This document shows positions 1-32,000 of a stretch of 32,000 bases of DNA, one piece after another (position 1 is the stretch's first letter; every line of letters starts with the position of its first letter). The translations under genes and the position numbers were made by a program. The DNA lies in assembly GCF_049243625.1 (NCBI RefSeq), contig NZ_CP046975.1; one strand, given 5' to 3'. Below the pieces are notes generated by a model, which was given only the letters and a program-made list of their open reading frames with translations, had not been told where the DNA came from and did not search any database. Source of the DNA: Corynebacterium amycolatum. Its GTDB lineage: Bacteria; Actinomycetota; Actinomycetes; Mycobacteriales; Mycobacteriaceae.

Positions 1-1887
1 CCTTGGCTGCAAACCGCTCAACAAGTTTCAGCTGACCAGGCGTTTTTCCATTGGGATCTTGATTTCGCTGCTGTGATGGCTGATGGAGGCTTCGATTTCC
101 AGGTCGGTAACCCGCCTTGGGTTCGCCCGCGCACCGATGTCGATGCTCTCTATTCCGAACACGATCCATGGTTTAGTCTTGCTCATAAACCGACTCAGAC
201 GGATAAAAAGGACCGCAGAAAGCAACTAGCAAACGACGAACGCGTTCTGGCGACCCTCGCACGAGGCTTGTCGGACTCTGTAGTGACTTCTGCTGTGCTG
301 GGCGACGCTACTCGCTTCCCGCATTTAGTTGGTCAGCAACCAGATCTCTACCGAGGTTTCATGGAACAAACCTGGGCCAACGCAGCCCATGACGGTATTG
401 TTTCGCTTATTCACCCGGAGTCTCATTTCACTGAGAAGAAAGCTGCACCGCTTCGCGCGGGTGCCTATCGACGTCTCCGCAGGCATTGGCAGTTCATAAA
501 TGAACGTGTCTTGTTCGACATCGACCATCACGTATCCTATGGTGTCCATATTTATGGTCCACGCCTAGACGTTCCGCACTTCACCAGTGCCGCATCTCTG
601 TATCACCCAAAAACAGTTCTCGATTCCCTTCGTCACGATGGAACTGGTCCGCTACCTGGTCTAAAGGACGACAACGACAACTGGGACCTTCGTCCTCACC
701 GTGATCGCATTATCACGGTAGATATGAAAACTTTGCGACTTTGGCACTCGATTCTCGAGGAACCTGGGACTCCAGTTATCAATTCGAGGACTGTCTATAC
801 AGTCAACACTGAAGCAGCTGCTGTCTTAGCAAAGCTTGCTGCGGCACCACGCGTAAAGGAACTTGGGCTGCAATTCTCGAACGGCTGGCATGAATCTGCT
901 GACAAGAAGCGTGGTTATTTCGACACTTCTTGGCAGCATCCAGAGTCATGGAATGATGTCATCCTTCAAGGTCCTCACCTCGGCGTATCGACTCCGATGA
1001 TTAAGCAGCCCAATCCAACAATGAAACATAACCAGGACTGGTCGGAAATTGATCTCGAGGCTATTCCAGAGGACTTCATTCCTGCAACGGCCTATGCCCC
1101 AAATCGTGCAGCAACAGATTATGACTCGACATATACTCACCACACGGGATCCGACGGAGTCATAGTCTCAGATCGTTCAAAATACCGTTTTGCATGGCGC
1201 AAAATGGCAGCGACAACGGGATTCCGTACATTGTATTCTGCGCTGATTCCAAAAGGTTCAGCGATCTCCGGCTCCTCGGTTTCTGGATTGTCGTTAGTTT
1301 CTGATGAGATTTCTGTAGCCACAGGAGCAAGCCTTTCAGCAATCCTCTCTGATTTCGTAATTCGGTCAACTGGGTTAGCAAACCTATACGCCTCAACTAT
1401 TGAGCTGTTACCAGTAACCGACGCAAATGAGTTTAAAAAGACTTTTGTTTCCAACTACCTTCGCCTTAACTGCCTGACTTCTGCATACGCCCCACTGTGG
1501 GAAGAAATCACTGGTGAGCAGTGGACCACGGATACTCCACTGCGGAATGCCAAAGAACGATGGCATGCGCAAAATGAAATTGATGCAATTGTCGCGCTTT
1601 CCCTTGGCGTGACGGCTGATGAACTATGCATGATTTACCGCACCCAGTTCCCTGTGATGCGGCGGTATGACCAGGAAGACCTGTATGACGCGAATGGGCG
1701 AAAGGTTCCGAAGGACATCGCAAAACTCGAAGGAAAACTGAAGCCCGGAGAGGAATTAAGCGAAGAACGGCGGAAATGGACACATCCTCAGTCAGGTGTG
1801 ACATACACTTTTGAGTATCCATTCGCGCCACTAGACCGCGAAGAAGATCTTCGCGCAGCCTACGCACGATTTGAGAAAGAGCTATAA
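1..1887 (+). CDS. N6-adenine DNA methyltransferase (Eco57I/PglX/DrmMI-like gamma class), C-terminal part; the 5' end lies upstream of the window
   Basis: Frame 1 is open from nt 1, so the listed Met at 73 is internal. The translation reads ...FFHWDLDFAAVMADGGFDFQVGNPPW, with catalytic motif IV NPPW at 109..120. The F-H-W-x-L-D-F context is typical of large adenine methyltransferases from type IIG, BREX and DISARM systems. The AdoMet motif I must be upstream. About 590 aa follow motif IV, presumably the target-recognition region. The stop lies 5 nt before the next gene. Confidence 0.8.
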   Translation, partial: PWLQTAQQVSADQAFFHWDLDFAAVMADGGFDFQVGNPPWVRPRTDVDALYSEHDPWFSLAHKPTQTDKKDRRKQLANDERVLATLARGLSDSVVTSAVLGDATRFPHLVGQQPDLYRGFMEQTWANAAHDGIVSLIHPESHFTEKKAAPLRAGAYRRLRRHWQFINERVLFDIDHHVSYGVHIYGPRLDVPHFTSAASLYHPKTVLDSLRHDGTGPLPGLKDDNDNWDLRPHRDRIITVDMKTLRLWHSILEEPGTPVINSRTVYTVNTEAAAVLAKLAAAPRVKELGLQFSNGWHESADKKRGYFDTSWQHPESWNDVILQGPHLGVSTPMIKQPNPTMKHNQDWSEIDLEAIPEDFIPATAYAPNRAATDYDSTYTHHTGSDGVIVSDRSKYRFAWRKMAATTGFRTLYSALIPKGSAISGSSVSGLSLVSDEISVATGASLSAILSDFVIRSTGLANLYASTIELLPVTDANEFKKTFVSNYLRLNCLTSAYAPLWEEITGEQWTTDTPLRNAKERWHAQNEIDAIVALSLGVTADELCMIYRTQFPVMRRYDQEDLYDANGRKVPKDIAKLEGKLKPGEELSEERRKWTHPQSGVTYTFEYPFAPLDREEDLRAAYARFEKEL

Positions 1888-1892
1888 AAGCC

Positions 1893-4800
1893 GTGTCCAG
1901 CCTTCTGCCTGCCTACGCTGCCGAGCATGTACTCGATGGGTTGAGTGAGTACTTGACCACGAGTTTTTCCCTCGCGGAACGAAATACTGCTGAAAATCTG
2001 GAGCGCTTCCTCAAAGACCCAGTCAATGGAATGTTCCATGGGCCCTACATTCGCACCCGTTTGCCGTATGCACCAGCAACGCAGTGGGAAGGACTACTGG
2101 AGTGGCTACCGGAGTGGTTCGTTCCGTACCGCCACCAGGCTGAAGCATTTAAGAGGTTGTCGTCGTTAAGCGATGGCATAGAGCGTCGCCCCGAACCAAC
2201 CCTGGTAGTTACAGGTACTGGATCAGGTAAGACCGAGTCATTCCTGTACCCGATTCTGGATCATTGTCGGCGAGAACGACTACGCGGTCGTTCAGGCGGA
2301 GTAAAGGCGCTCATCCTCTACCCAATGAACGCACTGGCAAATGACCAGGCAGCACGATTGGCCTCGCTGATTTCTACCGAGCCTGAGTTAGCTGGGATTC
2401 GAGCAGGTATTTACACCGGCGAAAATCAGGGCGACCGGATGTCGGTAAGCGAGGCCGGTCTAATTACTGACCGCGAGACAATGCGGCAATCGCCACCAGA
2501 TATTTTGCTGACCAACTATAAAATGCTGGATCAGCTATTGCTTCGTGATGCAGATGCCAGAATCTGGCAGAAGTCTGCCACCACACTTCAGTACGTGGCG
2601 CTCGACGAGTTCCACACCTATGACGGTGCTCAGGGGACAGACGTTGCACTTTTGCTGCGCAGGATGGGCTTGTGTCTAAAGAAGCATCAGCCCGAAGGTT
2701 TTCTTAACGAGGTTGAAGCGGCACGACCGTTAGGCAAGATTACACCCGTGGCAACCTCTGCCACGCTGGGTAGTGGGGAGAAATCCACCGAGGAAATCCT
2801 TCACTTTGCCCACACGATTTTTGGTGAAGAGCTTCCCTCGGATGCCATCGTTCGTGAAACCACACTGGATATTCCAAGCTGGCAAAATACAATCGCAGAC
2901 TTTACTGGTGTGACCTCCACACCTACATCGATGCCTTCTCGCGATGTTGTAGTCGCCATCAATGATGAAATTGCCCACCAATCCGCCGAAGGCACCGCTG
3001 AGCACGATGCGATTGTGCATCGCGTGTTCTGCGAGCGCGTATTTAGATGCAATGAAGATGTCGATGTAGCAGTCGCGGCAGCGTCGGCAAGCGAGCTGGT
3101 AGTCAAAATACTGGAAAACACCTCCGCTCCAATTCAGCTAGGAAACGCTAATTCTTCAAGTGAGACTTTGGTAGAAGCTGTTCTCGATGCCGAAGTACAT
3201 CGTCTACCCGACGGCGGTGCCGCCGAGTTTCTTTCCCATGCTTTAACTGAGATCGCGTACTTGCGTGCGAAGTTTGGTGAGCTTCACGGGTGGAACGGTA
3301 AGAAATTTCCTGGTGTAGAAACACATCTCTGGGTAAGAGAAGTCTCCCGCGTGGATCGGCGTGTGGGTCTGGGAGCAACCGACAGCCTGAACGATAATGA
3401 CGCGATGTTCCGCTGGTCGGACAACGGTATCGAAAATTCCTACAACGAAAACTACTGGCTCCCCGCTTGCTACTGCCGCAACTGTGGTCGTTCGGGATGG
3501 ATGACTGCCCTGGCCGCTGGCGGAGAATCTATTGAAGCCAATGGCAAAAAGATTCGTCAACAGTCGATTTACAATGGTTCCCTCATGCGTCCCCTGCTGG
3601 ACGCCACGAGCGAAATTACGTCCGGGCACTACCGGATAGAAGATGAATCGGCGGGGGTTTTTTGGCTCAATGTCCGCGAAGAGCAGCTCTCAACTTCGGA
3701 ACCAAGTGAAGAGGAAAAAGAACAGGGCGGTATCGTACCTGTACTCACTTATTCAGGCGAGACTGCAGAGGATTTAGCCAAGAAACAGACATGCCCGTCT
3801 TGCGGAGAAATCAATTCAATTCGCTACCTCGGTTCGTCAGTCGCAACCTTACTGTCGGTAGCAATTTCGAATCTGTTCGGCATGGGCGACCTGGATGATA
3901 GTGAGAAGAAGTCTCTTGTCTTTGTCGACTCTGTCCAGGATGCTGCGCACCGAGCTGGTTTTGTGCAATCCCGAGCTCGAACCTTTGCCATTCGAACCCG
4001 TACACGGCAAATGGTTGGCGATACCCCAATTACGCTCAGCGAACTGCCAAGCAAGTTGATTGACTCAACGGATCAGGATTCCTCCCCGAGCCGCGCCAAA
4101 TTTGAACTGTTGCCACCTTGGGTCGCCGAAAATCAACGCTTCCGCGGATTCTGGGACCCACATGCAGGTAAAAAAGATCGAAAGCGCGCTACCGAGCTAT
4201 TGCGCGATGTTCTCGAACTCGACTTGGCATTGGAATTTGGTGATCGCTCTGATCTGTCTCGATCTCTTGTATCAACCGGCGCTCTGAGTGTCGGCGTCGA
4301 CGTATCGGATGCAGAGCTCGTCGAAGTTATCAGCGAACTGGGAATGCTCCGCGAAGATAGTCCTGCATCGCAAACGGAATCTCTTGGAGCACGGGACGTT
4401 GCTTGGGCTCGCGGCATATTGGAATACATGCGTCAAGCAGGTGGCATCGAGACTAAACTGCTTCAGAGTTACTTGAAGCATGATGGCAATGCATATCTGC
4501 TGAACCGCCGTGAAGCATCGGCTCGAGGAATCCCTAAGTTCCCACGTGGCGGCGCTCCTTCTTTCCCTCGCATCGGTAAAACCCTTCCAACTGAAAAAAC
4601 AGATTTTTCGGTCAATCCACTTGCCAGTGCACGGGGCGCTTATGCGCGGTGGACCGCCTCTATGCTGAAGGTTTCAACCAACGATGCAGCCCATCTAGTA
4701 ACTTCGCTGTTCAAGACTTTGGCTGACCAGGCAATTGTCAATGCCGTGACCACCGATAGCGGTGGAACAATTTATACGCTATCGCCTTCCCGTATCGTAA

Positions 4801-7800
4801 TCTGCCCCGAAGAAAGGAGCGAGATTCTCGAGTGCTCAGTGTGCCAGCGTCGTCTTGCGGTCGATTCCCACGGACGTCAACTTCTTGACGGCGCACCGTG
4901 CATTTCCCTGGGATGTGAAGGGACGTTCGGTATCACCGAAAATCACGATAATTACTACCGTCGGCTCTACCATTCTCGAAACTCGCGAACCGTGGTGGCC
5001 AAGGAACACACTGGCCTTCTTGATTCTGCTGAGCGCGTCGCGCTGGAAAATGAATTCAAAAAGCCTGTAGATGAGCAAAACGCAGATGCTCCGAATATCC
5101 TCGTCGCTACCCCAACACTGGAAATGGGTATCGACATCGGCGACCTATCTACAGTGATGTTGGCTTCTTTGCCAGACACTGTTGCGTCGTACGTACAACG
5201 AGTTGGCCGCGCCGGGCGTCTCACTGGCAATTCCCTGGTGTTGGCCATGGTAGTCGGCCGCCAGAAAGCACTTGCTCGGCTGGCGAACCCAACCGAAACT
5301 ATTGGTGGCGAGGTTCAACCGCCGGCAGCGTTTCTTTCCGCACGCGAGATTCTTCATCGTCAATTTGCAGGTTATTTGATTGATTCGATTGACTTCACTC
5401 AAACTGAAGTAACACCTCGCTTTGCGAATTCAGTATTCGGTATCGGCGGCAAGAACCTGGTTTCTGAACTGGTCAAGCGGCTCGAGGCAGGAGTTGAGGA
5501 CCTAGTTGACGAATTTTCGTCCACGATTGAGGGGCTGACTCGCCAGAACGTTCTCGATGAACTTCGAGAATGGGTGCAGCAAGGCTTCGCCGATCAGCTG
5601 CGCAAGGCTGAAAAAGACTGGCGCGAGGCACGACAGGTACTTATCGGCCGCCGTAAAGTCCTCGAAGAGTTGCTTGACCAGCTTGAAAGAGAAGCTGAAA
5701 CAGCTATGGCTGATGATGAAATCAGGTCGAAGCTACGGAAGACACGCGCCGCTTACAAGTTCACTCGCGCTCAACTGCAGAACTCTTTTGACTCCGAGCA
5801 TTGGGTCTCCGCGCTAGAGCGGTTTGGTATCTTGCCAAACTTCACCTTGCTTGATGACTCTGTGGAATTCTCAGTCTCAATTTCCAGAACCGACGCAACG
5901 ACGGGTGAATTTGAAACTGAGGCACGCGAATACTCGCGTGGCATTTCCTCTGCCTTATTCGAACTTGCGCCCGGCGCGACGTTCTATGCCCAAGGCATTG
6001 CAGCCACTGTGGACTCAGTAGATCTTGGACCACAGAATTCGGCCTTAGAAAAGTGGCGAATCTGCCCGTCTTGCTCCTATTCGGAGATTTATCCAGGAGC
6101 AGGAGAGGTACCAAATAAGGGGCCATGCCCACAGTGTGGTGAAGCAAAGTTCGGCGATATTTCACAAGTTAAGAGTGTCGTCGAGATGCGCAAGGTTTCT
6201 GCATCAGTGGACTACTCGCGTTCAGCTATTACCGACCGGTTCGAGGATCGCCGTCCAACACGGTTTGAGCGAGTCCTATCAATGGTGATTCCAGATGGAG
6301 CGGTTGGCGAAGGCTGGTACCTGGCTGACACGGGCTTCGGTATTCAGTACCTCCCCACAGTAGAACTGCGCTGGCTGAATCTAGGTAAACCTGCTGGCGG
6401 TGCCCGTCAATACCTTGCCGGCACTGAAGTTGAAGCACCAATGTTCCGGGTATGTCGCGAGTGCGGACACATCGATTCTGAAGCAGGCGCTAACCGCTGG
6501 CAGGATCACAAACCCTGGTGTTCTCTGCGACACGCTCGAGACGAAGACACCATCGATTTCGCTCTGGGCCGTCGTTTACAGACACAGGGCGTTCTCATGC
6601 ACCTTCCCACCTCTGTATCAACGACAGACACTAACGCTATCCCGTCGCTAATTGCCTCGTTGAAGATGGGATTCAAGGAATATCTTGGTGGGAATCCTAA
6701 TCATCTCGATGTCACTTCAGTATTCACTGCATCAAACGGCAGCGTCCGCCAGATGCTGCTGCTCCACGACTCTATTCCTGGCGGAACAGGTTATCTTTCG
6801 CAATTCACTGATTCTGCTGACATTCATCGCTTATTGGTTAAGGCGTATAACAAGCTCCGCAACTGCGAGTGTGGCAAAACGTCGCTAAAGGCCTGCCCGC
6901 ATTGCTTGTTACCTTTCACACCGGCTCGTAATGTGGACGTCGTCTCACGGGAATCTGCCCTGGCGACCCTAATCAAAATCCTTCTCGATGACGCGCACCC
7001 AGAGGATCCTGACGCACACATTCCAGAAGACTCCTGGGACGGCCGTATCACAGAGAAGAAACCAGCTCAGTCCGAAAGGTCTGAGTTGGAAGCGATGTTC
7101 CTCGAGCAACTGCGCGCAGACTTGAAGTCTGCAGGTGCAGTGGTCAACGAATCGACCCGCGGACTTAACGCTCTGTGGACCATTCGGTTCCCCAACTCCA
7201 AACTCACGTGGAAAATGGAAGAGCAGAAGAAGCTCCCCGGTAACTTGGGTTCCATCACAACACCGGATTTTTACTTTGATGTAGATGGTGCAGATCTCGA
7301 CCGGATTGCTGTTTACGTCGACGGTGTGCAATTCCACGCGAGTATCACTCACAACCGTGTGGCAGATGATATTGCTCGTCGTAACGCGCTCTACGCTGAT
7401 GGCATCGTGCCGTGGTCTTTGACCATGAAGGACCTGAAAGCCCGCCAAGCCATAGTGAAAGGGAATACCCCCAACGCCCCTTCGTGGTTCGTTAATGATT
7501 TCCGTCAACCGATCAATGGGAAGCTAAACCTCGAGGACAGCTTGCACACCTTGCTGCTGGCAGACCCAATGACGCAGCTTCTGGCCATACTCCAAAACCC
7601 GAGAAAGCGGTGGGACATCCTTTCTAAAGCTGCTGGTTTGCACACGTTAGCGAAGGCATCGATGACCCCAGGTGCATTCGGGCCGCTGATTGAATGCGGC
7701 GCTAAGGGGACACAGCTCTTCCTCGATTTCCGTGTTGAGGACGGTACTCCAAATACAGAAACCTGGAATTGGTTCCTGAACTTGGCTAATTTGTTCTACC

Positions 7801-8246
7801 TCAACGCTTATGCGGCTGGCCGCAATGTCATTAACGTTGAAAATGTCTCTTCTAGTGCCACAACCACAACGCCGAGTGAGTCTGGCGTGACAGACGCGGT
7901 GCTCGAGACTTTCGGGGATGCCGAAGAGACAGATCACGACAAATCTGTAGTGGAAACAATAGCGGCGAACGGCATGTGGGCAGAGGCTATCGATGAATAT
8001 CGGGATGATGAGTCCGAGGTAGTTGCAGCACTACAGCTTATGGTGGCCGCACATGTCATCGAGCCTTCAGACATCGGTGGAGAGATTAACGGCATTCCTA
8101 CTGCGGTAAGTTGGCCAGATAAGCGTGTAGCCCTAGTTTTCCCCGGCGATGCACAGTCTTTTTCCGCCGCTGTTGCGGATGGCTGGACAATCATCGACTC
8201 CGACGGATTCACAACGTCTGCTATTCCTGAATCTCTTCTCTCGTAG
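1893..8246 (+). CDS. Giant (2117 aa) SF2 DEAH-box helicase fused to a DUF1998 (MrfA/DrmB-type) Cys-rich domain and a DUF559/Vsr-like endonuclease motif
   Basis: Uninterrupted 6.35-kb ORF with a GTG start 5 nt after the methyltransferase stop. Helicase motif I is GTGSGKT (2211..2231), motif II is DEFH (2604..2615), and motif V/VI is LVATPTLEMGIDIGDL...QRVGRAGR (motif VI at 5196..5219). Several CxxC clusters and an HDSIPGGTGYL motif are present. The nuclease-like core reads PDFYFDV...IAVYVDGVQFH. Confidence 0.85.
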   Translation: MSSLLPAYAAEHVLDGLSEYLTTSFSLAERNTAENLERFLKDPVNGMFHGPYIRTRLPYAPATQWEGLLEWLPEWFVPYRHQAEAFKRLSSLSDGIERRPEPTLVVTGTGSGKTESFLYPILDHCRRERLRGRSGGVKALILYPMNALANDQAARLASLISTEPELAGIRAGIYTGENQGDRMSVSEAGLITDRETMRQSPPDILLTNYKMLDQLLLRDADARIWQKSATTLQYVALDEFHTYDGAQGTDVALLLRRMGLCLKKHQPEGFLNEVEAARPLGKITPVATSATLGSGEKSTEEILHFAHTIFGEELPSDAIVRETTLDIPSWQNTIADFTGVTSTPTSMPSRDVVVAINDEIAHQSAEGTAEHDAIVHRVFCERVFRCNEDVDVAVAAASASELVVKILENTSAPIQLGNANSSSETLVEAVLDAEVHRLPDGGAAEFLSHALTEIAYLRAKFGELHGWNGKKFPGVETHLWVREVSRVDRRVGLGATDSLNDNDAMFRWSDNGIENSYNENYWLPACYCRNCGRSGWMTALAAGGESIEANGKKIRQQSIYNGSLMRPLLDATSEITSGHYRIEDESAGVFWLNVREEQLSTSEPSEEEKEQGGIVPVLTYSGETAEDLAKKQTCPSCGEINSIRYLGSSVATLLSVAISNLFGMGDLDDSEKKSLVFVDSVQDAAHRAGFVQSRARTFAIRTRTRQMVGDTPITLSELPSKLIDSTDQDSSPSRAKFELLPPWVAENQRFRGFWDPHAGKKDRKRATELLRDVLELDLALEFGDRSDLSRSLVSTGALSVGVDVSDAELVEVISELGMLREDSPASQTESLGARDVAWARGILEYMRQAGGIETKLLQSYLKHDGNAYLLNRREASARGIPKFPRGGAPSFPRIGKTLPTEKTDFSVNPLASARGAYARWTASMLKVSTNDAAHLVTSLFKTLADQAIVNAVTTDSGGTIYTLSPSRIVICPEERSEILECSVCQRRLAVDSHGRQLLDGAPCISLGCEGTFGITENHDNYYRRLYHSRNSRTVVAKEHTGLLDSAERVALENEFKKPVDEQNADAPNILVATPTLEMGIDIGDLSTVMLASLPDTVASYVQRVGRAGRLTGNSLVLAMVVGRQKALARLANPTETIGGEVQPPAAFLSAREILHRQFAGYLIDSIDFTQTEVTPRFANSVFGIGGKNLVSELVKRLEAGVEDLVDEFSSTIEGLTRQNVLDELREWVQQGFADQLRKAEKDWREARQVLIGRRKVLEELLDQLEREAETAMADDEIRSKLRKTRAAYKFTRAQLQNSFDSEHWVSALERFGILPNFTLLDDSVEFSVSISRTDATTGEFETEAREYSRGISSALFELAPGATFYAQGIAATVDSVDLGPQNSALEKWRICPSCSYSEIYPGAGEVPNKGPCPQCGEAKFGDISQVKSVVEMRKVSASVDYSRSAITDRFEDRRPTRFERVLSMVIPDGAVGEGWYLADTGFGIQYLPTVELRWLNLGKPAGGARQYLAGTEVEAPMFRVCRECGHIDSEAGANRWQDHKPWCSLRHARDEDTIDFALGRRLQTQGVLMHLPTSVSTTDTNAIPSLIASLKMGFKEYLGGNPNHLDVTSVFTASNGSVRQMLLLHDSIPGGTGYLSQFTDSADIHRLLVKAYNKLRNCECGKTSLKACPHCLLPFTPARNVDVVSRESALATLIKILLDDAHPEDPDAHIPEDSWDGRITEKKPAQSERSELEAMFLEQLRADLKSAGAVVNESTRGLNALWTIRFPNSKLTWKMEEQKKLPGNLGSITTPDFYFDVDGADLDRIAVYVDGVQFHASITHNRVADDIARRNALYADGIVPWSLTMKDLKARQAIVKGNTPNAPSWFVNDFRQPINGKLNLEDSLHTLLLADPMTQLLAILQNPRKRWDILSKAAGLHTLAKASMTPGAFGPLIECGAKGTQLFLDFRVEDGTPNTETWNWFLNLANLFYLNAYAAGRNVINVENVSSSATTTTPSESGVTDAVLETFGDAEETDHDKSVVETIAANGMWAEAIDEYRDDESEVVAALQLMVAAHVIEPSDIGGEINGIPTAVSWPDKRVALVFPGDAQSFSAAVADGWTIIDSDGFTTSAIPESLLS
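2115..2883 (+). other. RecA1 lobe of the DEAH helicase (motifs Q/I/Ia/II/III)
   Basis: YRHQAEAF precedes Walker A TGTGSGKTE. PMNALANDQ is a motif Ia-like element. LTNYKMLD and DEFHTYDGAQG (motif II) follow, then ATSATLG (motif III-like SAT). Confidence 0.75.
2885..4950 (+). other. Insertion of about 690 aa between the two helicase lobes, carrying Cys clusters
   Basis: There are no helicase motifs between motif III and the HTGLL...LVATPTLEMGIDIG block. The segment contains CYCRNC (3468..3485) and CPSC (3792..3803). It also contains CSVC-x18-CISLGC (4833..4916), which lies immediately before the RecA2 lobe. Confidence 0.6.
4953..5343 (+). other. RecA2 (helicase C-terminal) lobe
   Basis: The sequence reads VAKEHTGLLDSAERVALENEFKK...NILVATPTLEMGIDIGDLSTVMLASLPDTVASYVQRVGRAGR. 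This is the classical SF2 motif IV-VI pattern. Confidence 0.8.
5797..6935 (+). other. DUF1998-like (MrfA/DrmB/DruE-type) zinc-binding region
   Basis: ERFGILPNFTLLDD resembles the hydrophobic LPxY/F-xF motif. A CPSC-x17-CPQC ribbon lies at 6063..6137, followed by CRECGH...C...H at 6453..6533. LLLHDSIPGGTGYLSQF is a GG-x-G-Y signature. The terminal cluster is CEC-x7-CPHC at 6864..6905. Confidence 0.65.
7075..7445 (+). other. DUF559/Vsr-like (restriction-endonuclease-fold) motif region
   Basis: The sequence reads SELEAMFLEQL...TPDFYFDVDGADLDRIAVYVDGVQFHASITHNRVADDIARRNALYADGIVPWSL. It fits the D-F...hhhE/V-x-DG-x-x-H...D..R...L...G pattern of DUF559/Vsr-type endonuclease domains. Confidence 0.5.
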
Positions 8247-8269
8247 CTAGTACAGAAAGGTCTCAATAA

Positions 8270-10615
8270 ATGTCCGCCAACGTTTTCTTTGCAAGCGATT
8301 TCAAGACCATTAAGGGCTTCGAAAAGCAAACGATGCAGTTCATAGAGAAGCTGCGGGAGGATCCAGCAAACCCTTCTCTGAAAGTCAAGCCACTGAAGAA
8401 CGCCGTGGATTCTCGCGTGCGGACGGCGAGAGTCACAGACCAGTACAGAGCTGTGCTGATTGAGCTCGAAGGATCCAAACAGCGTCATTTTCTTCTGATG
8501 AAGATTGACAACCACGATGAGGCCAACGATTATGCGGCCAGACTTCGTATTCGCAGTAATCCTGTCAATGGTGTTCTTGATTTTGTCGTCGAAGAAACCG
8601 AAGACAATGAAGCCGATGTCGCGGCCGAAATCGAATCACGTGCTCAGCAGCTAGCAGCAGAAAAGCTGGCGAAGCTCCAGGCAGAACAGGAGGCTGCAGC
8701 CGCCCACGATGAATCCGAAAGCTCGGAGGATAGTGAGGCGGAGGCACCTGCATCGCGAACGGAGACGCAACAGGGTGAGACAACGACCGTCGTTACGCCA
8801 GCCGTTCCCCCGCGTAAGACACTGATGGACGCGGGGATTGACCAAGAAGCGTTGGAGACTCAGCTTGGAATCTCCAAGGTTTCCATCGGTGCGACGTGGC
8901 GGGCCGAATCTGAGGATGACCTCGAATCTCTGCTGGCTAAGAGCGCTGATTGGGAGAAGGATGCCATCGTCGGCCTGATTGCGGGAATGACCATTGCTGA
9001 GGTCAAGGAAGACCTCGGTCTGGCCCCCGCCTCTCCCACCGACGAAGCCGAGCTCGGCGGTGACGAGATTGTTACTCAGCTCAAGGAAAAGGGACTTGTG
9101 TTTGAGGCTTCCGAAGAGGAGCTTCAGGAGATTTGGGAGAAGGGCTCCTTCCAAGAGTGGCGAGTATTCCTGCACCACTCCCAGCGAAAGGCAGCCTTTG
9201 GCGATCACAAGGGTTCCGCTCGCGTCGTGGGCGGCGCGGGTACTGGCAAGACGGTTGTGCTTGTTCACCGCGCGAAGTACCTGCTGGAGAAGTACCCCAA
9301 CTCGAGCATCCTGCTGACTACGTTTACGCGAGGTCTCGCAAACCAGTTGAAGACCCTGATGAGCACGCTCGATCCGTCCTTCCCGGGAGCTTCCTCCCAC
9401 GGTGCTCCGGGACTGTGGATTTCGGGTATCGACGCACTTGTCCGCCGGGTATTGGACAATGCCCAGACCACAGAACTTGAAGCAGCTATGGAATCTGCTT
9501 TGGGAATCCACGGTTCTTTCGTCCCTCGTCCCTTGGGCGATTACCAAGAGGATCAGATGTGGCAGGAAGCCGCTGAGCTCCACGGCGAAGGCATGCATCC
9601 CTCTAAGCTCCAGGCGGAATTCCTCCGCGGCGAGCTCGTCGATGTCATCCTCACCTCATCCATCAGCACCGAAAAGGAGTACCTGCGCGTTTCCCGTCAG
9701 GGACGCGGTACCTCGCTCAACCGCGCCGAACGCAAGAAGGTGTGGGCTATCTGCCGCTCGTTCCTGCGTTCCTGCGAGCTTGAAGAGCAGCTCCCCTTCC
9801 CCGCCCTCGCCGTCGTCGGTGCCGAAGCGCTCGAGCACCGCGGCGTCCCAATGTTCGAGCATGCGCTTATCGACGAAGCCCAGGACTTCCATGCAGGACA
9901 TTGGCGTTTCCTTCGGGCTGCGGTAGCCAAGGGGGCAGATGACATCTTCATCGCAGAGGACTCTCACCAGCGAATCTATGGTCGCCGTATCATCTTGCGA
10001 AACTACGGCATTGAAACCCGCGGTGGTGCAACCAAACGACTCCGCGTCAACTACCGAACCACCGCGCAGAACCTCTCCTACGCAACCTCGATTCTGGAGG
10101 GTGCAGAATGGATCGACTCAGAAGCTGAAAACGATACGCTCGTCGGTTACCGGTCGCTTGCCAACGGCCCGGCACCGATCATCGCGCACGCAGCCAACAA
10201 GCATGAAGAGTTCGACATCATCGCCACTACGGTCAAACAGTGGCTCAACTCTAATTCCCCATCGATGCACGTAGGGATTCTTACCCGAACTAACCGACAG
10301 TCTGATGAGCTAAAGACCTTCCTCGGCGAGAGAGGCATCTCGGTCTCCGGAGATCGCTCCGGTGCTGTCACATTGAAGAACGAGGTATCGGTGATGACCA
10401 TGCACAACGCAAAGGGCATGGAATTTACCAACGTCATTCTCGCGGATGTTTCCTCGGACAATATGCCCAAAATCTTCGGCTTCAATGCACTTGCGGAGTC
10501 TGAACAAAACGATGCACTTCAGCGTGAGCGGGCGCTACTCTACGTTGCGGCCTCGCGTGCTCGTGACCAGCTCGTCATCACGATGGTTGGTGCGCCTTCG
10601 GAGTTGTTGCCTTGA
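8270..10615 (+). CDS. UvrD/Rep-like SF1 DNA helicase with a RelE/ParE-like N-terminal module and an acidic linker
   Basis: ATG start with a GAAAGG Shine-Dalgarno about 10 nt upstream, 23 nt after the previous stop. Walker A is GGAGTGKT (9230..9253) and Walker B is LIDEAQDF (9866..9889). Further SF1 motifs are RVNYRTT, MTMHNAKGMEF and LLYVAASRARDQLVIT (motif VI). The N-terminal roughly 95 aa read FKTIKGFEKQTMQFIEKLREDPANPSL...RTARVTDQYRAVLIELEGSKQRHFLLMKIDNHDEANDYA. Confidence 0.85.
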   Translation: MSANVFFASDFKTIKGFEKQTMQFIEKLREDPANPSLKVKPLKNAVDSRVRTARVTDQYRAVLIELEGSKQRHFLLMKIDNHDEANDYAARLRIRSNPVNGVLDFVVEETEDNEADVAAEIESRAQQLAAEKLAKLQAEQEAAAAHDESESSEDSEAEAPASRTETQQGETTTVVTPAVPPRKTLMDAGIDQEALETQLGISKVSIGATWRAESEDDLESLLAKSADWEKDAIVGLIAGMTIAEVKEDLGLAPASPTDEAELGGDEIVTQLKEKGLVFEASEEELQEIWEKGSFQEWRVFLHHSQRKAAFGDHKGSARVVGGAGTGKTVVLVHRAKYLLEKYPNSSILLTTFTRGLANQLKTLMSTLDPSFPGASSHGAPGLWISGIDALVRRVLDNAQTTELEAAMESALGIHGSFVPRPLGDYQEDQMWQEAAELHGEGMHPSKLQAEFLRGELVDVILTSSISTEKEYLRVSRQGRGTSLNRAERKKVWAICRSFLRSCELEEQLPFPALAVVGAEALEHRGVPMFEHALIDEAQDFHAGHWRFLRAAVAKGADDIFIAEDSHQRIYGRRIILRNYGIETRGGATKRLRVNYRTTAQNLSYATSILEGAEWIDSEAENDTLVGYRSLANGPAPIIAHAANKHEEFDIIATTVKQWLNSNSPSMHVGILTRTNRQSDELKTFLGERGISVSGDRSGAVTLKNEVSVMTMHNAKGMEFTNVILADVSSDNMPKIFGFNALAESEQNDALQRERALLYVAASRARDQLVITMVGAPSELLP

Positions 10616-11091
10616 AGTGTCAACTGAAATGCAATTGTAAGTCCATAACACGCCTAAACTCCGCCTATAAGAACGATTTAGGCCCCCGCGACCACAACTG
10701 AGCGCTGGTGGACAATCCGTTCGGGTTCTAAACAAGGAAGAGCTGCCAAAAACGAACGAACTGATTCACTACGATTCGCCGAAGTGTTCAACCATATTCG
10801 CCGTTAACGAAACCCCATACGGCTTATTGCCCCAACTTAACCGGGCCGATAACTGGAGCCAAACTATAACGGAATGTGCCAGTGCATAATAGATAATGCG
10901 CACGCTTTTTCGCCACTGCCCTACTTATATTAGTCAACATAAGGAGGCTAATTTCCGAAGAAAAGAAAATGTTACCTTAAAAGGTGTCAGCACTATCCTG
11001 ATACTAACGCACTTATCAACGGTACAATCGACTATAAAACGATTCGAAACTCATGAATCAAAAAAATCTAATATACACTTTTACTCCAGCT

Positions 11092-12993
11092 CTACAAGTT
11101 GAAGGCCTTTCGAATAATAGCGTACACATCTGTAAAAATGTCTAGATCATTGTCTGCAGTTTTGATTAAGTTTTGCTGAAACGAAAATATCTCGTCTGAA
11201 CTCGGCTTAACTCCATCAGGCAATTGGTAGGAATCTCTAACATGCTCACGCCATGCTTCCTTCCAAAGAGAGCCATCATTAAGGCCCCCACCTCGTTCCG
11301 CAACATAGTTTGAAACCGGTTCCAGCGACGGGATACTGTCAGCAACTAACTGTTCAGGGACTCCACCAGGGAGAAACTGCAAATACTCCTTAGCCCAAAG
11401 TGCGCAAGCCCTCCGGCTATCTTCCAAAGTAGAATCATTACTGTTCTTAGGAATCGAAGGGCAACCAGGTCTAAAAATGTAATTTTTCCAAAACGCCTCC
11501 CAGGAGGCATCCGCTCCTAGCTCAGTCTTCAATTCCTTATCAAACGCCGCGAGATTGCGATCAGCAAAACCGGGCGGTCTACCATCTCCGTCAATCAAAA
11601 TAAGGATGTTATCCACACCGGCTAAGGCGTGCGAGGCAGTATTATGATTAACTAGGTCATTCTCTCCACCCGGAAACACCACAACATCAATCGTCTCTAA
11701 CATAATCCTATTCACTTTTCGAATCGCGGTTTCGACGATTAGCTGACTAAGCCGATCCTCTACCAGAACAGTGTAACCTGACTGCGCCCGCAAATCCCCT
11801 ACCCTAAGGAACGCCTCATTTGGCGAACATTTATTCGCTACGAGGTGCACCTTACGATCTTCATTACTAAATGCAAGAACTTTAATAGCTTGCGGCGGAA
11901 GTTCAGCTACGAATGCAGGCGAGTGCGTAGCAATCGCCATTTGGTGCCCATACTTCAAACACTGCCGTACTAGAAAGTCCATCAAACGAGATTGAGCACC
12001 GGGATGCAACGAAGTTTCCGGCTCATCAAAAATAATTAATGAACCAGGCGGGGCTGACAGTACGCTATCTACAATTCGCGCAACGGCAAACTCACCAGCA
12101 CCAGCATGCGCCTCAGAGAATGAACCAGATGAATCTTCGAGAATAAATCTTATTGTAAAACCACGGGTATAAAAGAACCTATGTTCAATGATAGCAATAT
12201 CTGAAAGTGGCTTTCCAATGATTTTGCGGCACTCCTCGACGGCTTCAGCTTCAAAGTACCGAACGGGTTCATGCACTCTTCCAGCAAGAAATTTTGGCAG
12301 ACGATCGCCACGCTCCATTGCCTCAGCCAAGTCTTCAGATTTTTGTACGATTTTATAGCGCTTATCAGTTCTCGAATTTACATCCCTACTTAAAGGCATA
12401 TGATAAAGATATTTATCAAAAGCGCTAATTTCAGAACGAAAATCCATGTAGATTACATTTTTCTCAATCGGGTTCCAGCGATCTCTCTTTTTCGAAATAT
12501 GCTCATCGAACCCTTTCCTTGGAAGAGCTCTCATTCCATCTTTTTGAACACGTTTTGTCGGCTCCCAATAGTCAGGGTCCTTTTTGCCTTCCAGTCGCTT
12601 AGGCAGAGCTTTTGTCTTCCTGTAATTTCTGCTTACACGAGCTTTCCTGCATTCTGCCTCTACACCAGAGTTATCGAATCGATATGTGTAGATGAATCGC
12701 TGAATCTCGTTGGAATTTGCTCCACGAAAATTTTCATTAATATCATCAACTGCAGTTGAAAACCAAAAGTCAGAAACACTCTTTCCAGCTGGCGCGCCGT
12801 ACAGTGCTTGTAAAATCGAGCTCTTATTTGAACCGTTTGCCCCAACCAGCGCTGTAATTGGCCAGTCAAAATCAAGTTCTAAGCCTTTTGCTAACGTCTT
12901 ATAACATGGAAATCTCATCGACGTAATAAAATTATTGAACTTTTTCCAGTTCGTGAATGCGTTAGTCAACTTCAGAACATTATCTACACTCAT
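11092..12993 (-). CDS. ABC/AAA_15-21-type ATPase fused to a Toprim/OLD-like (DUF4435-like) C-terminal domain
   Basis: Walker A is GANGSNKSS (12817..12843). SEAHAGAGEF is an ABC-signature-like element. Walker B/D-loop is LIIFDEPETSLHP (DE at 12022..12027) and the H-loop is IATHSP. The C-terminal half has YTVLVEDRLSQ (Toprim-like Glu, about 11758) and ILILIDGDG (DxD, 11584..11592). A GGGAG Shine-Dalgarno lies 8 nt upstream of the ATG, and the gene starts 14 nt downstream of the methyltransferase stop. Confidence 0.75.
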   Translation of the reverse strand: MSVDNVLKLTNAFTNWKKFNNFITSMRFPCYKTLAKGLELDFDWPITALVGANGSNKSSILQALYGAPAGKSVSDFWFSTAVDDINENFRGANSNEIQRFIYTYRFDNSGVEAECRKARVSRNYRKTKALPKRLEGKKDPDYWEPTKRVQKDGMRALPRKGFDEHISKKRDRWNPIEKNVIYMDFRSEISAFDKYLYHMPLSRDVNSRTDKRYKIVQKSEDLAEAMERGDRLPKFLAGRVHEPVRYFEAEAVEECRKIIGKPLSDIAIIEHRFFYTRGFTIRFILEDSSGSFSEAHAGAGEFAVARIVDSVLSAPPGSLIIFDEPETSLHPGAQSRLMDFLVRQCLKYGHQMAIATHSPAFVAELPPQAIKVLAFSNEDRKVHLVANKCSPNEAFLRVGDLRAQSGYTVLVEDRLSQLIVETAIRKVNRIMLETIDVVVFPGGENDLVNHNTASHALAGVDNILILIDGDGRPPGFADRNLAAFDKELKTELGADASWEAFWKNYIFRPGCPSIPKNSNDSTLEDSRRACALWAKEYLQFLPGGVPEQLVADSIPSLEPVSNYVAERGGGLNDGSLWKEAWREHVRDSYQLPDGVKPSSDEIFSFQQNLIKTADNDLDIFTDVYAIIRKAFNL

Positions 12994-13007
12994 TATAAAC
13001 TCCCAGA

Positions 13008-14081
13008 CTAAAACTGTTCTAGAATGGTATCTGCGATAGCCGAAGCTAAATCCACTGGTACCGCATTACCGATTTGCTTTGCAATTGCGGTTTTCGATCC
13101 ACACCACAGGTAACTGTCGCTGAAGCCTTGAAGCCTCGCAGCTTCGTGGTGCGTGATTGGCCGATCAGCTACGGGATGCAAGTACCGTCCTTTTTCTGGC
13201 TTAAAGAACTCAGTCCGGATCGTCACCGATGGCCTATCATAAAACAACCGTCCCATTACATCAGAGGAGCCTGAATTATGACTCTTCCAACACTTTGGTA
13301 GATACTCCTCTGGGATTGAAAACCTATTTCCGCCAGGGCCGATATAGCTTATTCGGCGTTTGGTAAGTTCAGTTAAGTTTCTCGTTAGATGTAGTTCTTC
13401 CGATTTGAATGGCCCCGGTATCTTTTTATTCCCTTTCCAAAACCGACCTGAAGGCAACTCCCTTCTGTCTACTTGAACCTGGATACCGGCAGTCGATTCC
13501 CTAAATGTCTTATATCTCGATATCTTTGCATCCTTCAGGCGTTCCGTATTCGGCTTCTTCACATCTTTTCTCCAACCGATTACTATCGCCCTTTTTCGAC
13601 TTTGTGCCACTCCAAAATTAGCAGCATCCAAAATCATTGAATCGAAAGCATAATCCCTTAATAACCCTTCTGCGTTCAATACATATACAAATTCTTGGTA
13701 TTGACTACTTTTCAGAAAAGACGCCACATTCTCGAGCACAAAGTACTTAGGTTTTGTTATGTGAATAAATTCTACATATTTTTCCCATAGGCTGTTTCGC
13801 GGATCATCTGCTTTACGCTTTCCTAATGTCGAAAAGCCCTGACATGGAGGCCCTCCAACCACAATGTCTGCTTCGATATGTCGTTTTTCTTCGAGCCAGC
13901 TTTCAATCTTCCCATTATAAACATTGGCATTAGGATGGTTAGCTTTAAAAGTGGCTGCCGCGGCTACATCAGATTCAATTGCCAGTAAGACATCGATGTC
14001 CTTCTGGCTTCTTAAGAATCCGGCTGAAAATCCACCCGCTCCTGAAAAAATATCTATAAGTGTAATTCTTCTTTTATTCAA
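13008..14081 (-). CDS. dcm: DNA (cytosine-5)-methyltransferase
   Basis: All canonical C5-methyltransferase motifs are present: I DIFSGAGGFSAGF, IV GGPPCQGFS (catalytic Cys codon at 13842..13844), VI FVLENV, VIII QSRKR, IX RPITHHEAARLQGFSDSY and X GNAVP. The start is a TTG only 15 nt downstream of the mctB-like stop, so the start is uncertain. Confidence 0.9.
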   Translation of the reverse strand: MNKRRITLIDIFSGAGGFSAGFLRSQKDIDVLLAIESDVAAAATFKANHPNANVYNGKIESWLEEKRHIEADIVVGGPPCQGFSTLGKRKADDPRNSLWEKYVEFIHITKPKYFVLENVASFLKSSQYQEFVYVLNAEGLLRDYAFDSMILDAANFGVAQSRKRAIVIGWRKDVKKPNTERLKDAKISRYKTFRESTAGIQVQVDRRELPSGRFWKGNKKIPGPFKSEELHLTRNLTELTKRRISYIGPGGNRFSIPEEYLPKCWKSHNSGSSDVMGRLFYDRPSVTIRTEFFKPEKGRYLHPVADRPITHHEAARLQGFSDSYLWCGSKTAIAKQIGNAVPVDLASAIADTILEQF

Positions 14082-14096
14082 TCTATTCTTCTCTTT

Positions 14097-15005
14097 TTAC
14101 TGTTTTATCCATCTGACAACGCCTACCTGCCCTGCCGCATCAGACACAGCGTCCACACGCTTCACGGCGGGGTCGGCGCCCCAGCGGTCATCAGGCAGAG
14201 CACTGACGCCTTCACGGCCGAAGCCATCAGTCCCCACCACCACGTGACCAGCAGCATCGTCACCAGCACCAAAGCCCTCAGCAAGAGCCACAGCCAGATC
14301 CGCAACCAGGCCAGCACCGAACTCCGGGTCCTCGCCTTTATCAATCGCAGCCTTTGACACAGTGCCGTGATTACCAACAATCACAATGCCAGCAGCCGGG
14401 CGCAGAGTCCCCTCCTCATACTCAACAAAGCCGCCGCCCTTCAACGCCTCCAGCAGTAGCTTTCGGTCCGCAGCGGAAGCCCGCTCTCCCCCATCCTTAT
14501 CCAGTTCCGACACAGGAGCCAGCGCCTGGCCAGCCTGGCGGCCCGGCTCGCGGCGCTCCGGGTCCAGCTGCACATCAGCTGGCAGTGAGGTAGCGACCGT
14601 GTCCTTCAGCTCATCCGCGCCAGCGGCAGAGAGGAACTTATCGGCTAGCTTCAGCACGCCCGCATCCGGGGCACCAGCAGCGCGCAGGGTCTCGGAAACC
14701 CCTGCCAGCTGCTCATCGGTGGCATCGGGAGTCGCGATAACAAGGACGGGTACGTCCTTCAAAGAGTCCTTGACAATCTCCCCGACGATGGGCTCGATGA
14801 TGCGGTTGGCTTCATCGGCACGCGCTTGCTGCGCATCGGCACGAGCGACAGCGGCATCGCGCTCAGAGGCGGCACCAGTGCCGAAATCAATGCCAGCACC
14901 AGCAGGGTTCAGCACGTAGGCACCCAGTGCAGCACCTGCCGCCACACCGAGGGCAGCACCTGTCACACCGGCTGTAAACTTCCCGCTCCTGCGCTTCTTC
15001 CCCAT
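14097..15005 (-). CDS. MctB-family copper transporter-like membrane protein (SteB-like)
   Basis: An N-terminal basic stretch is followed by one TM helix (FTAGVTGAALGVAAGAALGAYVL) and an Ala/Asp-rich extracytoplasmic domain. Its position directly after steA matches the Mycobacteriales tlyA-nadK-recN-steA-mctB block (Rv1694-Rv1698). Confidence 0.7.
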   Translation of the reverse strand: MGKKRRSGKFTAGVTGAALGVAAGAALGAYVLNPAGAGIDFGTGAASERDAAVARADAQQARADEANRIIEPIVGEIVKDSLKDVPVLVIATPDATDEQLAGVSETLRAAGAPDAGVLKLADKFLSAAGADELKDTVATSLPADVQLDPERREPGRQAGQALAPVSELDKDGGERASAADRKLLLEALKGGGFVEYEEGTLRPAAGIVIVGNHGTVSKAAIDKGEDPEFGAGLVADLAVALAEGFGAGDDAAGHVVVGTDGFGREGVSALPDDRWGADPAVKRVDAVSDAAGQVGVVRWIKQ

Positions 15006-15095
15006 CGCCCGTCCCTCATTCCTTTCGCCGGCGCCTCAATCAGCTCTGACAGCTGAAAACTTCAGGCGCTCACAATGCTCAAGATACCGCTAAAA

Positions 15096-16280
15096 CTACT
15101 TAAACAGCCCCTGGAACCACAGTGCGATGGAGTTCCAGGTATCAATCAGATTCTCGCTGACAGAACCATCACCGGAGGTACCAGCGATAGCGAAGATCAC
15201 CGCAACGGCAACAAAGATAGCCAGGATTGCCCAGGCCACACCGAAACCGCGGCTATTGACCTGGTAGAGGTCGGCGACCATGCGACCGTCGACAAGCTTC
15301 TCCCCGACCTTCAACCGCGACAGCAGCGCCGACGGCACACCCCGTTGATCCTCGTCGTGGTAAATGCTGTCGATGTTCTGCGGCGCACCGACGGAGACGA
15401 CCATGTCGGCCTCGTGATGCGCGGCGAAGACCAGCGCCAGGTCAGTAGCGGAATCGGACAGCGCCGGGAAGGTCATGGCGCCAATGCCGAGGTCCTGAAT
15501 GCGCTCGAGGCCCACCGCGTGACCGTCCGGATCAGCGGGCAGAATCACGCATCCGGCAGACCGCAGCGCCTCAGAGTTGATGTTCTCCGGATCGCCAATG
15601 ATGTAGTCCGGTTCGTACTTCAGGTCGAAGAGCGTGTCGGCGCCTGCATCGACGCCGATGAGCAGCGGCTCGTACTCGCGGATGAAGTTCTTCAGATCTT
15701 CCAGCGTCTTGCGGTGTCCCTCGCCAGGGCTGACCACAACGACCTTGCGGCCACGCAGCGGCTCTGTCTCGTCCGGAATGCCCAGGCCGTCGATGTAGAG
15801 CGGGGATTCGGTCTTGGCGAACTCCACCAAGTTGCCAGAGAGCGCCTCCAGGCGGTCGACCATACTGGTGCGACCCTCGTCGAAGGCGCGCTCCAGCTCA
15901 TCCTGGTCGACCTCGTCGCCCTGTCCAATTAGGCGGTCACCGTGGTAGAGCTTGCCGTCGTGAAGCCTTGCGTTTTTACCGTCCTTGAGCTTGGCAAAGA
16001 CCTCGTCGCCGACGTTCTGCACCATCTCGATGTCGGCGTCGCGCATCATCTGCGGGCCGTAATTCGGCACAAAACCCGTGGTAAACGCGCCAGTGTTCAC
16101 CACTGCGGCGACCTTGGCATCAATCAACTGCTGTGCCAGTGGACGCGAGATATCCGGTGCATCGATCACCACGATGTCGCCTTCGCCCATACGCTTCAGC
16201 GCACGATCCAGGCGGGAACCATCCCGCACGGTCCCCGAAATGCCAGGAAGATCTTTTTCGTTCCGAGAGAACAGACTCAT
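15096..16280 (-). CDS. steA: Putative cytokinetic ring protein SteA (thiamine pyrophosphokinase-like domain plus C-terminal TM helix)
   Basis: The N-terminus reads MSLFSRNEKDLPGISGTVRDGSRLDRALKRMGEGDIVVIDAPDISRPLAQQLIDAKVAAVVN. A C-terminal hydrophobic helix (FGVAWAILAIFVAVAVIFAIA) is present. Synteny after recN supports the call. Confidence 0.8.
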   Translation of the reverse strand: MSLFSRNEKDLPGISGTVRDGSRLDRALKRMGEGDIVVIDAPDISRPLAQQLIDAKVAAVVNTGAFTTGFVPNYGPQMMRDADIEMVQNVGDEVFAKLKDGKNARLHDGKLYHGDRLIGQGDEVDQDELERAFDEGRTSMVDRLEALSGNLVEFAKTESPLYIDGLGIPDETEPLRGRKVVVVSPGEGHRKTLEDLKNFIREYEPLLIGVDAGADTLFDLKYEPDYIIGDPENINSEALRSAGCVILPADPDGHAVGLERIQDLGIGAMTFPALSDSATDLALVFAAHHEADMVVSVGAPQNIDSIYHDEDQRGVPSALLSRLKVGEKLVDGRMVADLYQVNSRGFGVAWAILAIFVAVAVIFAIAGTSGDGSVSENLIDTWNSIALWFQGLFK

Positions 16281-16305
16281 GGCACTTAGTCAAACATAAG
16301 TGCAG

Positions 16306-18045
16306 CTACTTGGCCGCGAAGGCGCGCCGAGCTTGATCCAGAAGATCTTGCGCGTGCGCCCGTCCGGAGTCCGAATCGTCCAAGCCCGCCATCATCCGCG
16401 CGAGCTCGTCAATCCGCTCCTCATCGCCCAGGCTCGTCACCTTCGACGACACCGCACCTGAACGGGCATCCTTACTGACCACCAAGTGGGTATCCGCAAA
16501 CGCCGCCACCTGAGGCAAGTGCGTGACGACGATCACCTGGTTATTCACCGCCAACTGCTTCAGGCGCTTGCCAATCTCCACAGCCGCGCGCCCACCAACA
16601 CCGGCATCGACTTCATCGAAAACCATCGTGTGTCCGGCCTGTCCTTCGGCGAGGACAACTTCCAATGCCAGCATGATGCGGGATAGCTCGCCTCCGGATG
16701 CGGATGAGGCCAGCGGGCGCGGTTCGGCACCTTCGTGGGCACGGAGCTTGAACTCGATGTTGTCCACGCCAGCGGGGCCAAAGGTGTCGGCCTTGGTGAT
16801 CTCCACCACCAGCGAGGTATGTGGCATGGCCAGGCCCTTGAGTTCCTTGGTCACGGACTGTTCCAGGTGCTTCGCAGCCTTTGCGCGGGCCTTGGAGAGC
16901 TTCCGCGCGGTGTTACCGAGCTTCTTCTCTGCGGCCTTGATCTCTGCGGTGAGCTTGTCCAGGGCTTCGCCGGAAACATCCAGCGTGGCGAGCTTGCGCT
17001 CCGCCTTATCCCGCCAGGCCAACACGCCCGCGATGTCCGGGGCGTACTTACGGGTGAGATTCTTGATCTCCACCTGGCGCTGCATGAGCTTATCCAGGGA
17101 CTCGGTTTCCTCCGGCAGACCAGAGAGAAACGCGCCGAGACCAGCGGAAATCTCGGAGAGCTGGCTGGTCAGCTCATTGAGCTGGTTGGAAAACTCGGTG
17201 AGCTCGTCATCATTGGAGCCGGCGAGCTCGTTTGCGGCGGCACCGAGCAGTTCGGCAGCACCGGAGTCCTCGGTGGCGGCATCCATACCGGTCGTGCTCA
17301 CGGCGGCGGCGCCATCGATGGCGGCAAGCGCCACGGCTGCAGCGTCGCGGAGACCGTCCAGGTCCTGCATGCGCCGGATCTGGGAGGCCAGGTCCTGATC
17401 CTCATCTGGTTCGGGCGAGACTGCGTCGATTTCTTCGATGGCGAAGCTGAGCTGGTCAGCACGCATGGCCAACTCGCGTCGCTTAGAGGTCTTCTCTTCC
17501 AGCTCTTTGACCATGGTGCGCCAGTGTGCGCGTTGCTGACGGTAGGTTTCCAGCGTCGGCACGATGGTCTCGGCATCCATGCGGTCGATCGCCGCACGCT
17601 GCTCATCAGCGCTTTGCAAGCGCAGCTGATCATTCTGGCCATGAATCGCGATCAGGCGCGTGGAGACATCCGCCAATGCCGCAGCCGACGCACTGCGGCC
17701 GCCAACCCACGCACGGGAGCGGCCTTTCGCGGAGACCTGACGGGCAAGCAGGTACTCGTCATTCTCATCGCGCTCGCCGCCGAGCTCAGAGACCACAGCA
17801 TCGATGGTGGCTGACTCTTCCTCCGAGAGGTGCTCGGTGGAAACGCGACCTTCCACCAGAGCCTTGTCGGCGCCGGTGCGCACGCGGCCGGCGTCGGCAC
17901 GCGCGCCACAGAGCAACTTGAGGCTGGTGACCACCATGGTCTTACCCGCACCGGTTTCACCTGTGAGTACGGTCAGGCCTGGGCTGAATTCAAGCGTCGC
18001 ATCGGGGATAACGCCGAGGTCGCGGATGGAAATCTCAGTCAGCAT
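16306..18045 (-). CDS. recN: DNA repair protein RecN
   Basis: The protein begins MLTEISIRDLGVIPDATLEFSPGLTVLTGETGAGKTMV (Walker A). It has long coiled-coil middle regions, the signature SGGELSRIMLAL and Walker B MVFDEVDAGVGG. I chose the start at the internal ATG (18043..18045). The 29-codon upstream extension in the ORF track would overlap nadK. Confidence 0.92.
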   Translation of the reverse strand: MLTEISIRDLGVIPDATLEFSPGLTVLTGETGAGKTMVVTSLKLLCGARADAGRVRTGADKALVEGRVSTEHLSEEESATIDAVVSELGGERDENDEYLLARQVSAKGRSRAWVGGRSASAAALADVSTRLIAIHGQNDQLRLQSADEQRAAIDRMDAETIVPTLETYRQQRAHWRTMVKELEEKTSKRRELAMRADQLSFAIEEIDAVSPEPDEDQDLASQIRRMQDLDGLRDAAAVALAAIDGAAAVSTTGMDAATEDSGAAELLGAAANELAGSNDDELTEFSNQLNELTSQLSEISAGLGAFLSGLPEETESLDKLMQRQVEIKNLTRKYAPDIAGVLAWRDKAERKLATLDVSGEALDKLTAEIKAAEKKLGNTARKLSKARAKAAKHLEQSVTKELKGLAMPHTSLVVEITKADTFGPAGVDNIEFKLRAHEGAEPRPLASSASGGELSRIMLALEVVLAEGQAGHTMVFDEVDAGVGGRAAVEIGKRLKQLAVNNQVIVVTHLPQVAAFADTHLVVSKDARSGAVSSKVTSLGDEERIDELARMMAGLDDSDSGRAHAQDLLDQARRAFAAK

Positions 18046-18104
18046 GGCGCCTGCAATCAGTCCTTCCCTTGGAATGTGGGGTCTTGTCTGCCGTGGGTAA
18101 AAGG

Positions 18105-19091
18105 CTATTGGGCTTCGGCGGGGCCGCGCCACCCGGACGTCGGCAAGCGGAACTTGTGCACCAGACGATCGGCGAACGGCTGATCATCCAGACGCACCCA
18201 GCGCACCGGTTGCGCGCCGCGCTCGATTTCGATACGGCTGCCCGGCGGCATGGTGATGTTGCGGAAGCCGTCGAGCACCGCGACTGCCTCGGCGGTGTCG
18301 TGGTTGGTCTCAATGGCGATGGTCGAGTGCGGGGAGATCACCAGCGGGCGGGAGAACAGCGCGTGGGCATTATTGGGCACGACCAGCATGGCATCGAGCT
18401 CCGGCCAGAGCACCGGACCACCTGCGGAAAAGGCGTACGCGGTGGAGCCTGTCGGCGTGGAAATCAGCACGCCATCGCAGCCGTAGGAACTCACCGGGCG
18501 GCGATCGACCTCTAGGATGACGTCCAGCACGCCACGGCGGTTGACGTTTTCGATGCTGACTTCGTTCAGCGCCCAGCCGGAGCCAATTACGCGGCCGGTG
18601 GTGTCACGGACGGTGGCGCGGATGGTCATGCGATCTTCGATACGCCAGGAACGCTTGATAACGCGGTTGATCGCCTCCGTCATGGACTCCTGCTCCCACT
18701 CGGCGAGGAAGCCCACGTGTCCCATGTTGATACCGAGCACCGGCAGGTCAGCCGAATGCGCGATATCTGCGGCACGCAGGAAGGTACCGTCGCCACCCAG
18801 GACGAGGACGAGTTCGCATCCCGACGCTGCTTGCGGCGAGTGCCAGTAGCGCGGGTACTTACCGAGCGTTGGGTGCGCGGCCAACGCCTCCGGGTTCTTA
18901 CCGGCCAGCACGCGGATATCGATACCCGCGGCCTCAAGCAGCTCGGCCGCCTCGGCGGCCATTTCCAGGTTGGCGCTGCGGCCAGTGTGCGGGACCAGCA
19001 GGATCTCGCGCTTGCCGGCGCTGGTCTTGGGCTTGCTTTCCCGTGAGTGAGTCTTCGCGCTAGTCGGTGAGCCGGTCGGTGAGCTAGTCAT
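18105..19091 (-). CDS. nadK: NAD(+) kinase
   Basis: Diagnostic motifs are LVLVLGGDGTFLRAA (GGDG), NMGHVGFLAE and DGVLISTPTGSTAYAFSAGGP. The start is placed at the ATG at 19089..19091, which overlaps the tlyA stop in ATGACTAG. The longer ORF-track start at 19163 is less likely. Confidence 0.88.
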   Translation of the reverse strand: MTSSPTGSPTSAKTHSRESKPKTSAGKREILLVPHTGRSANLEMAAEAAELLEAAGIDIRVLAGKNPEALAAHPTLGKYPRYWHSPQAASGCELVLVLGGDGTFLRAADIAHSADLPVLGINMGHVGFLAEWEQESMTEAINRVIKRSWRIEDRMTIRATVRDTTGRVIGSGWALNEVSIENVNRRGVLDVILEVDRRPVSSYGCDGVLISTPTGSTAYAFSAGGPVLWPELDAMLVVPNNAHALFSRPLVISPHSTIAIETNHDTAEAVAVLDGFRNITMPPGSRIEIERGAQPVRWVRLDDQPFADRLVHKFRLPTSGWRGPAEAQ

Positions 19092-19932
19092 TGTGCGGCC
19101 CCTCCTCAACGGCCTTAGCGATGGCCGCAGCCATAGCCTCATCACCAATATCGCTGGCGCCACCGTCTTTCACCAGCCATAGGAAGAACTCCACGTTGCC
19201 GCTCGGACCCGGAAGCGGGCTGGCCACAGCTGCGCGGAAGGACAGCCCCAGAGTGCGGGCGTACTCGGCGACTTCTTGGACAACTTCCTGACGCAGCGCA
19301 TCGCTGCGCACAACACCACCGGAGCCAAGGCGCTCCTTGCCTACCTCGAACTGTGGTTTGACCATCGGCAGCAGGTCAGCGCCCTCGTCCAGGCAGGATA
19401 CAATCGCTGGCAGGACCAGCTTCAGAGAGATAAACGACAGGTCGCCGACCATGACATCGGCCGTGCCGCCGAGGATCTCCGGGGTCAGCGTGCGGACATT
19501 AGTTCGGTCGAGCACAACCACCCGTGGGTCATCCTGCAGGCGCCAAATCAGCTGACCGTAGCCGACATCGACGGCGTAGACGGTATTAACATCGCGGCGC
19601 AGACACACATCGGTAAAACCGCCTGTCGAGGCACCGGCATCCAGCACTTTCCGGCCCTTCAAGTCCAGGCCCTGCGGCTCGAACGCTTCCAGTGCTCCGA
19701 GCAGCTTGTGAGCCCCGCGCGACGCCCAGTTCTCGTCTTCTTCCAGGCCACTGACGCGAATGGACACGTCCCCTGTCACCGCAGTCGCGGGCTTGGAGGC
19801 GACAAAACCACCGACCTCGACTCGACCGGCCTTAATCATGTCCACTGCCGCCTCACGGGAGCGAGCAATCTTCCTTCGCACCAGCTCCGCATCGAGCCTG
19901 CGCTTAGGAGCTTTCTTTGCCACCGCGTTCAC
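19084..19932 (-). CDS. tlyA: TlyA-family rRNA (cytidine-2'-O)-methyltransferase
   Basis: The N-terminus is S4-like (RRLDAELVRRKIARSREAAVDMIKAGRVEVGG). The FtsJ-type AdoMet site is VLDAGASTGGFTDV. The GTG start overlaps the upstream stop (GTGA). Confidence 0.88.
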   Translation of the reverse strand: MNAVAKKAPKRRLDAELVRRKIARSREAAVDMIKAGRVEVGGFVASKPATAVTGDVSIRVSGLEEDENWASRGAHKLLGALEAFEPQGLDLKGRKVLDAGASTGGFTDVCLRRDVNTVYAVDVGYGQLIWRLQDDPRVVVLDRTNVRTLTPEILGGTADVMVGDLSFISLKLVLPAIVSCLDEGADLLPMVKPQFEVGKERLGSGGVVRSDALRQEVVQEVAEYARTLGLSFRAAVASPLPGPSGNVEFFLWLVKDGGASDIGDEAMAAAIAKAVEEGPHND

Positions 19933-20192
19933 TTTCCTTCCCTGCGTGACGAGCCCAGGGCCTCATACAAAATCTCATGCGCCCGTTCGAACTGTGCGAC
20001 TCTCTCCTGCGGAGTCGGCGCTGGTGCGGATAGTGCAGCCGCAACCTGCTCCCGGACGTCCTCCGGGGTTACCTCGCGCGCACCGGGCATTGCCGCCGGG
20101 CTGGGTGCAGCAGAGGGACCCGGTTTCGGCCCCGGCACGGGACCAGACTCCTGCCCCGGCCCCTGCCCAGGCTTCGGTGCGATCTCGCTCAT
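19929..20192 (-). CDS. Small Pro/Gly-rich hypothetical protein (positional equivalent of Rv1693)
   Basis: It is tightly coupled, 6 nt after the HAD stop and with a 4-nt overlap with the tlyA start. The C-terminus (ERVAQFERAHEILYEAL) looks structured. The low-complexity N-terminus lowers confidence. Confidence 0.5.
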   Translation of the reverse strand: MSEIAPKPGQGPGQESGPVPGPKPGPSAAPSPAAMPGAREVTPEDVREQVAAALSAPAPTPQERVAQFERAHEILYEALGSSRREGK

Positions 20193-20198
20193 CAGCTA

Positions 20199-21248
20199 TC
20201 ACTTCCGCCAGGCAGCCAGCGCCGCCTCAGCAGCCGGGCCCTCTGCGCGGACCTGCGTGACCTCGACTGCGCCAGCACGACCAGCCTCAGAGTTCCACAC
20301 CACATCCGCGACCGTCAGCAGCGCCGCCACCGCGGCCTCCGCCGGGTTCGCCAACCGAGGATCCTCCGTGTCACCGCCAGAAAGAACGATGACACCGGCC
20401 TCCGCATCGTCGTAACGCGCGGTGAAACCAGCCTGCGGAGCCGGACGTGCCTGATCCAGCTCACGATTCAGCGCGGTCATGTCAGCACCGATGAGCGTCG
20501 GACGGTGCTCGGGCGGCGCTGCGACGACATCCATATGCGTGGAAACGCCCGTGACCACCATAAACGTGTCCACCTTGGCAGCGTTTCCGCCCGCGATGTC
20601 GGTATCCAGGCGGTCCCCAATCGCCAGCGGATTCTTTGCGCCCACACGCTCCGCCGCCTTAATGAACATCGGCGGCTTCGGCTTACCGGCCGACAGTGGC
20701 GCCACGCCCGTCGTCGTCGAAATCGCCGCAGCCACCGAACCATTGCCGACCAGGAAACCGCGCTCCGACGGCAGCGTCGTATCCAAATTCGACACCAGGT
20801 AGCGCGCACCCCGCGACACCGCCAGCGCCGCCTCCGACATCTGCTTCCACGTCATCTCACGGTTGAGCCCCTGGAAAACCGCCGCAGGGTTGTCATCAGC
20901 GGAATCCACCACGGTGTACCCCGCCTCACGAGCCAACTGCTTAAACGACTCCGCACCCAACACAAAGACGTTCGAGCCCGGATCAATGACCTCCGCCGCC
21001 ATCTCGATGGCCGCCTGCGCTGACGTCATCACATCGTCCGCGTGAACGTCATAGCCCAGCCCATTGAGCTGATCCGCCACCGTCTGTGGCGCACGGGAGG
21101 CGTTGTTCGTAATAAACACCATCGGCAGCGCCGCCTCGGTCAGCCCCTCCAGCGCGTTCGGAATCGCCGCGCCGCCCTCGTAAATCGTGCCATCCAGATC
21201 AAGCAGAGCGGCATCATAGGAAGAAGCGACAGAAGCCATGAGGTGCAT
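20199..21248 (-). CDS. HAD-IIA superfamily phosphatase (NagD/Rv1692-like)
   Basis: Motif I is LLDLDGTIYEG, followed by FITNNASR, and motif IV is IGDRLDTDIAGG. The AAGGAG Shine-Dalgarno is better spaced for the ATG at 21239 (Met4) than for 21248. Confidence 0.82.
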   Translation of the reverse strand: MHLMASVASSYDAALLDLDGTIYEGGAAIPNALEGLTEAALPMVFITNNASRAPQTVADQLNGLGYDVHADDVMTSAQAAIEMAAEVIDPGSNVFVLGAESFKQLAREAGYTVVDSADDNPAAVFQGLNREMTWKQMSEAALAVSRGARYLVSNLDTTLPSERGFLVGNGSVAAAISTTTGVAPLSAGKPKPPMFIKAAERVGAKNPLAIGDRLDTDIAGGNAAKVDTFMVVTGVSTHMDVVAAPPEHRPTLIGADMTALNRELDQARPAPQAGFTARYDDAEAGVIVLSGGDTEDPRLANPAEAAVAALLTVADVVWNSEAGRAGAVEVTQVRAEGPAAEAALAAWRK

Positions 21249-21348
21249 TTCTCCTTTTACGAAATAGGAACGCTTTACGACGAATTGTAGATGCGCGGCC
21301 GGATTGCGTCAGCGGTGGCTGGTTGTGCGAGCCGGGCAGCTGGGCTGT

Positions 21349-22545
21349 TTACTTGCTCAGCTCTTCGATGCGCTCGCGAGCATCGAGCATCTGGTCGACA
21401 TCAATCTTGGCGCAGCGGGTAAACCACACCTTGGCATCGTCTTTACGGCCGGCCTCCACCAGCGCATCAGCGTAGGCGTAGAACAGGCGAGCTGCTTCGA
21501 AGTCCTCACGGTCCGGGTTCAAATCCTGGGTCTCCAGCTCAACCAGAGCCTCATCAATCTGGCCCATATCGCGGCGGGCACCTGCGGCGACGATAGCCAG
21601 CTCAGTCTTGGACTCGTTGTCCAGCTGCTTGGCTTCCTCGGAGCGAGCCAGCTCGATGGCCTTCTCCGGGCGGCCGAGGCCGCGCTCACAGTCCGCCATC
21701 ACCGCGAGCATGCCCGGACCACCGGAGATGCGACGAGCAGCACGCAGCTCCGCCAGGGCTTCCTTCCACTCAACTGCGTGGTAAGCGGCAACACCAGCGG
21801 TCTCACGAACGACACCGACGCGGCCTGCGCGGTCCTTCGCTGCGCGGGCGTGCTCCAGGGCACGCTGCGGGTCTTCAGCCATCAGGATTGCAGCCATAAT
21901 CATATGACGAGCGACCTTGTCGGCGTTGTCCTTAGCTAGGCTCTTCAAATCCTGGCGCACGCTCGGGTCGAGCTCGTCTGCACGAATGTCATCTGGCAGC
22001 TTCGGCTCGTTCTTGCGGGCCTCAATGCGCTCCTCGCGGAAACCTGGGCGCTGCGGGCCGGTGCGGTGCGTACGCTTCTCATCCTGGAAGCGACCACCAC
22101 GGTTGGAGCGACGTGGCTTACCACCACGACGGTCGAAGTTGCGGTCTCCCTGGCCACCGCGTCCGCCCGGGCCGCGACGATCATTGCGGTCGCCCCGGTC
22201 GTTGCGGTTGTAACCGCGCTCGCCGCGCTCATTACGATCATCGCGATTGTTGCGGTTGTAACCACGACCGCCACGACCACCGCGTTCATTGCGGTCACCG
22301 CGGTTAAAGTCACGATCGTCGCGATCATCACGACGGAAGCCCCGCGAACCACGGGAATCGCGGTTGCCGCCATGACCACCGTGACCACCACGGCCACGAC
22401 CACCTGGGCCACCGCCCTGTCCACGACGATCGTTGCGGTTGCGCCCGTTAAAGCCGCCCTCGCCACGACCATGGGAACGGTTAGACCCGCGGTTTCCGCG
22501 ATTTCCTCGGCCTTCGCCGGAACGAGGACCTACGTGCTCAGCCAT
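21349..22545 (-). CDS. TPR-repeat protein with a roughly 190-aa Arg/Gly/Asp/Asn-rich low-complexity N-terminus
   Basis: AAGGAG lies 11 nt upstream of the ATG. The N-terminus consists of RGG/RGD/RNDR-type repeats. The C-terminal roughly 200 aa have TPR-like helical repeats (AAYHAVEWKEALAELRAA..., ARLFYAYADALVEAGRKDDAKVWF). Confidence 0.75.
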   Translation of the reverse strand: MAEHVGPRSGEGRGNRGNRGSNRSHGRGEGGFNGRNRNDRRGQGGGPGGRGRGGHGGHGGNRDSRGSRGFRRDDRDDRDFNRGDRNERGGRGGRGYNRNNRDDRNERGERGYNRNDRGDRNDRRGPGGRGGQGDRNFDRRGGKPRRSNRGGRFQDEKRTHRTGPQRPGFREERIEARKNEPKLPDDIRADELDPSVRQDLKSLAKDNADKVARHMIMAAILMAEDPQRALEHARAAKDRAGRVGVVRETAGVAAYHAVEWKEALAELRAARRISGGPGMLAVMADCERGLGRPEKAIELARSEEAKQLDNESKTELAIVAAGARRDMGQIDEALVELETQDLNPDREDFEAARLFYAYADALVEAGRKDDAKVWFTRCAKIDVDQMLDARERIEELSK

Positions 22546-22657
22546 GAAGTCGGAGCTCCTTATATGTAATGAGTAAAAGAATTTATGTGTTTTCAGGCTA
22601 CCAGTAACCCCGGATTGCCTGGTGGTCTACCTAAAAGACCAAACTTTCATACTACTG

Positions 22658-23569
22658 CTAAGACCTACCCACATTCCAGCCCAGCAAACGCGCGGAACCT
22701 GTGGCCTTCCCCACTGCCTGGGACAAATCCCAGACAGCCAAGCCAATCCAGCCGTCGGTAGTGAACTGCGCGGTAGCGGTGGTTCCCTCGACGCGGAGCT
22801 CATGCTCGGCATCCGAAAGCCCGTCTGGCACGGCGAGGTTGGCGCCCAGGGCGTCGTTAAGCAATGCCTTGAGGGCGCGAGCATTGCCCTGTTCAGCGCG
22901 ATGTGCGGCGCGGCGGAAAACGGTGAGCGCTTCCTTGGCGGCGTCCTCGGGCATCACGGTGGTGTCGGCAGCGAGGTCAAAGAGACCCTCCTGCTCGAAG
23001 GTTGCGGTCTTGGGTTGTTTGGGCTCGGAGATAGGCGCGGCGGGCGTGGTTTTTGTCGGCACTGCATTCGCCTGTGCTGCATTCGTCTGCCCGCGACTCC
23101 CCGCGCCGGCGAAACCTGGCCCCTCGGGCACTGCGGTGCCCTTCTGATACGCAGTGGCGGCCGCGCGGGCGCGCTGATCAGCGGCCTCGTTCATGTCGTG
23201 GCCGGAGTGTCCCTTAACCCACTCGAGGTGGATATTGCGGCCGACGAGCAGCTGGTCGATGTCCTGCAAGATATCGACGTTGAGGACGGGCTTGCCGTCG
23301 CGCTTCTTCCATCCCTTGCGCTTCCACCCCGGCATCCACTTGGTAACGGAGTTAATCACGTACTGCGAATCACACAGTACGAAAAGAGGTTCGTCGGGGA
23401 TGTGCGCGGTAGCGCGGAGCAGCTCGGCAAGAGCAGTGAGCTCCCCGCGGTTGTTGGTTCCCTCTCTCCATCCGCCGGCGGCCCAGCAGCTGTCGTCGAT
23501 ATACCAGCACCACCCGGCAGGTCCGGGGTTGTGCAAGGCGGAACCGTCAACGGCAGCAGTAATAGTCAT
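22658..23569 (-). CDS. rnhA: RNase HI domain protein with a roughly 150-aa C-terminal extension of unknown function
   Basis: The DEDD residues sit in AAVDGSAL, NNRGELTAL, LCDSQYV and HDMNEAADQRA. The WKKRDGKPVLNVDI and HLEWVKGHSGH blocks are typical of RNase HI. A Pro/Ala/Thr linker and an unassigned domain follow. Confidence 0.8.
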   Translation of the reverse strand: MTITAAVDGSALHNPGPAGWCWYIDDSCWAAGGWREGTNNRGELTALAELLRATAHIPDEPLFVLCDSQYVINSVTKWMPGWKRKGWKKRDGKPVLNVDILQDIDQLLVGRNIHLEWVKGHSGHDMNEAADQRARAAATAYQKGTAVPEGPGFAGAGSRGQTNAAQANAVPTKTTPAAPISEPKQPKTATFEQEGLFDLAADTTVMPEDAAKEALTVFRRAAHRAEQGNARALKALLNDALGANLAVPDGLSDAEHELRVEGTTATAQFTTDGWIGLAVWDLSQAVGKATGSARLLGWNVGRS

Positions 23570-23613
23570 GAGGCTAGATTGTATCGGCTGCGTGGGGCCG
23601 GCTCGGAATTGGC

Positions 23614-24372
23614 TTAAGAGCCGTAACAGGCGACCGGGCCGTGCGGGCCCTCGACGATGTCAATGTGAGTGTTGAAGATTGGGCTCAGAACCTCCGAACG
23701 CATCAGCTCTGAGGTTGGGCCGTGCTCAACAATCTGGCCATCCTTGACCGCACAGATGTAATCGGCGTAGCGAGCCGCGAAATTGATGTCATGCAACACC
23801 ACCACCATCGTGCGACCCAACTCGCGCACTGCAGTGCGCAGGTGCGACATGATGTCGACCGAATGAGAAATGTCCAGGTTGTTCAACGGCTCGTCGAGAA
23901 GCACGTAATCCGTCTCCTGACAGAGCACCATTGCGACATACGCGCGCTGACGCTGACCGCCCGAGAGTTCATCCAGGTAGCGGCCCTGGAGCGCCTCAAG
24001 GTTGAGGAACTCGATGTACTGAGAGATGATGCGCTCATCCTCGGCGGTCAGGCGCCCCTGGCTGTACGGGAAGCGGCCGAAGCTGACTAGCTGGCGCACG
24101 GTGAGACGGGTGACGAAGTGATTGTCCTGACGCAGAATCGACAGCACCTTCGCCAGATCCTTCGACTTGGTCTTGCCCACGTTGTACGGGCCGACGTTGA
24201 TGTCGCCGGAATCGACGGCCAGAAGGCGGCCAATCATAGTCAAGAGCGTGGACTTGCCCGCACCGTTCGGTCCGATCAGCGCCGTGATGGAGTTGGTCGG
24301 AATTTCCAGGTCAACGGGGCCAATTGACACCTCGCTGGTATAGCTCTTGCTTACACTGTCGAGGAGAATCAT
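23614..24372 (-). CDS. Iron-siderophore ABC transporter ATP-binding protein
   Basis: Walker A is GPNGAGKST, the signature is LSGGQRQR, Walker B is VLLDEPLNNLD and the H-loop is VVLHD. The start overlaps the permease stop by 4 nt. Confidence 0.9.
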   Translation of the reverse strand: MILLDSVSKSYTSEVSIGPVDLEIPTNSITALIGPNGAGKSTLLTMIGRLLAVDSGDINVGPYNVGKTKSKDLAKVLSILRQDNHFVTRLTVRQLVSFGRFPYSQGRLTAEDERIISQYIEFLNLEALQGRYLDELSGGQRQRAYVAMVLCQETDYVLLDEPLNNLDISHSVDIMSHLRTAVRELGRTMVVVLHDINFAARYADYICAVKDGQIVEHGPTSELMRSEVLSPIFNTHIDIVEGPHGPVACYGS

Positions 24373-25427
24373 AGCCGTCCCTTCTTCAAAACGACGTAGA
24401 GGAAGATCGAACCGCCAACCAGCTCGATAATGATGGACACCACGCCCTGAGCATAGAAAACGTGATTGAGAATGAAATACGCACCGGCCAACGTGACGTA
24501 GCCGATCAGCCCCGCCATCGGCAGTACAAAGCGATGGTCATAGGTATCCGCAGCCTGGTACGCAATGGTCGCGACCAGGAAGCCGAGGAATGTCATCGGG
24601 CCGACCATAGCCGTCGATACTGCCATTAGCACCGACACCGCAACCAGCACGGTGATGGACCGAACCTGGTAATTCACGCCCAGATTCGTCGCAACCTCAC
24701 GGCCTAGCGACATGACATTCAGCGCCCGCGAATGCAGCGCGATTACAACGATTGCCGCTATCACTAGCGGAATTGCCACTGGGAAAAACTCCGGATCAGC
24801 GTTGTTGACCGAGCCGAACAACCGCGCCGTCAGCAGGTCAAAGTCCGAAGGCGTCAGCATGCGCTGCATGAACGTCGATACCGAGGCCATCCCGCCACCG
24901 ATGACAATGCCCACAAGCAGCATGCTGTGCATATCCGCGCTCTTCCCAGTCAGCAGCCACGCGTACAGCACCAGCGACAGCCCCACCATCAGCGTAAGCT
25001 GCAGGACAAACGCCCCAACCGAGCCGGCATTCATCAGACCCGTCGCGCCGAGGAAGTAGACCGCGGCGGTACTGATAGCCACGTACAGCGCTTCAAATCC
25101 CATAATCGACGGCGTAATAATTCGGTTATTCGCAATCGACTGGAACGCAACCGTCGCAATTGCATGACAGCAGGCAACCACAATCATGGCAATCACGGCA
25201 TCAAGACGACGACGCGCAATCAGCCAAAAGCCCTCCGTGCCGAACGGCAACGGGTTGTCCCATGTGAGCAGACCCGCGGTAAACAACGTCGCCAAGCCCA
25301 CCAGCACAGCAATGATAATCCAGTACCTGCGCGCCGCGGCGCCCGTGCTAAACGACGTCGTTTGCGGCCCAACCTGGTTGGCCATCGTGTGAGTTGAACT
25401 GAGATTAAGCACGACGCCGCTCCACAA
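24369..25427 (-). CDS. FecCD-family iron-chelate ABC permease
   Basis: The protein is polytopic and hydrophobic, with FecCD-like segments (LLVGIVIGGGMASVSTFMQ, LGREVATNLGVNY). The start is uncertain: either the TTG at 25427, which overlaps the upstream gene, or the ATG at 25385. Confidence 0.8.
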   Translation of the reverse strand: MWSGVVLNLSSTHTMANQVGPQTTSFSTGAAARRYWIIIAVLVGLATLFTAGLLTWDNPLPFGTEGFWLIARRRLDAVIAMIVVACCHAIATVAFQSIANNRIITPSIMGFEALYVAISTAAVYFLGATGLMNAGSVGAFVLQLTLMVGLSLVLYAWLLTGKSADMHSMLLVGIVIGGGMASVSTFMQRMLTPSDFDLLTARLFGSVNNADPEFFPVAIPLVIAAIVVIALHSRALNVMSLGREVATNLGVNYQVRSITVLVAVSVLMAVSTAMVGPMTFLGFLVATIAYQAADTYDHRFVLPMAGLIGYVTLAGAYFILNHVFYAQGVVSIIIELVGGSIFLYVVLKKGRL

Positions 25428-26352
25428 TCAGATAGACGAAAATGGCAGCACCCAGGATGCCGAGAATCACCGATACCGGAATCTCGAAGGGGGCGATAAT
25501 GACGCGGCCAATTATGTCCGCGATCGTCACGATGGCAATGCCCACCAGGCACACCCATGGCAAATTGGAACGCAGGTCATCACCACGAAACATGGAGACG
25601 ATGTTCGGGACGACGAGGCCCAGGAAGGGTAAATTGCCCACCACGACTGTGACCAGGCCTGTTGCAATCGCGATTAGTCCCGTACCCAGGAACACGATTC
25701 GCTTGTAGTTCAGTCCAACGTTGGTCGCGATATCCTCACCAAGGCCTGCTACCGTCAGCCGATCGCTGAATACGAAGACGATTGCGACCACAATGACGAC
25801 CAGCCACAGGAATTCGTACTGCCCTTTATAAATATCAGTGAAGGAGCCTGCAAACCACACGCCCAGCGACTGCAGCATGTCTGTCTGCAACGCAAAGAAA
25901 GTCGAAATCGAACTGACTACCGCGCCCAGCATGATACCCACGATGGGTACGACCAGGCTCGACTTCAACGTCACTCGGCGCAAGAACAGGAAGAACACTG
26001 CCGTGCCGATGAAAGCGAAGATAATCGCGCCGCTCATCCGGCCGAGCAACGACGCTGAGGGGAAGAAATACATCACGAAGATCAGGCCAAGCCCAGCCCA
26101 TTCCGTGGTTCCCGTCGTGGTGGGTTCGACGAACTTGTTGTGTGTAAGCAGCTGCATGACCAGGCCGCACATCGCCATCGCGGCACCCGAGAGCACTAGC
26201 GCAATGGTGCGCGGAATACGCGTGGTAGCGAACATCTGCCAGCCGTCGTCGGCGCCCAGGATGTCGTATTGGCCTACAAACAGCGACATAGCCACCAGGA
26301 CTGCCACAACGGCAATCCCAATGGCTAATCGGGGTTCCAGTAACTTCTGCAT
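25405..26352 (-). CDS. FecCD-family iron-chelate ABC permease
   Basis: The protein is polytopic and carries the FecCD signature region (TVAGLGEDIATNVGLNYKRIVFLGTGLIAIATG). Confidence 0.85.
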   Translation of the reverse strand: MQKLLEPRLAIGIAVVAVLVAMSLFVGQYDILGADDGWQMFATTRIPRTIALVLSGAAMAMCGLVMQLLTHNKFVEPTTTGTTEWAGLGLIFVMYFFPSASLLGRMSGAIIFAFIGTAVFFLFLRRVTLKSSLVVPIVGIMLGAVVSSISTFFALQTDMLQSLGVWFAGSFTDIYKGQYEFLWLVVIVVAIVFVFSDRLTVAGLGEDIATNVGLNYKRIVFLGTGLIAIATGLVTVVVGNLPFLGLVVPNIVSMFRGDDLRSNLPWVCLVGIAIVTIADIIGRVIIAPFEIPVSVILGILGAAIFVYLIVERRRA

Positions 26353-26391
26353 AGAGTTGGTGAGGTACTCCTGTGACTGGCCAGAGAACTA

Positions 26392-27399
26392 TTAGGCCTG
26401 CTCGAAGGCGTCGGCAAGCTCGTTCAAAATCTCCGTGTACGTGATGATGGACTCGTTGGTGTAAGTGTCCTCTGGGGCGTAGTAGATCTTGCCCTCCTTG
26501 ACGGCCTTCACGTTCTTCAGCGGAGCAGCTTCCTCGACCACAGACTGCGCCGAACGGTACTCATCGGTACCGCGCACCGAGGTGCCAGCATCGCGGTCGA
26601 GAACCATGATGAAATCCGGGTTCGCCTTAGCGATGGACTCGGCGGAAATCTCATCACCCTGGTGATCATCGCTGGCCTTGTCGACCTCCAGTGCCGGCTT
26701 CATGCCAATCAGATCAAACAGCGGGCCGAAGGTGCGACCAACAGTCGGAGCAATGTAGCCGAGCGTGCCTCCCGACGAGTTCAGCGCCATAACCTTCACG
26801 TCCGGGTTGTAGGCCTTGCGAGCGCGCTCCAGAGCTTTGTCGAAGTCCGCGATGAGTTGATCGGCTTCCTTCTCCTTACCGAAGATGGTGCCAAGCCCCT
26901 CGGCGTGACGCTTGAGCTCCTCATCCAGCGACTTGCCCTCGCGCGGCTCGAAGTCCACGATGGCGGAGTTCGGAGCGAGCTTCTTCAGGTCGTCGTAGTA
27001 CTTGTCAAAACGCTGACCGTTGACGATCAAGTCCGGGTCCGCAGCTGCAACGATCTCGAGGTTCGGCTCGCGGTGATTACCGATGTCCTGAACGTCAGGA
27101 TTGTCCTTGTAGTCGGAAACCGTAAACGGGATAATCGGCTTCGGAGCTGCAGCCAGCTTAATACCCCACTGATCGAGCATCTCGAAGGAGCGGTTATCCG
27201 TTGCCACAACAGAGTCAATTTCGGCCGGTACGGTCTGCTCACCGTGATTGTCAGTAACGGTAACGGTGGATTTGTTGCCTGCAGCTGCAGACTTATCCTC
27301 GTTACCGGCATCAGTAGAACATGCACCAAGTACAAGCCCCAGGCTCGAAACAGATGCGACTACGATATTGCGAATACGGCCGGAGTTAGAACGCGCCAC
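26392..27399 (-). CDS. Siderophore/iron-chelate substrate-binding lipoprotein
   Basis: The signal peptide has a lipobox (LVLGAC). It shows a class III periplasmic-binding-protein pattern and is the first gene of the ABC operon. It uses a GTG start with a GAAGGGA Shine-Dalgarno upstream. Confidence 0.85.
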   Translation of the reverse strand: MARSNSGRIRNIVVASVSSLGLVLGACSTDAGNEDKSAAAGNKSTVTVTDNHGEQTVPAEIDSVVATDNRSFEMLDQWGIKLAAAPKPIIPFTVSDYKDNPDVQDIGNHREPNLEIVAAADPDLIVNGQRFDKYYDDLKKLAPNSAIVDFEPREGKSLDEELKRHAEGLGTIFGKEKEADQLIADFDKALERARKAYNPDVKVMALNSSGGTLGYIAPTVGRTFGPLFDLIGMKPALEVDKASDDHQGDEISAESIAKANPDFIMVLDRDAGTSVRGTDEYRSAQSVVEEAAPLKNVKAVKEGKIYYAPEDTYTNESIITYTEILNELADAFEQA

Positions 27400-27472
27400 T
27401 TAAAGGCATCCCTTCGGTCACAGTAGGATTGTTAAACATGCGTCCGGTGGACGCGGTTACCCAATCACTAAC

Positions 27473-27491
27473 TTAGGTAATCATTACCTGG
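27473..27491. promoter_or_regulatory. Candidate DtxR/IdeR-type iron box (TTAGGTAATCATTACCTGG)
   Basis: It contains a perfect 7+7 palindrome, AGGTAAT-C-ATTACCT. By my hand alignment it matches the DtxR consensus TTAGGTTAGCCTAACCTAA at 13 of 19 positions. It lies 74-92 nt upstream of the siderophore operon start. Confidence 0.5.
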
Positions 27492-27497
27492 CAAACA

Positions 27498-27516
27498 TTA
27501 GCTTAGGGTTCCCTAT
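27498..27516. promoter_or_regulatory. Second, weaker DtxR-like box (TTAGCTTAGGGTTCCCTAT)
   Basis: It matches the same consensus at 13 of 19 positions by hand alignment. It lies 6 nt from the first box and is less palindromic. Confidence 0.3.
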
Positions 27517-28225
27517 TTAACAAATAAATACGTTATGAATTTGCGCAATATTTAGGGCAGGGTTCTTCCAATCGTTTAGTATTGGCTAATTTATACAGGT
27601 ACTGGCCTGTTTGCAGCGATCGATAACGGGGATAACTGGCGCGCTATCGAAGGTAACCTGTGCGCTGTCGAAGCATGTTTGGACCGAGTTGGACGTAGTT
27701 GCGAATGCGTTTGTGGGTTTTGCGTGTGAACTGGGGCTGTAATTGTGATGGACGGATTGTGCACGCGATTGGAGGCCATACTTGTGAACGCGGGCAGCAT
27801 GCGTGGATACGGGCTGCAAATCTGAAACTGTGCAACTTTATGACACTTTCAAGCCATTTTTCGCCCCATTTCTGTCATAAACGCAGTCAGTAACTTCGAT
27901 TAGCCTTCAGCCGCCGCCATAAACGCACTCACTAGCCCCGCATCGACCCGCCCCTGACAGCCACAAAGGCAGTCAGTAACTCGCATTGGGATAAGCAGCG
28001 AAAGGCGCCAACCAGGCGATTCGCTGAGCGGACACGCTTGTGCCCATTCGCCCGGATACCCCTTACCCTTTAGTTCCTGAGAGACCGGCAAGTACGGCTT
28101 CCGCCGCCGACCGGACCAACCCTTGTTTAATGTTGTTTACTTGTGGGTAAAACAAAAGCGGGCCGCAGCCACCACCCCACAACAACAAAGGGGAGCAACC
28201 ACGACCCACAAACAAAAAATATTCA

Positions 28226-28342
28226 TGCCGGCGGCGACCTACTCTCCCACACCCTCCCGAGTGCAGTACCATCGGCGCTGGTGGACTTAGCTTCCGGGTT
28301 CGGAATGGGACCGGGCGTGACCCCACCGCTAACACCACCGAC
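28226..28342 (-). rRNA. rrf: 5S rRNA
   Basis: The reverse complement reads GTCGGTGGTGTTAGCGGTGGGGTCACGCCCGGTCCCATTCCGAACCCGGAAGCTAAGTCCACCAGCGCCGATGGTACTGCACTCGGGAGGGTGTGGGAGAGTAGGTCGCCGCCGGCA. This is a canonical actinobacterial 5S sequence. The ends are accurate to about 3 nt. Confidence 0.93.
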
Positions 28343-28449
28343 AAAAACCAGGCAACAACCAACCCCACCACAAAACTTCGGGTGGGTGGTGTCATGCCAG
28401 ACACTGAACAGTAGACGCGAGCAAAAACCCTAATTTTTCACACTCTCTT

Positions 28450-32000
<3,551 letters not shown>

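Follow-up and report, generated by a model that had tools for sequence, protein, structure and literature searches.

The window analysed here, a 32,000-nt stretch of Corynebacterium amycolatum DNA, opens on three tightly spaced plus-strand genes in a low-GC island. The first, truncated, encodes an adenine methyltransferase, the second a 2117-aa protein in which helicase, DUF1998 and nuclease parts are fused, and the third a UvrD-like helicase of 781 aa whose N-terminus has a RelE fold. The first-pass annotation read these genes as a horizontally acquired, non-canonical relative of DISARM class 1 and Druantia, which raises the question of whether they represent a new kind of defence system. Our analysis indicates that the defence locus is real but not of a new kind. 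Judged from the genes alone, and with a probability of about 0.93, these are genes two to four of an ARMADA type II operon (four genes, armABCD) that lies in a horizontally acquired defence island; the system was first reported, with experiments in E. coli, in 2025–2026. The proposed kinship stands, as Bell et al. (2025, PMC12458937) named ARMADA the 'missing link' between Druantia and DISARM class 1, but the architecture is the canonical, strictly ordered one of that published type.

Extending the same genome by 10 kb upstream reveals, in order, genes for an SNF2 protein (1004 aa), the complete methyltransferase (1519 aa) and the 2117-aa and 781-aa proteins. The expectation that further genes lie upstream is therefore correct, whereas the reported lack of an SNF2 (DrmD) helicase was an artefact of the window edge: the SNF2 protein, ArmA, scores 304 bits on the PADLOC DrmD profile and 178 bits on BrxHII. 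The armB gene starts 2673 nt upstream of the window (5436–9995 in the extended region); its reading frame 1 is open from window base 1, and the start at 73 in the list of open reading frames is likewise an edge artefact. As proposed earlier, the genes form one tightly coupled operon, with spacers of 5 nt (AAGCC) between armB and armC and 23 nt between armC and armD, and Shine-Dalgarno-like sites precede armC (GAGAAAGAG, 1872–1880) and armD (GAAAGG, 8255–8260). The GTG start of armC is supported by the N-terminus MSSL(I/L)P shared by its homologues. The armC product has 6906 database relatives at E ≤ 1e-10, the best 120 being full-length, so the reading frames are not chance ones. GC content is 0.49–0.54 across 1–9 kb, compared with 0.60–0.67 for the core from 14 kb, suggesting a horizontal origin of the operon; the 9–10 kb bin, within armD, has a value of 0.597.

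Table 1. Features of the arm operon, in window coordinates (aa, residues of the full-length protein).
Feature	Position	Strand	Details
armA	directly upstream of armB, outside window		1004-aa SNF2/BrxHII-like translocase (DrmD-like helicase)
armB, 3' part	1..1887	+	C-terminal 628 aa of 1519-aa protein
GNPPW, methyltransferase catalytic motif IV	106..120	+	N928 of full-length ArmB; read from sequence
armC	1893..8246	+	2117 aa, GTG start
ArmC RecA1 (DEAD), aa 80-266	2130..2690	+	Pfam DEAD
ArmC Walker A GSGKT	2220..2234	+	starts at aa 110; K113
ArmC DEFH box	2604..2615	+	D238
ArmC RecA2 (Helicase_C) core, aa 1033-1110	4989..5222	+	Pfam Helicase_C, E 7.5e-15
ArmC MZB/DUF1998 zinc-binding domain, aa 1590-1672	6660..6908	+	Pfam PF09369, E 1.4e-10
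ArmC Vsr-type PD-(D/E)xK nuclease domain, aa ~1730-1850	7080..7442	+	D1792, D1810, H1815, D1826, R1830 invariant
ArmC C-terminal tail, aa 1870-2117	7500..8243	+	helical domain, disordered linker, small terminal alpha/beta domain
armD	8270..10615	+	781 aa, ATG start
ArmD RelE/ParE-superfamily domain, aa 1-107	8270..8590	+	AlphaFold pLDDT 89, pTM 0.81; Foldseek
ArmD SF1 helicase core, aa 303-772	9176..10585	+	Pfam UvrD; Walker B D535
ArmD Walker A GTGKT	9239..9253	+	K327

The assignment to ARMADA II rests on a BLASTP comparison with the tested E. coli O157 proteins (Sakai ECs_5261–5264; also NCTC 12900 and EDL933 z5899–z5902), to which ArmA–ArmD are all co-linear best matches at 30–35% identity, in the same order and on one strand; global identity is 32–35%, with co-linearity across almost the entire proteins. 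Specifically, identity is 35% over 839 aa for ArmA (E 8e-141), 31% over 1618 aa for ArmB (671 bits) and 30% over 797 aa for ArmD, N-terminus included (E 2e-86), and ArmC aligns over 4–322 and 472–1849 (421 + 218 bits). In addition, 8/8 residues mutated in E. coli ARMADA are conserved in the Corynebacterium proteins. Orthology of the four proteins, gene order, intact catalytic motifs, the RelE fold and the Vsr-type catalytic residues are thereby established, and the published definition of ARMADA II names the gene order, a RelE-GajB fusion, a Vsr nuclease and abundance in Actinomycetota (PMC12458937; mBio 2026, PMC13463889). An architecture already classified as a described subtype was among the outcomes that the first-pass annotation said would overturn its claim, and here that classification comes from the literature; PADLOC-DB v2.0.0 (2023) contains no ARMADA model, and there the locus matches DrmD, REase_MTase_IIG, DruE and GajB-like profiles instead. 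Compared with its E. coli counterpart, the operon resides in a different phylum (Actinomycetota), ArmB is shorter (1519 versus 1644 aa), ArmD, in which an acidic and Ala-rich linker follows the RelE domain, is longer (781 versus 704 aa), and the genes are separated by spacers rather than overlapping. Unlike the E. coli setting, no Druantia III or Zorya II neighbour, tRNA or integrase was found within 26 kb.

ArmB is a PglX/DrmMI-like N6-adenine DNA methyltransferase, of which the window covers the end of the catalytic domain and a putative target-recognition region. This part matches Pfam Eco57I (E 7.9e-10) and PADLOC REase_MTase_IIG (PDLC03611; E 7.7e-284, profile positions 903–1529 of 1532), while full-length ArmB scores 2050 bits on the latter over its entire length and 191 bits on DrmMI. 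Like BREX (PglX, BrxHII), the operon pairs a large adenine methylase of the Eco57I type with an SNF2-type helicase; the BREX methylase is needed for defence and modification alike. Unlike BREX, the locus has no BrxA, BrxB, BrxC, BrxL or PglZ, and ArmB scores only 16.6 bits on PADLOC PglX.

DISARM class 1 (DrmD, DrmMI, DrmA, DrmB, DrmC) and the operon have in common an SNF2 helicase, an N6-adenine methyltransferase of large size, and a helicase of the YprA family that comes with a DUF1998 module. A non-canonical variant of it, in which DrmA and DrmB were fused, a Vsr-like domain took the place of DrmC (PLD) and a UvrD-like helicase that of DrmD, would fit the DrmD profile as best PADLOC match of ArmA, the DrmMI match of ArmB and the DUF1998/MZB domain of ArmC; two further proteins are common to ARMADA and DISARM class 1 by definition, according to the published description (PMC12458937). 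However, the SNF2 gene is present in the operon, so DrmD was not replaced. Furthermore, ArmC scores only 59 bits on PADLOC DrmA versus 287 bits on DruE3, and 28.6 bits on NCBIfam DISARM_DrmAL (cut-off 999), no PLD gene or domain was found within the 26-kb region, and all four proteins match ARMADA II components full-length. The SNF2 gene, the low DrmA scores and these full-length matches disfavour a DISARM variant, which we regard as very improbable. Relative to DISARM class 1, the operon is distinguished by its helicase-DUF1998 fusion, a helicase of the Druantia/ARMADA rather than the DrmA branch, the Vsr-type domain in place of the PLD nuclease, and the extra RelE-UvrD helicase.

ArmC is an SF2 helicase of the YprA family to which an OB-CON-DUF1998 module and, at the C-terminus, a Vsr-type nuclease are fused; Pfam matches to DEAD, Helicase_C and MZB bear out the earlier claim that helicase and DUF1998 are fused in one 2117-aa protein. 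That claim's helicase assignment holds, but not its DEAH label, as the box reads DEFH and is of the DExH kind. Inserted domains spanning ~770 aa lie between RecA1 and RecA2 and contain CxxC clusters at aa 528, 634 and 981 (seven CxxC motifs were counted in ArmC). Among homologues, C1671 of the MZB domain never varies, and C1658, C1660 and C1668 hardly do. Residues K113 and D238 align to K110 and D234 of E. coli ArmC, both essential for defence (PMC12458937).

The closest solved structures to ArmC are a 2108-aa helicase (9tu7, E 8.6e-46) and YprA/MrfA (6znp). The former, with related entries, represents Druantia type III DruE, the closest characterised helicase, which has inserted domains and Cys clusters in common with ArmC. 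This match, together with DruE3, DruE1 and DruE2 as best PADLOC profiles (195–287 bits) and a Dcm gene 2.4 kb downstream on the opposite strand with DruM2 as its best profile (327 bits), could be taken to mean that a Druantia DruE-type helicase was recruited to new partner genes. Against this, no DruH, DruA-D or DruF/G homologue was found at the locus, the Dcm gene is not conserved beside related operons, and ArmC matches E. coli DruE with 125 + 100 bits only (225 summed bits, versus 639 for E. coli ArmC, with which it is co-linear to aa 1849). The nuclease parts and partners differ as well: tandem PLD-like domains and DruH for DruE, a Vsr-type nuclease and ArmA, ArmB and ArmD for ArmC. A Druantia variant is therefore scarcely credible.

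The proposed Vsr/DUF559-type nuclease in place of the DISARM PLD nuclease is supported by its invariant catalytic residues and, as part of ArmC, is shared with E. coli. The segment alone has no Pfam match, its profile comparison with Vsr is weak (hhalign probability 13%), and Foldseek with the whole ArmC C-terminal model gave nothing significant (best match TnsA, E 0.07). In the AlphaFold model of the 428-aa fragment (aa 1690–2117; mean pLDDT 77), fragment residues 291–332 are disordered. Beyond aa ~1850 the ArmC tail is too diverged from E. coli for BLAST, but it retains conserved W/N/G positions common to E. coli ArmC and is probably the counterpart of the extra, degenerate nuclease-like domains that ARMADA II ArmC is reported to have (PMC12458937).

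ArmD is a UvrD/GajB-like helicase (Pfam UvrD-helicase and UvrD_C; PADLOC NERD+UvrD 90 bits, GajB 74 bits) whose closest solved structures are UvrD (3lfu, E 1e-16), PcrA and Rep; K327 and D535 align to K266 and D454 of E. coli ArmD. The RelE-like N-terminus noted in the first pass is corroborated by Foldseek, with YoeB/ParE (6n90; E 1.4e-4, probability 1.00), YafQ and M. tuberculosis RelE3 as top PDB matches, and a RelE-fold domain is likewise present on E. coli ArmD. Among homologues R51 is invariant, and R49, T52, R54, R60, H82 and D83 are nearly invariant. Gabija GajB and the UvrD/PcrA SF1A helicases share the UvrD-type SF1 core; unlike GajB, ArmD has the RelE/ParE-fold domain and a ~190-aa linker and lacks a GajA partner. 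PDB structure searches with ArmC and ArmD returned no solved structure of any ARMADA protein.

Gene order was surveyed in 80 actinobacterial loci. The order A-B-C-D on one strand occurs in 51 of the 62 with enough upstream sequence, ArmD lies downstream in 77/77, and median intergenic gaps are −1 to 2 nt. This conserved neighbourhood, spanning many genera, contradicts the idea that ArmC is a housekeeping helicase for DNA repair (MrfA/YprA or Lhr type) that adjoins a stand-alone type IIG restriction-modification enzyme by chance. Such an idea could draw on the MZB domain, named after MrfA, on PDB matches of ArmC to YprA/MrfA and to Lhr (5v9x and 7lhl), and on the full-length match of ArmB to a REBASE-derived 'type IIG' profile. 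However, NCBIfam repair-helicase models all score far under their cut-offs (DEXH_lig_assoc 65 versus 850; PRK09751 41 versus 1496), an MrfB-like exonuclease partner is absent, GC is low, other defence genes flank the operon, and the cargo of related loci consists of defence genes. Assignment to a housekeeping MrfA/Lhr family, which the first-pass annotation had named as one of the outcomes that would overturn its reading, is accordingly left with next to no probability.

E. coli ARMADA gives direct, non-abortive protection against many phages, as reported for E. coli only (PMC12458937; PMC13463889), and in published mutants defence depends on each of the four genes, on NPPW of ArmB and on the ATPase motifs of ArmA, ArmC and ArmD. 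For an ARMADA II operon, a chain of steps can be proposed, tentatively and at slightly below even odds as a whole. ArmB, probably with ArmA, would methylate adenines in a host motif and so mark self DNA, and by analogy with BREX and type IIG/III enzymes might also be required in the restriction step. Where incoming or replicating phage DNA is unmodified, ArmC would load at its forks or single-stranded stretches and then translocate 3'-5', like MrfA and DruE; the best model for this translocation is DruE, an ssDNA-loading helicase of 3'-5' polarity. The Vsr-type domain would nick or cut the phage DNA, and ArmD would unwind from the nicks, like UvrD after Vsr or MutH incision. By analogy with DISARM, which recognises ssDNA overhangs, ARMADA likely acts on ssDNA-containing phage DNA. 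The RelE-like domain may bind or cleave RNA as an accessory or back-up arm, but a RelE-type RNase squares poorly with non-abortive protection unless it is non-catalytic or under tight control.

Self-marking allows another reading, in which ArmC, with ArmA and ArmD, would sense phage-specific DNA structures (ssDNA gaps, ends, forks) and ArmB, instead of writing a self mark, would be mainly a structural or regulatory DNA-binding subunit. The nearest ArmC relatives, DruE and DrmAB, are triggered by ssDNA-containing structures, whereas the ArmB relatives DISARM DrmMI and BREX PglX methylate host DNA. ArmB keeps a complete methyltransferase domain and a ~590-aa C-terminal region resembling a target-recognition domain, with every motif conserved in Corynebacterium. 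In E. coli, defence is only partly lost in the SAM-binding mutant G605A, but N971A in NPPW, the residue to which N928 aligns, abolishes it (PMC12458937). The E. coli armB deletion mutants are viable, with autoimmunity not among the phenotypes the cited accounts give for them (PMC12458937; PMC13463889), and the EHEC authors expect ARMADA to recognise DNA structure rather than sequence (PMC13463889). Discrimination of this non-epigenetic kind is possible but, on balance, unlikely.

The armB-armC junction of ARMADA II is a slot for embedded defence genes in 19/61 related loci, with GmrSD, ABC ATPases, SoFic and Mrr-like genes as cargo; the operon in the window carries no cargo. The cargo classes are the same as those of the Hma-embedded candidates (Payne et al. 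2024, bioRxiv 10.1101/2024.01.29.577857); by contrast with Hma and the other multi-gene systems, ARMADA II is the host here and insertions are concentrated at a single junction. The window also contains an HEC-04-like ATPase-Toprim gene, with the Dcm gene adjoining the operon. Some C. amycolatum strains have armC in two parts, of 627 + 1454 aa or 1084 + 1045 aa, so the system is decaying and dispensable in part of the species.

ORF calling in the window located three plus-strand genes at its 5′ end, in the positions given by the first-pass annotation, which had described a non-canonical, three-gene operon resembling DISARM and Druantia. The first is the 3′ end of armB, the N6-adenine methyltransferase gene, in a frame open from base 1; the second, armC, starts on GTG and encodes a 2117-aa YprA-family helicase; and the third, armD, encodes a 781-aa RelE-UvrD helicase. 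The armB-armC and armC-armD spacers are 5 nt and 23 nt long, with a Shine-Dalgarno-like purine run before armC and before armD, and the GTG start of armC is supported by the MSSL(I/L)P N-terminus common to its homologues. The GC content is 0.49–0.54 at 1–9 kb, 0.42–0.45 at 11–14 kb, and 0.60–0.67 in the core from 14 kb.

An exact look-up of the 2117-aa protein, among whose records is CP120206.1 (a 2.47-Mb genome), provided the same region together with 10 kb of upstream sequence (L002, numbered separately). In this genome the genes run armA-armB-armC-armD on the same strand. A SNF2 helicase gene and the full methylase gene lie upstream of armC, and therefore the unit consists of four genes and includes a SNF2 helicase. 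The idea that a UvrD-like helicase stands in place of the SNF2 helicase DrmD is thus refuted by the 1004-aa SNF2 gene just before the methylase gene, and the claimed novelty, which was based on a truncated view, no longer stands since ARMADA type II was described in 2025–2026. The domain calls were largely correct, and a defence operon was rightly detected; the case shows that a canonical operon can look non-canonical when the edge of the window cuts through it.

Coordinates of the ARMADA genes, their neighbours and examples of armB-armC cargo in related actinobacterial loci
Feature	Sequence	Coordinates	Strand	Description
mrr	L002	1340-2360	-	frameshifted; divergent from armA
armA	L002	2412-5426	+	1004-aa SNF2 helicase; stops 9 nt short of armB; outside window
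armB	L002	5436-9995	+	1519-aa methyltransferase
armB, 3′ part	window	1-1887	+	last 628 aa of ArmB; first gene of window
armC	window	1893-8246	+	2117 aa
armD	window	8270-10615	+	781 aa
ABC-type ATPase	window	11092-12993	-	633 aa; Pfam AAA_21, AAA_15; downstream of armD
Dcm	window	13008-14081	-	357-aa C5-cytosine DNA methyltransferase; ends 14 nt upstream of ATPase gene
RG-repeat protein	window	21349-22545	-	398 aa
rRNA operon	window	28226-32000	-	16S 3′ end from 31926 to window end
23S rRNA	window	28450-31539	-
5S rRNA	window	28226-28342	-
armB-armC cargo	L013	7695-9823
armB-armC cargo	L014	982-5981
armB-armC cargo	L026	8134-9987
armB-armC cargo	L038	8082-9753
armB-armC cargo	L055	8817-9671
armB-armC cargo	L066	6991-9998
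armB-armC cargo	L086	6093-9280

ARMADA type II, according to excerpts of Bell et al. (bioRxiv 2025.09.15.676423, PMC12458937), comprises four genes in the strict order armA-armB-armC-armD. ArmA is a SNF2 helicase resembling BrxHII, and ArmB is a methyltransferase resembling PglX. [quoted passage not shown] The same excerpts report that the system is abundant in Actinomycetota and Pseudomonadota, and that in E. coli NCTC 12900 it protects against 13 of 80 phages with the cell not killed, a defence that needs all four genes together with the Walker motifs in both ArmA and ArmC, Walker A in ArmD and NPPW in ArmB. In addition, excerpts of an independent study of EHEC EDL933 confirm defence by armABCD (z5899–z5902), with a weaker requirement for armD (mBio 2026, PMC13463889). 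Direct, non-abortive anti-phage protection is documented in the excerpts of both papers for the E. coli systems only.

As the E. coli reference we used O157 Sakai (NC_002695, ECs_5261–5264), in which the motifs fall at the residues that Bell et al. mutated and which therefore carries the same system. In BLASTP, the E. coli counterpart is the best, co-linear match of each Corynebacterium Arm protein. Specifically, ArmA is 35% identical over 839 aa (E 8e-141), ArmB 31% over 1618 aa (671 bits) and ArmD 30% over 797 aa that take in the N-terminal domain, while ArmC scores 421 + 218 bits (sum 639) against E. coli ArmC, versus 125 + 100 bits (sum 225) against DruE of the same E. coli island. Furthermore, all eight experimentally probed residues are kept: K153 and D252 of ArmA (aligned to the essential E. 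coli K136 and D236), G562 and N928 of ArmB (aligned to E. coli G605 and N971), K113 and D238 of ArmC, and K327 and D535 of ArmD. A gene-order scan with one genome per species yielded 80 actinobacterial loci, among which the same-strand order A-B-C-D is present in 51 of the 62 with enough upstream sequence, ArmD follows ArmC in 77 of 77, and the gaps between the genes have medians of −1 to 2 nt. Judged by these sequence comparisons, the C. amycolatum operon is an ARMADA type II system and not a new kind of system.

The systems to which the operon had been likened were each compared with it and, on the features given here, rejected. ArmA contains the Pfam domains SNF2-rel_dom and Helicase_C, and ArmB contains Eco57I and MmeI_Mtase, with GNPPW encoded at nt 106–120 of the window. 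On PADLOC profiles, ArmA scores 178 bits with BrxHII and 304 bits with DrmD, and ArmB scores 191 bits with DrmMI; homologues of these two DISARM class 1 components are thus present, components that by definition also belong to ARMADA. DISARM class 1 should have DrmA and DrmB as separate, adjacent genes, whereas here the helicase and DUF1998 lie in one ORF; the 2117-aa protein scores 59 bits on PADLOC DrmA and 28.6 bits on NCBIfam DISARM_DrmAL, for which the cut-off is 999, and no protein of the 26-kb region has a PLD domain of the kind found in the DrmC nuclease. For Druantia, DruE profiles are the best for ArmC in the 2023 PADLOC library (287 bits, split among three stretches), a library without an ArmC model, and the type-specific partners DruA-D, DruM/F/G and DruH are missing next to the gene in L002. 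The nearby Dcm gene, which scores highest with DruM2 on PADLOC (327 bits), was rejected as a Druantia partner, as it lies on the other strand, is accompanied by no DruF, DruG or DruE, and lacks conservation at the related loci. Finally, a housekeeping repair helicase of the MrfA/YprA or Lhr family is ruled against by scores far under the cut-offs for all NCBIfam helicase models and by the conserved four-gene defence context.

ArmB additionally matches the REBASE-derived "type IIG" profile PDLC03611 over its full length, with 2050 bits. Pfam gives no nuclease match for the first ~500 aa of ArmB, and armB is always embedded in armABCD in the related actinobacterial loci.

ArmC carries the Pfam domains DEAD (aa 80–266), Helicase_C (aa 1033–1110) and MZB/DUF1998 (aa 1590–1672), and its nearest solved proteins are the 2108-aa helicase 9tu7 (E 8.6e-46), YprA/MrfA and Lhr. 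Weaker but consistent evidence points to a C-terminal domain that is a predicted Vsr-type PD-(D/E)xK nuclease with intact catalytic residues. In an alignment of 59 orthologous segments, D1792, D1810, H1815, D1826 and R1830 are invariant, and 44 of the 59 individually match PF18741 (REase_MTES_1575; best E 6e-7), with a few matching DUF559, Vsr or DUF2726. D1792, D1810, H1815 and D1826 align with D51, H64, H69 and D97 of Vsr (hhalign E 0.0022, probability 13%), and the best PDB match of the nuclease-only alignment is 3R3P at E 0.17. The C-terminal or nuclease segment of the window's own ArmC matches no Pfam nuclease family at E ≤ 1. A Foldseek search of the PDB with a 428-aa model of the whole C-terminus, a multi-domain query in which the signal is diluted, returned nothing significant, the best match being the PD-(D/E)xK protein TnsA (E 0.07). 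An 11-sequence C-terminal profile found no match among PDB sequences at E ≤ 10, and its hhalign probability of 0.2% with E. coli Vsr is meaningless; usable, still weak, links come only from the deeper 59-sequence nuclease-only alignment. The remaining tail (aa 1870–2117) is predicted to be helical, then disordered, and to end in a small alpha/beta domain. In some strains of C. amycolatum or Corynebacterium sp., armC is annotated as fragments, namely 627 + 1454 aa (ATCC 6931), 1084 + 1045 aa, or 1643 aa, and the system is therefore decaying in part of the species.

ArmD has Pfam UvrD domains, and its nearest solved proteins are UvrD, PcrA and Rep; no ARMADA protein is among the PDB matches of ArmC and ArmD. 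The N-terminus (aa 1–115), modelled from a 19-sequence alignment, has a pLDDT of 89 and a pTM of 0.81, and its best PDB matches are the toxins YoeB/ParE, YafQ and RelE (E 1.4e-4, probability 1.00). R51 of this RelE-fold domain is invariant, and R49, T52, R54, R60, H82 and D83 are nearly invariant, a pattern compatible with an active RelE-type site. The stretch that joins this domain to the helicase core (aa 108–300, window 8591–9169) comprises an acidic, Ala-/Glu-rich linker that is probably a coiled-coil, and a ~100-aa region to which no fold is assigned; the linker and this region make ArmD 77 aa longer than its E. coli counterpart.

The mechanism was modelled on E. coli genetics and on two relatives, DruE, a dimeric 3′–5′ helicase that loads on exposed ssDNA, and DISARM DrmAB, which recognises ssDNA overhangs and acts alongside host methylation (excerpts of PMC13463889 for the overhangs). 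ArmB, together with ArmA, would methylate a host motif, probably setting a strain-specific m6A mark, and would also be required for restriction, as in BREX. On phage DNA that is unmodified, ArmC would load where ssDNA or forks are present, move 3′–5′ and cut via its Vsr-type domain; ArmD would unwind from the nicks or ends left by ArmC, while its RelE-fold domain would bind or cleave RNA as an accessory arm. We give this whole four-step chain a probability of about 0.45. The methylation step separates it from its main rival, in which the system senses DNA structure only and ArmB writes no self mark, a less likely account in our estimate. In its favour, excerpts of PMC12458937 describe a partial phenotype for an ArmB SAM-site mutant in E. 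coli, and those of PMC12458937 and PMC13463889 report no autoimmunity in armB deletions. In a further reading, the Vsr-type domain of ArmC may nick unmethylated phage DNA and the UvrD-like ArmD may unwind from the nick, echoing Vsr/MutH-UvrD repair, and the RelE-fold domain may add a conditional, RNA-directed arm.

In the survey of related loci, 19 of 61 contain 0.7–9.7 kb of extra genes at the armB-armC junction; such genes occur at the armA-armB junction in 1 of 44 and at the armC-armD junction in 2 of 54. The cargo at armB-armC is diverse, mostly mutually unrelated and rich in defence genes, including GmrSD (three loci), an AriA/PtuA-like ABC ATPase with a partner lacking assignment, PDC-S08 5′-nucleotidase, SoFic, an Mrr-like protein, an NYN domain protein, a GTPase-like protein and DUF5677. 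The corresponding junction of the window operon has no cargo. Defence genes embedded in Hma and other systems are known (Payne et al. 2024, bioRxiv 10.1101/2024.01.29.577857), and the excerpts of Bell et al. (PMC12458937) contain no mention of embedded cargo for ARMADA. The ARMADA II operon may be a scaffold in which the armB-armC junction is dedicated to embedded defence cargo. These two readings, of actinobacterial ARMADA II as a nick-and-unwind restriction machine and of the operon as a scaffold with this cargo slot, we consider rather improbable; neither idea is stated in the excerpts of PMC12458937 or PMC13463889.

Downstream of armD, the ABC-type ATPase has HEC-04 as its best PADLOC profile (108 bits, partial), HEC-04 being an experimentally validated ATPase-TOPRIM single-gene defence (Payne et al. 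2024, bioRxiv 10.1101/2024.01.29.577857). Putative Toprim-type motifs (VLVEDRLS..., ILILIDGDG) were read by eye at its C-terminus. The Dcm gene and this OLD-like nuclease may form an R-M-like pair. Both were rejected as members of the operon: they lie on the opposite strand, at a GC content (0.42–0.45) under that of the ARMADA genes, and are not conserved beside armD in the 80 loci. The still lower GC and the lack of conservation therefore mark them as a separate module. On the other side of the operon, 5.7–6.8 kb upstream of the window start, lies mrr. Mrr is a type IV methyl-directed restriction enzyme; here a frameshift in the linker leaves one ORF of 157 aa for Mrr_N and another of 170 aa for Mrr_cat, and the gene is split in all five contigs examined. 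It may have been inactivated through conflict with the two methylases of the island.

No tRNA was found in the window or L002, and among the listed contigs with the exact flanking MctB protein the island is present in every one, so that none offers an island-free insertion site. Otherwise the window carries core genes, namely mctB, steA, recN, nadK, tlyA and an iron ABC transporter, and an ORF-free stretch of strongly skewed, lower-GC composition is explained by the rRNA operon. In the conserved neighbourhood of recN, nadK and tlyA, a gene flanked by those for the HAD hydrolase and RNase H encodes a protein whose ~170-aa N-terminal region is rich in RG, RGG and DR repeats (GRGNRGNRG...RGGRGGRGYNRNNRDDRNERGERG...) and whose C-terminal half is helical and TPR-like, with no Pfam match recorded.

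This large locus, whose current annotations, "DEAD/DEAH box helicase" and "3′-5′ exonuclease", are vague, is now assigned to a defined anti-phage system, and ArmABCD of C. amycolatum, a compact orthologue of Gram-positive origin in which every catalytic residue is kept, is usable as a second model. C. amycolatum is an emerging multidrug-resistant opportunist, and the locus matters for phage therapy and for how readily corynebacteria can be transformed: the operon, the adjoining HEC-04-like nuclease, the Dcm gene and the frameshifted Mrr gene together make up a restriction barrier.

What the first reader, a model, noticed from the sequence alone, without database searches (positions are those of the whole stretch)
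11092..14081. AT-rich two-gene cassette: complete Dcm-type methyltransferase coupled to an ABC-ATPase/Toprim (OLD, PARIS or Gabija-like) protein and no recognisable classical restriction enzyme
The methyltransferase has all ten-motif hallmarks (FSGAGG, PPCQ, ENV, QSRKR, GNAVP). It is followed 14 nt later, with a GGGAG Shine-Dalgarno, by a 633-aa protein. That protein has an ABC-type ATPase head (GANGSNKSS, FDEPETSLHP, ATHSP). Its tail has a Toprim-like Glu (VLVEDR) and a DxD (IDGDG). This layout matches OLD-family nucleases, GajA and fused AriA-AriB, none of which are normally methyltransferase-linked. The pairing suggests either a restriction-modification system whose nuclease is an ATP-driven OLD-like enzyme, or an abortive-infection ATPase-nuclease hitch-hiking with an orphan methyltransferase. 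Its composition is far below host GC, so transfer is probably recent and from a low-GC donor.
Basis: partly seen in the sequence, partly recalled or inferred. Interest (0 to 1): 0.75.

Follow-up and report, generated by a model that had tools for sequence, protein, structure and literature searches.

The report
Cytosine methylase paired with OLD-type nuclease
A foreign two-gene cassette in a Corynebacterium chromosome joins a DNA cytosine methylase to an ATP-driven nuclease of the OLD family; this pairing recurs in over a hundred unrelated bacteria with no ordinary restriction enzyme present, so it is probably an undescribed kind of restriction-modification defence.

Summary
On the minus strand, a complete C5 DNA methyltransferase (14081..13008) is followed 14 nt later, after a GGGAG, by a 633-aa protein (12993..11092). 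Both genes are 43-44% GC in a 61-63% GC Corynebacterium chromosome.

The 633-aa protein has an ABC-ATPase head, a divergent Toprim nuclease domain and a family-specific helical tail. Its AlphaFold model (pLDDT 93) matches Thermus OLD, GajA and the retron-Eco8 effector best. All catalytic residues are invariant across the family.

The pairing is the norm for this protein family. In 80 genome loci, 70 have a C5 methyltransferase within 6 kb and 48 have one directly adjacent on the same strand. In 53 non-redundant IMG/VR loci, 51 have one within 2.5 kb. Distant ABC-ATPase relatives have none. The genes flanking the pair are unrelated, often housekeeping.

I conclude it is an autonomous, mobile methylase-nuclease module. 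It is most likely an ATP-dependent restriction-modification system with a Toprim nuclease. A PrrC/PARIS-like guard role is the main rival. It is not Gabija, PARIS, Druantia or HEC-04 proper. I found no description of it, but could not query REBASE.

The parts
13008..14081 (-). C5 DNA cytosine methyltransferase gene (357 aa, TTG start, TAG stop). The start lies 15 nt after the stop of the host mctB-like gene.
   Evidence: ORF; PF00145 E 2.6e-58, TIGR00675; motifs I, IV, VI, VIII and X located; best solved relatives are M.HaeIII, DNMT1 and M.HhaI; 43.3% GC.
12994..13007 (-). 14-nt intergenic junction TCTGGGAGTTTATA, with a GGGAG Shine-Dalgarno 6 nt before the ATG of the nuclease gene.
   Evidence: Read directly from the sequence. 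In 35 of 44 adjacent homologous pairs the junction is 30 nt or less, and 12 overlap (approximate starts).
11092..12993 (-). OLD-family ABC-ATPase/Toprim nuclease gene (633 aa including the family-specific tail; stop codon at 11092-11094).
   Evidence: ORF; Pfam/PADLOC; AlphaFold pLDDT 93.3; Foldseek top hits OLD 6p74, GajA and retron-Eco8 effector; 100% identical to HMPREF3122_08470 of Corynebacterium sp. HMSC11H10.
11809..12993 (-). ABC-ATPase head, aa 1-395. It carries Walker A (aa 51-58, nt 12820-12843), signature AGAGE (297-301), Walker B DEPE (323-326) and H357. Two inserts are present: a beta-rich insert at aa 71-185 with the invariant DPDYWEP motif, and a helical insert at aa 186-290.
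   Evidence: AAA_21 residues 46-362; invariant columns; secondary structure; the insert has no PADLOC match.
11569..11784 (-). Toprim core, aa 404-475: strand 407-411 ending in E412-D413 (E412 codon nt 11758-11760), PGG 441-443, and strand 463-467 followed by D468-G-D470 (nt 11584-11592).
   Evidence: Invariant residues. Matches only the HEC-04 and retron I-B ATPase-Toprim PADLOC profiles. The domain model's top PDB hits are the Toprim regions of Xcc OLD 6njv (probability 0.98), AriB, GajA and Bp OLD 6nk8.
11095..11568 (-). Family-specific all-helical C-terminal tail, aa 476-633. It is the most variable region (20-24% mean identity) but contains near-invariant E547 and invariant K578.
   Evidence: no Pfam or PADLOC match.
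10616..11091 (.). AT-rich (43% GC) non-coding spacer at the 3' end of the cassette, separating it from the convergent UvrD-like gene. It has the cassette's composition.
   Evidence: No protein similarity to the ORFs of the related loci. No Rfam family or tRNA.

Best explanation
The two genes form one autonomous, horizontally mobile module: a C5 cytosine methyltransferase plus an OLD-family nuclease (ABC-ATPase head, Toprim nuclease domain, helical tail).

Most likely mechanism (inferred, not shown). The module is an ATP-dependent restriction-modification system. The methyltransferase marks the host's own DNA. The ATPase-Toprim protein, probably a dimer or higher oligomer like other OLD proteins, uses ATP binding or hydrolysis to engage DNA and nicks or cleaves DNA that lacks the mark.

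The same nuclease family is paired with very different C5 methyltransferases, and no part of it co-varies with the methyltransferase's target-recognition domain. I therefore think it does not read the sequence itself. Instead it is licensed through the methyltransferase, or through methylation status at the methyltransferase's sites, much as Res depends on Mod in Type III systems.

Shown here: the gene structure, the foreign composition, the fold and catalytic residues, and the near-obligate linkage as a self-contained pair.

Inferred: nuclease activity on DNA, protection by 5mC, and dependence on the methyltransferase for targeting.
For: 1. Fold and active sites. The AlphaFold model has pLDDT 93.3 and pTM 0.89. 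The best whole-chain PDB matches are Thermus OLD 6p74 (E 1e-11), GajA and the retron-Eco8 effector. Walker A, signature, Walker B, H-loop, E412, D468 and D470 are invariant in every context.
2. Link to a validated relative. E412/D468/D470 align, at a constant offset of +93, with E319/D375/D377 of the HEC-04 profile. If profile positions equal residue numbers in the tested protein, these are the residues whose mutation abolished phage defence (paper 10.1101/2024.01.29.577857).
3. Linkage in genomes. 70/80 loci have a C5 methyltransferase within 6 kb, and 48 have one directly adjacent on the same strand. Both gene orders occur. Of 75 methyltransferase ORFs in these loci, 73 lie within 2.5 kb of the ATPase gene.
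4. Independent replication in IMG/VR. 51/53 non-redundant loci have a methyltransferase within 2.5 kb and 48 are adjacent. Distant ABC-ATPase relatives in the same scan have none.
5. Operon structure. Junctions are 30 nt or less in 35/44 pairs, and 12 overlap.
6. Self-contained module. Among 120 genes flanking the block, no family recurs more than 3 times, and many are housekeeping genes. In most loci this protein is the only nuclease candidate.
7. Modular position. The window's methyltransferase clade elsewhere pairs with GHKL+DUF4420+Z1 restriction-type modules. In Nocardia both modules sit in one operon behind the methyltransferase. The ATPase-Toprim gene thus occupies the position of a restriction component.
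8. Co-acquisition. The two window genes share 43-44% GC and GC3 of about 40%. They stay intact in strains where the neighbouring DruE-like helicase is split.
Against: 1. About 5-7 loci have an intact ATPase-Toprim gene but no C5 methyltransferase nearby. Examples are Gordonia L022, where a GmrSD-like gene sits upstream, and Promicromonospora L082, with none within 10 kb. An unprotected restriction nuclease should be lethal unless a methyltransferase lies elsewhere in the genome.
2. In roughly 20 loci another candidate nuclease shares the operon: R.HpaII (7 loci), paraMORC-HEPN (9 loci) and EcoRII-C (2 loci). There the protein looks like an add-on rather than the sole nuclease.
3. The nearest validated relative, HEC-04, defends as a single gene without a methyltransferase.
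4. No ATPase region co-varies specifically with the methyltransferase target-recognition domain (rho 0.14-0.42; the C-terminal tail is lowest). A self-contained sequence reader is therefore not supported.
5. Recent work reports PARIS AriB and P2 Old as tRNases (abstracts). DNA is thus not the guaranteed substrate.
6. No biochemical or genetic data exist for this family.
Confidence: 0.5

Rival explanations
1. Guard or abortive-infection module (PrrC/PARIS-like). The ATPase-Toprim nuclease, possibly a tRNase, is held inactive by binding the C5 methyltransferase. It is released when a phage interferes with methylation or restriction, for example with a DNA mimic or a SAM-degrading enzyme, and then kills or arrests the cell. 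Methylation itself is not what protects the host from this nuclease.
For: OLD-family relatives act as guards or abortive effectors: PARIS is triggered by Ocr, and P2 Old senses RecBCD status. HEC-04 works alone and is toxic when induced. In about 20 loci the gene is appended to systems that already carry another nuclease, such as R.HpaII, EcoRII-C or paraMORC-Ymh HEPN; the last was itself proposed to be a PrrC analogue (PMC3710099). The strongly conserved beta-rich insert would fit a conserved protein partner such as the methyltransferase catalytic domain. Some family members lack a methyltransferase.
Against: In most loci the pair stands alone among unrelated genes, with no restriction enzyme to guard. 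A guard with nothing to guard needs the extra assumption that the methyltransferase is purely a sensor. Convergent gene arrangements (8/53 viral-contig loci) are typical of restriction-modification pairs and not of obligate complexes. The Pfam (AAA_21 46-362) and AriA-named PADLOC (46-362) matches stop at the ATPase, and no AriB or DUF4435 model is among the matches reported for the Toprim-tail fragment.
Confidence: 0.28
2. An independent single-gene defence nuclease (HEC-04-like) that merely sits beside an orphan methyltransferase, both carried on the same mobile DNA (hitch-hiking).
For: The best PADLOC profile is HEC-04, a validated stand-alone system. Defence genes do cluster. Family members without a methyltransferase exist.
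Against: Linkage is about 88-96% in two independent collections, mostly immediate and same-strand with short or overlapping junctions. Distant relatives show none. The HEC-04 profile covers only residues 232-472 of 633; the inserts and tail are unrelated to it.
Confidence: 0.08
3. A genome-maintenance accessory of C5 methyltransferases, comparable to Vsr. An ABC-ATPase/nuclease would process lesions that C5 methyltransferases create, such as covalent enzyme-DNA adducts or deamination mismatches.
For: The linkage seen is to C5 methyltransferases, the class that forms covalent intermediates; other methyltransferase classes were not systematically searched. Vsr is a precedent for a C5-specific repair partner. 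ABC-ATPase nucleases such as SbcCD/Rad50-Mre11 process protein-blocked DNA (established knowledge).
Against: All characterised close relatives are defence or abortive nucleases. Vsr co-occurs in 10 loci instead of being replaced. The module is mobile, patchily distributed and compositionally foreign, which is typical of defence genes and not of repair genes.
Confidence: 0.07
4. The pair is part of a larger multi-gene system with its left neighbours: Druantia-type (DruM + DruE-like helicase) or Gabija-type (OLD nuclease + UvrD-like helicase).
For: The methyltransferase's best PADLOC profile is DruM2 (E 4e-98), and the 2117-aa neighbour matches DruE profiles. The UvrD-like neighbour matches GajB profiles. 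Gordonia L022 repeats the arrangement ATPase -> <- UvrD-like <- DruE-like.
Against: The neighbours lie on the opposite strand, 476 bp away, with a different composition (50-57% versus 43-44% GC). No DruF or DruG profile is among the reported matches. GajA profiles match only residues about 312-390. Only 3 of 120 flanking genes in related loci are UvrD-like. The DruE-like gene is split in some strains while the pair stays intact. Homologous pairs occur without these neighbours.
Confidence: 0.05

Closest known systems
OLD-family nucleases, Class 1 (P2 Old, Thermus scotoductus OLD, PDB 6p74)
   Same: The architecture is the same: an N-terminal ABC ATPase with inserted domains and a C-terminal Toprim with a catalytic Glu and DxD. 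6p74 is the best whole-chain structural match (E 1e-11) and the best PDB sequence match.
   Different: Sequence similarity is confined to the ATPase C-lobe, and no Pfam OLD-Toprim match was found. This family has a different beta-rich insert with a DPDYWEP motif and a 160-aa helical tail. Class 1 is defined as stand-alone genes (PMC10568477), whereas this family is almost always next to a C5 methyltransferase.
HEC-04 (Hma-embedded candidate 04; Payne et al. 2024 preprint)
   Same: It is the best PADLOC profile (E 1.2e-31). It is an ABC ATPase fused to Toprim. The aligned residues appear equivalent to the Walker A and E/DxD residues shown to be required for defence. Like HEC-04, this gene is found embedded among helicase and methylase defence genes.
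   Different: The profile covers only residues 232-472 of 633; the N-terminal half, inserts and tail do not match. HEC-04 is shorter (494-position model) and works as a single gene. This family is methyltransferase-linked.
Gabija GajA/GajB (Class 2 OLD) and PARIS AriA/AriB (Class 4 OLD)
   Same: They share the ABC-ATPase plus Toprim logic. GajA is a sequence-specific DNA nicking enzyme regulated by nucleotides (abstract of PMC8136825). GajA and AriB appear among the structural hits.
   Different: The family has no conserved UvrD partner and no AriB/DUF4435 match. The profiles match only about 70 residues of the ATPase. Neither system includes a methyltransferase.
NTP-dependent Type II systems with C5 methyltransferases (CglI/NgoAVII: M + R + N proteins) and Mza/Z1-DUF4420-GHKL modules
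   Same: A C5 methyltransferase is coupled to an NTPase-dependent restriction machine (my recollection of Zaremba et al. 2014 for CglI/NgoAVII; not checked here). The window's methyltransferase clade pairs with Z1/DUF4420/GHKL modules in other actinobacteria, and both module types co-occur in Nocardia.
   Different: The folds are entirely different: those systems use a PLD or PD-(D/E)XK nuclease with a helicase-like or GHKL ATPase, whereas here one polypeptide combines an ABC ATPase with a Toprim nuclease.
Type III restriction-modification (Mod + Res)
   Same: The proposed logic is the same: a two-gene system in which an ATP-dependent nuclease subunit relies on the methyltransferase for target recognition.
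   Different: Res is an SF2 helicase with a PD-(D/E)XK nuclease, and Mod is an N6/N4 methyltransferase. This is a functional analogy only, and it is untested here.
PrrC-EcoprrI (ABC-ATPase anticodon nuclease embedded in a Type I system)
   Same: An ABC-ATPase-nuclease fusion is genetically embedded in a restriction-modification locus. It is the paradigm for the rival guard explanation.
   Different: PrrC carries a HEPN RNase and sits within a complete Type I system. Here the nuclease domain is Toprim, and most loci contain only the methyltransferase.

Membership tests
OLD-family nucleases (ABC ATPase + Toprim) | N-terminal ABC-type ATPase with Walker A, signature motif, Walker B/D-loop and H-loop | tested here: met
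   AAA_21 E 2.8e-20, AAA_15 and SMC_N. K57, AGxGE 297-301, DEPE 323-326 and H357 are invariant.
OLD-family nucleases (ABC ATPase + Toprim) | C-terminal Toprim domain with a catalytic Glu and a DxD motif | tested here: met
   E412 and D468xD470 are invariant. The strand-helix-strand-helix-strand topology is present. The domain-only model's top hits are OLD, AriB and GajA Toprim regions, but the scores are weak (best E 3.4e-3, probability 0.98, TM 0.36-0.44).
OLD-family nucleases (ABC ATPase + Toprim) | Whole-chain structural similarity to a solved OLD protein | tested here: met
   Foldseek: 6p74 E 9.6e-12, GajA 8u7i E 4e-11, retron-Eco8 effector 9lp9 E 5e-11. Global TM is low (0.34-0.38), consistent with different domain orientations.
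OLD-family nucleases (ABC ATPase + Toprim) | Match to curated OLD or Toprim sequence models (Pfam OLD-type Toprim, PADLOC Old, NCBIfam) | tested here: not met
   Pfam returns only ATPase families. PADLOC Old matches residues 318-364 only. No NCBIfam hit reaches its cut-off. By sequence this is a separate family.
OLD-family nucleases (ABC ATPase + Toprim) | ATPase and metal-dependent nuclease activity | not testable with these tools
   Needs purified protein.
Gabija (GajA + GajB) | Co-directional adjacent UvrD-like GajB partner | tested here: not met
   The window's UvrD-like gene is convergent, 476 bp away, and 56.7% versus 44% GC. Only 3/120 flanking genes in related loci are UvrD-like.
Gabija (GajA + GajB) | Full-length match to GajA profiles | tested here: not met
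   GajA models match about residues 312-390 only, E 4e-12 to 1e-10.
PARIS (AriA + AriB) | AriB-type DUF4435 Toprim effector, separate or fused | tested here: not met
   No DUF4435 or AriB hit in Pfam or PADLOC for the whole protein or for the C-terminal fragment. The 'AriA' PADLOC hit spans the same residues (46-362) and profile length as Pfam AAA_21 and stops at the ATPase.
HEC-04 | Full-length match to the HEC-04 profile | tested here: inconclusive
   Best profile (E 1.2e-31), but it covers only residues 232-472 against model positions 147-379 of 494. The insert and tail are unmatched. A related family, not the same one.
HEC-04 | Single-gene system that functions without a methyltransferase | tested here: not met
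   This family is linked to a C5 methyltransferase in 70/80 and 51/53 loci.
Restriction-modification system (any type) | Active DNA methyltransferase gene | tested here: met
   All catalytic motifs are present and the Pfam match is full-length. In vivo activity was not tested.
Restriction-modification system (any type) | Cognate nuclease gene conserved next to the methyltransferase | tested here: met
Restriction-modification system (any type) | Nuclease blocked by the cognate methylation, and methyltransferase required for viability | not testable with these tools
   Needs cloning, toxicity and restriction assays. Loci that lack a methyltransferase are a caution.
Classical Type II restriction enzyme | ATP-independent nuclease of a known restriction fold (PD-(D/E)XK, HNH, GIY-YIG, PLD, half-pipe) | tested here: not met
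   The nuclease domain is Toprim and is fused to an ATPase with invariant catalytic residues. No PADLOC REase model is among the reported matches.
Druantia type II (DruM-DruF-DruG-DruE) | Co-directional operon with DruF and DruG between DruM and DruE | tested here: not met
   DruM2 and DruE profiles match, but the genes are on opposite strands with different GC. No DruF or DruG profile is among the reported matches. The DruE-like gene is split in strains where the pair is intact.
Catalogued REBASE system with a characterised nuclease | Match to a REBASE entry | not testable with these tools
   REBASE is not available here. Seven literature searches found no description. The 2025 restriction-modification review PMC12707154 does not mention Toprim.

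The most novel reading that the evidence does not exclude
This is the founding example of a fifth, methyltransferase-linked class of OLD-family nucleases. It would also be a new kind of ATP-dependent restriction-modification system, in which Toprim serves as the catalytic fold of the restriction component. The C5 methyltransferase would be an exchangeable specificity and licensing subunit, giving Type III-like logic built from unrelated parts.
Probability: 0.35. Interest if true: 0.8.

Novelty: new variant of a known kind. Interest (0 to 1): 0.62.

Why it matters
Restriction enzymes characterised so far, as far as I know, use five catalytic folds, and OLD-family nucleases are currently sorted into stand-alone, Gabija, retron and PARIS classes. 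If this module works as proposed, three things follow.

First, Toprim would be added to the restriction folds, and a methylation-coupled class would be added to the OLD family.

Second, it would link the oldest known defence logic (modification-based self/non-self discrimination) to a nuclease family otherwise known from abortive or guard-type immunity.

Third, it would give a simple two-gene system for asking how an ABC ATPase licenses a Toprim nuclease. That question is still open for P2 Old and other Class 1 OLD proteins.

There are practical consequences too. The module occurs in Corynebacterium amycolatum-group skin and clinical isolates, Bifidobacterium and many environmental bacteria, and it would be a barrier to transformation and phage therapy. 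Current tools would report it, at most, as an orphan methyltransferase plus a partial HEC-04-like hit. The family comprises about 600 clusters at 50% identity.

Tried and rejected
1. Gabija, PARIS and Druantia readings. I tested these with PADLOC and Pfam profiles and with neighbour analysis, and rejected them.
2. Search for a specificity-matched domain. I compared region-by-region identity of the ATPase with the methyltransferase target-recognition domain across 63 pairs, with partial correlations. No region stood out. This argues against a built-in sequence reader, but the test is crude.
3. Search for a hidden third gene. The 476-bp 3' spacer gave no blastx hit to any ORF of about 170 related loci, no Rfam family and no tRNA. 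Flanking genes of homologous loci share no recurrent family.
4. Promoter and terminator scan of 10500-15200. Counts were near shuffled expectation (9 promoter-like sites against 5.9 expected; 5 terminator-like against 5.2), and nothing lies between the host mctB-like gene and the methyltransferase. Repeats in 10400-14400 are only short chance-level matches, with no flanking direct repeats.
5. Plasmid and phage GenBank collections. There was one weak plasmid hit (23.5% identity) and no phage hit. IMG/VR contigs, many of them from isolate genomes, do carry the family.
6. Literature. Seven searches and several papers were read. No description of a C5-methyltransferase-linked OLD or Toprim nuclease was found. 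The Krishnan et al. 2020 ABC-ATPase classification is not held and could not be checked. The 'Mza' search returned noise.
7. Complex prediction. The available tool folds single chains only, so a methyltransferase-nuclease complex could not be modelled.
8. Methyltransferase specificity. It could not be inferred; the solved relatives match only the catalytic core.

Full report
**1. The observation**

The window carries two minus-strand ORFs exactly where the finding says. One is a 357-aa ORF at 14081..13008 with a TTG start. The other is a 633-aa ORF at 12993..11092 with an ATG start. Between them lie 14 nt, TCTGGGAGTTTATA, containing GGGAG.

The first ORF is a complete C5 DNA methyltransferase. 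It matches PF00145 at E 2.6e-58 over residues 7-354 and TIGR00675 at E 1.2e-49. The motifs are FSGAGG at 12, PPCQ at 78, ENV at 117, QSRKR at 160 and GNAVP at 338.

The second ORF matches AAA_21 (E 2.8e-20, residues 46-362) and AAA_15.

Both genes are 43-44% GC with GC3 of about 40%. The host genes immediately to the right (mctB-like, steA-like, recN) are 61-63% GC, and the defence genes to the left are 50-57%. The methyltransferase start lies 15 nt after the stop of the host mctB-like gene. No promoter- or terminator-like site lies between them.

The proteins are 100% identical to entries from Corynebacterium sp. HMSC11H10 and C. amycolatum. The same insertion at the same site, with an identical ATPase protein, was found in 23 contigs of this lineage.

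**2. What the 633-aa protein is**

Alignments of 18 and 81 homologues show these residues as invariant:
- Walker A: G51, N53, G54, N56, K57
- ABC signature: A297, G298, G300, E301
- Walker B / D-loop: D323, E324, P325, E326
- H-loop: H357
- Toprim: E412, D413, G442, G443, D468, D470
- Tail: K578

All of them are also conserved in the 80 genome loci, whatever the genomic context.

The AlphaFold model built on the 81-sequence alignment is very confident (pLDDT 93.3, pTM 0.89). Its best PDB matches are full-length OLD-family proteins: Thermus scotoductus OLD 6p74 (E 9.6e-12), GajA (8u7i, 8x5i) and the retron-Eco8 effector (9lp9). PtuA and the SMC/Rad50 heads follow.

A separate model of residues 390-633 has pLDDT 91. 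Its top hits are the Toprim regions of Xanthomonas OLD 6njv (E 3.4e-3, probability 0.98), AriB, GajA and Burkholderia OLD 6nk8. The scores are weak (TM 0.36-0.44).

So the tail is a genuine but divergent OLD-type Toprim, followed by a helical extension of about 160 aa that has no match anywhere.

By sequence, the Toprim segment matches only two PADLOC profiles: HEC-04 and the retron I-B ATPase-Toprim. E412/D468/D470 sit at a constant offset of +93 from HEC-04 model positions 319/375/377. Those numbers equal the residues mutated (E319A, D375A, D377A) to abolish HEC-04 defence in Payne et al. (10.1101/2024.01.29.577857). The equivalence assumes that model positions equal protein numbering.

Pfam OLD-type Toprim models, PADLOC Old and GajA models, and all NCBIfam models either fail to match or match only the ATPase C-lobe. 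The family is distinct. A full-length profile finds 607 clusters at 50% identity with E <= 1e-30 among 1.84 billion representatives.

**3. The key result: the pairing is the family's norm**

*Genome collection.* I fetched 80 loci encoding relatives (31-43% identity) from one-genome-per-species contigs. They span Actinomycetota, Pseudomonadota, Bacteroidota, Bacillota, Acidobacteriota, Nitrospirota, Planctomycetota, Myxococcota, Cyanobacteria and Lentisphaerae.
- 70 loci have a C5-methyltransferase ORF within 6 kb.
- 48 have one directly adjacent on the same strand: 29 downstream, 13 upstream and 6 with overlapping ORF segments.
- 16 more have one on the same strand 0.3-2.2 kb away, in 15 of them upstream with one or two genes between.
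- Of 75 methyltransferase ORFs in these loci, 73 lie within 2.5 kb of the ATPase gene.
- Of the 10 loci without a hit, three or four are cut by contig ends. In Nocardia canadensis the methyltransferase opens a seven-gene operon that ends with the ATPase gene.

*Independent replication.* In IMG/VR contigs, 51 of 53 non-redundant loci have a C5 methyltransferase within 2.5 kb. In 48 it is adjacent: 40 on the same strand and 8 convergent.

*Negative control.* More distant ABC-ATPase matches from the same IMG/VR scan (L156-L168, excluding family member L159) have no methyltransferase.

*Junctions.* With approximate start codons, the junction is 30 nt or less in 35 of 44 adjacent pairs and overlaps in 12.

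*Partner diversity.* The partner methyltransferases are diverse. Median identity is about 36% in the catalytic core and about 33% in the target-recognition domain. Their similarity correlates only moderately with that of the ATPases (Spearman 0.39).

*Flanking genes.* Among 120 genes flanking the methyltransferase/ATPase block, no Pfam family recurs more than three times, and many are housekeeping genes such as methylmalonyl-CoA mutase, peptidases and aminotransferases. In most loci the pair is therefore a self-contained insertion, and this protein is the only candidate nuclease.

**4. Variations on the theme**

- Seven Bacteroidota loci read M - R.HpaII - ATPase.
- Nine loci read M - paraMORC(GHKL)-Ymh(HEPN) - ATPase.
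- Ten loci carry Vsr, and two carry EcoRII-C.
- The closest relatives of the window protein (39-45% identity, actinobacteria) occur in two contexts. One is M -> ATPase with overlapping stop and start (L081). The other is the end of Z1/DUF4420/GHKL (Mza-like) clusters.
- The window's methyltransferase clade (50-53% identity) pairs elsewhere with GHKL+DUF4420+Z1 plus Vsr, or with large helicases.

The ATPase-Toprim gene thus behaves as an exchangeable effector module attached to C5 methyltransferases.

A few intact members have no C5 methyltransferase nearby. In Gordonia L022 the gene is preceded by a GmrSD-like gene and faces the same UvrD-like and DruE-like neighbours as in the window. In Promicromonospora L082 there is none within 10 kb.

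**5. Mechanism**

Shown here:
- a foreign, co-acquired gene pair;
- an OLD-type ATPase-Toprim protein with intact catalytic residues;
- near-obligate, operon-like linkage to C5 methyltransferases;
- self-containment of the pair.

Inferred. The simplest reading of an autonomous unit made of a DNA methyltransferase and a nuclease is restriction-modification. Methylation protects the host, and the ATP-dependent nuclease attacks unmarked DNA.

One conserved nuclease family serves many different methyltransferases, and no region of it co-varies specifically with the target-recognition domain. I therefore favour targeting or licensing through the methyltransferase (Type III-like logic) over an intrinsic sequence reader. 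The highly conserved beta-rich insert (DPDYWEP and neighbouring residues; 43% mean identity, higher than the Toprim domain) is a candidate interface. That suggestion is speculative.

The main rival is a PrrC/PARIS-type guard. It is supported by four points: the behaviour of characterised OLD relatives, HEC-04 working alone, the loci that already carry another nuclease, and the members that lack a methyltransferase. It explains the many stand-alone pairs poorly.

I rate the explanations as follows:
- restriction-modification 0.50
- guard 0.28
- hitch-hiking 0.08
- repair accessory 0.07
- part of the neighbouring Druantia- or Gabija-like genes 0.05

**6. Comparison with known systems and novelty**

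The protein meets the structural definition of an OLD-family nuclease but fails the sequence models. It fits none of the four context classes listed in the 2023 review (stand-alone, Gabija, retron, PARIS; PMC10568477).

Gabija, PARIS, Druantia II and HEC-04 membership tests fail or are partial; details are in the membership table.

Functionally, the nearest restriction-modification analogues are the NTP-dependent C5-methyltransferase systems (CglI/NgoAVII, Z1/Mza-type) and Type III systems. Both are built from unrelated folds.

Seven literature searches found no description of a C5-methyltransferase-linked Toprim/OLD nuclease. A 2025 review of restriction-modification biology does not mention Toprim. 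I could not consult REBASE or Krishnan et al. 2020, so prior recognition by curators cannot be excluded.

I classify the finding as a new variant of a known kind.

**7. Verdict**

The pairing is a conserved, widespread module and not a local curiosity. Interest is 0.62.

Noticed in passing
window 1-10615 (+ strand): A second, compositionally distinct (50-57% GC) defence block converges on the cassette. It holds the C-terminal 604 aa of an MmeI/Type IIG-like methyltransferase-nuclease (1519 aa in full), a 2117-aa DruE-like DEAD/MZB helicase (1893-8246) and a 781-aa UvrD-like helicase (8270-10615). I did not identify it as any named system. The DruE-like gene is split into two ORFs in some strains (L085, L087).
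   Followed up: partly
L022 (Gordonia sp. DT218) 1-13728: The same convergent neighbours as in the window appear here: a UvrD-like gene (E 2e-91 to the window's) and a DruE-like gene (E 8e-135). They face a 34%-identical ATPase-Toprim gene. A GmrSD_N (Type IV-like) gene sits upstream where the C5 methyltransferase would be. The repeated co-location with this helicase pair is unexplained.
   Followed up: partly
window 14082-14099: The foreign methyltransferase gene starts (TTG) only 15 nt after the stop of the host mctB-like gene, with an abrupt drop in GC. No promoter- or terminator-like site lies between them, so the cassette may be transcribed by read-through from the host gene.
   Followed up: partly
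window 12556-12576 (aa 139-145) and the surrounding insert aa 71-185: The beta-rich insert in the ATPase head carries invariant residues (W77, E114, K117, R119, DPDYWEP 139-145, R172). It is more conserved (43% mean identity) than the Toprim domain (34%). It matches no Pfam or PADLOC model, and its function is unknown.
   Followed up: partly
L038, L050, L053, L058, L060, L075, L077 (Bacteroidota): These operons read C5 methyltransferase - R.HpaII (PF09561, E 1e-132) - ATPase-Toprim, sometimes with Vsr upstream. A complete classical HpaII-type system thus carries the OLD-type gene appended at its end.
   Followed up: partly
L010, L036, L040, L044, L062, L065, L072, L076: A 550-aa paraMORC (HATPase_c_3) fused to a Ymh/HEPN domain sits beside the ATPase-Toprim gene and next to the methyltransferase, usually between the two. 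Two different ATPase-nuclease fusions therefore share one methyltransferase.
   Followed up: no
L169, L170, L171: The closest relatives of the window's methyltransferase (50-53% identity) pair with GHKL+DUF4420+Z1 modules (L169 and L171; Vsr also in L169), or with a 1552-aa SACS/DEAD helicase plus a UvrD-like helicase (L170), in place of the ATPase-Toprim gene.
   Followed up: partly
L063 (Aliivibrio logei) 5953-8968: The ATPase-Toprim gene appears interrupted. It is split into two ORF pieces about 1.1 kb apart, with small ORFs between them. The methyltransferase lies just beyond on the opposite strand.
   Followed up: no
window 28226-32000 (- strand): A ribosomal RNA operon: 5S (28226-28342), 23S (28450-31539) and the 3' end of 16S (31926-32000).
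   Followed up: no
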